The position numbers and the translations under genes were made by a program. A stretch of 45,593 nucleotides of DNA, taken from Nanobdellota archaeon (GTDB taxonomy: Archaea; Nanobdellota; Nanobdellia; Pacearchaeales; GW2011-AR1). How positions within the stretch are numbered: the first letter of the stretch is position 1; every line of letters begins with the position of its first letter. Shown piece by piece: positions 1-45,593 of this stretch. The notes beneath the pieces are model-generated. The model saw only the letters and a list, made by a program, of their open reading frames with translations. It did no database searches and had not been told where the DNA came from. The stretch spans positions 1 through 45,593 of the forward strand of contig JBBSXO010000007.1 in NCBI GenBank assembly GCA_038045705.1. Direction: 5' to 3'.

Positions 1-90
1 GTCGTAGTTTAGCTCAAATATAAGCTTTTTTAGTCCGTAAATGCCTCAATCACCTAATATTTTTATATACCCTCTTTCTTGAATTGAGTT

Positions 91-624
91 ATGGATATTT
101 CTTGTGGATCTACTGGACAAAATAAAGTTGAAGGAGTAAGAAGAGGTCTGACTAGGTTACCTTATTTTGCAGGAGCTATAGTTTATCCAATAGATGTTAA
201 ATCTGGTGTTAGAGATCAACCGATGGGAATAGATGAAATTGAGTTAGGAGCAACAAACAGAGCAATTAATGCGTTTAACCAATATCCCTCAAGATTCGGC
301 ATAGGAATTGAATCAGGAATTGTTCCTCCTAATGATAAAAGAACTTTTGCATTAAACCACACTATTTGTAGAATATACGATGGAAAGAGACTTTATCCAG
401 GGGCAGGCATGGCATTTCCAATTCAAAATGAAGTTTTAAAGATTATAGTTTCTGAAAATGTTGAACTTGATGAAGCACTTAGAAGAGCTGGCCTTACGAA
501 TGAGGAAAGAATAGGTAAAAAGAGAGGGATAATATCTATGTTAACTAACGGTGAAGTGGAAAGAACAAAATTGATTGAAGATGCTGTTTACGCAGCAGCA
601 CTAGCCATAGTTAATAATTATTAA
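91..624 (+). CDS. yjjX: Non-canonical purine NTP phosphatase (inosine/xanthosine triphosphatase, YjjX/DUF84 family)
   Basis: GSTGQNKV N-terminus, SGVRDQPMG, GATNRA, GIGIESG, and GIISMLTNG..ERT motifs typical of YjjX. Confidence 0.85.
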   Translation: MDISCGSTGQNKVEGVRRGLTRLPYFAGAIVYPIDVKSGVRDQPMGIDEIELGATNRAINAFNQYPSRFGIGIESGIVPPNDKRTFALNHTICRIYDGKRLYPGAGMAFPIQNEVLKIIVSENVELDEALRRAGLTNEERIGKKRGIISMLTNGEVERTKLIEDAVYAAALAIVNNY

Positions 625-730
625 GATATTTATTTTCACAACAATAAAAATCAAATGATTTTTGAGGTGATCAAAGTGTTCTGATTAAGATACACTTTGA
701 CACAATAATCATTATAAAGAGGAGTTATTT

Positions 731-1336
731 TTGAGGGATATGCATGTTGTTGATAGGCCTATTGCTGAAAGGACGAGATCTGAGATTGATGCTAAAATAA
801 AGACGATGGGTGAATATGTTAAGATGTCTTATTTACAAAGGGCTGTAAAATCTCAACTTGACTATGACACTAGAAAATTTGTTTTGCTCGAGTTGACTAA
901 AATTTATGAACAAAAAGGTATGTTTCTTGATGCTTCGAGAACAATTAGGGCTGCTGCAGATATAACTACAACTTTTAAAGATAAAATTGAACAATTTATG
1001 AAATCTGTTGAGTTTAGTATTCGTGGAAATAAATTTACTGATGCTGAAAGATTATTTCAACAAGCTCTTGCCCTTGGAAATGATCGCGAAAAGTGGGAAA
1101 TGAAACAGATGTATAAAAAATTTCATTTCGGTCAAGCTCAAACTTATTTGAGAAATGATAAAAGGAATAATGCTAAAGAGGTTTTACAAAAAATGCTTTC
1201 CCTTGATTTAAGTGCTGAAGAAAAAACTAAAGTGCAGAATGTTTTATTAGATTTGTATTACAAGTTAGGAAATGTACGAGAGTACCATGCCTTAAAAGAT
1301 AAGATGGCTGGTGGAACTGGAAATCTAAATAAATAA
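731..1336 (+). CDS. Helical-repeat (TPR-like) hypothetical protein
   Basis: 201-aa ORF with GGAG upstream (start may be ATG 740); repeated amphipathic helices such as AERLFQQALAL. Confidence 0.6.
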   Translation: MRDMHVVDRPIAERTRSEIDAKIKTMGEYVKMSYLQRAVKSQLDYDTRKFVLLELTKIYEQKGMFLDASRTIRAAADITTTFKDKIEQFMKSVEFSIRGNKFTDAERLFQQALALGNDREKWEMKQMYKKFHFGQAQTYLRNDKRNNAKEVLQKMLSLDLSAEEKTKVQNVLLDLYYKLGNVREYHALKDKMAGGTGNLNK

Positions 1337-1397
1337 AAATTATGATTATATCTTAAAAATAAAAAGCCCTCATTCGAGAGCAGTTTATTTAAAAAAA

Positions 1398-1499
1398 TTA
1401 ATAAAGGCTTTCTAAATCTTCACAGAGGTTGTCGATTGTTGTAGACTCAAAATCTTCTTCCTCTATTTCTATACTTGGCTCTTTTACAGTCATCACCAT
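1398..1499 (-). CDS. Small acidic peptide, 33 aa (MVMTVKEPSIEIEEEDFESTTIDNLCEDLESLY)
   Basis: Translated by hand, below the ORF-track cutoff; AGGT just upstream of the ATG and a TATA-like TTTATATA further upstream. Confidence 0.45.
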   Translation of the reverse strand: MVMTVKEPSIEIEEEDFESTTIDNLCEDLESLY

Positions 1500-1951
1500 T
1501 TTAACCTAACTCTTTTTTTACTGTTAGATATATAAATGTTTTTCTTAGGTTTTTACGACGGAAAAGCATAAGAAGATATTTAAAGACTAAATGTTTCTTT
1601 TTTTCCTAGCCTTGTTCATCAATTGTTTTATCGAGCTTAGAAAAGAGAATATTATTTTTAGAGATATTTTATTTTTTGTTTATAAAAAAATATCTAGAAT
1701 TCTCGGAGACAAAAACCAATCATTTTATTGACAGTCTAAAGACTTACTTGACACTAGGTTCGTTTATGGACTGAGTTTGCTTTAAAGAAAGGTTTAAATA
1801 CATTAAAATCAAAGTTATACTATCACGATATTACTGTAGATCATAGTATATCACTCACACTCACGTTTATTGGGCTTTTTGAGCTCGAGTTCTGACTGTA
1901 GCGAAAAACTTCTACGATTATCTAGATATGAAATAAGGAACATAGTATAAC

Positions 1952-3085
1952 ATGGCAAAAGTAAGTCCGGTATCAATAAAGTATATGGTTTGTGCTAGCT
2001 TTGCTGCTGAAGGTCCTGTAGAGAAACCTGATGTCATCGGAGCTATTTTTGGGCAAACTGAAGGTCTTTTAGGTACTGAATTAGAAATGAGGGAGCTTCA
2101 GAAGGAAGGTAAGATTGGAAGGATTGAGGTTGAATTAAATACTGTTGATGGTCGTACAATTGGGGAAATTAAATTACCTAGTGCATTAGATAAATCTGAA
2201 ACTACAATAATCGCAGCTACTCTTGAGACTATTGACAAAATTGGTCCAAGTGAGGCTAAAGTTACAATAAGTAAAATTGAAGATGTTCGTGGAAGTAAAA
2301 GGGATTTTATAATTGAAAGGGCAAAGGCATTGCTTGAGGGTCTTGACTCTGATGGAAGTGACAGCATATCTAAGACGCTAAAAGAGGAGAGTCGGGCCGC
2401 CAAAATACAAGAATATGGAGAAGAACAATTACCTGCTGGGGATCTTTCTGGAAATGAGGTTATTGTTGTTGAAGGTCGCGCAGATGTAGTTAATTTATTG
2501 AAAAATAGAATAAACAATGTTATTGGGATGAATGGAGCTAAACTCCCTAAAGAGATAGCTAAGTTAAGTAAAGACAAAGAGTTAACTCTTTTTGTAGATG
2601 GTGACAGAGGCGGGAAACTTATTGCTAAAAATGTTTGCGATAATGCTAGGATTGTTTATATTGCAGTTGCCCCAGATGGAAAAGAAGTTGAGGAATTAGC
2701 TGGGAAAGAACTATTACTTGCCTTGAGAAGAAGATTGCCTGCAAAAGATTTTCTTTATAAAATGTCTAGAGATTCATCTGATGGAAATGAGGATTTTACT
2801 CCATTCGCAGGTGATGTTACGGTTGCACTTAAAGAAAAGTATAATGAAATAAATGGAACAAAGAAAGCTTTGTTGCTTAATGCAGATTTTTCTGTTTCTA
2901 GAGTTATTTCTAGTGTTGAAATTGTTCCTGCATTAAACAGGGTTAGGGGAAATATTGTTGCAGTAATTATTGATGGGATTGCTACAAAACAGATAATTCA
3001 GTCATGTGAAGAAAGAGGAGTTTCATATATTGCTGCTAAGAATTTTGCTGCTGTAGAAACAAATATAGAGCTAATTGGACTTTAA
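1952..3085 (+). CDS. dnaG: Archaeal DnaG-type primase / exosome-associated Toprim protein
   Basis: VEKPDVIGAIFGQTEGLLG..L..RELQK.GKIGRI motif; Toprim motifs VVEGRADV and DGDRGG. Confidence 0.95.
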   Translation: MAKVSPVSIKYMVCASFAAEGPVEKPDVIGAIFGQTEGLLGTELEMRELQKEGKIGRIEVELNTVDGRTIGEIKLPSALDKSETTIIAATLETIDKIGPSEAKVTISKIEDVRGSKRDFIIERAKALLEGLDSDGSDSISKTLKEESRAAKIQEYGEEQLPAGDLSGNEVIVVEGRADVVNLLKNRINNVIGMNGAKLPKEIAKLSKDKELTLFVDGDRGGKLIAKNVCDNARIVYIAVAPDGKEVEELAGKELLLALRRRLPAKDFLYKMSRDSSDGNEDFTPFAGDVTVALKEKYNEINGTKKALLLNADFSVSRVISSVEIVPALNRVRGNIVAVIIDGIATKQIIQSCEERGVSYIAAKNFAAVETNIELIGL

Positions 3086-3159
3086 AATTTGAAAGTAATT
3101 CAGGATAAATTTGACATTATATTATTAACATTTATATACTAGTTTTTCATTTCATTGAT

Positions 3160-3606
3160 ATGCGCATTAAATATCAAAAAGAGATTATAGCTTCGCTGAT
3201 ACTGGTGGTTGCAGTAGTTGCTTTGTACACAACGTTTACTCCTGTAAGATGTGCTGATTTTTCTTGTTTTGAAGCCCACATGACTAAGTGCAGACCTACT
3301 GTTTATGTAAATGATGGGGAAAAAGAAGCTTCTTGGAGGTATGAGGTTGTAGGAATATCTAATAGGAAATGTGATGTTGAGGTTACTTTATTAGTTGCTA
3401 AGGAGAGTAATCTTGACCTTAGACAATATGAAGAGCAAAAAATGATGTGTTCTCACCCTTTAGGTGTTTCTGGTTACCCTGAGAAAAACCTAGCATCTTG
3501 TAATGGTGAATTGAAAGAAGGGTTACAGTCGATAGTTATTGAAAAACTTTATAGATATATAGTAGCTAACATAGGTGAAATAAGAGAAGAGATATCAAAT
3601 TATTAA
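3160..3606 (+). CDS. Membrane-anchored Cys-rich hypothetical protein
   Basis: N-terminal TM helix and six Cys. Confidence 0.7.
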   Translation: MRIKYQKEIIASLILVVAVVALYTTFTPVRCADFSCFEAHMTKCRPTVYVNDGEKEASWRYEVVGISNRKCDVEVTLLVAKESNLDLRQYEEQKMMCSHPLGVSGYPEKNLASCNGELKEGLQSIVIEKLYRYIVANIGEIREEISNY

Positions 3607-3818
3607 TTGGTCTTTTTCATATTCAGCAATTTTGCTTTGTCTATTGCTAATAATCTTGCCCTTGCTTCGCTTGAGCCTGATTTACACAGGTTTAGGATGT
3701 AGAGTATTTTCTGTAAGATCTCATCATAACTCTCTTTAGGATGAACTTTAAGCTTGTCCAAACGACTTTTTGTCTCCCTATCAAGCTTTATAGTTGTTAT
3801 ATTAGAACTATTTTTCAT
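3603..3818 (-). CDS. Small ribbon-helix-helix-like DNA-binding protein
   Basis: TTIKLDRETKSRLDKLK...ESYDEILQKIL fits an archaeal RHH/antitoxin-like pattern. Confidence 0.7.
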   Translation of the reverse strand: MKNSSNITTIKLDRETKSRLDKLKVHPKESYDEILQKILYILNLCKSGSSEARARLLAIDKAKLLNMKKTN

Positions 3819-3947
3819 ATGTAGTAGCGCTAGGTATACTTAATAAATGTTTTTGTCACTCTAAAGGGTAATGAAAATGTTGTCACCGCAAAGTTTATAA
3901 AACACCCCATTTATGGATAATTAACTAAATTTTGGATATAACTAAGA

Positions 3948-5150
3948 ATGAATACAAAAAACTTTTTAGGTTTACTTGTTTTTGCAATTGCGATGTTATT
4001 CGTTATACCTGCTGTTAGCGCCCAGTTTGCAACAATAAACTATGTTGAAACTGAAAGCTTTAACATAGTGCAGGGAGATACATTTGCTGTAGAAGCTGGA
4101 CAATCTCTTGATTTAAGAGTTGTTTTTGATGCTATAGCTAATGCTAATGATGTACGCGTAACTGCTAGAGTTCTTGGAGAGCCAGGTCTTTACGAGACTA
4201 CAGGACGTTTTGACGTTATTGCTGGTGGAACATACAGCAAGATGCTTTCACTTGATGTCCCATATGATATTGATCTTAATGAAAATTTCATATTGGAAGT
4301 AAGAGTTGAAAATCAAAACGGCGGAAGTACTCTTACAGCAACCTTTGCAGTGCAAAGAGAAAACTATGCCCTTGAATTTCTTTCTGTTGAAAGTCCTTCA
4401 AGAATTAGCGCTGGAGAAGTCCTACCAATTGAAGTTGTTGTAAAGAATCGCGGTCGTTATGATGCGTATGATACATTTGTTATCGCAAGCATCCCTGCAT
4501 TGGGCATAAGCAAAAAAGTCTTCCTTGAAGACCTTGCTGCTAATGAATCAACAAATAACGAAATAGAAGACGATTCTATCGAAGGAAGAATGCTATTAGC
4601 AATCCCTTCAAGCGCAACACCTGGCCTTTACACAGTTGAAGTTAAAGCTTTCAATGACGATTCTGAGACAGTTTCTGTCAGAAGAGTTGAAGTTTTGAGC
4701 GGTAACTCAAATAGTGCTATTATATCATCTCCTTCAAGCAGAACATTCTCTGCTGGAACAGATGGAAAATACACTATGACAATTGTGAACTCTGGTAATA
4801 GAATCTTAGTATACAACTTAGTAACTGAATCTGACAACGGCTTGTCTGTTGATCTTGATGATTCTGTTGTTGTGGTTCCTGCTGGCTCAAGCAATGCTGT
4901 TGAATTAACAGCAATGGCTGCTAGAGAAGGAAATTACAACTTCAAAGTTACTGTTCTTGACTCTGACAACAATGTTGTTAGTGAAAAGAATTTTGTTGCA
5001 AATGTTGAAGGAAGAACAGTTGGCGGAAACGCTGCTGTTGTTTTGACAATAATTCTTGCAATAGTATTTGTTGTACTACTAGTGGTTCTTATAGTATTGC
5101 TAACTAGAAAGCCTGCGAAAGCTGACGAATCTGGCGAAAGCTACTATTAA
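3948..5150 (+). CDS. Cell-surface (S-layer-like) protein with Ig/CARDB-like domains
   Basis: Signal peptide, beta-rich repeats (VVVKNRG, IVNSGN), C-terminal TM anchor and short tail. Confidence 0.75.
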   Translation: MNTKNFLGLLVFAIAMLFVIPAVSAQFATINYVETESFNIVQGDTFAVEAGQSLDLRVVFDAIANANDVRVTARVLGEPGLYETTGRFDVIAGGTYSKMLSLDVPYDIDLNENFILEVRVENQNGGSTLTATFAVQRENYALEFLSVESPSRISAGEVLPIEVVVKNRGRYDAYDTFVIASIPALGISKKVFLEDLAANESTNNEIEDDSIEGRMLLAIPSSATPGLYTVEVKAFNDDSETVSVRRVEVLSGNSNSAIISSPSSRTFSAGTDGKYTMTIVNSGNRILVYNLVTESDNGLSVDLDDSVVVVPAGSSNAVELTAMAAREGNYNFKVTVLDSDNNVVSEKNFVANVEGRTVGGNAAVVLTIILAIVFVVLLVVLIVLLTRKPAKADESGESYY

Positions 5151-5190
5151 ATCCATCCCCCTTTTTATTTTCTTTTTGGGAATTGGGTTA
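5151..5190 (+). terminator. Putative T-rich terminator
   Basis: C-run followed by oligo-T tracts immediately after the stop codon, with a weak flanking inverted repeat. Confidence 0.35.
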
Positions 5191-5242
5191 GAAAGAATTA
5201 TTTTATATAAATCTTTAAATATCCGTCTAGATAAATCTAGGT

Positions 5243-5569
5243 ATGGCTCCTAATTTAAGAGAATTAGCTTCTGACGTAGCCTTTCGTGATGGAAGGGACC
5301 ATCCAATAAACGGCTTAAATTCTGGAATTACATGTTTTCCTAAAAATCTTAATAATTACATGTGGTGCTTTGCATGGGATAAATATGCCGATGTTTTGAC
5401 TTTACCTGATGAAAAAAATCAAGAAGCAAGATTTTATAGAGTCTCTCTGAAGAGATTAGAAAGCGGAGAGTTAGATTTTTTAACTGAGGAGCCTAGTGCC
5501 AGAGGTGAAAAAGCACTTCATGTTCTTAGTGCGTATAAAGTTTTAATGTATAACAAAAAAATTGATTAA
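5243..5569 (+). CDS. Hypothetical protein
   Basis: 108-aa ORF with TATA-like TTTAAATA about 25 nt upstream. Confidence 0.6.
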   Translation: MAPNLRELASDVAFRDGRDHPINGLNSGITCFPKNLNNYMWCFAWDKYADVLTLPDEKNQEARFYRVSLKRLESGELDFLTEEPSARGEKALHVLSAYKVLMYNKKID

Positions 5570-5724
5570 TTCTATTATAATTAAACAGAACTGGCAAAGT
5601 TTTAGCTAATCATTTTAACTAATCTGGATGGCGATAACCGAAATGCTTTGATTGATTTTATTTGTCTACAAATTATTCTTTAATTGCTTGACCTGGTTTT
5701 CTGGTTAAGCTCAAGAAACAAGTA

Positions 5725-7284
5725 CTAAGGGACATATACTACTTGCAGACCATTTGAAAGCTGAAGATTGGACAAGGGTCCGCCAGGGTAAGTACCAACT
5801 TGAAGATAGAAACTTGTTCCTGCTAGACTTGGATTCATGATATTTACTCCAGAAATGAATAGGCTTCCTTGTGAATCCAAATTACCTATATGTGTTATCC
5901 CAAATGAAAGCCTGTTTGGATCAACATATAAGTTATTTCCAGGTGAAATTGAGATTGTTGCAGGGGAATCTGATAAGGCCAGAAAAAGAGGTGTATTAGG
6001 TACTCCTCCGTCAACTCGAACACTTCCAGTACCTGGCACTCCTGCTGTTGGGATCCATGTGAATCTTAGAGAACCGAAACCGTAACTCCAAGCACCCCCT
6101 AATGTGTGAACAACGGCTGAGCCTGGCGTAGTAGTTGGGTAAAGATGACCTGAAGCAAATTCTGAAAATCCATCTCTATTAAAATCTCTCACAGCCAACG
6201 ACCAACCAAGATTGTTAAAATTGGCTGCTCCAAACCATGTGTAAGCATTAACTCCATTTGGTCCTAGAAAGAGATCTACTTTTCCAATACCTAAAGCAGG
6301 AGTAGACCACATATTTGCTCCAACAACAATATCGCTAAAACCATCTTTATTAAAGTCTCCACCACCGACTGAAATTCCAAATTGACCTGGTGAAACAAAA
6401 TGGGCTAGCTGAGTAAAGTTAGAACCAGAGTAAATGTAAACCTCTCCGCTATTACCGGGGTCAGGTGCTCCAATGACAATATCATGCACACCGTCTCCAT
6501 TATAATCTCCTGCATCTGCTACGCTTTCACCGTACAAATCATTAACAATTCCTGTGCTAAAATTATAGATTAAACTAAAAGTGGCTCCGTTGTAAATAAA
6601 TACTTTTCCTATAGCTCCTCCTGGAGGATAAGGAAGAACATTATTATAAGATTCTCCCACTAAAATCTCCGGAACACTATCATTTGTAATATCAGCGAAA
6701 CTAGATACAGAAGAACTTCTTGCGGGTAGAACAGTAATTAAAGCGCCAGTTCTACCATTATAAACATAAATGTCTCTATTGCCTATCAATATATCATTAA
6801 AACCATCGCCGGTCAAGTCCCCTGCATTTGCAACATCGTGTCCATATCGGAAAAAAGTATAAAGAAGACTGCCATTAGCTTCGTATACGTAGTTTCTTAA
6901 AAAGCTCGCTACAACAAAATCTTGAATGTTGTTTCCATTAATATCTCCTAGAGAAGCAACTGAGACCCCAAAGTTGTCCTGAGCTATCCCATTTGTGAAC
7001 GAATTAATGATATTTCCTGTTGCTCCGTCAAATAAATATACATGACCTATGGCTCCAGAAATCGTAGAAGCTGGAGCACCTGAAATTATTTCTGGAATAT
7101 CATCTCCATTAATATCTTCCATAAAGTCAACTGATTTTCCTGTGGCTTCTTCATTTATAAGACCTGGAGCATTAAAAACTGGACTTTGAGGAAGAGAATA
7201 TGGTTGAGCAGAAATCAGGTTTAAGAAAATAATAAATGAAAAAGAAAATAAACACAGTTTTTTATGAAGAGACAAAAATAACAT
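5725..7284 (-). CDS. Secreted FG-GAP (integrin-alpha-like beta-propeller) protein
   Basis: Signal peptide; multiple DxNGDGxxD..GAP repeats (GDYNGDGVHDIVIGAP, GDFNKDGFSDIVVGA). Confidence 0.9.
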   Translation of the reverse strand: MLFLSLHKKLCLFSFSFIIFLNLISAQPYSLPQSPVFNAPGLINEEATGKSVDFMEDINGDDIPEIISGAPASTISGAIGHVYLFDGATGNIINSFTNGIAQDNFGVSVASLGDINGNNIQDFVVASFLRNYVYEANGSLLYTFFRYGHDVANAGDLTGDGFNDILIGNRDIYVYNGRTGALITVLPARSSSVSSFADITNDSVPEILVGESYNNVLPYPPGGAIGKVFIYNGATFSLIYNFSTGIVNDLYGESVADAGDYNGDGVHDIVIGAPDPGNSGEVYIYSGSNFTQLAHFVSPGQFGISVGGGDFNKDGFSDIVVGANMWSTPALGIGKVDLFLGPNGVNAYTWFGAANFNNLGWSLAVRDFNRDGFSEFASGHLYPTTTPGSAVVHTLGGAWSYGFGSLRFTWIPTAGVPGTGSVRVDGGVPNTPLFLALSDSPATISISPGNNLYVDPNRLSFGITHIGNLDSQGSLFISGVNIMNPSLAGTSFYLQVGTYPGGPLSNLQLSNGLQVVYVP

Positions 7285-7285
7285 T

Positions 7286-7639
7286 TTAATTTTCTTCTCC
7301 AGTCATAATGCTCAACTCAGGTGCTCCTCTTTCATCAAATGAAACCTCGTGAGAAAATTCTCCCATAGGAGGGAAGACTGGGACTTTTTGAGTTTCTAAA
7401 GGCGGTTCATTGGCTGAAACTTTTCTAAAATAATCATAAAGGATTTTTGCATCATTACTTTTCTTTGAAGAATCTGTAGTAAGTTTTAAGCTCTCTAGTA
7501 TGGAATTTCTCATACCACTATTTGAATAATCTTTTGTAGTTTCTTTTGGTGATAGCTCAATTTCTTTTCTAAAGAATAATATTAGAGTAATAACAACAAG
7601 AAGAGCGAACACATAATAAAACTCTTTCTTTAATCTCAT
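7286..7639 (-). CDS. Membrane-anchored hypothetical protein
   Basis: N-terminal TM helix; stop codon abuts the FG-GAP gene start. Confidence 0.65.
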   Translation of the reverse strand: MRLKKEFYYVFALLVVITLILFFRKEIELSPKETTKDYSNSGMRNSILESLKLTTDSSKKSNDAKILYDYFRKVSANEPPLETQKVPVFPPMGEFSHEVSFDERGAPELSIMTGEEN

Positions 7640-7670
7640 CTGTCTATATTATAAATCATGGTATTTATAT

Positions 7671-10628
7671 TTATTTGATTTCTTGACTTGGTTCTACTTG
7701 GGTTTCAGGTTGTTGATTTGATTGTACTCCTATTTCTTGCTGCACAGACTTTTCTATTTCTCTGTCTAACTTTAGACTAAGAACTTTAGATATTCCATCA
7801 TGCATGCTTACTCCATAAATAAACTTGGAATTCATAATTAACGCATCGTTGTGTGTGACAATTATGTACTGCCCTGCTCTGATATACTTGTTAATTAAGC
7901 TTGCTAGACGTTCGGAATTACGCTTATCCAATGCTGCATCTATTTCATCGAAAACATAAAAATGGTAAGGCTTGAATTCTTGAATTGCGAAAAGCATTGA
8001 AAGAGCTATGAGTGTTTGTTCTCCACCTGAAAGAGAACCAGAGTCAAAATATTTTCCTTTTCCTAATTGTATTGCAATTTCCACTCCTCCTGCAAAGATA
8101 TCTTCTTCATTTTCTAACTTCATAAATGCCTTTCCCTTGCTGTATAATTCTGATGCATTTCTTGTAAATAATTCGTTAATTCCTTTGAAAGTTTTCATGA
8201 AAGTTTTCTTTTTCTTTTGATCTATTTCAGCTACAATCTTTAATATTTCTTCCTTTTCTTTTTGTAATATTTCTACTTTCTCGCTTACTTTATCATATTC
8301 AACCTTAATTTGCTCATAGACTTCTAGTGCGCGCATGTTTATTGCCCCTATTGAATGAATGTCTTGTTTTGCTTTTTCTAGCTTTTGTTGTAAAATCTCC
8401 ATAGATGCTTTTATTGGCTCTGTTTCTGGGACGTCTTTTAGTTCTATTTGAACAGACTCTTGAGATGCAGATAATTTGGCTATGCCAATTTCTATATAGT
8501 TTATTTGGTCAGTTATTTGAGATATTTCTGTACGTTTCTCTGAAATATCATAATTATTCTCTTGTATCTTTGATTGCATTTTATCTCTATCTTCAAATAA
8601 CTTTTTGAATTTCTTACTTAACTCTGTTTCTTCTGCTTCTTTTGAGGTTAAAAAAGAGCTCTTTTCTTCAAGTCTTTCCTTCATGCTTGTTATTTCTTCT
8701 TTTAGCTCATCTAACCCCTTTTCACTATTTTTTATGTTTTCAAGGATGTTTTCTAACTCATGTTCTTTGAATTTTAGAGTTTGATCTAAGTTTTCAGTAG
8801 TTCTTCCAGATACTTCTTCTATTTCCCTTAACTTTGTATTATATTGCTCTGTTATTGCAGTCACATCAATTGTTTTATTTTCTAGAGTATCTTTCTTTGA
8901 ATTTAATGAAGATATTTCCTTTTTTATTGTATCTATTTCTGAAACTATTGATTTTAGATATTTTTGTTTTTCATTTATAATTTTATGATTTGAATATTCA
9001 TGTTTCAATTTGCTTATATTTTGACCTAGTTCTAAAATTTTTCTTGCTATTTCTTGATTTTTTTGCCTTATCTCTTTTATGATATTTGATTCTATATCTA
9101 TTGTTGACTTTCCTTCTTCTATCTTGTCTATTGAATCTTTTGTCACATGCTCAATATGCTGTTGAGTCATTTTGTTTTGACATAGAGGACAAATGTCAAT
9201 TTTTAGAATTTGTTCTTTTATTTTTTCAGCAGTTCTTATCTGGGCTTCTGAAGCTGCTAAATTTCTATTGTGTTCTATTTCTTTTTTTGATAAATGTTCA
9301 GCTTCTTGCCTAGTCTTTTCAGATTCTTTTTCTAAATTTGAAATGCTTTCTAAACAACTAGATTCATCCTTATGTTGAAAATCTTTTGATATATTCTCTA
9401 TTTGCTTCAGTAACGAATCTGATTCTACTTCTAATCTGTGAGACCTTGACTCTTTTTCTTTTAGTCTTTCCTTTATTGAATATAACTCGGTTTTAACTGA
9501 AAGAAGTTTATTCTTTTGTTCTTCTAAACTTACTAGCTCTGCTTTCTTTCTCTTTATTTCTTCTTGTTTTCTTGCTAAAAGAGGAGATTCTTTGCTTAAT
9601 TCTTCTATCTCTTTTCTATATTCTGGAATAGATTGTTTTAGATGCTCTATTCTTCTTTCAAATTCTAACTTTCTCTTTTGAGTTGCCTCTATTCTTACTT
9701 TAAGGCCTTCTATTTCTCCCCTTAAGACATTTATTCTTTCTTGTAAACTCTCTCTTTCTACACCGCTAGAACGCTTGATTAAAGCATTCATATTGGAGAT
9801 ATTTTCTTGCATTGAATCTATCTCAGATTGAATTTCTTCTTGTTTTAATCTTATCTTAGCTCTCTGAGATTTCTTTTCTTCTAAGGATTTTTTAGCTGAA
9901 TCTACTTCTTTTTGAACTTCAGATATCTTTTTGACTAGAATTGAATATCTACATCTATTTATTGTGTCTTCTAAGTCTTTATATTTTAAAGCCTGAGATC
10001 TTTCTTTTTCTAAATTGTTTAAAAAAGATTTTCTTTCTCTTAAAACTGCAGATATTTCTTTTAGTCTTTCTTCAGTTTTTTCTAATTCGTGTAGAGATTT
10101 TTCTTTTCTTGATTCATATACTGCTATTCCTGAAACTTCTTCTATTACTTTTCTTCTATCTTCAGGATGCATTTTAACGATTGCTTGAATTTGTCCTTGT
10201 AAGACTAAGTTAAAACCATGAGGATCTATTCCTGCATGCGCAAGCATCTCGATAATATCTCCTCTATTCTTGATTTCATTATTAATTTTATAAATTCCTT
10301 GTCCGTTGCTTCTTATCGTTCTTGAGATTACGACTTCATCATTTGGAAGGTTAAATGTTTTTTGAGAATTGTCAAATGTGACTTCAACGAAAGCTTCTCT
10401 TGATGGTTTTACGAACTTTGAACCTGAAAATAAAAGACTTGTTGTTTTTTCTGCCCTAATTGATTTTGCAGATAGTCTTCCGAGAGCAAAACATAAAGCA
10501 TCCGAGACATTACTTTTCCCAGATCCATTTGCTCCTACAATTAAATTAACTTGTGGGTCAAAAATAACTTCTGTTCGCTTTGCAAATGACTTGAAGCCTT
10601 GCATAACCATCTTTTTGACATAAGTCAT
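7671..10628 (-). CDS. smc: SMC-family chromosome segregation ATPase, short, with central CxxC
   Basis: GFKSF, Walker A GANGSGKS, Q-loop VLQGQI, signature LSGGEQ, Walker B/D-loop FDEIDAALD, coiled coils. Confidence 0.9.
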   Translation of the reverse strand: MTYVKKMVMQGFKSFAKRTEVIFDPQVNLIVGANGSGKSNVSDALCFALGRLSAKSIRAEKTTSLLFSGSKFVKPSREAFVEVTFDNSQKTFNLPNDEVVISRTIRSNGQGIYKINNEIKNRGDIIEMLAHAGIDPHGFNLVLQGQIQAIVKMHPEDRRKVIEEVSGIAVYESRKEKSLHELEKTEERLKEISAVLRERKSFLNNLEKERSQALKYKDLEDTINRCRYSILVKKISEVQKEVDSAKKSLEEKKSQRAKIRLKQEEIQSEIDSMQENISNMNALIKRSSGVERESLQERINVLRGEIEGLKVRIEATQKRKLEFERRIEHLKQSIPEYRKEIEELSKESPLLARKQEEIKRKKAELVSLEEQKNKLLSVKTELYSIKERLKEKESRSHRLEVESDSLLKQIENISKDFQHKDESSCLESISNLEKESEKTRQEAEHLSKKEIEHNRNLAASEAQIRTAEKIKEQILKIDICPLCQNKMTQQHIEHVTKDSIDKIEEGKSTIDIESNIIKEIRQKNQEIARKILELGQNISKLKHEYSNHKIINEKQKYLKSIVSEIDTIKKEISSLNSKKDTLENKTIDVTAITEQYNTKLREIEEVSGRTTENLDQTLKFKEHELENILENIKNSEKGLDELKEEITSMKERLEEKSSFLTSKEAEETELSKKFKKLFEDRDKMQSKIQENNYDISEKRTEISQITDQINYIEIGIAKLSASQESVQIELKDVPETEPIKASMEILQQKLEKAKQDIHSIGAINMRALEVYEQIKVEYDKVSEKVEILQKEKEEILKIVAEIDQKKKKTFMKTFKGINELFTRNASELYSKGKAFMKLENEEDIFAGGVEIAIQLGKGKYFDSGSLSGGEQTLIALSMLFAIQEFKPYHFYVFDEIDAALDKRNSERLASLINKYIRAGQYIIVTHNDALIMNSKFIYGVSMHDGISKVLSLKLDREIEKSVQQEIGVQSNQQPETQVEPSQEIK

Positions 10629-10732
10629 AAATGTCTTTAGGATTTGTTATTTTAAATGTTGTTGGTACTCTTTGAGCCATTATTTTCTATTGTATGAATC
10701 TTTAAATAATATAAAAAAGAAATCTAGGAGTC

Positions 10733-12031
10733 ATGGTTTACAGCGTTGCTTTTGTTGGAGCTCAAACCGGGGATGAAGGTAAAGGTGTTAGAGTTGATTA
10801 TTATGTAACTAGAGCAGTAGAATATTCAAAGCCTATGCCCCAACAAGATCCTAAAGTCTGGACAATGAGGTGGCAGGGAGGTAGAAACGCAGGCCATACA
10901 GTTATAAAAAATGGAGAAAAATATGCCTTGCACCAGATACCTTCAGGAATTTTAATCCCTGGAACTTTTAACTTAATGGGAGAAAGTGTTTTCTTAGAAC
11001 CGAGACAATGTTTAGAAGAGATTATGGAATTAAGAAGAAGAGGTGTAAAAATTGATAGAAGTAATTTTGGTATTGCTTCTAATGCGCATGTAACTTTAGA
11101 TTATTCTATTGAAGCTGATAAAGAAGCTAGTAAATTGAGAGTGGGTCATACTTCTACGGGTCAAGGAATAAAACAAACTGCAGTAGATAAATATGGAAGA
11201 GTTGGCATAAGATTTCAAGAGTTTATTAAATTTGATTCTTTTGTCGCAGCTTTAAAGACAAGGTTTCCTGAGGGTATGCCTTCTGATTTTGGAACTCATG
11301 AAGACTTTGCCAATTCCTATAACTATGAAAGAGATGAATTAGTGGAATTCCCCATTTTACAAACAGACATTGTCGGCAATAAAAATTTTGTTTATGGTAT
11401 TGGGGAAGGTGCACAAGGTTTCCAATTAGATGTTGATAGAGGTCTTTACCCAGGCGTTACTTCATCAAACCCAAGCATTGTTCCTTTCAGAACAAATAAA
11501 GTTGTAGGAGTTGTTAAAATGTATGAAAGCAGTATTGGTGGAGACAGGCCTTTCATTGGAAGAATGGAAACTGATTTGGAGACTCGTTTACGTGATCTTT
11601 GGAAGGAAAGAGGCACAACTACTGGAAAAGATAGAAGTTTAGGATGGTTAGACATTGTTGCTCTAAAAAATGCAACTAAGGGTGCAGAAATTGATTGCTT
11701 AGTAAGTACTTGCGGAGATAGAATGGAAGATTTATTTAAGTTTGGAGAAAAAGTTAAATTGGTTGTTGCTTACAACATTGATGGAATAGAATTTGACGAA
11801 TGGGAACCATTTTTCCATGATAGAACAAAATTATCTACTGCTACACCTATTTTTGAAGAATTACCTGCTTGGGAGGTTTTCTTTGATAAGGAAGAAGGAA
11901 GATTAACTCCTAATGCTCAACGCTTTGTTAATAGAATAGAAGAATTAGTTTATGTTCCATTTGTAGCACATGGGTATGGGCCAGGAATAGAAGATGTTTT
12001 TGAAGTAAGAGAAACTTTACCTAGAAATTAA
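10733..12031 (+). CDS. purA: Adenylosuccinate synthetase (divergent)
   Basis: GAQTGDEGKG, GGRNAGHT, LHQIPSG, EGAQG..LDVDRG.YP.VTSSN, GTTTG..R..GWLD. Confidence 0.85.
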   Translation: MVYSVAFVGAQTGDEGKGVRVDYYVTRAVEYSKPMPQQDPKVWTMRWQGGRNAGHTVIKNGEKYALHQIPSGILIPGTFNLMGESVFLEPRQCLEEIMELRRRGVKIDRSNFGIASNAHVTLDYSIEADKEASKLRVGHTSTGQGIKQTAVDKYGRVGIRFQEFIKFDSFVAALKTRFPEGMPSDFGTHEDFANSYNYERDELVEFPILQTDIVGNKNFVYGIGEGAQGFQLDVDRGLYPGVTSSNPSIVPFRTNKVVGVVKMYESSIGGDRPFIGRMETDLETRLRDLWKERGTTTGKDRSLGWLDIVALKNATKGAEIDCLVSTCGDRMEDLFKFGEKVKLVVAYNIDGIEFDEWEPFFHDRTKLSTATPIFEELPAWEVFFDKEEGRLTPNAQRFVNRIEELVYVPFVAHGYGPGIEDVFEVRETLPRN

Positions 12032-12705
12032 AATAATTTCTTTTGGTTAGATTTCTCTTTTATTATTGATATTCCAAACAAGTTTTTCCAAGTTGCCCAG
12101 GATGTTCTGACTATTCCTGTTTTCGCTAGATCTTTTCCTTGAGATCTTATGAATTCTATTGTTGTTGGATCTGAAGGATATCCAGAACCAATATTTCCAA
12201 ATTGCTGTTTCAGTTTTTCAACTGCATCTTCTCTGGATACTTTTGCTATTATTGAAGCGGCTCCAACAACTGGATGATTAAAATCTGCTTTATGCTCACA
12301 TTTTACATCTAGGTTTTCATCATGTTCTATAAAAGATAGTAGCTTGTTTCTCCATGTTATTGTATTTACCGATGGACAGTCTACTATGACTTTAATTTTA
12401 TCCTTTTTATTATTTAATTTATTAATTATTTCTGCTGATTTTTTTGCCTCTAGTGTATTTAGATTTTCCCCGAAGTCTACAGCTAAATCTATTTCTTCTG
12501 GAGTGCTTTCTTCTATATGGAACCTGGATATTTTCTTTATCTCTTTGGATATTGAAATTCTTTGATTATGGGTTAAAAGCTTTGAGTCTTTTGCACCTAA
12601 TTCTTTTAGAACTTTTTCATCCACTGTTTTTATTAAAACTCCTGCTAAATACATTGGACCTAGTATTGGGCCACGACCCGCATCGTCTATACCTAATAGA
12701 TACAT
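12028..12705 (-). CDS. rnhB: Ribonuclease HII
   Basis: GIDDAGRGPILGP, KDSKLL, HKAD, AASIIAKV, GSGYPSDP; C-terminal PIP-like NQKKLF. Confidence 0.95.
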   Translation of the reverse strand: MYLLGIDDAGRGPILGPMYLAGVLIKTVDEKVLKELGAKDSKLLTHNQRISISKEIKKISRFHIEESTPEEIDLAVDFGENLNTLEAKKSAEIINKLNNKKDKIKVIVDCPSVNTITWRNKLLSFIEHDENLDVKCEHKADFNHPVVGAASIIAKVSREDAVEKLKQQFGNIGSGYPSDPTTIEFIRSQGKDLAKTGIVRTSWATWKNLFGISIIKEKSNQKKLF

Positions 12706-12765
12706 AGAGTATTTTAGAAATTGTTTATTTAAAGAGTTTTAGGCTATTAGTTGTTTTTATACTGG

Positions 12766-12900
12766 TTATTGAGAATAACTTCTTGAGATATATGAAGGAT
12801 GAACTCTGTCCATAGGCTGACTGTTCTCACTATTGCGAGCATAATTCATTCCAACTTCTCCATCTTTATCTATAAATGAAGCTGTACACACCATACACAT
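12766..12900 (-). CDS. Small hypothetical peptide, 44 aa (MCMVCTASFIDKDGEVG...)
   Basis: Translated by hand; TTTAAATA box about 25 nt upstream (leaderless geometry); N-terminal CxxC. Confidence 0.4.
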   Translation of the reverse strand: MCMVCTASFIDKDGEVGMNYARNSENSQPMDRVHPSYISRSYSQ

Positions 12901-12966
12901 GATTTTTGGAGTTATTTAAGATATTTAAAAGTATCTATTGTGTAGTTACAACTTATTTTAATGTTT

Positions 12967-13842
12967 TTAGGTCTCTTTTGGGTTTATTATAAATGATAAA
13001 ACCACTAGAAATAAACCAATAATTCCTGTAATTGATAAGAAAATGACTAGTTTATTTGTTAAAACTGTTTTTACTACATCTACTACTGACTCAAACAATT
13101 GATCTGTGGAATTTAAGAGATTAATGTTATTTAATGAGTAGACTATTGTTATTAAAATTAAAGATGTAATTATTAGAATAAAACCTAATGTTCTTAAGAA
13201 TTTTCTTGTGTTTGGTTTTTGCAATAAGAATATTAGTGAGAATAAAATAACTAGAATTACTATTAATAATATTGAAGAAAACTGGTAGTATTTGATGTAA
13301 TTCCTCATATTATCCAGATTTTCTCTATTTTTTGAACCTTTTTCTATTCCATATACCTCTGCTAAATCTACTGTATCTTTCTCAAAAAATGAAAGATTTT
13401 TGCTTGCTAGAAAATCGTCTAAAAATTCATCTGTAGTCATTCCTCTAGGAAGACAAGGATTTTCTTCATTAAATGGATTTTGATTTTGCCTACATTCCGA
13501 GAGATTTCCAATTGAATCTAGAAAGAAATTTCTAAGTTTTTCTTGATCTATTTTTACAGATAAATCCAATTTATTAGTATCTGAACGCATATAATCTAAA
13601 AAATTTGAGAAGAGGTTTTCTATAAGAGGTCTTGCTCCACCTTCTGGAATTTTTATAAACATATTTGGAGCATTGGTTAGATTTTCATCTAAATAAGAAT
13701 ATACTCCTGCTTTCTCAAATGCTTGAAAATATACTTGTGGATAAAGAAATGAATTAAATGCGAAACTGAAAGCTAGAATAATTAGTAGAAAGATAGATAT
13801 TGCAAACAAAACAAAAACACCTAATTTCTTAATGAAACTCAT
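12967..13842 (-). CDS. Multi-pass membrane protein with extracellular domain
   Basis: One N-terminal and three C-terminal TM segments. Confidence 0.7.
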   Translation of the reverse strand: MSFIKKLGVFVLFAISIFLLIILAFSFAFNSFLYPQVYFQAFEKAGVYSYLDENLTNAPNMFIKIPEGGARPLIENLFSNFLDYMRSDTNKLDLSVKIDQEKLRNFFLDSIGNLSECRQNQNPFNEENPCLPRGMTTDEFLDDFLASKNLSFFEKDTVDLAEVYGIEKGSKNRENLDNMRNYIKYYQFSSILLIVILVILFSLIFLLQKPNTRKFLRTLGFILIITSLILITIVYSLNNINLLNSTDQLFESVVDVVKTVLTNKLVIFLSITGIIGLFLVVLSFIINPKET

Positions 13843-13872
13843 GTTATCTTTTAGAGTTTAGAGAATATAAAT

Positions 13873-14457
13873 TTATTTAGAATTAACCAATTTCATTATT
13901 CTTTCTAATGCTTCTGGAATTTGAGTTATTCCTTCGTTTGCGGTGAAATGTCCCTTTCCATGTTCGATAGTTATGTTTGCGTTAAGTTCTTTTTTGAATC
14001 TTTCCGCGTTTTCATTTACATAGCCGTAAGGTTCGTCATCTGAAATTATTACTTCTATTTTATTACAAACTTTCTTTATTCTGTTAAAGTTTATCGGGTT
14101 TTTTATCCAAGGTTTAGCTATTTCTTTTTCATTCTTACTTTCCATATTGTCCAAATTAAACCATCCTGACAAGAAAACAGCTCCTCCTACTTTTTGATCT
14201 TCATTGAGAGTCTCTAGATACCTCATTATTGTTTGACACCCTATACTATGCCCGAAAAAAAATGTATTTGGGTCTGCCTGATCTACTTCTTTAGATAGGT
14301 GATTTACCCAGTCATTTATTTTAGGATGCATCGTGTCAGGCATAAACGGAGAAATAACTTTTATTCCTCTATTTACTAACTCTTTCTTTAACCATTGATG
14401 AATTGGTTCGTTTGGACTTCCTTCCCAACCATGAACTATTATTACCCTTTTTACCAT
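13873..14457 (-). CDS. RBBP9/YdeN-family alpha/beta serine hydrolase
   Basis: IVHGW, GHSIG nucleophile elbow, SDDEP, GHF; start reassigned to 14457 because the track's extension overlaps the tRNA. Confidence 0.9.
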   Translation of the reverse strand: MVKRVIIVHGWEGSPNEPIHQWLKKELVNRGIKVISPFMPDTMHPKINDWVNHLSKEVDQADPNTFFFGHSIGCQTIMRYLETLNEDQKVGGAVFLSGWFNLDNMESKNEKEIAKPWIKNPINFNRIKKVCNKIEVIISDDEPYGYVNENAERFKKELNANITIEHGKGHFTANEGITQIPEALERIMKLVNSK

Positions 14458-14465
14458 TTGTGAAA

Positions 14466-14541
14466 TAGCGGGAGTGGGATTTGAACCACACGACCTCCGG
14501 GTTATGGGCCCGGTGAGCACTCCAGGCTGCTCCATCCCGCT
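14466..14541 (-). tRNA. tRNA-Met(CAT), initiator type
   Basis: Cloverleaf: AGCGGGA/TCCCGCT acceptor stem with A1-U72, three consecutive G-C pairs in the anticodon stem, CAT anticodon, TTCAAAT T-loop; CCA not encoded. Confidence 0.93.
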
Positions 14542-14623
14542 ATGTAAATACTGACTTGAAGACACTTTTAAATCTTGCCTTTGAAAGATTTAAATACGGT
14601 CTATTTTAATTTAGATTTCTTAG

Positions 14624-15043
14624 ATGAAACCTCTTAATATAAATCCTATTTTACCTAGAAGAGATAATTCTGATTTTGAATTGCTTTTAGCTGGAGCTGT
14701 TCCAGTTGGGAGGTTCTATGATTTCAATTGTACAGATACTGGTGGATATGAAAGAGTTTATAGCAGAAGAAATAGTGATCTACTTTATGAGATTAAATTT
14801 AGAGATCCTACTGTAAGAGGATTTCTTTTACGCCCTATTGGAGGACAAAGAAGATCAGATTTAGGATGTCCTTATAAAACTATTGGATTTGAAGCAGAAA
14901 TCCCTAATTTGACATTAATGGATGTTGCTCAAATATTACCTCTGGAAGAAAAAGGTATATGTGTTGCTTTTGAAGTTGTCCATATTGGAATTAACTGCCA
15001 TGATAAATCTCTCGCTAAAATGAATCTTTACAAAAAAGAATAA
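14624..15043 (+). CDS. Hypothetical protein
   Basis: 139-aa ORF with TATA-like box upstream. Confidence 0.55.
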   Translation: MKPLNINPILPRRDNSDFELLLAGAVPVGRFYDFNCTDTGGYERVYSRRNSDLLYEIKFRDPTVRGFLLRPIGGQRRSDLGCPYKTIGFEAEIPNLTLMDVAQILPLEEKGICVAFEVVHIGINCHDKSLAKMNLYKKE

Positions 15044-15058
15044 ATTTATCAACTAGTT

Positions 15059-15304
15059 TTGTTTCTTTATTTTATGAGTGGACCTGGTGATGGTAAGTTA
15101 TTTCTTGGAAAAGCTGATGTTTATATACATCTTAAAGGAAAATCTCGTGCTACCGTAACTCATGTGGATATTGAACTTGATGAACTCAATAAAATAATAA
15201 AACCTGGAGAAAATACTTATATTGGCTCTAAAGATGGAGGAGTTTTTATAGGTCTAAAAAAAGAAATGATTGTTAGAGCTGAAAAAATGGTTGAGAAAAA
15301 ATGA
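15059..15304 (+). CDS. Small hypothetical protein (likely start ATG 15074)
   Basis: ORF coupled to the next gene by an ATGA overlap. Confidence 0.7.
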   Translation: MFLYFMSGPGDGKLFLGKADVYIHLKGKSRATVTHVDIELDELNKIIKPGENTYIGSKDGGVFIGLKKEMIVRAEKMVEKK

Positions 15305-15894
15305 AAAAATCACATTTATTGATTTTGATATTTAATGCATTATACTTGATTGTTTTTGGAGTCTATTATCTAAGCGTTGAGAACTATGAATTTATGTGGT
15401 ATATTGGAGTTATCATTATTCTTGGAGCAATTATTGGAATAAATTTAAATAAAGTTAAATTTGATAATCTAGTTTTGTGGTTGCTTTCCATTTGGGGTCT
15501 TGCTCATATGGTTGCAGGAGGAATAAAAATTGCAGGAAACACAATTTATTCTATCAGATTAATTGATATAATTGATAAAGGTGGACAATTTTATATTCTG
15601 AAAATGGACCAGTTGATTCATTTTTATGGATTTTTTGTAGCCTCAATACTTGTTTATCAGTTGATTATTGCTACTGGGTCTTATGCTCGCGATTCTCCAA
15701 AGTTAATGATATTCTTAGCTTGGATAGGAAGCATGGGACTAGGTGCTTTAAATGAAGTGGTAGAATTTATTGCATTTATTTCTTTAGATAAAACTGGAGT
15801 TGGTGATGTATATAATACTGGTCTAGATTTGATTTTCAACTTATTTGGAGCACTTATTGGCTCTTTTGTTGCCCATAAACTTTATAAAAAATAA
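15301..15894 (+). CDS. DUF2238/YjdF-like membrane protein
   Basis: TM helices with H..GG, DQLIHF, E..EF, NTGLDL motifs. Confidence 0.75.
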   Translation: MKKSHLLILIFNALYLIVFGVYYLSVENYEFMWYIGVIIILGAIIGINLNKVKFDNLVLWLLSIWGLAHMVAGGIKIAGNTIYSIRLIDIIDKGGQFYILKMDQLIHFYGFFVASILVYQLIIATGSYARDSPKLMIFLAWIGSMGLGALNEVVEFIAFISLDKTGVGDVYNTGLDLIFNLFGALIGSFVAHKLYKK

Positions 15895-15927
15895 AAATAA
15901 ATTTTTTGTTAATTAATTAGAAACTAA

Positions 15928-16161
15928 TTAAGCAGCTTCTCTGTTAAATCCGCCTTCATTTTCACGCTTCTTCTTGAAGCAGTTTAAACACAACACAGGT
16001 CTACCCTCTGTTGGTTTGAAAGGGACTTCACATTCTTGCTTGCATTCTGAACATACAGCTTTGTGCATTTCTCTTGGGCCTGAATTGAATCTTCTCTGCC
16101 CGCCAAAACTGCGTCCGCCACCGAATGATCTTCTTTCTCCGCCGAATGATCTTCTTTCCAT
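15928..16161 (-). CDS. CxxC-x17-CxxC zinc-finger protein with RGG-like N-terminus
   Basis: REMHKAVCSECKQECEVPFKPTEGRPVLCLNC; tandem ERRSFGG repeats. Confidence 0.9.
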   Translation of the reverse strand: MERRSFGGERRSFGGGRSFGGQRRFNSGPREMHKAVCSECKQECEVPFKPTEGRPVLCLNCFKKKRENEGGFNREAA

Positions 16162-16314
16162 TATTCTTGTCCTCCGTTCACTTATTCCGGCTCTCGCCTA
16201 GGAAATGTGATTATTGTGTGTATATAAGTGTATGTTTTTTCTGTTTTGAATAAAATTATTGAAAAAAAACTTAACATAAGGTTTAAAATAGCGTTGAAAT
16301 AGTTTAATTTTGTA

Positions 16315-16398
16315 GCCCAGATCGCATAATGGAATTGCGAAGGATTGCTAATCCTTTTTCGCGCAAGCGATGCCCAGGTTCGATTCCTGGTCTGGGCG
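16315..16398 (+). tRNA. tRNA-Ser(GCT)
   Basis: GCCCAGA/TCTGGGC acceptor stem, AAGGA-TTGCTAA-TCCTT anticodon arm, long variable arm TCGC-GCAA-GCGA, CCAGG-TTCGATT-CCTGG T-arm, G73. Confidence 0.95.
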
Positions 16399-16408
16399 TA
16401 CTTTTTAT
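16395..16408 (+). repeat. Left target-site duplication GGCGTACTTTTTAT (14 bp)
   Basis: Identical to 27713-27726; includes the last 4 nt of tRNA-Ser. Confidence 0.97.
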
Positions 16409-16443
16409 GGGTTATAGATATGTCCGAAAAAGGCAACACTTTT
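16409..16443 (+). repeat. Left terminal inverted repeat (35 bp) GGGTTATAGATATGTCCGAAAAAGGCAACACTTTT
   Basis: Exact reverse complement of 27678-27712. Confidence 0.97.
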
Positions 16444-16467
16444 AAGCTAAAAGTAGTCTAATTTATT

Positions 16468-16971
16468 ATGAATAGAAAAGGAAAATCTACATCAAAACAA
16501 ATATTGACAGGCATTGCAGTTTTTGTTCTTGGTTCTTTAATAATCGGAGCTATTAGTGGATTATTTAGTAGCCCTAAACCAATAAGGATTCTCAACACAG
16601 AGCAAGAAGTTTGTCCGCTTGGAACATGGTTTGATTTCAATGGAGAAGGTTCTTTTAGTATAGAACTAAAAAATGAAGGTTCTACCGGAAATCTTTTTGT
16701 AAATATCTCATCTAATGAATTGCTAGTTAAAAATAAAGAACGAGCAATTTTTTCTAATAGTAGTCTTAATCAGCTAGTCACTTCAGCTGGAGATTCACAA
16801 AGATTTAATTTTGAAACTCTAAGAAAAAATCAAGAGAGTGAGAATATTACAATTAGGGTTGATTATGGTTGCACAAAGCTATTTTGCAAAAAATATTATT
16901 TTTGTTGTGAATATTCTAAAGAGGACAAAGATAATTATAATTTAGTAAGAGAAACAAGTTGTATGAACTAA
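16468..16971 (+). CDS. Casposon cargo: membrane-anchored Cys-rich protein
   Basis: N-terminal TM helix, beta-rich body, six Cys. Confidence 0.7.
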   Translation: MNRKGKSTSKQILTGIAVFVLGSLIIGAISGLFSSPKPIRILNTEQEVCPLGTWFDFNGEGSFSIELKNEGSTGNLFVNISSNELLVKNKERAIFSNSSLNQLVTSAGDSQRFNFETLRKNQESENITIRVDYGCTKLFCKKYYFCCEYSKEDKDNYNLVRETSCMN

Positions 16972-18099
16972 CTATCTCCAATATATCCAATCACTTACTG
17001 CTTCATCTGAAACAACATTATCGCCATAAGCCCTTACATAAATTCTGAATGGTTCGCCTGTTGGAGATTTTAGATTAGTTACTTTGTATTCATAAGATTC
17101 CTCTGGTTCTAAACTAACAAATGAGCTTTCAATAGAATCCCATACCTTGCTTTCATCTTTAGTTTGCAAAGCAACATATATTTTCATATTATCAGCAGTT
17201 TCAGAGCCTAGATTTGTTACAACTGCATTAACATCAGTATAGACGTTCAACCAATTGTATCTATAAGTAGAATCAAAATCTACATCTAAATAAGGTCTTT
17301 CATAAATTGGTGTTACTATAGCACTTTCACCAGCTACATTAGGAGGAACTTGCCCAATATTCCAGTTTTGACCAGTTGTTTCTAAATAACAATATTTTAT
17401 TCCATCTTGAGTATAATATGACTGTCCTGCTAAAGGTGTGCATTTTACGCCAACAGCCATGTGGTCTGAAAATCTAAGCAATGCAACACCATAACCTAAT
17501 TCATGAAGCATTGATGAGGCTAAGATAGCCGTATCTTCACAATCTCCACCATTATCATAAAATGTTTCATATGGAAATCTTGGATACTCATCAAAACCTG
17601 TCGTTACATCATCTGAAGTATAAGGAAGATTTTGAACAAATGAAATTATAAAATAAGGTATCTCGTCTCTACTTAATCCATTATCTAAACCATATTCTTC
17701 AAGAGATTCTGTCAATGATTTAATGAATGGTTTACTATAAGAATCAGAAGCGAATAAATCATATTCTCTTATCCTTTCCCTTTCCTTATAGACTTCATAG
17801 ACTTTAGGATACAAAGTCAAAGTTACACCATAATCATAATCTTGATATCCCCAATCAAACTCTCTGCTAAATTTTCCTTCTTCGTAATCAATTAATTCTT
17901 CTGGCTCTGTAGAACTTAAACTTCTTTCAATTAACTCGTTTTCGTTCTCATTTGGTTCGGTTACATAAACCGCTCCTTCTTGTAAAGTAGTATTTTCTGT
18001 CTGTGGTTCATCTCCACTAGAAAAGAACCAAAATAAGAGTATTAATCCAAATACTATCCACCAATAATTATTTTCTTCTTTTTTATGAGTTTTATCCAT
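16972..18099 (-). CDS. Casposon cargo: membrane-anchored transglutaminase-like cysteine protease with CARDB-like C-terminus
   Basis: FVQNLPY..D, YPRFPYET...GGDCEDTAIL, HMAVG, YLETT; V.N.G...A Ig-like tail. Confidence 0.8.
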   Translation of the reverse strand: MDKTHKKEENNYWWIVFGLILLFWFFSSGDEPQTENTTLQEGAVYVTEPNENENELIERSLSSTEPEELIDYEEGKFSREFDWGYQDYDYGVTLTLYPKVYEVYKERERIREYDLFASDSYSKPFIKSLTESLEEYGLDNGLSRDEIPYFIISFVQNLPYTSDDVTTGFDEYPRFPYETFYDNGGDCEDTAILASSMLHELGYGVALLRFSDHMAVGVKCTPLAGQSYYTQDGIKYCYLETTGQNWNIGQVPPNVAGESAIVTPIYERPYLDVDFDSTYRYNWLNVYTDVNAVVTNLGSETADNMKIYVALQTKDESKVWDSIESSFVSLEPEESYEYKVTNLKSPTGEPFRIYVRAYGDNVVSDEAVSDWIYWR

Positions 18100-18623
18100 T
18101 ATTTCATATACTTTACAAGTAAATCTCTATAAGATAAAACTACATTCTTATCCAGATTCTTGAAGAGAGACATATTCATCAAACTTTTGAAGCTACCGTT
18201 TAAATTGCTACCAAAATTATCCCCATTTAGACTTGCTTCATCATCTAAATTCTTGTATTGTTCTATTCCAATATATTTATTTGTCAATAAAATGATATAA
18301 CAATCTCTGTAAGGATAGTCTGTTTCTTTCTTGTAAATTCCATCAGTTCTATACTTTACTTCTACAAAATTTGCATTTCCTTCTTTATCTACAATAATGA
18401 AATCTGGAGCTTTTCTTATATGATTCTTTACATCTCCTTTAAGCAATCTTTCCTTACGAGCAAGAGTCGGACAAGTATTTTCATAGCCATAAGGAATAAC
18501 TTCAAATCCCAAATCTTCAAACATACACTTAACTATGGCTTCAGCAATCCTTCCTTTAACCATTTCTTCTTGTGCCATATTATTCTTTAAAATAACCCAT
18601 TTATATAATCTTAGATTCAACAA
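18099..18623 (-). CDS. Casposon cargo: PD-(D/E)xK nuclease-family protein (likely start 18578)
   Basis: G..AE, PDFII, FVEVK motifs. Confidence 0.75.
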   Translation of the reverse strand: MLNLRLYKWVILKNNMAQEEMVKGRIAEAIVKCMFEDLGFEVIPYGYENTCPTLARKERLLKGDVKNHIRKAPDFIIVDKEGNANFVEVKYRTDGIYKKETDYPYRDCYIILLTNKYIGIEQYKNLDDEASLNGDNFGSNLNGSFKSLMNMSLFKNLDKNVVLSYRDLLVKYMK

Positions 18624-19015
18624 TTAAGATAGTTTACTTTGTTTCCGATACCGCTCTGCATTACTTCTGGATTATGAACACCATTACAGAGATTAATTAT
18701 ATTGTCAATTCCGCTTAATGAAAGTGAAGATATCTTTGTATTTTTAGTAACGGTCACTTCATTATCTGTTCCACTTACAAGCAAATTAACAACATTAGCA
18801 TTATTTACAGTTTTTACTTCGCCAATTCCACTAATAGATACCGTTTGAGTTTGTCCATTATATTGATTTTCAGCACCATAATTAATGGTTGGAGTATTGG
18901 TATCTGTTCTTTCGTAAGTCCCTATTTTTACTCCAAATCCTATCACAAATAATAGAATTACAACTAAGGCTATCCAAAAGACATTCTTCCAGTCATTTTC
19001 CTTATTTTCTTTCAT
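18617..19015 (-). CDS. Casposon cargo: membrane-anchored beta-solenoid (DUF3060-like) protein
   Basis: TM helix followed by repeated SGxxNxV units. Confidence 0.65.
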   Translation of the reverse strand: MKENKENDWKNVFWIALVVILLFVIGFGVKIGTYERTDTNTPTINYGAENQYNGQTQTVSISGIGEVKTVNNANVVNLLVSGTDNEVTVTKNTKISSLSLSGIDNIINLCNGVHNPEVMQSGIGNKVNYLNC

Positions 19016-19073
19016 ATTATCAGTCCACTAATTAATGGATTGCGTCTTTTAAACCTTACCATCTATTAGTGGA

Positions 19074-19298
19074 ATGAGTAGAAGGAAAGGGTTAGATGTA
19101 AAGAAAAAGATTCTCCAAATCCTAAAAGAAGATGGCGAAACGACATTAGGCGAACTAGAAAGAAAAACAAACACTAATAATATAACAATTTTAAGCCATT
19201 TAGAAGAACTTGAGTATTTCGGAAAGGTGCAAATAATCAAACATCAGAAAAGCGAAAAAACTGGACGACCATATACAACCGTCAAATTGAAGAATTAA
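19074..19298 (+). CDS. Winged-helix DNA-binding protein
   Basis: ILQILK..GETTLGELER...ILSHLEELE..G.V...GRP pattern. Confidence 0.8.
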   Translation: MSRRKGLDVKKKILQILKEDGETTLGELERKTNTNNITILSHLEELEYFGKVQIIKHQKSEKTGRPYTTVKLKN

Positions 19299-20197
19299 CG
19301 TTTAATCTTTTCTTTCTCATTCTTCTCGTAATACTCTTCCAAAATCTTATATCTAGTTTCAACATGGAATCTTTCTATTAATATTCCTACAATTATCATA
19401 CCCATACCAATCCAAGTATTAACATTTTCAAATAAATTACCTGACCCGTATCCAGCTGAAAATACTCCTACTCCTATTGAAATTAAAGATACTGACAAAG
19501 TTTCATATTTTGATAATCTTAGTTTATTGAGTTCTATTTTCTTTTCAGCAATCTTATAATCTTCTTCTCTAAGGTTTATTCGAAGAACCCTTATTAATAT
19601 TATAAAAAGAACCATTGTAAGACCAAAAGACAAAGCGAAACTATATTTTCCATTAAACAAGAAGAATATTAATAAAATAACTGAACTAACAATGACTACC
19701 CATCCCCAAAATCCCAAACTTCCTCTAGATTCTTTCATTTTATTATCTGGGTTAATCAAACCTGTCAACTTTTTAAAGTAATTGGACATATTTCTCAAAA
19801 AGAATATTGTTGCTAAAACTGCGGAGGCTAATATTAGGAAGTTAGTTTTCCAACCAGCTTGTATATATTCAGGGAATGCTACAACTGATTTGATAATTCC
19901 TAAAAGAGATAAAGTTATAAAAATTAAGACTATTGTGGAAGTAGTTATGAAATCAAATATAAATCCCTCATATTTTATCTTAATTCTATTGTTAAATCCA
20001 TAGTTAAGTGCTAATACCAAAAAGTAGACTATATACATCCATAGAAGAAAGTCAAAAAATATATTTGATACAAACTTCAATGAAAGTTTTACATTAATTA
20101 TTTCAAATGTCTCTTCTGTAATAGTTTGCTTGATTCCAAAGAAAATAGCCAGAATGCCAGCCATAATTGTTATCCTAATAGTTTCTTCGTTATTCAT
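19295..20197 (-). CDS. Casposon cargo: polytopic membrane protein
   Basis: About 8 hydrophobic segments; ATGA-coupled to cas1. Confidence 0.7.
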   Translation of the reverse strand: MNNEETIRITIMAGILAIFFGIKQTITEETFEIINVKLSLKFVSNIFFDFLLWMYIVYFLVLALNYGFNNRIKIKYEGFIFDFITTSTIVLIFITLSLLGIIKSVVAFPEYIQAGWKTNFLILASAVLATIFFLRNMSNYFKKLTGLINPDNKMKESRGSLGFWGWVVIVSSVILLIFFLFNGKYSFALSFGLTMVLFIILIRVLRINLREEDYKIAEKKIELNKLRLSKYETLSVSLISIGVGVFSAGYGSGNLFENVNTWIGMGMIIVGILIERFHVETRYKILEEYYEKNEKEKIKR

Positions 20198-21384
20198 TTT
20201 ACTTTCAAGAGTTTTTCCTCAACGCTTTTATTCAAACTAAAGGCTTTATCTTCTTTTACCTTATGCTTTAGGTCATGCAAGGTTGCTTTAGAATATCCTA
20301 AGTCTTTCCACTTCTTGTAAGATACTCCTTTGATTATCTCTCTCACTTCATGAGTATCATCTCTGTTTAAATCAAACAAAGGTTCATGTAATTTACAAGA
20401 ACTAACTTTACCTAAGATGAAATGTGCTAGTTCTCTGGTTTGTTCTACTAAAACATTTCCCCAGCCATATTCTTTACCCTTGAAGTTCACTTTTTTACTA
20501 AACCAAATTTGAATCTCTTCCATTAGCTTCTTAGCTCCAGAAGGTCTTAAACGCAGATTGTAGTTTTCAGTTCTGATAAAATCTTTATCTTGCATCTTCT
20601 TTTTTTCAATAGCGGAAATAACAGCTAAATCAATAAGGAATCTAAAAGGTTCTTGTAAGTCATAAGCTAGACTATTACTTCCCATTTTCATTTCGTGTAA
20701 GAAACCAACATGAGCATCTAAACCAACCATATTGATAGCTCTCAAACATTCTGCTTCGAGTATAGCATACCCATAGTTTAACATGCAATTAATTTTATCA
20801 CTAGCTCCGTAAGGCTTTTTAGCATATTCTCTTCTATCAAATTCATAGCTTTCAGGAATGGTCTTTCTAATCTCTTTCCAATAAAGGATAGCTGTTCTTG
20901 CCTCTGCCCTTATTACTTCTGGAATATTACTGGCATCTTCTAACCTATCTTCTTCTGTTAAGAAGTTATAATTTATTTCTGGATATCTTGATTTAAGCCA
21001 ATCAAGTAATATCTTGGAGCGAGTAACCTTAGCTTCAACGAACTTTTTGGCTATCTCCAATCTTAAACTAGAATCCTTATAAGAGGAATATTGTGCAAAT
21101 TTGGTCTTAACTTGAACACTTTCAGGTGGAAGCATCGTAGTAAGTAACTTTCCATCCCAATTAAGAATAGTAACTGCTACGTTGTGTTTGATAAGCCATC
21201 TAATCGCTTCAAGGCTTATATCTCCAGACCTTCCATAGATTACTACGTTATCATAGGGGATTCTTTTAGGTCTAAAGACATGAAGTTTAGGTTCTTCTGT
21301 TGAATATCTACCTTCTTTAACGTAAAGCCTCGCTTTATCAACTGAAAAGTGTATTCCATGCCCATTAAGTAGAAGAAACCTCAT
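20194..21384 (-). CDS. cas1: Casposase (solo Cas1) with C-terminal HTH
   Basis: G.ISLEAIRWL, AEART (catalytic Glu), NCMLNYGYAIL, GLDAHVGFLHE (His), LAYDLQEPFR (Asp/Glu); extra C-terminal HTH; no cas2 or array. Confidence 0.95.
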   Translation of the reverse strand: MRFLLLNGHGIHFSVDKARLYVKEGRYSTEEPKLHVFRPKRIPYDNVVIYGRSGDISLEAIRWLIKHNVAVTILNWDGKLLTTMLPPESVQVKTKFAQYSSYKDSSLRLEIAKKFVEAKVTRSKILLDWLKSRYPEINYNFLTEEDRLEDASNIPEVIRAEARTAILYWKEIRKTIPESYEFDRREYAKKPYGASDKINCMLNYGYAILEAECLRAINMVGLDAHVGFLHEMKMGSNSLAYDLQEPFRFLIDLAVISAIEKKKMQDKDFIRTENYNLRLRPSGAKKLMEEIQIWFSKKVNFKGKEYGWGNVLVEQTRELAHFILGKVSSCKLHEPLFDLNRDDTHEVREIIKGVSYKKWKDLGYSKATLHDLKHKVKEDKAFSLNKSVEEKLLKVK

Positions 21385-21497
21385 GAAAATTCCCCTAAAG
21401 TGTCAAAAATGTCGAAAGAATGAGACAAATGGAATGAATGAAAAACTCGTTTAAGTGGTTTAACTGCATTATGTTCGTTTTGTTTAGTTTGTTTCAT
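21381..21497 (-). CDS. 38-aa coupling/leader ORF (MKQTKQNEHNAVKPLKRVFHSFHLSHSFDIFDTLGEFS)
   Basis: Starts immediately after the upstream stop (TAA-ATG) and ends in an ATGA overlap with cas1. Confidence 0.45.
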   Translation of the reverse strand: MKQTKQNEHNAVKPLKRVFHSFHLSHSFDIFDTLGEFS

Positions 21498-22169
21498 TTA
21501 ATCCTTTAAAATTTTCAAAATCATGTGGGATGGACTCCCTATCATAAGGTGGTCTCCCATTATGGCTTTTTCAATTGAGTCTGGAATGATAAGACTGGTA
21601 AAAATGAAGTCTCTTTTCATATAATAGACTGAATTTCTATATTCTATATTTTTAGGATTATTCTCAACCTCATCTAAAAATTGCTTTCTAAAGTATTTGT
21701 TCTTCCAAAACTCATTCTTAACAGCTTCGTATCTATCCAAATCTTGTTTTGGATTATAACCATTCAATATAGGTTTAAGCGGATAAATTCTTTTAATGGC
21801 TAAAAACTCTATGATTAAAGATTTTATAGAACCTATAGGGTCTGCCCTTATTGGATTCCAAAAGCGAGACAAAACTAATTCCATAAATTCTCTTTCTTCC
21901 TTGTTGAAGTCTCCAATTAAACTTAACTTTGCTCTAAAGAGTTTCTTATTCCCACTAATAACTGACAAGTCTTTTCTTTCTATCCAATTCATATCATCAA
22001 ATTTTTTCAGCCATTTAAGAATTCCAGACCTTGCATTTCTCTTTCCATAAATTTGTTGTGCTAAATCGGAAGGAGATTGGTCTTCTTTTAGGAGCAATCC
22101 AATCATCTTTTTTGGAACTACTTTCTCCAAAATATCCTTATTTTTAGTCTTTGTATTGATTTTTCTCAT
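21498..22169 (-). CDS. Casposon HTH-domain regulator
   Basis: N-terminal wHTH-like LLLKEDQSPSDLAQQIY...ILKWLKKF..MNWIE. Confidence 0.65.
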   Translation of the reverse strand: MRKINTKTKNKDILEKVVPKKMIGLLLKEDQSPSDLAQQIYGKRNARSGILKWLKKFDDMNWIERKDLSVISGNKKLFRAKLSLIGDFNKEEREFMELVLSRFWNPIRADPIGSIKSLIIEFLAIKRIYPLKPILNGYNPKQDLDRYEAVKNEFWKNKYFRKQFLDEVENNPKNIEYRNSVYYMKRDFIFTSLIIPDSIEKAIMGDHLMIGSPSHMILKILKD

Positions 22170-22249
22170 GTTAATACGATGGTGTGTATTTTATATACAA
22201 GTATACTATTCAGATACCTATATATAAATGTTTCTCTATCATAAAGAAT
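22170..22249. promoter_or_regulatory. Divergent promoter between the cas1 and polB operons
   Basis: 80-bp gap with TATA-like boxes (TTTATATA, TATATAAA) and palindromes AGTATACT and TGTAT-N5-ATACA. Confidence 0.55.
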
Positions 22250-22426
22250 ATGACGATAAATCAACTAAATTGCCAAAGATGTAACCATATTTGGATACCA
22301 AGAATTGAACCTGTAAAAGAGTGTCCGAAATGCAAATCTAGAATTTGGAATAAACCAAAATCTATTTCGGAATTGTTTAAACAAATGTTCGGAGGCTTAA
22401 ATGGTAAAACTAAAAACGTTAGCTAG
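22250..22426 (+). CDS. Small Zn-ribbon protein
   Basis: CQRCNHIW...CPKCKSRIW; ATG at 22250 preferred over GTG at 22184. Confidence 0.8.
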   Translation: MTINQLNCQRCNHIWIPRIEPVKECPKCKSRIWNKPKSISELFKQMFGGLNGKTKNVS

Positions 22427-22910
22427 AGTTGCTTGGGCTAAATTAAGTTCAATACAGAAAAGTCAAAGAAACAAAGCTTTTGAAATTCTAAGGATGATGA
22501 AAAAAGGAGACTCTTTTACTTCAGCTTTGAAAGAAGTAGATATAAGTTCGCTCTTAGCAAAGAAGCATCTGGGTAGAGCTATTTTCAAAAAAGCTGGAAG
22601 ATTCAAAGCCACTAAATCAGATTCTATTCAAAGAAGAATAGAATTTTATAGCAAAACAAAAGGAAGAATCTTCATCACTGTAAGAAATTCTAGAGATGCT
22701 TCTCTAATTGGAGAATACTTCTCTGCTGTAAGAAAAGCAAAACCTACTGGTGAAACTTCTGAATTAGATAGATTCAAAGGAAAAATAGTAATAGATGCTG
22801 ATGGCGAAGCTCATAAATTCGAGACTGACATTGATAAGATTTTTGAAATTGAAGAATCAATAGAAGAACCAGAATTCAGAGATGATATTTATGAAGAGGT
22901 TTCCTTATGA
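22401..22910 (+). CDS. Basic hypothetical protein, probable HTH
   Basis: GGAGG RBS; LRMMKKGDSFTSALKEVDIS helix-turn-helix-like segment. Confidence 0.7.
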   Translation: MVKLKTLARVAWAKLSSIQKSQRNKAFEILRMMKKGDSFTSALKEVDISSLLAKKHLGRAIFKKAGRFKATKSDSIQRRIEFYSKTKGRIFITVRNSRDASLIGEYFSAVRKAKPTGETSELDRFKGKIVIDADGEAHKFETDIDKIFEIEESIEEPEFRDDIYEEVSL

Positions 22911-23263
22911 ATAAAAAAGAAATTTCAGATAAATTCTTTAGCCTTATTAGAAATAAAAAAGAACTAACACCTATGTGCTTTCTTTGTGGAGAAGACAGCG
23001 AGACAGTTCTTAGAAAGTTAGAGGCACATCACGTATTTGGAAAGGCTATTTCCGATGAAATGGTTAACTTGTGTTTGAATTGTCATACAAAGATAACAGA
23101 TAAACAGAATATAGTAAAAACAAAAAACAGAGTGGAGTTTTCTTCAGAAGATGAGAAGCTAGGTTTTCAACTAATATGCTCTGGTAAAATGTTAGAATTA
23201 ATTGGTGAGAGATGGCAAGATATAGGATTCAAATTTATACAAAATGGACAACTTATTTCTTAG
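22907..23263 (+). CDS. HNH endonuclease
   Basis: CFLCGE...LEAHHVFG...LCLNCH. Confidence 0.85.
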   Translation: MNKKEISDKFFSLIRNKKELTPMCFLCGEDSETVLRKLEAHHVFGKAISDEMVNLCLNCHTKITDKQNIVKTKNRVEFSSEDEKLGFQLICSGKMLELIGERWQDIGFKFIQNGQLIS

Positions 23264-25835
23264 AACTTATACGAGATTGAAAAAGAAGAAAAAGAAGAAA
23301 GAGTTTCACAAACCAGATTTTTATCAAGACAAAGCAGTTTTTGTGTTTGATACTGAAACAACTACAGACTTCAAAATGGGATTAAAAGTTGGTTATTTTC
23401 AATTATATATTAATAATTTATTAATTCACCAAGGTCTATTTTACAAAGAAGCAACAAATGAAGAAATAAAAATAATATATAGATATGCTAAAAGAAACAA
23501 TATTAAGGTCTATAAGGTAGAAGATTTTAGAAAATATGTCTTTTATCCAGTTGTTTTTAACTTTAGAGCTTTATGTTTAGCATATAATCTTCCCTTTGAT
23601 ATACCTAGAATATCCATTAGACACACACAAGCCAAAAAGAAAGAAAGTGGAGGTTTTTCATTTATTTTATCTGAAAATAGTGCTTTACCTAGAATTGTTT
23701 CTAAACAACTTAACTCTGAAACTACTACGGTTAGATTCTCACAAAGCCTATACAATAAACATTTCTTTAATGGAAACTTTCTTGATGTGCAAAAATTAGC
23801 TTGTGTTTTACTTGAAAGAAAGAAGATTAGTTTAGAAGAAGCTTGTGAAGTTCTAAAAACAAAGACCAGAAAGAAAGAAACGGATAAGCATGGAAAGATA
23901 ACTTTTGAATATTTAGATTATTTAATTAAGGACGTTAGAGCTACTTATGAAGTTTATCTAAAATTAAAAGAAAGATTTGAAAGTTATCAAATCAATATTC
24001 CATTAACTGATATATTTTCTTCAGCATCTTTGGGTAAAAATGCATTAAAACAAATGGGGATTAGTTCGTTTCATGAGCAAAATCCAGATTTCAAGTTTGA
24101 AATTTTGGGTAATGTAATGATTTGCTATTATGGTGGAAGAGTTGAGGTTTTAATGCGAAAAGAACCAGTGAAGGTATCTGTTCTTGACTTTACCTCTATG
24201 TATCCAACAATTACTTTGCTAATTGGTCTTTGGGATTTTATTATTGCAGATAGAATAGAATATCAATATTGCACTTCAGAAATTATAGAATTATTAAAAA
24301 AGATAACATTAGAAGACCTAAGAAATCCTGAAACATGGAAAAAACTAGCTGTAATTGTTAAAATAAAGCCAAATGCCGAAGAACTTCCCGTAAGAAGTAT
24401 CTACAATTCAGAATCAAAAACACACTCAATTGCAATAAATAAACTAACTTTCAATGGAGAGATTTTTTATTCATTAGCAGACATTATTAGACATAAGCTA
24501 CAAACTGGTAACTTTCCAGAGATTATCGAAGCAATTAAATTTGTGCCACTTGGTAAACAGCAAACTTTACAAAAAACACAAATTCTTGGAACGGAATTTA
24601 ATCCATCAGAAGAAAACTTTATTAAGAAATTAGTTGAAGAGAGATATAAAATAAAAGAAAGTAATCCAGAAAAAGCAGATTCTCTAAAAATAATAGCTAA
24701 TTCAACTACTTACGGAATATTCATACAACTTGACCCAGAGGATGAAGAAAAAGAATTGGATGTTTATGGAATTGAGAAATTTAGTTCAAAGTCCATTTTT
24801 GAAAAAGAAGGAGAATATTACAATCCTATAATTGCTGTATCTATAACTGCTGGAGCTAGATTATTATTGACTATGGCTGAATTGTTTCTTCAGTCCAGAG
24901 GCTATAAACATTATTACATGGACACAGATAGTATATTTGTTCCACCAGAAGTCGCAGATGAATTAAGCGATTTCTTTCAAACTCTCAATCCTTATGATTT
25001 GGGCATTAGAGTTTTAAAAATTGAAAAAAGAGACAAATGGCTTTATGCTATAGCCTCTAAGCGTTATGTTTTATATGATTTAGTTAATGGAAAGATAGTA
25101 ATTGACCCAGACCCTCAAAAGAAAGAGTATAAATTACACGGTCTTGGACATATAACTAATCCATTTGGAAAAGATGAAAAGTATTGGCACTATAAAATAT
25201 GGGAAGACATACTCAAATTACATTATGGACAAATTACTTATAAAGACTTATTTGAAAAATATTCAAAAATGTTTGTAGTTAGTAAAATGTCAATTACAAA
25301 TTGGAAAATTATGAATTTGTTCAAGAATGTAAATGGTGCTACACCATATAATTTCTACCTTAGAGGGATTGGACGTAAACTAAAGGATAAGGTGATTAAA
25401 CCTATTGCTCCATATACTAAAGATTATCAGAGTGTTGTTTATGAGCCTTTCATTAATTTAGAAAATGGAGAAGTTATGCAAGGAGAAGAAAATTGGAAAA
25501 CTTTGTATAACCAAATAATTGACTATATCAACCATCCAGAATCTAAGTTTGATGGTGATATTGGTTTATTGAAACGCAAACATGTAAGACCAAAAGAGAT
25601 TGTATGGATTGGGAAAGAATCAAACAAGATAAATGAAGATTTGACTGAAGAAATCAAAGCTACCACATACAAGGATATTGGCAAAGATAGGAAAATTATT
25701 CTAAATATGAGTAATCAAGAAGCTGAAAAGAGAGATGTTTCAAGACCTACTTTATGGAAAATTCAGAAAAGACTTAGAAAGAACCCTAAGAAGTTTAATT
25801 GGAAGACTAGGTCTGTTAAGAGGTTAATCACATAA
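23244..25835 (+). CDS. polB: Casposon family-B DNA polymerase
   Basis: Exo I FDTET, Exo II YNLPFD, Exo III YLIKDV, YYGGR, motif A DFTSMYP, motif B KIIANSTTYG, motif C YMDTDS; C-terminal HTH-like tail. Confidence 0.95.
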   Translation: MDNLFLRTYTRLKKKKKKKEFHKPDFYQDKAVFVFDTETTTDFKMGLKVGYFQLYINNLLIHQGLFYKEATNEEIKIIYRYAKRNNIKVYKVEDFRKYVFYPVVFNFRALCLAYNLPFDIPRISIRHTQAKKKESGGFSFILSENSALPRIVSKQLNSETTTVRFSQSLYNKHFFNGNFLDVQKLACVLLERKKISLEEACEVLKTKTRKKETDKHGKITFEYLDYLIKDVRATYEVYLKLKERFESYQINIPLTDIFSSASLGKNALKQMGISSFHEQNPDFKFEILGNVMICYYGGRVEVLMRKEPVKVSVLDFTSMYPTITLLIGLWDFIIADRIEYQYCTSEIIELLKKITLEDLRNPETWKKLAVIVKIKPNAEELPVRSIYNSESKTHSIAINKLTFNGEIFYSLADIIRHKLQTGNFPEIIEAIKFVPLGKQQTLQKTQILGTEFNPSEENFIKKLVEERYKIKESNPEKADSLKIIANSTTYGIFIQLDPEDEEKELDVYGIEKFSSKSIFEKEGEYYNPIIAVSITAGARLLLTMAELFLQSRGYKHYYMDTDSIFVPPEVADELSDFFQTLNPYDLGIRVLKIEKRDKWLYAIASKRYVLYDLVNGKIVIDPDPQKKEYKLHGLGHITNPFGKDEKYWHYKIWEDILKLHYGQITYKDLFEKYSKMFVVSKMSITNWKIMNLFKNVNGATPYNFYLRGIGRKLKDKVIKPIAPYTKDYQSVVYEPFINLENGEVMQGEENWKTLYNQIIDYINHPESKFDGDIGLLKRKHVRPKEIVWIGKESNKINEDLTEEIKATTYKDIGKDRKIILNMSNQEAEKRDVSRPTLWKIQKRLRKNPKKFNWKTRSVKRLIT

Positions 25836-25867
25836 ATTCTTATATATCTATAAAAATAATCATTTTC

Positions 25868-26053
25868 ATGACTGAAGCAACAAAAAAGAAATCTGAAAAG
25901 GATTTGTCCATGTCTGGACAAAGAGATGAATCTCAAATAATGAAATATTTGGTAGGAGTTCCAGAGTCTTTATCTGGCAAAAAGAAACAGCCTGTAGCTG
26001 ACACATCACAAGGTTCTGAAAATCCAAAAGATATCCCTACAGACCAAGATTAA
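25868..26053 (+). CDS. Small hydrophilic hypothetical protein
   Basis: 61-aa ORF with TATA-like box upstream; overlaps the next gene convergently. Confidence 0.5.
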   Translation: MTEATKKKSEKDLSMSGQRDESQIMKYLVGVPESLSGKKKQPVADTSQGSENPKDIPTDQD

Positions 26054-26559
26054 AGAGAGTATATCCCAAAAATTTCTGAAGTATTAAATTGTATGGTCTT
26101 CCAATCAAGTTCTATTTCTTTGTTATTTTTATCTACCTCGATAATTTTATTTGAAGAATTACCTTTAATAGTAATGAAATAAGGATTTGATGAAGAAATA
26201 ACTGCCTTAAACCTCTTCCCATTCTTCAATTTAATCAAAAACCATTTATCTTTTTGTTCAGTAGTTCTTGAAAGTAACGCCCATATCCAAAGAGCTATGA
26301 CTAAAATAAATGTCAGCCAAAAATAAAAAACCCAAAAATTCCATTCTAGCCTATTTTGAAAGTATAATGATAAGAGGGTAATAAAACCACCACTTACAAA
26401 GAGGAATAAAGCTAATTCCCATTTTTCTTGAAACTTGTCAAATTTTGTAAATCTTTCAAGGAAGTAAAAGACAATATAGGGGAGACCAAGCAAAATAAGA
26501 ATATGCAATAAAGTTATTTCTGTAAATCTAACATCTAAAAAATCTGGTGAGATAACCAT
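26050..26559 (-). CDS. Casposon cargo: 3-TM protein with small beta-barrel (Sm-like) C-terminus
   Basis: Three TM helices followed by IKLKNGKRFKAVI. Confidence 0.65.
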   Translation of the reverse strand: MVISPDFLDVRFTEITLLHILILLGLPYIVFYFLERFTKFDKFQEKWELALFLFVSGGFITLLSLYFQNRLEWNFWVFYFWLTFILVIALWIWALLSRTTEQKDKWFLIKLKNGKRFKAVISSSNPYFITIKGNSSNKIIEVDKNNKEIELDWKTIQFNTSEIFGIYSL

Positions 26560-26610
26560 AAAAATGATTCAAAAAACTCTTATTTAAGGATATGTGGAAT
26601 AGAAAAAGAG

Positions 26611-27636
26611 TTATTTTGATAACGACTTCAAAGCATCCTCTGAATTTGAGTAAACATTCAGAAGGGCATTATCTTTGCTGATTCTATTAAATTCCCTAAC
26701 ATATTCCTCATCAGCTACAAAAACTTCTTCTTCTGGGCATAATTCAATCAGAATTTTTGGGTGAATTGGGAGATAAACTCTTATCTCTTTTCTATCTCCG
26801 TAATCCCAATACATTATTACTATGCCTGTGTCTGTCAATACAAATGGGGTTGCAGTATGATTCACAACAAACCTTATCTTGTTTTTATCAAGTCCTCTTC
26901 CTTTTAGGAATCTATCTGTTAAGTTAGCATCTATTATTTCTGAAGAATGCTTATCTGGGTGAGTGCGGATAAAATCTAAGTCGGTTTCCACTTTATTTAT
27001 TTCGGATTCAAGAAGGCTTTTAGTTTCATCAGAGTTCCTCATTTCAGTCAGCAAGTTAGGATTCTTTTTTATTTTTCTTTTCCAGTTCATTTCTATTTTC
27101 CTTCTAGCCTTACTGTTCAGTCCAACACCTCTTTCTCTAATAATTTTCTTGATATCTGGCTCTCTTGCATGCTCTTTATCCATAATTATCTTTTCAATAT
27201 TCTCTGGTAGTCTAAGAGACACTTCATGGACTTGCTTTCCAATTTCTTTAAATTTAACAGTCCTTACATGCTGTATTTCTATGTATTTCTTGACAAAATC
27301 TGATTCTTCTGGTGAAAGCTTAACATCTTTTCCATCAAGTATTGGTTGGATAACCTTCCCTATAATAGATGCCATTGGATGCTCTACATTTACGCTTAGG
27401 TTTTCCTCTAAAGTTTTTTCTAGATTCTTAAACAAAGGATTGACCTTTATGTGTTTAAAAGTTGCTTTCAATTCTCCTAAAGATTTATTGCTATAAAAGT
27501 TTCCTTCTTGAAGCTGATAGTAATGGGGAATGGAATTTGAGACACTATTGCTTTTCTTGCTGTAGAAAGAAATCTTTCCATTTGGGTCAGCAAATCTCTT
27601 TATTATTAATCGTGGAACAAAATGGTGTTTCGTCAT
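26611..27636 (-). CDS. DUF4238-family protein
   Basis: N-terminal HHFVPR..I..F, QHVRT, FVLTD, YLPIHPK motifs. Confidence 0.8.
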   Translation of the reverse strand: MTKHHFVPRLIIKRFADPNGKISFYSKKSNSVSNSIPHYYQLQEGNFYSNKSLGELKATFKHIKVNPLFKNLEKTLEENLSVNVEHPMASIIGKVIQPILDGKDVKLSPEESDFVKKYIEIQHVRTVKFKEIGKQVHEVSLRLPENIEKIIMDKEHAREPDIKKIIRERGVGLNSKARRKIEMNWKRKIKKNPNLLTEMRNSDETKSLLESEINKVETDLDFIRTHPDKHSSEIIDANLTDRFLKGRGLDKNKIRFVVNHTATPFVLTDTGIVIMYWDYGDRKEIRVYLPIHPKILIELCPEEEVFVADEEYVREFNRISKDNALLNVYSNSEDALKSLSK

Positions 27637-27677
27637 AAAATCAAGCCATCTAGAACCTATTTATGAATTATGGTCTC

Positions 27678-27712
27678 AAAAGTGTTGCCTTTTTCGGACA
27701 TATCTATAACCC
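27678..27712 (-). repeat. Right terminal inverted repeat (35 bp)
   Basis: AAAAGTGTTGCCTTTTTCGGACATATCTATAACCC. Confidence 0.97.
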
Positions 27713-27726
27713 GGCGTACTTTTTAT
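27713..27726 (+). repeat. Right target-site duplication
   Basis: GGCGTACTTTTTAT, identical to 16395-16408. Confidence 0.97.
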
Positions 27727-27801
27727 TGACAACAAAAATGAGATTTTGAAAAACAGGGCGTTGAACTATTTTTACATTGTTTTGAAGATGTTGTACTAAA
27801 C

Positions 27802-27843
27802 TTGTACATAAAACCGCCCAAGAATATACCAAAATGGTCTCAT
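27802..27843 (+). repeat. Intergenic repeat, copy A
   Basis: 39/42 identical to 29883-29924. Confidence 0.85.
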
Positions 27844-27918
27844 TGCTGACTAGACTTTCTACCCCTACATTTGTTATATAAAACAAACATTTATAGATAT
27901 GTAGTGTCAAGATAATAC

Positions 27919-28809
27919 ATGGTGAATATAAGAGAAAAGAAGACTGGGAAGCAAACATATTATTATCTTGAACATAGTATGAGGGAAGGTAGTAAAATCA
28001 TTAAGAAAGAAAAATATCTTGGAAAAGAGATACCTAAGGAGATTGACAAGATAAAAAGAGCGTTTGTTATAGAGTCATACAAAGAAAAATGGTTTAATGA
28101 TTTTGAAAAAATAAAAAATAATTACTCCAAAGAGCAAAAGATAATGCCTCCTTCTTCCAAGGCTAAGCAGAAACAGACGTTTGCAGTAAAATTTACCTAT
28201 AACACTCAAAAAATAGAAGGTTCTTCTTTGAGTTTAAAAGATACTTCCAACCTAATTGAAAAAGGAATAACTCCTTCGGAAAAACCAATAAGTGATGTTA
28301 TTGAAGCAGAAGAACACAATAAAGTATTTTATGAAATGCTATCTTATGAAAAAGAATTATCTTTACAGATTGTACTTTATTGGCACAAAAAACTATTTGA
28401 GAAAACTAAGCCAGATGTAGCTGGAAAAGTTAGAAATCATCAAGTAGGCATTTCTTTAAGTAAATATACTCCCCCTATGCCCTCAGAATTGGATTTTTTA
28501 ATAAAAGATTTTTTTGATTGGTACAATAAAAGCAAAAATAAGTTAAATCCTGTAGAATTGGCTGCTCTAGTGCATTTAAAATGGGTAACCATTCATCCTT
28601 TTGGAGATGGCAATGGAAGAATTTCAAGATTAATGATGAATTTTGTTTTGCATAAGAATGGATACCCTATGTTAGACATACCTTACACAAAAAGAAATAG
28701 CTATTATACATCTCTTGAAAGAAGCCAAGTTAAGAAAGATGACTCCCCTTTTCTTAATTGGTTTTTTAAGAGATATATTAAAAATTGCGAAGGTTATTCT
28801 AAGTCGTAA
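27919..28809 (+). CDS. Fic-family protein
   Basis: Canonical HPFGDGNGRISR motif; YNTQKIEGS inhibitory-helix-like motif. Confidence 0.93.
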   Translation: MVNIREKKTGKQTYYYLEHSMREGSKIIKKEKYLGKEIPKEIDKIKRAFVIESYKEKWFNDFEKIKNNYSKEQKIMPPSSKAKQKQTFAVKFTYNTQKIEGSSLSLKDTSNLIEKGITPSEKPISDVIEAEEHNKVFYEMLSYEKELSLQIVLYWHKKLFEKTKPDVAGKVRNHQVGISLSKYTPPMPSELDFLIKDFFDWYNKSKNKLNPVELAALVHLKWVTIHPFGDGNGRISRLMMNFVLHKNGYPMLDIPYTKRNSYYTSLERSQVKKDDSPFLNWFFKRYIKNCEGYSKS

Positions 28810-28926
28810 TATACTCCTCAATAAATCGCAAATTTGCACCTATCACCTTGACCTCGACAAGACTTTTAAACTCTTTAATCCTTGAAGAATTAGATATTCC
28901 GTGAAGGAATCATAAAATAAATATTT

Positions 28927-28974
28927 ACACGCCCATGAGGATAACACAAACATGGACTGCTTGGTCTGGGAGTA
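28927..28974 (+). repeat. Intergenic repeat, degenerate copy B
   Basis: CGCCCA...TGCTTGGTCTGGGAGTA; shares 12-bp TGCTTGGTCTGG with 29924-29935; 12/13 match to the tRNA-Ser 3' end. Confidence 0.6.
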
Positions 28975-29007
28975 AATTTACGAACCAGAAAAATAATTTA
29001 TATAGTC

Positions 29008-29892
29008 TTGAATCCTAGAATATGCATGAGACAGCGAGCTAAGATTGCTATTGCAGTTCTCTTGGTTGCTGTACTGGGTCTTGTTCTTTTCTTTTTTAAC
29101 CGCGAAGAAGCTTCAAACGAAATAAGTAATTCTCCAGAAATGGAAGAGGGTACGTTAGCTGATAGCATCTCTGAAGGCATGAATGAAGATGACACTGAAT
29201 ATGTTCAAAGTGCAGAAGTAAGTTGGGATTTTGATTTTAATAATGAGGTTTGGAAATCTTCTGGTGATGTTCCTTTGTGTCCTGAACCCTTGGTCATTGA
29301 TTCTCCTGTGGATGTCTCTCTAGCGACAGGCATTTTATATCCGGGACAAGAAAGGGGCGGAGATTATAAGCCTCATGGCGGTTTCCGATTTGACAATCAA
29401 CAAACAAATGGTATTGATGTAGTTGCTCCAATGGAAGGGAATCTATTTCGCGCTAGCCATTATTTAGAAAATGGAGAAGTACAATATTTGCTATTTTTCA
29501 TGAATGACTGTGGAATTATGTATAAGTTTGATCATCTCCGAACTCTTACAGAAAAGTTTGAGAAATTATTTGAAAATTTACCACCTCCACAAGAAGGCGA
29601 TTCTAGAACGACAGAAATTTATGAAGTATCCGCTGAAAAAGGGGAGTTAATTGCTACAGAAGTTGGTTTTAAAGAGATTAAAAATGTCGCTGTAGATTTT
29701 GGGCTTTATGATTTAAGAAAAACAAATGAAGCTTCAAAAGATCAAGGGTGGGCAACTGAACATTCAGATGAAAAAGAATTCGGATTTAACGCGCTCTGCT
29801 GGCTTGATAATTTGCCTGAACCTCCTAGAAGCACTGTAAAAGGTTTACCCGGCTCTGGGTCTGAAGGTAAGAAAAGCGATTATTGTAGATAA
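29008..29892 (+). CDS. Membrane-anchored M23-peptidase-like protein (degenerate motifs)
   Basis: TM helix and acidic linker; HGGFRFD, VVAPMEG, FDHL, KGELIA. Confidence 0.6.
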   Translation: MNPRICMRQRAKIAIAVLLVAVLGLVLFFFNREEASNEISNSPEMEEGTLADSISEGMNEDDTEYVQSAEVSWDFDFNNEVWKSSGDVPLCPEPLVIDSPVDVSLATGILYPGQERGGDYKPHGGFRFDNQQTNGIDVVAPMEGNLFRASHYLENGEVQYLLFFMNDCGIMYKFDHLRTLTEKFEKLFENLPPPQEGDSRTTEIYEVSAEKGELIATEVGFKEIKNVAVDFGLYDLRKTNEASKDQGWATEHSDEKEFGFNALCWLDNLPEPPRSTVKGLPGSGSEGKKSDYCR

Positions 29893-29940
29893 AACCGCCC
29901 GAGAATATATCAAAATGGTCTCATGCTTGGTCTGGCGTTC
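29883..29940 (+). repeat. Intergenic repeat, copy C
   Basis: Matches copy A in its 5' part, and copy B plus the tRNA 3' end in its 3' part. Confidence 0.85.
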
Positions 29941-29995
29941 TTATTTGCCAGAAATTAGTAAAGTTTAAATAGTTCTATTTTATAACATATGTTAT

Positions 29996-30580
29996 ATGAA
30001 GAAACCGTACAGTCTTAATAAAGAACAAATGTTATATGTAGAGACTGCTAAGCAAAAAGTCCTTCAACTTTTTTATAAATTCCCAGATAAGGAATTCAGC
30101 CTAAGTGACATTGCTAAAGAAGCAGGAGTGGCAAAAGCCAACTTAGGAGCCATTTTAGCTTCACTGGAAACTATTGATCTTATAAAAATAGAGAGATTAA
30201 CAAAAATTTGGAGGGTTAAAGCCAATCAAGAAAATTGGATGTTTAAGAGAGCTAAGATAGTTTACAATCTTAATTTCATCTACCAAAGCGGATTAGTAGA
30301 ATTTCTTAACCAGTCTTACAATAATCCTAAAGCTATTATCCTTTTTGGAAGTTTTAGAAAAGGAGAAGATACGTCTAGTTCAGATATAGACATAGCGATT
30401 GAATCAGACGTTGCTAAAGATTACAAAGTACTTGGATTGATGGCACTTTCAGATTTTGAAAAAGTGATAGGAAGAAGTATTCAAATTCACGAATTCAATC
30501 GCAAATCCATAGATGATGGATTATTCAATAATATAGCAAATGGCATAGTACTAATGGGCTTCTTGGAGGTTCGTAAATGA
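29996..30580 (+). CDS. wHTH-fused minimal nucleotidyltransferase (MntA-like antitoxin)
   Basis: N-terminal HTH; LFGSFRKGE...SDIDI. Confidence 0.88.
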   Translation: MKKPYSLNKEQMLYVETAKQKVLQLFYKFPDKEFSLSDIAKEAGVAKANLGAILASLETIDLIKIERLTKIWRVKANQENWMFKRAKIVYNLNFIYQSGLVEFLNQSYNNPKAIILFGSFRKGEDTSSSDIDIAIESDVAKDYKVLGLMALSDFEKVIGRSIQIHEFNRKSIDDGLFNNIANGIVLMGFLEVRK

Positions 30581-31002
30581 ACATTGATTTTAATAGATTG
30601 GTAAAAGAGAAAAGACTACGTCTGAGAGAAGCTAATAAAGATAAAATCAAAAGCTTAATTGAATCTGCAAAAAATAATGTATATGTTGTTTCTTCCCTTT
30701 CTATAAATGAGAAAAATGCTACAGTTATATTTAGAGAAATTTATGAATCAATTAGACAACTCGGAGATGCGCAATTTTGGATTTTAGGTTACGAACCATT
30801 AGACCATTCAATTAGTTTAGATTCTCTTAAAGATCTAAATATAAAAGATAAAGTTAAGCTAAATTACTTAGACAGATTTAAGCAAATACGTCACGATGCT
30901 AATTATCGCGGTTTTAATGTTTCTGCATCACATGCCAAAGAGATATTAGATTTTTGGAATGTTTGTTCTCATGAGATTATAGATTTTCTTCTCAAAAAAT
31001 AG
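30577..31002 (+). CDS. HEPN-domain protein (toxin partner)
   Basis: ATGA-coupled to the MNT gene; GY....H and RHDANY (Rx4Y variant). Confidence 0.75.
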   Translation: MNIDFNRLVKEKRLRLREANKDKIKSLIESAKNNVYVVSSLSINEKNATVIFREIYESIRQLGDAQFWILGYEPLDHSISLDSLKDLNIKDKVKLNYLDRFKQIRHDANYRGFNVSASHAKEILDFWNVCSHEIIDFLLKK

Positions 31003-31068
31003 AAATTGAGATAGTTTGTTCTTGCACGTGATCTGGGCGTTATATCCCCATTAGACAATGCTTTTGAA

Positions 31069-32031
31069 CTACTTATTAAGTGGCTTACTGGCACCTTTTG
31101 ATTTATCAAACCAAGAGAAGTAACTTAGAGCACCTGCTCTTCCACTTTCAATTAGGTCTTCTTTTTGCTCAGATTTTAATTCAAACTGTGTTGCACTAAT
31201 GCCCAGGCTATCAATATAAATTGTCCTATGCCAATCTCTATCACTTAAGTGGGTTTTATTGGCAAAATCAATAAGTCCACCAATAAGAGTTTGAATATAG
31301 GACTGAAGAGAATTTACTTTCAAACTAGGCAATGGCTCATTTTTTATTTGGTTGTTTATTTCTTCTGGACTGTCTACCCTAAAACCGAGAGTCTCTTTAT
31401 TGTAATAATTTTCTTTTTTTGTTTTAACATATTTTTCATCATCAAACAGATTTATTGGATAATTGTAATATACTCCTCCGTCAACATATAGAGAATTCTT
31501 ATGGTTAAATGCCTGAAAAAATAGTGGTATACCCATAGATATCTGCACCGCATCTGCTATGGACATATTTGGAGTTGTTTCGTTGCTTAAAATAACATGC
31601 GCCTTGTGATTTACATCTGTTCCAATAATATAGAGCTTGCGCATGCCATTATTCTCTTTTTCATGAAGCTGTGAGAATGTGATATCTTTGCTTACTTTTT
31701 CTGAAAGAACATTATCAAACCATTTTCTAAAAACAGAACACTTATACCACCCATATTTTCGAAAAAGTCTGACTATATTTTGAATAATAAAAAAAGAATC
31801 ATCTTTAAAATCATTAAAATTAACTTCATCTAGTTTTTTTCTTATTTCAAGAGGCGTAAAACCAACAGCTAGTAATGTTGCTATTATTGCGCCTGCAGAA
31901 GTTCCTGCGACTCTTTCTATAGATTGCAATATTCCATTTTCTTCCAGAACATGAAGAGCACCTACATAGGCAATTCCTTTTACTCCACCCCCTTCAAAAA
32001 CAAGGTTTTTGAAAGCATATTGTCCCTTCAT
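31069..32031 (-). CDS. Patatin-like phospholipase
   Basis: EGGGVKG, GTSAG, DGG motifs. Confidence 0.93.
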   Translation of the reverse strand: MKGQYAFKNLVFEGGGVKGIAYVGALHVLEENGILQSIERVAGTSAGAIIATLLAVGFTPLEIRKKLDEVNFNDFKDDSFFIIQNIVRLFRKYGWYKCSVFRKWFDNVLSEKVSKDITFSQLHEKENNGMRKLYIIGTDVNHKAHVILSNETTPNMSIADAVQISMGIPLFFQAFNHKNSLYVDGGVYYNYPINLFDDEKYVKTKKENYYNKETLGFRVDSPEEINNQIKNEPLPSLKVNSLQSYIQTLIGGLIDFANKTHLSDRDWHRTIYIDSLGISATQFELKSEQKEDLIESGRAGALSYFSWFDKSKGASKPLNK

Positions 32032-32124
32032 ATTATTCTTTGTTGTTTAGACATATAAATATTTGTAGCCAGATTATTTGATGTAATACATTTTTAAATA
32101 AAGCTTTACATTAACTATTAAAGG

Positions 32125-32577
32125 TTGGAGATGAATAGAAAATTTGACCATATTGATAAAGGAATAACTGATTGGCTTAAAGGGTATGGATATTACTTCT
32201 TGAAATATTCTCTTGCTCTTGTTTTTATTTGGTTTGGAATCTTGAAGCCACTTGGTTTAAGCTCTGCAAATGATCTTGTGACTAAGACTGTTTATTTTGT
32301 AGACCCTAGTTGGTTTGTGCCTTTCTTAGGGCTATGGGAGGTTGCGATTGGAGTTTGTATTTTGTTTAGACCACTTTTAAGAGTTGGATTGCTTTTAATG
32401 GCTTTACAAATGATTGGAACTTTCTTACCTTTGATTTTGCTCCCAGAGGTAATTTATATAAAGTTTCCATTTGTTATGACGCTTGAAGGTCAATATATAA
32501 TAAAGAACTTGATATTGATTGGTGCTGGGATGGTTGTTGGGAGCCATGCCCGCGATAGAGAGAAGAAAAAGATATGA
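32125..32577 (+). CDS. DoxX/YkgB(DUF417)-like membrane protein
   Basis: FIWFGILK, E..IG, GQYIIKN motifs. Confidence 0.8.
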   Translation: MEMNRKFDHIDKGITDWLKGYGYYFLKYSLALVFIWFGILKPLGLSSANDLVTKTVYFVDPSWFVPFLGLWEVAIGVCILFRPLLRVGLLLMALQMIGTFLPLILLPEVIYIKFPFVMTLEGQYIIKNLILIGAGMVVGSHARDREKKKI

Positions 32578-33095
32578 AAGATAAAAAAAGAATTTGGTTA
32601 AGTTTTTTTCTTGTATTTGGAATTCTGATATCTTCTTTTTTGATATATGAACATTTTTCTGCAACTGCTAGTAAATTCTGCTCTTTTGGAAATAATCTGG
32701 ATTGTGGTATTGTTAATAAAAGCCCATATGCTAATTTAGATGGAATATCTTATTTATTAACTATTGATTTTAATTTACCCATCCCATTAGTAGATATTTC
32801 AGGAATAAATTTGTTTTTTGATTTTATAACGACTAATGCATTTCTTGGTCTGCTTACTTTATTTTTTGTTTTAATGTTAAACTTAAACTATAAAAAGGAT
32901 AAGTTTCTTTTTGTTTGGAAAGAGGACAATGTAAAATGGATTCGCGGAGTGATGTTATTTGGAATGGTTTATGGTTTTTACCTATTTCTAATACAACATT
33001 TTATTCTAAAGACTTATTGTATATTTTGCCTTGCTCTGGATTTAATGATTTTGCTATCTCTAATAATATCTTTTAAAATCAAAAAAAATGGCTAA
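32574..33095 (+). CDS. Vitamin K epoxide reductase (VKOR) family protein
   Basis: C......DC..V..S.YA loop and CIFC active site. Confidence 0.88.
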   Translation: MKDKKRIWLSFFLVFGILISSFLIYEHFSATASKFCSFGNNLDCGIVNKSPYANLDGISYLLTIDFNLPIPLVDISGINLFFDFITTNAFLGLLTLFFVLMLNLNYKKDKFLFVWKEDNVKWIRGVMLFGMVYGFYLFLIQHFILKTYCIFCLALDLMILLSLIISFKIKKNG

Positions 33096-33507
33096 AAAAG
33101 AAACAAAAAAGAAGGGAAATGGAATGCTTGTAATTGGGATTTTAATTATAATCGGAATAATATTGATTTTAACTTTTGCATTAAAATCTGGAAGTAATTA
33201 TAGCTCTGAAGATGTTGACTCTTTTGCTAAATGCCTAACTGAAAATGGTGCAGTTATGTATGGTGCTTTCTGGTGCCCTCATTGTGCTAAAGTAAAGAAA
33301 GCATTTGGAGAATCTTTTAGATATATTAATTATGTTGAGTGTGATCCTCGTGGAGATAACGAGCAGTCACTTCTTTGTATTGAAAAAGAAATACAAAGTT
33401 ATGCTACATTTGAGTTTAATAATGATGTAAATACTAGGTTGGTTGGTGAACCGACGTTTGAGGAATTAGCTATTGCTACTGGTTGTATTGCTCCTGAGGC
33501 TAAATAA
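33088..33507 (+). CDS. Membrane-anchored thioredoxin-fold protein
   Basis: MYGAFWCPHC, YVEC, as in VKOR-associated Trx domains. Confidence 0.88.
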   Translation: MAKKETKKKGNGMLVIGILIIIGIILILTFALKSGSNYSSEDVDSFAKCLTENGAVMYGAFWCPHCAKVKKAFGESFRYINYVECDPRGDNEQSLLCIEKEIQSYATFEFNNDVNTRLVGEPTFEELAIATGCIAPEAK

Positions 33508-34256
33508 TGGTTGCTGAGATAGCTTTACCGCCATTACCTGTTGTTTTATTAACTGCTTTAATCGATTCGATAAATCCTTGTGCCATTGGAGTTTTAGTTT
33601 TATTGATTGCAACCTTACTTGAATTATCTAAAGATAAGAAAAAAATGGTTATTGTTGGATTAATTTATATTTTGGCTGTTTTTACAACCTACTTACTGGC
33701 TGGATTTGGTTTACTAGCTTTTATTCAAAAATTTAATATTTCAGAACAATTAAGCTGGATAGTTGGAATTCTTGTTATAATTCTTGGAATTATTGAGGCT
33801 AAAGACTTTTTCTGGTATGGAAAAGGAATTACTCTTGCAATTCCTGCCAGACGTGCTGAACAAATAAAGAAAATGATGAAGAAAGTCTCTATACCTGGAG
33901 CAGTCGTTTTAGGCATATTTGTTGCTGCTGTTGAACTGCCATGCACTGGTGGACCTTATCTTGCTATAACTACATTGCTTGCTAAAATAGGATTTAGTGC
34001 GGAAGTATTTTGGTTACTTGTTTTGTATAACTTCATTTTTGTATTGCCTTTAATCATAATACTTTTACTCGTATCTTTTGGAGTTTCAGCTGAATCAATT
34101 AAAGCTTGGAAGGACAAACAAAAGAAGTGGATGAGATTATTTATAGGGCTGATTATGATTGCCTTAGGAATACTTTTGATATTGTGGGCTAATGGCACTA
34201 TAAGTTTTGGTCTTTCTAGTGCTGATTATTTTGTTTTTAGTTTGCTAAGACTTTGA
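33507..34256 (+). CDS. CcdA/DsbD-like transmembrane electron transporter
   Basis: DSINPC and ELPCTG motifs, about 6 TM helices. Confidence 0.85.
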   Translation: MVAEIALPPLPVVLLTALIDSINPCAIGVLVLLIATLLELSKDKKKMVIVGLIYILAVFTTYLLAGFGLLAFIQKFNISEQLSWIVGILVIILGIIEAKDFFWYGKGITLAIPARRAEQIKKMMKKVSIPGAVVLGIFVAAVELPCTGGPYLAITTLLAKIGFSAEVFWLLVLYNFIFVLPLIIILLLVSFGVSAESIKAWKDKQKKWMRLFIGLIMIALGILLILWANGTISFGLSSADYFVFSLLRL

Positions 34257-34286
34257 AGATAGATTTATTAATAAGCTATCTCTCTT

Positions 34287-34664
34287 TTGTTTATGGTATA
34301 TGTTGATGGATTTGTTCTGGTGATAAAAAATAATAGGCTTAAAGAGTATCATAAAATGGCTTCTGAAGCTGGAAAGGTATGGAAAAGATTTGGGGCTATT
34401 AGTTATGTTGAGGCTTTAGGAGATGATATGCATCCTGATACCCATGGAATGAAATCTTCCAACTTTCCAAAAATGGCCAAAGCTAAAAGTGGAGAAAAAG
34501 TATTCTTTTCTTTCATAACCTACAAGAATAAAGCACATCGTGATGCTGTTAACAAAAAAGTAATGGATTACTTTGCAAAGAAATATGTAGATAAGCCAAT
34601 GGATATGCCTTTTGATATGAAGAGATTTGCTTATGGTGGATTCAAATCTATTGTAGATTTGTAG
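34287..34664 (+). CDS. DUF1428 (YbaA-like) protein
   Basis: YVDGFVL, HRDAVN, MPFD.KR..YGGF. Confidence 0.9.
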   Translation: MFMVYVDGFVLVIKNNRLKEYHKMASEAGKVWKRFGAISYVEALGDDMHPDTHGMKSSNFPKMAKAKSGEKVFFSFITYKNKAHRDAVNKKVMDYFAKKYVDKPMDMPFDMKRFAYGGFKSIVDL

Positions 34665-34665
34665 C

Positions 34666-35013
34666 TTACTTTCTAGTTTTTCTTGAGAATAAACCTACTA
34701 ACATATCATCTAACTTTTCTTTTGCCTTTGTTGGTTTTTGATTTGCTATGCTTCTTCTCACTATATCTTCTATTTGTTCTTCGACATTTAGCATGTTTTT
34801 CTTTGCTCTCTTTTCTAACAGCTTAATGACTTCCGAGTCTAGCCATATAGTTACGCTTTCTTTGAAGTGATGTTTTTCTCTAAGTGTTTCAAATGCTAAA
34901 TTTATTTCTCTAGATGGCCATTTATTGCTTAGAAGAACTTCCTTTATTTTATTATCGTTAAAACCTCTTTTTCTAGCTTCTAATATAAATCTAACTAAAT
35001 CTGGGTTTGCCAT
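34666..35013 (-). CDS. Hypothetical protein with RHH-like C-terminal domain
   Basis: VTIWLDSEVIKLLEKRAKK...EDIVRRS. Confidence 0.65.
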   Translation of the reverse strand: MANPDLVRFILEARKRGFNDNKIKEVLLSNKWPSREINLAFETLREKHHFKESVTIWLDSEVIKLLEKRAKKNMLNVEEQIEDIVRRSIANQKPTKAKEKLDDMLVGLFSRKTRK

Positions 35014-35086
35014 ATTGCTAATTATTTCGCAGTTAATTTAAATGTAACTAGTAACCATTATATACCTTAATCTTAGGGTTATTTTT

Positions 35087-35353
35087 ATGGAATATGGAGA
35101 AATTAAGAAATATTTGAGAGCCTATTCTTCTTTACACACTGCATTTAATGTGGCTAGAGAGGATTTAGAGTTGGTAGAAACAGTTGAAGGATGGAAATGG
35201 CCTCTTGATGAAAGAAAAGATGTAACCATAGCATCTACAAAAGAGGGACTAAGATGGAAGTATCAGAAAATTAGAGAAAATCTTCCTATTGAATTAAGAT
35301 CCAAAGAGCCGTTTAGGAAACTGTTTAAAGATATTAGAAAATTTTTAAAATAA
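35087..35353 (+). CDS. Hypothetical protein, paralog of 36794-37111
   Basis: Shared YLxAYxSL and Y...R...P.E....EP...L.K.I pattern. Confidence 0.65.
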   Translation: MEYGEIKKYLRAYSSLHTAFNVAREDLELVETVEGWKWPLDERKDVTIASTKEGLRWKYQKIRENLPIELRSKEPFRKLFKDIRKFLK

Positions 35354-35355
35354 GT

Positions 35356-35460
35356 CTATTTCTTACTTTTTGGTGCAGAATATATTTTCTGTACTGCAAA
35401 AGATTTGTAAATGTTCTCTTCAATACAAAGAGGTAACTGTAATTCGCCTCTTAAAGATTA
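35356..35460 (-). pseudogene. 3' remnant of the 36408-36692 gene
   Basis: 35360-35409 is identical to 36412-36461 (50 bp) and encodes YKSFAVQKIYSAPKSKK up to a stop. Confidence 0.8.
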
Positions 35461-35522
35461 AGAAGGAATAGTTATTTTTTACACAAACATAAATATATAA
35501 CTAAAGCTAAGTTTATTTTGGG

Positions 35523-36347
35523 ATGAAAAATAGTTTGATATTAGTAGGTATATTCATAATTCTTATTGCAGTTGTCTCGGCATTTATTTTTATAACTGGC
35601 AATCAAGATAAGGAAGTTGAAGATGAAAGTTATCTAAAAAATGAAAATTTACAACCAAATATCGAAGAAAACTCTGAAGATACGAGTGAAGATGATCTCT
35701 CTGAACCATCTCAAAAAAAATTACCTGTTCTCATGAATTTAGGTCTCGATATAGAACCATTGAATAAAGAAACTAACTTGGCAGGTGATTTAATTTTTAG
35801 TAAATCTCTCGTTTACGATGATGGGCACATTTCAGGTGATAAGACATTTGTTGATTTTGGAATTAAGGAGAAGTATTTTTCTGATGGTATTGGGAATGTA
35901 GAATACTGGTTTCATGTACCTTTGAATACAAAAGTCAAAGCTCCTGCTGGGGGTGTTGTTAAAATTGATTATTTTGAGCACACCGATGATTGGGGTGTTA
36001 GTATTCTTCCTAAAAATTCAGATTTAATTGTAAGTTTTGAACATCTTGTTAATTTGATGGTGAAAGATGGAGATTATGTAACTGCCGGAGAATTTATAGG
36101 AGAGGCAGCTCCCAGAAAGACTTTTGATTACAAGATTGCTATGACTGAGCTGGCTGTTTGGAAAGGTGGTAGTACAATAATGAAGTATTGTCCATTTGAT
36201 TATTTAGACGAATCGTTAAAGCCAGTTTATCAGGAAAAATTAAATAAGTTAGCAACAGAATGGGAAGAGTTTGTGGGTAAGGATGTTTATGAACAGGAAA
36301 AGTGGGTCTCTCCTGGATGCTTAGTAAATTCTATACGGGAAAGATAG
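35523..36347 (+). CDS. Membrane-anchored M23-peptidase-like protein (degenerate motifs)
   Basis: TM helix and acidic linker; VKAPAGG, FEHL...VKDGDYVTAGEFIG, CPFDYL. Confidence 0.7.
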   Translation: MKNSLILVGIFIILIAVVSAFIFITGNQDKEVEDESYLKNENLQPNIEENSEDTSEDDLSEPSQKKLPVLMNLGLDIEPLNKETNLAGDLIFSKSLVYDDGHISGDKTFVDFGIKEKYFSDGIGNVEYWFHVPLNTKVKAPAGGVVKIDYFEHTDDWGVSILPKNSDLIVSFEHLVNLMVKDGDYVTAGEFIGEAAPRKTFDYKIAMTELAVWKGGSTIMKYCPFDYLDESLKPVYQEKLNKLATEWEEFVGKDVYEQEKWVSPGCLVNSIRER

Positions 36348-36407
36348 ATAGCACCCTTAGAAAAAAACATTTATGATAGATGTCTAAAAAAGATAATTTA
36401 ATTATAA

Positions 36408-36692
36408 TTACTTCTTACTTTTTGGTGCAGAATATATTTTCTGTACTGCAAAAGATTTGTATATTCCTTCTAAAATGTCTGTTCCTGCATAACCCGATAA
36501 TAAAGAAAGTCTAGGGTCGAAGTTGAAGACAATTCCTACAAAGATTCCAATTATTACTGCAGTTAATACAGTGATTAAATAATAATTCCAGATTATTCTT
36601 CGTCTTAAAGAGAGAGCTTTTAGCAAACCGACTACGCCTCTCGTCAAGCCACCTATTGCTCCAAGAAGTCCTGCAGCCATTATTGGATCCAT
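36408..36692 (-). CDS. Small membrane protein (2-3 TM)
   Basis: GAIGGLTRG..G and GYAGTDILE glycine-rich TM helices. Confidence 0.75.
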   Translation of the reverse strand: MDPIMAAGLLGAIGGLTRGVVGLLKALSLRRRIIWNYYLITVLTAVIIGIFVGIVFNFDPRLSLLSGYAGTDILEGIYKSFAVQKIYSAPKSKK

Positions 36693-36793
36693 TATCGTTT
36701 TTAGTAATTGTTTTATTTAAAGGTTTTTGAATTGAACTCTGGACAGAGCCTTGAATTGATAAAGCTTAAATATAAAGATTTTGAGGCAATTCT

Positions 36794-37111
36794 ATGGCTG
36801 AAGAAAAACCAAAATATAATTTTAGGCAAGTTGGAATATACTTAGATGCTTATAATAGTTTATGCATGACTAGGGATAAAGCTAAAGCTATTCTAAGAAG
36901 ATTTCCTGCTTTGCCTCAAATAAGAGAGCAAACAGATGAAGAAGATCCAATTGCAGACTCTGAATCGCGAACGAATGTCTATACTAGAAGAGAAGCCCTT
37001 CGAGATCTTATTAGAGATTATACGACTTATAGAGATATGATTCCCAAAGAGTTTTGGGATCGAGAACCACTTAAAGGGCTTATTAAAGAGATATTGTCTA
37101 TTTTTAAGTAA
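36794..37111 (+). CDS. Hypothetical protein, paralog of 35087-35353
   Basis: GAGG RBS; motif similarity to 35087-35353. Confidence 0.65.
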   Translation: MAEEKPKYNFRQVGIYLDAYNSLCMTRDKAKAILRRFPALPQIREQTDEEDPIADSESRTNVYTRREALRDLIRDYTTYRDMIPKEFWDREPLKGLIKEILSIFK

Positions 37112-37152
37112 TTTAATTATTTGATAATAATTATTAAATGCCAAACTGCTTA

Positions 37153-38094
37153 TTATTTCCTAATCTTACCAGATTGCCAGTCTTTCAGAACTAATCGTGC
37201 TACTCTATCCATATCAATTGCTCCACCTTTAATTAATAAATTCCTTTTTCTTCCTAATTCTTCCAATAATATTTCGGAATCTCCATTTGCTTCAACTTCG
37301 TAATGGCTTTCAAAAAGACCAGGGTTGTCGGACATTATTTGAGCTACTACAAATTCGGGATTTTTTGTTGAGTCATATGTGCGAACGCCAATCATCGCAT
37401 GTTTTTTTAAATGAGATAACTGACTTGCAGCTGCATCTTCATCAGACATTACTCCAGGAGTATCTAAGAGCATTAGTCCTTGTGCTAACCTTACCTTTTG
37501 AATTCCTCTTGTAAAACCCGCTTTGGGAGAGGTTCTGGCTGCGCCTCTGCCAGTTAGCATATTAATTATTGAACTCTTTCCTACATTAGGATATCCGATT
37601 ATTCCAACATGAACTTCATTTCCAGTTTTGAAGAATTTTTTCATACCTATACCTTGTTTATGGAGTTCTAGATGTTCTTGTTCCATATGTTCATTTGATT
37701 CAGACTTATTTTTTGCCCTCTTAAATTTCTTAGCTTGTATTTTTATTAGCTCTCTTAACTCTCTTCTACCATGATGAGACTTGCATGAAAGGAAAACATA
37801 AGGCTTTGTATCTTCTAGATCTCCAGATTGTTCTATCTTTACATGGTCTACTAGATCTGCTTTGTTTAAAATGTAAATTAAAATCTTCCCATGCTCTCTT
37901 GCAAATTGTTCCATTTGAAAATTACGAGTTTCTTTGATAAATCTAGCATCTAAAATTTCTAAGACTATATCTGAAGAAATGATTACTTCTTTAGCTAATG
38001 AGGGATATTCCTGTCTATGTTTATTGTGCGGATCTATCTTTCTTGTTTTTCTGCTTGAAAATGTGAATTTAACCCTCATGTTATAAATAGGCAT
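37153..38094 (-). CDS. Circularly permuted ribosome-biogenesis GTPase (RbgA/YlqF family)
   Basis: LDAR, G4 NKAD before G1 GYPNVGKS, G2 T, G3 DTPG. Confidence 0.93.
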   Translation of the reverse strand: MPIYNMRVKFTFSSRKTRKIDPHNKHRQEYPSLAKEVIISSDIVLEILDARFIKETRNFQMEQFAREHGKILIYILNKADLVDHVKIEQSGDLEDTKPYVFLSCKSHHGRRELRELIKIQAKKFKRAKNKSESNEHMEQEHLELHKQGIGMKKFFKTGNEVHVGIIGYPNVGKSSIINMLTGRGAARTSPKAGFTRGIQKVRLAQGLMLLDTPGVMSDEDAAASQLSHLKKHAMIGVRTYDSTKNPEFVVAQIMSDNPGLFESHYEVEANGDSEILLEELGRKRNLLIKGGAIDMDRVARLVLKDWQSGKIRK

Positions 38095-38166
38095 TTGTAG
38101 TTTAAAAATGGATGTTTTTCTATGCTAAACAACAATTCTTTTATAAGACAGTTGCATCTGTAATTT

Positions 38167-39303
38167 ATGTTAAAGCGTTTAATGTCTAAGATGTCTGTTG
38201 GGCTTATTGTCACTAATGCTGTAAGACTAATTCTGATACTTGGTTTCTTTAGTGCCTTTAGTAGTGGTAGAGAGTTAGCAATGGCATTTTGCGTAATTGC
38301 TTTTGTTGCAACTTTTATCCCTAAGATTCTTGCTCGTTTTGGAATTAAAACTGGCTCTGAGATGCAGATAGTCATTTTACTGATAATTTACGGTGCTTTA
38401 TTTCTTGGAGAAGTAAGAGGAGCATTTGCTAGTTTATGGTGGTGGGACATTTTGCTTAAAGGAGTTGCTGCACTTGCACTTAGCTTTATTGGTCTTACTA
38501 TAATTCTTGTTCTTGAAGATCAAGAACATTTAGATTCAAGTACATTTATGATGATATTTCTAGCTTTTGCATTATCATTCACATTGGGAGCTATTTGGGA
38601 AGTAATAGAATTTTCACTTGATAATATATTTGGATTTGCGCTTCAACAGATTGGGACAGGCGTTGTTGCACATGATTTGATAATTGACGGATTTGCTGCT
38701 TTTTTAGTTTCTACCGGGGGTTATTTATATAGAAAAAAAGGAATATGGAATCCTATGAGCGGACTTGTTGTTGGCATAATGAAGAAAAATCATAAATTAT
38801 TTATGTCTAATAAAAATCTTGAAAATTCAAGTGATAAAATAAGGTCAATGATAGAGAAAGGCGAGGGTCCTAAACTAGAATTTAAATCTTCTATTAGAAC
38901 TAATCTACACACTAATTTAATTGATAAAAATATGGAAAATGCTATTTTGAAAACAATAGTTGCTTATCTTAACACAGATGGTGGAATTTTGATTGTTGGG
39001 GTTTCTGATAAAGGGGAAATTCTTGGACTTGAGAAAGATGCCTTTGTTAGTGAAGATAAACTTAGGTTGTATGTAAATAATATAATTAAAGATTATATTG
39101 GTGCTCAATTTATGCATTTTGTACATTATGATTTGTTTGAGATAGATAGTAAAAAAATTCTTAAAATAGAATGCACTTCAAGCAACAAGAGAGTTTTTCT
39201 TAAAGATAATGGTCAAGAAGATTTCTATATAAGGAATGGTCCTTCAACAATTAAGTTGTATGGAAATTCATTGGTTGATTATATCAATGATAAATTTGAT
39301 TAA
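38167..39303 (+). CDS. DUF2238-like membrane domain fused to a Schlafen AlbA_2 domain
   Basis: About 7 TM helices with WWWD and WE..EF..D; C-terminal GEGPKLEFKSS, AYLNTDGGILIVGVSD, FYIRNG. Confidence 0.85.
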   Translation: MLKRLMSKMSVGLIVTNAVRLILILGFFSAFSSGRELAMAFCVIAFVATFIPKILARFGIKTGSEMQIVILLIIYGALFLGEVRGAFASLWWWDILLKGVAALALSFIGLTIILVLEDQEHLDSSTFMMIFLAFALSFTLGAIWEVIEFSLDNIFGFALQQIGTGVVAHDLIIDGFAAFLVSTGGYLYRKKGIWNPMSGLVVGIMKKNHKLFMSNKNLENSSDKIRSMIEKGEGPKLEFKSSIRTNLHTNLIDKNMENAILKTIVAYLNTDGGILIVGVSDKGEILGLEKDAFVSEDKLRLYVNNIIKDYIGAQFMHFVHYDLFEIDSKKILKIECTSSNKRVFLKDNGQEDFYIRNGPSTIKLYGNSLVDYINDKFD

Positions 39304-39337
39304 TTATATTTATAAGCCACCATAACCATGTTTTTTT

Positions 39338-42300
39338 ATGAGGAAAGATGTCGTTGTTATTATATCAGTTATTTCAATTTTCATTTTTCTTTTATTTTTT
39401 TATAATAGTTTTGATATTAAGTTAAATAAAATAGTTACTGGAAATTCTATTGCTGATTTATTTGAATCATTTAAAGATGATACTTCTCTTTCTCCTGAAA
39501 ATGGTGGTGAAGGATCTCCAGATGCCCTTGTTACTCTTGGTTTGGATGAGATTTTTATAAATAACACAAATAGCCTTGCTATTTCAAATCAATTAGCATC
39601 TGTCCCAATAACATTTCAAGAAAATGAGGCTACTGATGCAAATATATTTCAATTTATCTTAAGAGATGGTTCTGGAACAAATTTACCTAGTCAAATACAG
39701 CCTACTTCTTATTATCCTAAATCTGGGAGCATAAGGACAGCTGTTGCACATGTAAAAGTCTCTCTTAATCCGGGACAGGAAGTAATTTATAGAATTGTTA
39801 GAGATGCTAGTTGGACTCCTCCTGCTTTTCAGTTTCATTCTTCTGTTAATACTTTTTTACAAAGTGGACAGGTTAAAGCAGTGAGTCGTGATGTTAATCA
39901 GGCTCCTTATCAAGTAACCTTTGATATATCTCAAGCAAGACTTGTTTTGGATGGACCTCTTATAAAGATTTATGAATACCACAAAGCACATCGTCCAATT
40001 GGTTCTGCAGACTTAACTCATTTAGGATCTTCTGTATTTTATGTTACTTTTGTTTCTAATGAACCTCTTGCTAGAGTCCAGCATTTATGGGTAAACACCC
40101 ATAATCTTGATGAGCTTACCAGAGTTCGTGATGCTAACAATGAATGGATTTATAGCGAAGGACAGAATGGACATATGAAATATCATGACTTAAATCTTTA
40201 CATCAATACTACTGCTGGAAATTCTATGAGTGGTTTTTTAGAAGATAGACAATATATATTTCCTACATCTGTCAGTCAAGAAACAAACGCTGTTGCTGTT
40301 TCAATAATGCCTTCAAATGGTCAGGAGTTGCTTGGAACTGATATTAGATCTATGAATCGATGTAGTGATGGGTGTCAGTTTAATCCGGGAAATTATACTT
40401 GTTCTAGAGTCAGTGGTACTGGTTCTTGTAGCTTAGTTGAAAGAGGAGGATATACTAACCCTCAAAGCCCTCCTAAAAATTATATCGGAACTGGACAAGG
40501 TTTAGGAACTGAAGTTGTTGTTTATTTTTCTAATAGGGTCGGAACAAACTCAAACTATTTTGTTGAAAATGGAATTTATTCAGGTCAATCTCTTGGTCGT
40601 TATTCTCTTGTTGATAGCCCTATTTATTCTGAGCTTCCTGATCCTGAATCATTAGGGTCTAAAAATGGATATCTTGGTCATGCTATTTGGAATTTTGCAT
40701 TAGATGCAAATGAAGAACTTAACGGAGGCAACCTCTATTCTTCAGATATAGGTTCAACTATACCTTTGATGAATAGCAATCCTTATCGTTTTGGAGAGGG
40801 TGGAACTGGAAGAAGAGAAATGGGTTCTGCTGGAGAAGGAGAGACTGTTAACACAATTCAAACACTTTACGTCAAGTATATGCTTTCTTGCTTCGAAAGG
40901 TGTGAAAAAAAATATTTAGATGCGATGAGATATATGAGTATAAGTATTCCTTATATTCCTCATCATCTAGTTGGATTTAATCCTGAAAATCATACTGAAG
41001 CTAGCATAGCTCCTTATCGCACTAGACCTTTTTCTATTAGCTCGCAAGTTAATCCTGCGGAGGATGGTACTTTCTGCGGACTAGCAAGAATAACAATTCA
41101 GAGAACTGGTCAGCCGTTTACTCCTAAAGATTTTCTTGGTTATTGCGATCAGGTCAACAATTCTCAACCTCATGCTCTAAATTATCCTGTTGGGATTTAT
41201 GGTTTGTCAAGACAGTGGACTGGGTGGGATGATGCACATTTTGGACCAAATAGACTAGCAAATTATTATGAGTCTACAGGAGATTTAATGGTTTTACATT
41301 TATACAAAGATATAACTGATACATGGGCTAGCGTTTTCCATAATGTTGGATCTCTTGGAGGAATAAGAGGACAACAAAGAGGACAAGGAAGAGCAATGGT
41401 TGCTATATCAGAATTATATAGAATAACTAAAAATCCTTATTATAAAAGGACTTTAGAGTTTCAACCATCTTTAATTGAACTATACACTCTTAATAGAAAT
41501 GCTATTGGTAGTAGAGGGACTAATCCAGTTACGGGAGATCCATTTCCTGTCGGATTTATGGGTACAAAGAATGACCCTGCAGCAATTAATCGTCATGCAA
41601 GTGGTAATACAAATGTGGGGGTTGCATGGGAAGATGCAATCGTTGATGAAGGACTTTACAATATTTATGCCGATATAACTGATGATCAACTAGTTTTATC
41701 TACGATAGAGAGAATATTTGATCATCAACTTACTTATTTATTTCAATATGCTTACAAGGAACCTACTGAAGTAAGAAATGGTGTATCTCTTACTCATTCT
41801 TTGAGCGGTCAAAATGTCCCTGTTGCTGAAGGTAGTGGCACTTTCACTCAATGGACTGTCGTTGGTCCAGCTTCTGGATTCCCATTACAAAATTTCAATG
41901 ATTATACTAGATTTTACCACACTGATAGATTCTTTTATTGGATGCAATATTCAATGTGTGCAATGATTAGGGATTACTCTCAAGACCCTACTCTTAAACA
42001 GAAACTAAAAGGTGCTTTTGAATCAGCTTATATTTATTATTTGGGAGGAGGAGATGCAAGTCAAAGATGGGCAGATAGAGGACTTAACTTAGGAAAGTTT
42101 GAGGGATATCAGCTTTGTTCATTGACTTATTTAATGAATATTTCTACGGCTACTGGTCAGGGATCTGTATGTACTGATAACGATGGTGATGGGTGGTCTA
42201 ATTGTCTTGGAGATTGTAATGATAACAATATTAACATTAATCCAAATATTATAGAAAGAGGTGCTCTTTGTAGCGATAGCTTAGATAATAATTGTAACAC

Positions 42301-45300
42301 TTTGAGAGATTGTAATGATGCTCAATGCAGTAATCCTACATTTAGTAGTTCTGCTTGCGTAGGAATAGCTTATTGTGGCAATCTTGTATCTGAGCCTTCA
42401 ATAGGTGAACAATGTGATGTTAATCCTCTTAATACAGTTGGTGCAAATTCATGTTCTGAAGGTAGATGTGTTCCATCATATGCTTATGCTCCTGGATTAA
42501 ATTGTCTTTGTTCTTTAGGTGTTGCTCCTCCAACTGTTCGTAACCCAATACCTCTTGGTCGTGTTATACTTGCGAATCCTACAACAATTGGCGTTGGCAC
42601 TAATGTTGAATCAATTTGTAAATTTGACATAAGGCCGAATATAGATTACTTATCAATGCAAAATACTTTCTCAACTACTGGTGGATTGACACATTCTCAT
42701 CAATTAAGCGGACTAATTGAAGGAGCTCATACTTACCATGTTCGTTGCCAAGGAGTATCTAATAATTTAGTAAATATACAAGACTTTCTGCTTAGATTTA
42801 CGCTAGATGGAACAGCTCCAAGAGTTACTAATCCTGTTCCAGCAAATGATTCTACAATTCCAAATACTAATTCTTTGAGTATTCAAACAAACGTAAATGA
42901 CGAATATCCAATGGATCTAGAAGTATATTTGAAAAAACCTAATGAACAAGGATTTAATTTGATTTTACAAGAATCTCTTCCTGCTGGAAGTAACATTAGA
43001 ACTTATACTGAATTGCCTCAACGAATAAATTTAGAACCAACTCTTAATGCATTCTATGATTTTGAAGGAAATACTAATGATAAATCTGGAAGAAATAATA
43101 ACCCAGTCACTATACAAGGTTCTAGTACCCAGGGAATTTTTGGCACTGGGCGTTATTTTGATGGAAGTCAACAACAAATTATCAGTCTTGGAAATATAGG
43201 TTCTACTGCTTCAAATGCTGGGCTACTGCAATTTACTGGTCTTAGAACACTTACTCTTGAAGGGTGGATTAAACCAGATTTATTACAACCAGGAATATCT
43301 AACTCTCCTGGAAGCACTCCAAATGTTTATCTTTTTGGTAAAAAGGGAGACAATCAAGGATATGGATTAAGATTAATACAACAAGGAGGATCTTATTATT
43401 TGAGAGGAATAGTAGGTTATCCGAATATTCTTGGTGGTCAGACTCGAACAGTGACTTCTTCTAGTGCGATTACATTGAATCAGTGGCACCATGTTGCTTT
43501 GGTTGCTCAATCTACAAGTGGCACTAGTGGAAGCATTACGATTTACATTGACGGTCAGGAAGCTGGAACTACGCCTTGGTTGGAATCAGCTTCTGGACTT
43601 AACAATAACAGATTAACACACACAAACTCTTGGTCATTCACTATGGGTAGTCCTTCAAGGAGTTCTGCTTCAACTGAAGCTGGAGGATCTTTTACAGGAA
43701 TTATAGATGAAGTTATTGTTTATAATAGATCTCTTAACGCTTTAGAAATTCAAGCACATGCTTCTCCATTAGTTGCATGGCCTCAAGGGAGATATGATTG
43801 GGAAGTTAGGGCAGATGATAATATATTTTCTGTTGTTAAAAATTATCATTTTAATATGCAATCAGCCACTGGAGATCCTGCTCCTATTTTAAGTTCGTTG
43901 AATCCTTCTTCTACTACTATTCTTCCCCAAACAGTTCAACTTATAGGAAGTAATTTTGTTCCTGGTTCTATTGTTTTGCTTAATGGACAGATTCTTCCTT
44001 CTTCTATTGTGTCTAGTTTTGTGACCAGTTCAAGAATAGATGTTACATTCCCTTCTAATTATCCACTTGGAGTTTACCAAATAAAAGTTAGAAATCCTGA
44101 TTTCCAGATTAGTTCAACTCAAAGTTTAACATTGCAATCATCTACTTTAGGAATGCCTTCATGTACGATAAGTTCTTGGCAAACAACTTCTTCACTTTCT
44201 GGATTCTCTACGCAAGGAGCTCATGACAGTGCTGCTACTGCATATAATAATTATATATATATTTCAGGGGGACAATGGGGAGCTGTTAGACCAAATAATC
44301 AAATATATAGAGCTTCTATAAACTCAGATGGTTCTCTGGGAACTTGGAACTTATTGACTACTATGCCTGAAGGTTTACAGGATCACAAAATGGTAATTAA
44401 TAGAAATCCTTCTGGGAATGGTGCTACTGTTTATCTTATAGGAGGATTGGCAGATAGAGGAAGCGGAGAAGTTGCAATAAATAATGTGAATTACGCCCCT
44501 GTTTTAAGTGATGGAACAATAGGATCTTGGACTGTTGGACCTAGATTAGATTTCACAACTCATGGACATGATATTGCAATATCTAATAATAAAATGTATA
44601 AATATGGAGGTGGTAGTGGTGGTGCTGGAATTAATATAGTTGAGTATGTTACAATTAATAATGATGGTAGTTTAACTGGAGATGGTTCTAATAGTTGGAT
44701 TAGAGGACCTACGCAAAATCTTCCAGTATCTAGAGCTTATTATCTTGCAGGAGGACCTTATCCTGAATGGGATGTTGCTGGAACAGGAATAGTTCCAAAT
44801 AAAGTTTATGCTATTGGTGGAGAAGATGATTCTATGTGTGTTCCAACTACTACTCCTCCAATAAATACTAACTTAAATTCTGTTTTTGTTGCTACACCTC
44901 AATCAAATGGAGAAATAACCTCTTGGTCTTCAACTATATCTTTGCCAGAAGGAAGATTTGATCATTCCGCTAATTTTGTAAAAGATAGTATAATAGTTGT
45001 TGGTGGAATGAATCGTCCTCTACATACATCAAATACTTGCGCATTCCAAGATGCTACTGCTAAAGACACTGTTTTCATAGCAAGATTGGATCAAAATGGA
45101 AATATTGTTAGATGGTATAATGGGCTTAGTCTTCCTTCGCCTCGAGGAGATCATACTTCAGTAATTTATAATAATAATATTTATGTTTTAGGTGGAAGAT
45201 CTACTAATTTGAATGGTCCGTATCCTTCTCAAGTTTGGTATGCTTCACTTAACTGCGTTCCTCAATCATCTGGAACTGGAACTCCTTTGAGTTTTAGTCT

Positions 45301-45593
45301 TTCTAGAAACCCTATATCTGGATCTGTACAAAGAGGGAATTCTGTTTCTACAACGGTTACTGCAACTCATACTTCTGGAACTTCATCTACAGTGGCATTT
45401 ACTGCTACTAACTTATCTGCTGGGATTTCTGCGTTATTTAATCCAACAAGTTGTACTCCTTCTAGTGGAAATCCTTGCTCTTCAACTCTTACACTATCTG
45501 CTTCTGGATCTGCTACTTTGGTTTCTAATCAAAGTGTGATAATTACTGGAACAAGTGGAACAGTTGTTAGAAATGTAAATTATAACTTAACTG
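39338..45593 (+). CDS. Giant multidomain surface protein (>2085 aa, truncated by window end)
   Basis: Read by hand in one frame from ATG 39338 (MRKDVVVIIS...) to the window end with no stop. N-terminal TM; lyase-like region; DNDGDG..DCND motif (~42170); LamG (WHHVA, IDEV, ~43050-43760); IPT/TIG (~43880-44130); Kelch repeats (YISGG, YLIGG, YAIGG, YVLGG, ~44170-45250). Confidence 0.9.
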   Translation, partial: MRKDVVVIISVISIFIFLLFFYNSFDIKLNKIVTGNSIADLFESFKDDTSLSPENGGEGSPDALVTLGLDEIFINNTNSLAISNQLASVPITFQENEATDANIFQFILRDGSGTNLPSQIQPTSYYPKSGSIRTAVAHVKVSLNPGQEVIYRIVRDASWTPPAFQFHSSVNTFLQSGQVKAVSRDVNQAPYQVTFDISQARLVLDGPLIKIYEYHKAHRPIGSADLTHLGSSVFYVTFVSNEPLARVQHLWVNTHNLDELTRVRDANNEWIYSEGQNGHMKYHDLNLYINTTAGNSMSGFLEDRQYIFPTSVSQETNAVAVSIMPSNGQELLGTDIRSMNRCSDGCQFNPGNYTCSRVSGTGSCSLVERGGYTNPQSPPKNYIGTGQGLGTEVVVYFSNRVGTNSNYFVENGIYSGQSLGRYSLVDSPIYSELPDPESLGSKNGYLGHAIWNFALDANEELNGGNLYSSDIGSTIPLMNSNPYRFGEGGTGRREMGSAGEGETVNTIQTLYVKYMLSCFERCEKKYLDAMRYMSISIPYIPHHLVGFNPENHTEASIAPYRTRPFSISSQVNPAEDGTFCGLARITIQRTGQPFTPKDFLGYCDQVNNSQPHALNYPVGIYGLSRQWTGWDDAHFGPNRLANYYESTGDLMVLHLYKDITDTWASVFHNVGSLGGIRGQQRGQGRAMVAISELYRITKNPYYKRTLEFQPSLIELYTLNRNAIGSRGTNPVTGDPFPVGFMGTKNDPAAINRHASGNTNVGVAWEDAIVDEGLYNIYADITDDQLVLSTIERIFDHQLTYLFQYAYKEPTEVRNGVSLTHSLSGQNVPVAEGSGTFTQWTVVGPASGFPLQNFNDYTRFYHTDRFFYWMQYSMCAMIRDYSQDPTLKQKLKGAFESAYIYYLGGGDASQRWADRGLNLGKFEGYQLCSLTYLMNISTATGQGSVCTDNDGDGWSNCLGDCNDNNININPNIIERGALCSDSLDNNCNTLRDCNDAQCSNPTFSSSACVGIAYCGNLVSEPSIGEQCDVNPLNTVGANSCSEGRCVPSYAYAPGLNCLCSLGVAPPTVRNPIPLGRVILANPTTIGVGTNVESICKFDIRPNIDYLSMQNTFSTTGGLTHSHQLSGLIEGAHTYHVRCQGVSNNLVNIQDFLLRFTLDGTAPRVTNPVPANDSTIPNTNSLSIQTNVNDEYPMDLEVYLKKPNEQGFNLILQESLPAGSNIRTYTELPQRINLEPTLNAFYDFEGNTNDKSGRNNNPVTIQGSSTQGIFGTGRYFDGSQQQIISLGNIGSTASNAGLLQFTGLRTLTLEGWIKPDLLQPGISNSPGSTPNVYLFGKKGDNQGYGLRLIQQGGSYYLRGIVGYPNILGGQTRTVTSSSAITLNQWHHVALVAQSTSGTSGSITIYIDGQEAGTTPWLESASGLNNNRLTHTNSWSFTMGSPSRSSASTEAGGSFTGIIDEVIVYNRSLNALEIQAHASPLVAWPQGRYDWEVRADDNIFSVVKNYHFNMQSATGDPAPILSSLNPSSTTILPQTVQLIGSNFVPGSIVLLNGQILPSSIVSSFVTSSRIDVTFPSNYPLGVYQIKVRNPDFQISSTQSLTLQSSTLGMPSCTISSWQTTSSLSGFSTQGAHDSAATAYNNYIYISGGQWGAVRPNNQIYRASINSDGSLGTWNLLTTMPEGLQDHKMVINRNPSGNGATVYLIGGLADRGSGEVAINNVNYAPVLSDGTIGSWTVGPRLDFTTHGHDIAISNNKMYKYGGGSGGAGINIVEYVTINNDGSLTGDGSNSWIRGPTQNLPVSRAYYLAGGPYPEWDVAGTGIVPNKVYAIGGEDDSMCVPTTTPPINTNLNSVFVATPQSNGEITSWSSTISLPEGRFDHSANFVKDSIIVVGGMNRPLHTSNTCAFQDATAKDTVFIARLDQNGNIVRWYNGLSLPSPRGDHTSVIYNNNIYVLGGRSTNLNGPYPSQVWYASLNCVPQSSGTGTPLSFSLSRNPISGSVQRGNSVSTTVTATHTSGTSSTVAFTATNLSAGISALFNPTSCTPSSGNPCSSTLTLSASGSATLVSNQSVIITGTSGTVVRNVNYNLT

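What the first reader, a model, noticed from the sequence alone, without database searches (positions are those of the whole stretch)
16395..27726. Complete, apparently recent casposon in a DPANN-like archaeon, targeting tRNA-Ser(GCT)
Seen: perfect 35-bp TIRs, a perfect 14-bp TSD, intact Cas1 and PolB catalytic motifs, HNH and HTH genes, and no cas2 or array. Established: family-2 casposons have Cas1-HTH, PolB and HNH, make 14-15-bp TSDs and target tRNA genes (tRNA-Pro in Aciduliprofundum, tRNA-Leu in Methanosarcina). Inference: a tRNA-Ser-targeting element in a reduced DPANN-type host may be a new lineage with new target specificity. The unmutated ends suggest recent or ongoing mobility. The TSD takes only the last 4 nt of the tRNA, so the tRNA stays intact.
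Basis: partly seen in the sequence, partly recalled or inferred. Interest (0 to 1): 0.92.

Follow-up and report, generated by a model that had tools for sequence, protein, structure and literature searches.

The report
Intact casposon beside tRNA-Ser, DPANN archaeon
This is an intact self-replicating transposon of the casposon type (the relatives of the CRISPR integrase Cas1) inserted just behind a serine tRNA gene in a tiny-genome DPANN archaeon; it is a new member of a well-studied family rather than a new kind of element.

Summary
An 11,304-bp element (16409-27712) has 38-nt terminal inverted repeats, the outer 35 perfect. It is flanked by a perfect 14-bp target duplication whose first 4 nt are the last 4 nt of tRNA-Ser(GCT).

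It encodes a Cas1-HTH casposase (E 5e-143 to the solved M. mazei casposase), a divergent family B polymerase, an HNH protein and the conserved 169-aa family-2 protein, in the same order as Methanosarcina casposons. The genome holds no cas2 and no array.

The host is a 0.84-Mb Woesearchaeota/Nanoarchaeota-type DPANN genome.

The layout (14-bp duplication, 4-nt overlap with the tRNA, GGGTTATAG terminus) matches published M. mazei family-2 casposons. Only the tRNA differs.

Five related DPANN elements also sit 10 nt behind tRNAs ending GGCG: one tRNA-Ser(GCT), one tRNA-Ser(TGA)-like, three truncated. So tRNA-Ser targeting looks like a clade trait.

The element is patchy: 2 of 17 genomes in the genus, 3 of 401 in the phylum sample, and absent from this site in 8 of 8 congeners. 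That fits recent mobility.

Cas1 and PolB trees disagree, which indicates module exchange. One family-2 core gene (HTH-HEAT) is replaced.

Verdict: new member of a known kind. I found no printed description of DPANN casposons.

The parts
16315..16398 (+). tRNA-Ser(GCT), the integration target. It is the only Ser(GCT) gene among the 33 tRNAs found in the assembly.
16395..16408 (.). [quoted passage not shown] The first 4 nt are the tRNA's 3' end.
16409..16446 (+). Left terminal inverted repeat. It starts GGGTTATAG, as in Methanomicrobiales and Forterrea casposon loci.
16468..16971 (+). Cargo ORF, 167 aa, hydrophobic N-terminal stretch, no family match.
   Evidence: 0 related loci
16972..18099 (-). 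Cargo ORF, 375 aa, no family match.
18099..18623 (-). Cargo ORF, 174 aa. Only a weak match to the Shedu SduA (DUF4263) nuclease motif region, E 0.0047.
18617..19015 (-). Cargo ORF, 132 aa, DUF3060 (23.2 bits, cut-off 23.1).
19049..19240 (-). Small ORF, 63 aa. A homologue lies about 0.9 kb downstream of cas1 in L003 and about 0.7 kb downstream in L005, on the cas1 strand, as here.
19295..20197 (-). ORF, 300 aa, many hydrophobic stretches (membrane protein by reading). Its start overlaps the cas1 stop.
20194..21384 (-). Casposase: Cas1 with a C-terminal HTH domain, 396 aa.
21498..22169 (-). ORF, 223 aa, in the position of the family-2 HTH-HEAT gene but not detectably related to it. Shared only with L003 and L004.
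22184..22426 (+). ORF, 80 aa, with two CxxC pairs (zinc-ribbon-like). Homologues in L003 and L004, and weaker tblastn matches in three Thermoplasmata loci (L060, L062, L063).
22401..22910 (+). Conserved 169-aa family-2 casposon protein (the 'HTH protein' by position). Found in 44 related loci.
22907..23263 (+). HNH endonuclease candidate, 118 aa.
23244..25835 (+). Family B DNA polymerase of the casposon type, 863 aa, with a C-terminal HTH like that of Cas1.
25868..26053 (+). Small ORF, 61 aa, no relatives in the loci held.
26050..26559 (-). Cargo ORF, 169 aa, hydrophobic, no solid family match.
26611..27636 (-). Cargo ORF, 341 aa, DUF4238 (E 2.6e-25).
27675..27712 (-). Right terminal inverted repeat.
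27713..27726 (.). [quoted passage not shown]

Best explanation
The stretch 16395-27726 is an intact casposon of family 2: a self-synthesising DNA transposon whose transposase is a Cas1 homologue. It is integrated directly behind the tRNA-Ser(GCT) gene of a small-genome DPANN archaeon of the Woesearchaeota/Nanoarchaeota type.

Inferred mechanism, by analogy with the M. mazei and A. boonei enzymes: a casposase tetramer holds the 3'-CCC ends of the two inverted repeats. It reads about 30 bp of the tRNA gene's 3' part, possibly through its C-terminal HTH. It joins one end at the boundary 4 nt before the tRNA's end and the other end 14 bp away on the opposite strand. Gap filling then gives the 14-bp duplication, which rebuilds the tRNA's last 4 nt, so this tRNA gene stays whole. 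It is the only Ser(GCT) gene found in the assembly. The element's own family B polymerase copies the element. The HNH protein and small DNA-binding proteins probably assist with end processing or targeting.

Shown here: the anatomy, the homologies, the conserved catalytic residues, the target geometry, and the patchy distribution.

Inferred: that the enzyme is active, that the tRNA's 3' part is what it recognises, and that the insertion is recent and the element may still move.
For: 1. Ends. TIR and TSD are as described. The first 9 nt of the TIR (GGGTTATAG) are identical to those in loci L014, L015 and L053 (Methanomicrobiales) and L044 (Forterrea).
2. Casposase. E 5.4e-143 over residues 1-393 to PDB 6opm, against 3.1e-34 for the best CRISPR Cas1. 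E161/H230/E245 are invariant.
3. Family-2 hallmark. The C-termini of Cas1 (340-393) and PolB (808-862) align with each other by hhalign at probability 91.9%, E 6.8e-7.
4. Gene order. cas1 runs one way and the 169-aa gene, HNH and polB run the other way, as in Methanosarcina loci. tblastn matches in the loci then held: Cas1 in 74, the 169-aa protein in 44, HNH in 31, PolB in 46.
5. PolB. A profile of 14 casposon PolBs hits archaeal family B polymerases (P. abyssi, 1.2e-7), with three stretches that I read as motifs A, B and C aligned.
6. Same geometry in relatives. L002, L003, L004, L005 and L110 all show a tRNA ending GGCG, then 10 nt, then a GGG(T/A)(T/A)ATA terminus. L004 carries a 14-bp TSD at both ends.
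7. Published match. M. mazei has a 14-bp TSD whose first 4 bp are the last 4 bp of tRNA-Leu, TSD+30 bp is needed as target, and the HTH is essential (PMC6977970, passages). In vivo movement is shown (PMC10359463, abstract).
8. Host. The genome is 844 kb at 91.5% completeness. The nearest named PurA homologues are Pacearchaeota and Nanoarchaeota. A same-genus genome is a record titled Candidatus Woesearchaeota.
9. Recency. 8 of 8 same-genus genomes with an assembled tRNA-Ser(GCT) show no casposon end behind it. A casposase is present in 2 of 17 genomes of the genus and 3 of 401 of the phylum sample, both counts including the window's own genome. All core ORFs are open.
10. Composition. Element GC is 0.309 against 0.332 for the flanks.
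Against: No exact empty-site homologue exists in relatives. The sequence downstream of tRNA-Ser(GCT) differs in every congener, so absence there shows lineage-specific insertion but not its date. Two of the eight had only about 40 nt of downstream sequence before the contig end.

One of the five family-2 core genes (HTH-HEAT) is missing. It is replaced by an unrelated 223-aa gene.

The window's own HNH and PolB proteins get no Pfam hit at E <= 0.01. Their assignment rests on motifs, relatives and profiles.

The 169-aa protein's HTH is only weakly suggested: no PDB fold match at E <= 0.001.

The Cas1 tree used the quick method and had no CRISPR Cas1 or reference family 1, 3 or 4 rows.
Confidence: 0.88

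Rival explanations
1. It is a fixed, no longer mobile casposon relic, inherited vertically and kept by chance or domesticated. The perfect ends would only reflect a moderately recent insertion that has since gone silent.
For: The assembly holds only one copy and no second casposase. No excised or empty form was seen. One core gene (HTH-HEAT) is missing. The PolB sits on a long branch of 0.74.
Against: All core ORFs are open with catalytic residues intact. The TSD is perfect and 35 of 35 outer TIR bases match. The element is absent from the same site in 8 of 8 congeners and from 15 of 16 other genomes of the genus, so it is not an old vertical trait. A related MAG carries two copies with identical TIR starts at two different tRNA genes (L003 and L004).
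Confidence: 0.25
2. It is a remnant of a CRISPR-Cas adaptation module (a stray cas1), not a transposon.
For: Pfam and NCBIfam name the protein CRISPR-associated Cas1.
Against: No Cas2 was found and no array. All subtype-specific NCBIfam models score far below their cut-offs. The best solved relative is a casposase at 480 bits, against 122 bits for a CRISPR Cas1. The element has TIRs, a TSD, and PolB and HNH next to cas1.
Confidence: 0.01
3. The contig is a chimera. The casposon would belong to a methanogen in the same sample and was joined to DPANN flanks by the assembler.
For: Casposase and PolB have many Methanosarcinales relatives at 45-57% identity. Inverted repeats can confuse assemblers.
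Against: Element GC equals that of the flanks (0.309 against 0.332) and is lower than the Methanosarcinaceae and Methanomicrobiales loci measured (0.37-0.55). The duplication is exactly the tRNA's own 3' end on both sides. The nearest Cas1 relatives are all in DPANN MAG records with the same tRNA-GGCG geometry.
Confidence: 0.03

Closest known systems
Family-2 casposons of Methanosarcina mazei (MetMaz1FA1A3-C2 type; casposase structure PDB 6opm)
   Same: Both have a Cas1-HTH casposase, full length, E 5e-143. Both have a PolB with a similar C-terminal HTH, an HNH gene and the conserved 169-aa gene, in the same divergent gene order. Both have a 14-bp TSD whose first 4 nt are the last 4 nt of a class-II tRNA gene, followed by AT-rich sequence, and a TIR starting GGG.ATA (PMC4779613 passages).
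   Different: The target is tRNA-Ser (TSD starts GGCG), not tRNA-Leu (CGCA). The host is a DPANN archaeon, not a methanogen. The HTH-HEAT core gene is replaced by an unrelated 223-aa gene. PolB is only 45-46% identical by tblastn (up to 48% in trimmed alignments) and sits on its own branch. All cargo genes differ.
Unannotated casposons in Woesearchaeota/Nanoarchaeota MAG records (loci L002, L003, L004, L005, L006, L007)
   Same: Cas1 is 61-80% identical, and together they form a starred 7-row clade. In L002-L005 the element sits 10 nt behind a tRNA ending GGCG: Ser(GCT) in L005 and Ser(TGA)-like in L002. The 223-aa and zinc-ribbon genes are shared with L003 and L004.
   Different: PolB is only 38-43% identical, and the AU test rejects a joint PolB clade with L004 and L007 at p 0.001. 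TIR sequences differ beyond the first bases. L002 keeps the HTH-HEAT gene. None of these elements is described in a paper that I could find.
Aciduliprofundum boonei casposon AciBoo-C1 (family 2, tRNA-Pro)
   Same: Insertion at the 3' end of a tRNA gene with a short TSD. Per the review passages read, the enzyme recognises a segment of the tRNA gene upstream of the TSD and the terminal nucleotides of the TIR (PMC9939771).
   Different: The tRNA is different. The Thermoplasmata loci used as outgroup are only 34% identical in Cas1.
CRISPR-Cas adaptation module (Cas1-Cas2)
   Same: A homologous Cas1 fold and catalytic residues. Integration at a defined site next to a 'leader-like' sequence, with duplication of the target (PMC6977970).
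   Different: No Cas2, no array and no other cas genes were found. What is integrated is the element itself.

Membership tests
Casposon family 2 | Cas1 homologue of the casposase clade, not a CRISPR Cas1 | tested here: met
   480 bits to the M. mazei casposase 6opm against 122 bits to the best CRISPR Cas1. It lies in a starred clade with DPANN casposases beside the Methanosarcinales/Methanomicrobiales clade. No reference family 1, 3 or 4 or CRISPR rows were in the tree.
Casposon family 2 | C-terminal HTH domain fused to Cas1 | tested here: met
   The alignment to 6opm runs to residue 393 of 396. Conserved C-terminal columns are seen in 22 casposases.
Casposon family 2 | PolB of the non-protein-primed casposon type, with a similar HTH at its C-terminus | tested here: met
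   38-46% identical to the PolBs of 46 casposon loci. The profile hits archaeal family B polymerases. hhalign of Cas1 340-393 against PolB 808-862 gives probability 91.9%. Priming mode was not tested.
Casposon family 2 | HNH endonuclease gene | tested here: met
   Homologues in 31 loci at the same position. Invariant Cys, His and Asn residues. 9 of 13 homologues match PF01844, weakly (best E 0.0012); the window's own protein does not.
Casposon family 2 | Conserved small HTH protein (first of two) | tested here: inconclusive
   The 169-aa protein has homologues in 44 loci, so the gene is present. The model has pLDDT 88.5, but no PDB match reaches E <= 0.001, and there are only weak winged-helix-like matches to the N-terminal 60 residues.
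Casposon family 2 | HTH protein with C-terminal HEAT repeats (second of two) | tested here: not met
   The 223-aa ORF at that position shows no significant likeness: BLASTP E 0.069 and hhalign probability 2%. The HTH-HEAT-position gene of L035 has homologues in 28 loci, including L002. The literature says 'most' family-2 elements share the five genes (PMC4046053).
Casposon family 2 | Terminal inverted repeats and a target site duplication | tested here: met
   38-nt TIR and 14-bp TSD.
Casposon family 2 | Insertion at the 3' end of a tRNA gene, overlapping 4-7 nt and leaving the gene whole | tested here: met
   4-nt overlap. Published feature: PMC4046053 and PMC6977970.
Casposon family 2 | Casposase-dependent integration and excision | not testable with these tools
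Casposon family 1 | Protein-primed PolB and a Cas1 without HTH (as summarised in PMC4046053 and PMC8464041) | tested here: not met
   Cas1 has the HTH. PolB groups with family-2-type PolBs.
CRISPR-Cas adaptation module | cas2 and a CRISPR array with cas1 | tested here: not met
   0 Cas2 matches in the 91.5%-complete genome. No spaced repeats and no tandem arrays in the window.

The most novel reading that the evidence does not exclude
This element belongs to a so far undescribed, currently active sub-lineage of family-2 casposons that lives in DPANN archaea and has been retargeted to tRNA-Ser genes. It also swaps whole modules (PolB-HNH against Cas1-HTH) with casposons of methanogens. Casposons would then be a vehicle of DNA traffic between DPANN cells and their presumed methanogen partners. 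The natural series of targets (Ser, Thr, Gln, Arg, Leu, Pro) would show how a Cas1-type integrase is reprogrammed to a new site.
Probability: 0.3. Interest if true: 0.6.

Novelty: new member of a known kind. Interest (0 to 1): 0.4.

Why it matters
Casposons are the presumed ancestors of the CRISPR spacer-integration machinery, and only three casposases have been studied at the bench (PMC9939771).

This element and its relatives extend the family to DPANN archaea, whose genomes are otherwise strongly reduced. They also add tRNA-Ser to the list of targets with unchanged geometry.

That gives a clean natural experiment: the enzyme scaffold, the 14-bp spacing and the TIR terminus stay the same while the tRNA differs. 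It can be used to find which part of the casposase reads the target; the C-terminal HTH is the published suspect.

The disagreement between the Cas1 and PolB histories shows that casposons evolve by module exchange. The gain is incremental, not a new principle.

Tried and rejected
Read-level test for empty sites or excised forms. The look-up of sequencing runs listed 8 runs from 2 studies holding 51-100% of the sampled words of 15800-25799. Nothing was laid, so there is no read evidence for or against.

The review PMC5665730 is not held. Supplementary tables were closed, so tRNA-Ser may already be listed among the 'different tRNA genes' of Krupovic 2014 (Additional file 1: Table S1) or in the 2016 supplementary files. 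I could not see them.

Pairwise tests of the Cas1 and PolB C-termini failed: BLASTP gave no alignment, and a local alignment scored no better than 188 of 2000 shuffles. Only the profile comparison showed the likeness.

The structure model of the 223-aa protein was too poor to use (pLDDT 45).

The fold search of the 169-aa model gave no significant match.

PADLOC and PHROGs gave nothing solid for the cargo genes.

A possible second casposon end behind tRNA-Ser(TGA) on contig C1 has no partner repeat, no second TSD and no casposon genes within 20-25 kb. It is left as a note.

An exact empty-site homologue in congeners was sought with a 16.8-kb DNA query and 14 fetched stretches. The left flank is syntenic in many, but the right flank (Fic gene) lies on other contigs, so no precise empty site could be shown. 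In 2 of the 10 stretches fetched for the tRNA (G012:C16 and G016:C4), ARAGORN called no tRNA; they are not counted.

The TIR pattern scan of viral contigs found nothing.

Rows dropped from trees. For Cas1, 24 of 74 loci were dropped (under 90% coverage in one HSP, or with stops). For PolB, loci whose match is split or short were dropped, among them L002, L003, L039 and L044.

The AU test group was named after the tree had been seen.

Full report
**Observation**

ARAGORN and Rfam place a tRNA-Ser(GCT) at 16315-16398 on the + strand. Reading the sequence, the 14 bases GGCGTACTTTTTAT occur at 16395-16408 and again at 27713-27726. The first four are the last four of the tRNA: three acceptor-stem bases plus the discriminator G.

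Directly inside these copies lie inverted repeats, 16409-16446 and 27675-27712. They are 38 nt with one mismatch, and the outer 35 nt are perfect. Among the 25 longest inverted pairs listed for that 13-kb region, three others reach 35 nt in length and are only 71-74% complementary. This repeat is therefore not a chance match.

The element is 11,304 bp from repeat to repeat.

**Genes**

The 396-aa ORF at 20194-21384 (-) matches Pfam Cas_Cas1 at 7.8e-61.
- Among solved structures its best match is 6opm, the M. mazei casposase, over residues 1-393 (E 5.4e-143, 480 bits). The best CRISPR Cas1 reaches only 122 bits.
- All subtype-specific NCBIfam Cas1 models fall far below their cut-offs.
- E161, H230 and E245 are invariant among 22 aligned casposases. 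By the alignment I equate them with the published active site E162/H232/E247 (PMC6977970, passages read).

The 863-aa ORF at 23244-25835 (+) has no Pfam hit of its own.
- It is 38-46% identical over its full length to the polymerase genes of 46 casposon loci.
- A profile of 14 of them hits archaeal family B polymerases (Pyrococcus abyssi, 1.2e-7) in three stretches that I read as motifs A, B and C.
- The residues that I assign to the exonuclease and polymerase motifs are invariant.
- Many relatives carry precomputed PF00136 or PF03175.

The 118-aa ORF at 22907-23263 has homologues at the same position in 31 loci. It has invariant CxxC..HH..CxNCH..N residues. Nine of 13 homologues match Pfam HNH weakly; the window's own protein does not.

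The 169-aa ORF at 22401-22910 is the conserved small family-2 protein, found in 44 loci. Its model is confident (pLDDT 88.5). The fold search gave no significant PDB match, only weak winged-helix-like hits to the N-terminal third.

The gene order matches the Methanosarcina loci: cas1 leftwards, and the 169-aa gene, HNH and polB rightwards.

A profile comparison aligns the C-terminus of Cas1 (340-393) with the C-terminus of PolB (808-862) at probability 91.9%, E 6.8e-7. This is the family-2 hallmark described by Krupovic et al. 2014 (PMC4046053, passages).

**What is missing or different**

The family-2 HTH-HEAT gene, taken as the L035 gene just upstream of cas1, has homologues in 28 of the loci I held, including the nearest relative L002. 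It is not detectable here. The 223-aa ORF at that position (21498-22169) gives BLASTP E 0.069 and hhalign probability 2% against it. That ORF is shared only with L003 and L004.

The remaining ORFs on both arms have no counterpart in any related locus and no solid family assignment. The exceptions are DUF4238, DUF3060 at the cut-off, and a weak Shedu-nuclease-like motif.

No Cas2 was found in the genome. No CRISPR-like spaced repeats were found there, and there is no array in the window.

**Host**

The window is a whole contig of an 844-kb assembly in 10 contigs, 91.5% complete.

A flanking housekeeping gene (adenylosuccinate synthetase, 10733-12031) has as nearest named relatives Pacearchaeota (60%) and Nanoarchaeota/Woesearchaeota MAG proteins.

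A genome of the same genus (G003) is the same record as the one titled Candidatus Woesearchaeota that holds locus L002. Relatives have 0.5-1.1-Mb genomes.

The 'DPANN-like' call is therefore supported. Element and flanks have the same GC content, 0.309 and 0.332.

**Relatives and target**

A scan of one genome per species found 99 relatives of the casposase; 74 loci were kept. In a quick maximum-likelihood tree of 51 full-length rows (24 loci dropped for partial or interrupted matches):
- The window pairs with L002 (SH-aLRT 99).
- It then joins L003 and L004 (100).
- It lies in a 7-row clade made only of Woesearchaeota- and Nanoarchaeota-titled records plus the window (99).
- That clade lies in a less well supported DPANN-rich group, next to the Methanomicrobiales/Methanosarcinaceae clade that holds the classical family-2 elements.

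The ends of these relatives show the same design:
- L002: a tRNA-Ser(TGA)-like 3' part ending GGCG, 10 nt, then GGGTATATTATAAG, with the 14-bp duplication at both ends.
- L004: the same at both ends of a 10.3-kb contig.
- L003: the same repeat behind a different tRNA in the same MAG.
- L005: a complete tRNA-Ser(GCT), 10 nt, then GGGATATATACATGG.
- L110, from the metagenome scan: a tRNA ending GGGGGCG, 10 nt, then the repeat.

In the window's genome all four tRNA-Ser genes end in GGCG and all three tRNA-Leu genes end in GCA. In L003 and L004 the retained part ahead of the T arm looks to me like the long extra arm of a class-II tRNA (Ser or Leu). On these grounds I read the truncated targets as tRNA-Ser. 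This is an inference.

More distant relatives use tRNA-Thr (L044), tRNA-Gln (L008, L042), tRNA-Arg (L041) and tRNA-Leu (L011). The spacing is the same 10 nt, except 9 nt in L041.

Published M. mazei elements have a 14-bp duplication whose first 4 bp (CGCA) are the last 4 bp of tRNA-Leu, followed by AT-rich sequence (PMC4779613; PMC6977970).

The present element therefore works on the published plan with another tRNA. The retargeting to tRNA-Ser is a trait of its small clade, not of this copy alone.

**Recency and mobility**

Three sets of observations argue against an old, vertically kept element and for recent insertion:
- The duplication is perfect, the outer 35 repeat bases are perfect, and all core ORFs are open.
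- In the 16 other genomes of the genus, only G003 has a casposase (2 of 17 with the window's own). G003's copy sits at another tRNA-Ser with a different repeat. In a sample of 401 genomes of the phylum, 3 have one, the window's own included.
- Behind the tRNA-Ser(GCT) of 8 of 8 congeners in which ARAGORN found that gene, there is no casposon end. Ten stretches were fetched for this and two gave no tRNA call. Two of the eight had only about 40 nt downstream before the contig end.

In a related MAG, two copies with identical repeat starts and near-identical Cas1 (end branches 0.03) sit at two different tRNA genes (L003 and L004).

Ongoing activity is not shown. The read test could not be run.

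**Mosaic history**

Cas1 is 80% identical to L002 and 70% to L004, but PolB is only 41% and 43% identical to theirs. It is 45-46% identical to Methanosarcinaceae PolBs.

In the PolB tree (36 rows) the window stands alone on a long branch of 0.74. A branch with 97% support separates it from the L004/L007 group. An AU test rejects a clade of window+L004+L007 (p 0.001). The group was named after seeing the tree, and long branches are in play.

In the protein database the closest PolBs (55-58%) are unnamed. Contig lengths suggest the following pairings, which are coincidences of listed contig lengths, not verified:

| Cas1 identity to window | PolB identity to window | Shared listed contig length |
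|---|---|---|
| 86% | 42% | 44,822 nt |
| 69% | 56% | 9,103 nt |
| 64% | 57% | 30,896 nt |

I read this as exchange of the polymerase module between casposon lineages.

Four loci titled 'uncultured Methanosarcinales' (L008, L009, L016, L019) have DPANN-like GC content of 0.31-0.36. Three of them (L008, L009, L016) lie in the DPANN-rich group of the Cas1 tree; L019 was not in that tree. Whether this reflects transfer between DPANN and methanogens or wrong binning cannot be told here.

**Literature**

Searches joining 'casposon' with DPANN, Woesearchaeota, Nanoarchaeota, Forterrea, Pacearchaeota, Micrarchaeota, tRNA-Ser, MAGs or symbiont found no paper that describes a casposon in a DPANN host or a family-2 element at tRNA-Ser (passages checked).
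- In one search, none of the 20 rows shown (of 362 papers) contains 'casposon'.
- The two papers with 'tRNA-Ser' are about Thaumarchaeota; I saw only the listing.
- The 2023 review states that family 2 is found in euryarchaeal genomes (PMC9939771, passages).
- The library lacks most subscription papers and the 2017 review.
- Supplements were closed, so a prior listing cannot be excluded.

**Verdict**

This is a real, complete, well-preserved family-2-type casposon in a DPANN archaeon, integrated at tRNA-Ser(GCT). It is a new member of a known kind: an undescribed DPANN, tRNA-Ser-targeting sub-lineage with a replaced accessory gene and a swapped polymerase.

Noticed in passing
G000 contig C1, about 96820-96850 (outside the window): Ten nt behind the tRNA-Ser(TGA) of the same genome stands GGGCATATTATATTAC. 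It resembles the start of the L002 casposon repeat at the exact spacing a casposon end would have, so it may be a solo-TIR remnant. No partner repeat, second duplication or casposon gene lies within 20-25 kb.
   Followed up: partly
window 27779-27848: A stretch of about 70 nt upstream of the Fic gene recurs at 85-93% identity in at least three same-genus genomes (G003, G007, G004). In G007 it lies 271 nt behind a tRNA-Ser(GGA). In G003 a tRNA-Ser(GGA) is followed by a Fic-like match. So Fic-type genes seem to sit next to tRNA-Ser genes repeatedly.
   Followed up: partly
window 27919-45592: Right of the casposon lies a run of defence-like or variable genes. These are Fic/SoFic-like (27919-28809), patatin (31069-32031), Schlafen AlbA_2 (38167-39303), and a giant ORF of more than 2085 aa that runs off the contig (39338-45592).
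   Followed up: no
L003 and L004 (two contigs of one MAG): Two casposon copies with identical repeat starts and near-identical Cas1 sit behind two different tRNA genes ending GGCG. This is a sign of transposition within that genome.
   Followed up: partly
L008, L009, L016, L019: Casposon loci in bins titled 'uncultured Methanosarcinales' have GC content of 0.31-0.36, like the DPANN loci. L008, L009 and L016 lie in the DPANN-rich group of the Cas1 tree; L019 was not in that tree. This is either wrong binning or transfer between DPANN and methanogens.
   Followed up: no
L110:1030-1111: A 1.1-kb low-coverage metagenome contig with a related casposon end also carries, about 1 kb inside and in an unexpected orientation, a fragment like the C-terminal part of the window's PolB. 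It may be a rearranged or misassembled copy.
   Followed up: no
L002:5250-7843: The PolB of the nearest Cas1 relative matches in two pieces with a small gap between them, so that gene may be interrupted.
   Followed up: no
L035:3383-4981: The Methanosarcina sp. casposon locus used for comparison carries a reverse-transcriptase gene (RVT_1, 8.8e-15) as cargo, as noted in the 2016 paper's figure legend.
   Followed up: no

Follow-up and report, generated by a model that had tools for sequence, protein, structure and literature searches.

Which process places unrelated genes in a row behind a casposon and separates them by related sequences that resemble the end of a tRNA gene? The question is raised by positions 27727–32075 of the stretch of DNA analyzed here (the window), which comprises 45,593 nt of contig JBBSXO010000007.1 from a Nanobdellota archaeon (GCA_038045705.1). 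We propose that the array probably arose by tandem accretion of integrase-less modules at the tRNA-Ser(GCT) gene through site-specific recombination, and that the casposon came later, as a separate event. The unit that recurs between the modules begins with an arm, which spans about 95 nt and includes a BRE/TATA-like box and a leader, followed by a copy of the tRNA 3′ end of 12–13 nt, the core. The features of the locus are the following:

16315–16398, + strand: tRNA-Ser(GCT) (ARAGORN; Rfam tRNA, 56.6 bits)
16409–27712, no strand assigned: casposon of 11.3 kb (38-nt inverted ends; Cas1)
27727–27766, + strand: P′-like arm, a conserved segment after a core (comparison with relatives)
27767–27859, + strand: unit 1, type A arm (nhmmer 7.6e-21; model R1 3.7e-19; alignment A1)
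27919–28809, + strand: Fic-family gene, cargo (Pfam Fic 1.1e-21; PADLOC SoFic and PDC-S04)
28849–28979, + strand: unit 2, type B arm (nhmmer 8.8e-18; R1 4.1e-16)
29026–29892, + strand: 288-aa cargo gene, family unassigned, M23-like as a lead only (Atlas neighbours)
29882–29943, + strand: unit 3, type A arm, 3′ half only (nhmmer 5e-10; R1 5.7e-9; 39/42 to unit 1)
29996–30580, + strand: MNT nucleotidyltransferase gene, cargo (Pfam Polbeta and NTP_transf_2; PADLOC PDC-M05A 9e-20)
30577–31002, + strand: HEPN-like partner gene, cargo, overlapping the MNT gene (PADLOC PDC-M05B 1.6e-6)
31003–31039, + strand: fourth arm, of a different type and without promoter box (core match; homology to genome G012)
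31069–32031, − strand: patatin-like phospholipase gene (Pfam 2.7e-34; PADLOC phospholipase effector)
32125–32577, + strand: DoxX-like gene (63 nt after tRNA-Ser(GCT) in genome G009)

The order of the modules is tRNA, arm, Fic, arm, M23-like, arm, MNT/HEPN-like, arm, patatin, and host flank, and the core sequence that recurs downstream corresponds to 16387–16398, the last 12 nt of tRNA-Ser(GCT). Among the modules named in an earlier note on this DNA, Fic, MNT, and patatin are confirmed by Pfam, whereas HEPN is recognized only by a PADLOC candidate-pair model and the M23-like gene is without Pfam support. This 288-aa gene matches neither Pfam nor PADLOC, and its DNA finds no match in any of 41 relatives; the M23-like lead comes from one Atlas neighbour cluster, at rank 5, in which 58% of the members carry Peptidase_M23. 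The Fic gene DNA is 86–88% identical in G003:C26 and G001:C25 (genome and contig, respectively). The patatin gene is the outermost variable module, shows 90% DNA identity in G012, and is absent from the empty site of G009. With the DoxX-like gene, the conserved host flank begins and the island ends on its right side.

The repeats are present in the array and tied to tRNA ends. The identity of 39 in 42 nt (93%) between 27802–27843 and 29883–29924 (repeat family D3) that had been noticed earlier was recovered at these positions, which are the only two sites genome-wide when up to 8 mismatches are allowed; the real unit is longer, however, at about 110 nt. TGCTTGGTCTGG is found exactly at 28958 and 29924 and at no other site of the genome, with nine matches in total at up to one mismatch, and the tRNA-end-like motifs lie at 28962, 29928, and 31029, as claimed. 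The motif is not scattered: in a genome-wide search, the strong matches to the unit were three in the window and one at C6:95143–95259, and apart from one site on C6 the array repeats are absent elsewhere in the 844-kb genome. In 120 other genera of the family, represented by one genome each, the unit gave only weak and short matches, of which the strongest (8.9e-4) covers 20 nt.

The last 12 nt of the tRNA match 16 places in the genome (both strands, up to 2 substitutions); two are the tRNA-Ser genes themselves and two lie within 27.7–31.1 kb, oriented as the tRNA. A hand calculation, with a background of 12 matches in 1.69 Mb of strand sequence, gives about 0.024 expected matches on the tRNA strand of this 3.4-kb stretch. 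Within an edit distance of 2 from these 12 nt, direct repeats of the tRNA 3′ part occur downstream of the intact tRNA at 28960, 29926, and 31028, all on the + strand. The core of unit 2 (28960–28972) matches the tRNA end at 11 of 13 positions and that of the fourth arm (31028–31039) at 10 of 12; the third copy, the core of unit 3 (29926–29937), differs by one substitution and one deletion. The core of unit 1, upstream of Fic at about 27846–27855, is badly decayed and nearly unrecognizable. The promoter-like box of unit 2 spans 28853–28872, the stop codon of the 288-aa gene falls inside unit 3, and the type B arm has a relative in G001:C25. The fourth arm is homologous to the stretch that follows a different Fic gene in G012, as testified by a local score of 39 against 19.6 ± 3.7 for shuffled sequences, none of which reached 39 in 500 trials.

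Such an arrangement recalls an integron. The repeats would then be attC-type single-strand hairpins recombined by an integron integrase, in an attC cluster lacking that enzyme: the co-oriented single-gene modules of about 1 kb have related sites between them, and toxin-antitoxin and defence-type cargo is typical cassette content. Integrons and integrase-less attC clusters have been reported in DPANN-group archaea and share with the window the tandem short co-oriented genes, the related sites, and the lack of an adjoining integrase (PMC9668308). The folding data point the other way. The CGCCC…GGGCG inverted repeat described previously does occur in the three window copies, but the Asp-type copy introduced below lacks it, and the stretch folds no better than shuffled sequences. 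RNAalifold returned no consensus pair on 10 copies, 58% of the cells of the CGCCCA/TGGGCG helix are paired, no compensatory change was seen in either named helix, and the overall share of paired cells in the two was reached by 466 of 500 shuffles. Single-strand DNA folds of 8 strands gave z-scores from −1.53 to +0.17. Moreover, the 3′ end of the site varies with the tRNA (Ser, Asp, and Gly) in exact copies, which is not an attC behaviour; GTT-type end motifs match the attC consensus in some copies only (by eye); and the four PF00589 matches of the genome (C1, C5, C6, and C8) are all on contigs other than that of the array. With no hairpin signal, sites that copy a tRNA end, and a tRNA gene instead of attI as the anchor, the window departs from integron arrays, and the integron-like or att-hairpin origin put forward in the earlier note is very unlikely.

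The casposon itself is well delimited. Its inverted ends (16409–16446 and 27675–27712) are 38 nt long and 97% complementary, its Cas1 gene lies at 20194–21384 on the − strand (Pfam 7.8e-61), and it is flanked by a 14-nt duplication (16395–16408 and 27713–27726), exact copies of which exist nowhere else in the genome. The duplication extends across the end of the tRNA and the conserved segment of the arm, and segment 27727–27766 would directly follow the tRNA end if the casposon were removed. The same segment is found after a Ser-type core in G001:C25 and after a different core in G011:C4, and a similar one, by eye, after the tRNA-Ser(GCT) gene of G016. We read the casposon as a separate, later insertion into the tRNA-Ser(GCT) end. 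The reverse relation, in which casposons that came and went several times would have left the copies behind as former target duplications or as mimics of the target, draws on the position of the casposon at this same tRNA end and on the tandem casposons with a common duplication in Methanosarcina (PMC4779613). Solo inverted ends are lacking, however: when up to 6 mismatches are allowed, the opening 24 nt of the inverted end match the two casposon ends and three unrelated places on other contigs, and none in the array. At up to 3 mismatches, none of the matches to the 14-nt duplication coincides with a module border, the recurring core reaches 8 nt upstream of the duplicated segment, and units with Asp and Gly cores occupy casposon-free sites. 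Casposase-driven accretion, also suggested in the earlier note, is in our judgment extremely improbable.

Comparison with relatives instead favours growth of the island at the tRNA. The distance from tRNA-Ser(GCT) to the DoxX-like gene is 63 nt in G009, 598 nt in G006, 987 nt in G013, 2728 nt in G012, and 15727 nt in the window; G009 has an empty site at the very place where the window holds 15.7 kb. That unrelated modules were acquired one after another at a single tRNA site, as first surmised, is supported by this variable gap and by the co-oriented tRNA-end copies inside it. Extra exact tRNA-end copies are present in G011 (two, of 20 and 15 nt) and in G002 (one, of 14 nt). The difference between G000 and G012 spans exactly from the tRNA end to the start of the common fourth arm. 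The Fic block common to three genomes begins inside a unit, with shared mutations in its core, and not at the core, and it ends at the stop codon. No unit adjoins the MNT/HEPN relatives of G016 and G035. The cognate tRNA was found upstream, on the same contig and in the same orientation, at 5 of the 12 unit loci examined.

No tyrosine recombinase is encoded in the window, as the earlier note had stated and as tblastn and a PF00589 search confirmed, and no PF00589 match lies beside the array. The missing enzyme class is supplied by contig C6, on which a member of this repeat family is physically connected to the gene for a tyrosine recombinase. The C6 unit terminates with the final 10 nt of tRNA-Asp(GTC), copied without mismatch; this 10-mer is found genome-wide just in this unit and in the tRNA gene (C6:65574). 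The recombinase gene, which encodes 385 aa, begins about 180 nt past the unit (C6:95430; PHROG integrase, 2.6e-15). A paralogue, 62% identical, sits directly after tRNA-Asp (C6:65667), with MT-A70, PrgI-family, and TraG/VirB4-like ATPase genes downstream. The C6 recombinase proteins are not reached by the Pfam Phage_integrase model; they were identified through PHROGs and through XerA, which matched weakly (0.02). The unit is tied to integrase loci: both on C6 and in relatives, a unit with a tRNA-Asp or tRNA-Gly core abuts the arm preceding this recombinase gene family, the members of which sit directly after tRNA genes. In G012:C13, a unit whose 11-nt Asp core is exact lies 6.66 kb beyond tRNA-Asp, and a Type III restriction-modification pair separates the two; the unit of G001:C17 has a Gly-type core. 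By eye, the stretch past the C6 core is homologous to that between tRNA-Ser(GGA) and the 76% identical integrase gene of G010:C17.

Across the genus, 13 integrase matches were detected in 8 of 17 genomes. Six of the 13 loci directly follow a tRNA according to ARAGORN and a seventh does by eye, with less than 50 nt of upstream sequence at two loci. In five integrase loci, neither the unit nor a core repeat was found in the 1.9 to 18.4 kb of sequence that follow the tRNA. The tRNA-Asp flanks of seven relatives gave no match to G000, no far end was found for the C6 elements, and no Ser-linked integrase was found in the genome, which is 91% complete. The window modules carry cores matched at 10–11 of 12–13 positions, one being decayed, and no integrase; the related integrase genes on C6, one of them followed by PrgI and TraG/VirB4-like genes, sit with Asp-type cores.

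The arm has properties that could also suit a small-RNA gene or leader. In 8 of the 10 copies that were aligned, the BRE/TATA-like box keeps a constant spacing, and at 3 of the 13 integrase loci it also stands about 30 nt ahead of the start of the integrase gene, which makes it probably a promoter; the units are mostly located 50–70 nt upstream of a co-oriented gene. The unit would then primarily specify an RNA of about 75 nt with a T-rich end, copied together with its neighbours, and the tRNA-like end would serve RNA function and not recombination. Rfam 15 at the gathering threshold, however, recognizes only the two tRNAs in the window; it gives nothing credible in 27600–32200 at E up to 5, and in five related loci it finds only a tRNA. 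The unit has neither consensus structure nor covariation, its last 12 nt change with the tRNA and are then followed by the integrase-side arm, and certain units face a gene on the opposite strand. A primary RNA role is unlikely, and it is compatible with a function of the unit as an att site.

Tandem accretion at the tRNA would proceed as follows. The repeats would be attachment-site junctions, with arms borne by the elements, that site-specific integration has left at the 3′ end of tRNA-Ser(GCT). A genus-specific family of elements with tyrosine recombinases would insert at tRNA 3′ ends; at each insertion, the tRNA end would be restored from the element's own copy, and the older copy, with everything behind it, would be displaced downstream. 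Repeated insertions, followed by loss of the integrase part, would yield a co-oriented array of integrase-less modules, and the casposon would enter last, into the junction of tRNA end and arm, by its own Cas1 chemistry. That the genus integrases made the array and that the events took this order we infer from sequence; the modules may perhaps still be mobile. A bolder extension, to which we give only modest credence, would make the units working sites of a tRNA-att cassette system, with modules of about 1 kb, an outward promoter arm, and a 12-nt core, which integrases on conjugative-type elements would capture, stack, and shuffle in trans; core swaps would retarget the arm to Ser, Asp, or Gly tRNA, in a functional analogue of integrons by which DPANN-type archaea would hoard defence and toxin-antitoxin genes. 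Should the small modules turn out to move in trans, they would form a compact archaeal system of gene capture that is open to direct testing.

An array of this type is a known kind of structure and an ordinary route of genomic-island growth. In Sulfolobus, She and colleagues reportedly described integrase-mediated insertion of plasmids and viruses into tRNA genes, which leaves tRNA direct repeats and traps foreign genes; the SSV-type integrase gene is said to be split on integration. The window likewise has tRNA direct repeats, but no split integrase gene was seen in it. At tRNA-Leu of Methanosarcina mazei, a casposon and the tyrosine-integrase elements MGE1/MGE2 share one tRNA end; the casposon target overlaps the att site, and the casposon arrived after the other element (PMC4779613). 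This is a precedent for the window, which has the same layout. In M. mazei the neighbour is an intact element with integrase and replication genes, whereas the window, part of a very small archaeal genome, has four or five modules that lack an integrase, measure about 1 kb, and are each delimited by the conserved arm of about 110 nt. The present locus is a second case of casposon and tyrosine-integrase elements on one tRNA end.

A bacterial parallel is provided by the ssrA islands of Dehalococcoides, several of which follow one another behind a single small RNA gene. A direct repeat of the 3′ end of that gene closes each island, and a conserved motif immediately precedes every repeat; many carry accessory genes without an integrase, and islands without integration module have been proposed to be cis-mobilizable elements (PMC3146451). 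These islands are many kb long and use a tmRNA target and a serine-type (CcrB-like) integrase. The window differs by its tRNA target, the linked tyrosine recombinase, its modules of one or two genes, and one arm family with Ser, Asp, and Gly cores.

A puzzling repeat pattern is probably accounted for by an ordinary mechanism, the enzyme class of which was found on another contig. In this little-studied lineage of very small archaeal genomes, a tRNA-targeting integrase family reuses its arm with different tRNA cores, and tRNA-Ser and tRNA-Asp are hot spots for the build-up of defence-type genes (Fic, MNT/HEPN-like, patatin, and Type III restriction-modification). As a separate observation, eight DNA runs contain the stretch.

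The source genome (G000) measures 844 kb in 10 contigs with about 32% G+C, the window being its complete contig C7 of 45.6 kb. Nanobdellota is the label of the nearest archaeal Atlas cluster to one window ORF; BRE/TATA promoter-like boxes are visible by eye upstream of genes, and introns are present in tRNA genes of close relatives. These three features point to an archaeon whose genome is very small. The stretch is covered by eight DNA sequencing runs from two studies; none of the runs listed is recorded as RNA. A complete-looking casposon of 11.3 kb lies directly at the 3' end of tRNA-Ser(GCT) and precedes the array of Fic, M23-like and MNT/HEPN-like genes (27.7–31.1 kb).

Features of the tRNA-Ser(GCT) gene and the casposon
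16315–16398, tRNA-Ser(GCT) gene
16395–27726, casposon including its duplications
16395–16408 and 27713–27726, exact 14-nt duplication
16409–16446 and 27675–27712, inverted ends of 38 nt, 97% complementary
20194–21384, minus strand, casposon Cas1 gene (7.8e-61)
26611–27636, DUF4238 gene at the right end of the casposon

The 863-aa casposon ORF (23244–25835) gave no polymerase match in a Pfam search.

The repeats reported between the array genes in the earlier note were borne out. The 42-nt repeat matches at 39 of 42 positions and is found at these two places only in the genome, with up to 8 mismatches allowed; the 12-mer TGCTTGGTCTGG is exact at 28958 and 29924 alone, genome-wide; and the tRNA end recurs in two array copies on the tRNA strand, with at most 2 substitutions, and in a third with 1 substitution and 1 deletion. 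Searching both strands of the whole genome with the last 12 nt of tRNA-Ser(GCT), at up to 2 substitutions, yielded 16 matches, comprising two tRNA-Ser genes, two sites in the 3.4-kb array and 12 background sites. From this background we calculate about 0.024 matches expected by chance on the tRNA strand of the array, and chance similarity was rejected. The cargo identities held for Fic, MNT and patatin; the HEPN partner is called by a PADLOC pair model alone, and the M23-like assignment is tentative.

Comparison with copies from four congeneric relatives shows that these repeats belong to a unit of about 110 nt. It opens with a box like an archaeal promoter (…CTCGACAAT.CTTATAAA…), continues with a leader some 70 nt long and closes with a 12–13-nt copy of a tRNA 3' end, hereafter the core. 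Type A is found upstream of Fic and again, as its 3' half alone, after the M23-like gene; type B follows Fic, and a fourth arm (the putatively element-borne part of a unit), lacking the box, follows the HEPN-like gene. The half-size third unit runs into the 3' end of the M23-like ORF and looks like a deletion scar. Columns 54–72 of alignment A1 (window 27794–27812), within the leader, contain a direct repeat, TTGTAY-N5-TTGTRY, whose halves are spaced by roughly one helical turn; it also forms a 5-bp palindrome in some copies, and in type B copies different short palindromes occur close to this position. These leader elements may be protein-binding sites; the short palindrome has no covariation support. 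Upstream of the MNT/HEPN pair lies a separate conserved stretch with a palindrome (TTATAACATATGTTATA; window 29957–29995, L015 7460–7491 and L006, the last two being loci of other genomes). It is kept at 94–97% in genomes G016 and G035, where no unit adjoins the pair, and probably serves as an operator within the promoter of the pair.

The earlier note had proposed that the array grew by serial gene capture, with the repeats acting as integron-like sites or att-like hairpins. An attC nature of the repeats is rejected: they have neither a consensus structure nor covariation, including at the inverted repeat that the note described, their DNA hairpins fold no better than shuffled sequences, and the sites copy tRNA ends. 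That the unit is an RNA gene or a leader is a role that could coexist with one as an att site. In three of the 13 loci of the integrase family described below (L038, L045 and L039, on G013:C1, G010:C1 and G014:C1), the box with which the unit opens (…CTCGACAAT.CTTAAAA…) precedes the start codon of the integrase gene by about 30 nt, and for this reason the box is probably a promoter. Rfam, at gathering and permissive thresholds, gave no match for the repeats, and consensus folding revealed no structure. The box alone is not specific, with short versions elsewhere, e.g. upstream of a tRNA on contig C8 and on C2.

A profile of nine copies gave strong E-values in the source genome only at the three copies of the window and at a single copy on contig C6. 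With ten copies, a sequence-only covariance model gave 31 matches (E ≤ 0.01), spread over 12 of the genus's 17 genomes, and 120 other genera of the family, one genome each, yielded only weak, short matches. This distribution argues against a promoter or terminator element scattered genome-wide, a possibility raised in the same note, and that reading was rejected. A degenerate 24-letter pattern of the unit found no match in the viral contigs scanned and six in metagenome contigs: two agree in length with the contig of the window and, most likely, with G004:C129, three closely resemble copies from G003, being nearly identical to them, and one matches the unit in part. The metagenome contigs scanned offered no new genomic context.

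The copy on contig C6 (95143–95259) links the unit to an integrase. Its core reproduces without mismatch the final 10 nt of tRNA-Asp(GTC), not the tRNA-Ser end, and this 10-mer occurs in the genome only in the tRNA gene (65574) and in the unit. About 180 nt past the unit starts a gene of 385 aa, whose product matches a PHROG integrase (2.6e-15) and, weakly, XerA, with no match in Pfam. A paralogue 62% identical to it lies directly after tRNA-Asp and is followed by MT-A70, PrgI-family and TraG/VirB4-like ATPase genes, a set like that of an integrated element of the conjugative type. Since the sequence beyond the C6 core, on its right, can be matched by eye as a homologue of that between tRNA-Ser(GGA) and a 76% identical integrase gene on G010:C17, the junction reads as arm, core, integrase-side arm, integrase. 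Two successive insertions into tRNA-Asp would give this order. The two paralogues are 29.6 kb apart, and between them there are also several large ORFs without known family, a HEPN gene and a second DUF4238 gene. The region (C6:65500–96600; L083 and L084) probably consists of two tandem integrated elements. For the right ends of these elements, the tRNA-Asp flanks of seven relatives were compared and none matched G000. Elsewhere in this genome, of otherwise 32–35% G+C, contig C5 carries G+C-rich stretches at 72–75 kb with a PF00589 match (72260–72784), which may be foreign or mis-binned DNA.

For the integrase family, 13 matches are spread over 8 of the 17 genomes. Six loci come directly after a tRNA gene that ARAGORN calls (Ser-GGA, Ser-GCT, Gly-CCC, Asp-GTC and Gly-GCC twice), and a seventh follows, by eye, an intron-bearing tRNA-Gly; Ser-linked integrase genes are those of G001:C11 and G010:C17. 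Two others have less than 50 nt of upstream sequence and one is the C6 unit junction. Searching 1.9–18.4 kb after the tRNA at five loci for the far end of the element revealed neither a unit nor a core repeat. On G012:C13, tRNA-Asp is followed, after 6.66 kb, by a unit whose last 11 nt copy the tRNA end exactly; the stretch between lacks an integrase gene and encodes the methylase and restriction subunit of a Type III system. One unit each lies 190–240 nt after tRNA-Ser(GGA) on G012:C13 and G007:C35, and the units of G015:C61 (Ser-type core) and G001:C17 (Gly-type core) each precede the arm known from other places, where it comes after tRNA genes bearing an integrase. The copies in these four genomes fit the two-insertion reading of C6. 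A cognate tRNA lies upstream, on the same contig and strand, in 5 of the 12 unit loci examined, the remaining loci being mostly on short contigs.

At 6100–6300 of L016 (G011:C4) there is a tRNA-like 3' end that ARAGORN does not call. Its last 12 nt recur exactly 70 nt downstream, and the conserved arm segment comes next; the same locus holds two tRNA-Gln(CTG) genes about 900 nt apart. In G003, the 43 nt after tRNA-Ser(GCT) at the end of C12 (L062) are identical to the stretch after a unit core on C106 (L012), and the assembly probably broke at this repeated junction.

We consider it quite probable that the repeats are att junctions at the tRNA end, and a live, trans-acting cassette system, in which the modules would still move, rather unlikely. 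The window belongs with its two closest precedents as the same kind of structure: the M. mazei tRNA-Leu site, where casposons and tyrosine-integrase elements use one tRNA (PMC4779613), and the islands lying in tandem at ssrA in Dehalococcoides, which all end in an ssrA-end repeat with a conserved motif before it (PMC3146451). Many of these islands are without integrase and have been proposed to be cis-mobilizable elements (PMC3146451). Peculiar to the window are its very small modules, the conserved arm of about 110 nt with a promoter-like box, and the reuse of one arm with Ser, Asp and Gly cores.

Casposase-driven accretion, the other route put forward for the array, is rejected, as there are no solo inverted ends and no duplication copies at the module borders. 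Without the casposon, a 40-nt segment would come directly after the tRNA end in G000. The same segment follows cores on G001:C25 and G011:C4, the latter a different core, which argues that the casposon entered a junction already part of an integrated element. In M. mazei the casposon likewise came second (PMC4779613).

Both flanks of the tRNA-Ser(GCT) site are conserved in the genus, the right one comprising DoxX-like and VKOR genes.

Distance from tRNA-Ser(GCT) to the DoxX-like gene
G009, 63 nt
G006, 598 nt
G013, 987 nt
G012, 2728 nt
G000 (window), 15727 nt

The site is a hot spot, and G009 carries its empty allele. In G012, another Fic gene, whose product shares 125 of 286 residues, lies between the tRNA and the fourth arm, which in G000 follows the HEPN-like gene; the alignment of this arm scores 39 against 19.6 ± 3.7 in shuffles, none of 500 reaching 39. 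As both genomes have the same fourth arm with other content before it, they differ exactly from the tRNA end to that arm. A Fic block common to G000, G003:C26 and G001:C25 (86–88% DNA identity) fits less well: it starts inside a unit, core with common mutations included, and ends at the Fic stop codon. It was passed on as a frozen block, not cut at its core. Also awkward for the att reading are the half-size third unit, the MNT/HEPN relatives of G016 and G035 with no adjoining unit, the five integrase loci lacking a unit or core repeat in the stretch searched, and the right ends of the C6 elements, for which no relative's flank matched.

Two small inserts after tRNA-Ser(GCT) in G011 (L063, C15) are closed by exact 20- and 15-nt copies of the tRNA end, and one in G002 (L064, C135) by an exact 14-nt copy. 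At about 85–125 nt, these inserts are too small to be elements; those of G011 hold CTGATGA twice and short hairpins. Between the patatin and DoxX-like genes of the window, positions 32063–32080 resemble, by eye, the tRNA-Ser 5' end and upstream bases, a likeness that may be due to chance.
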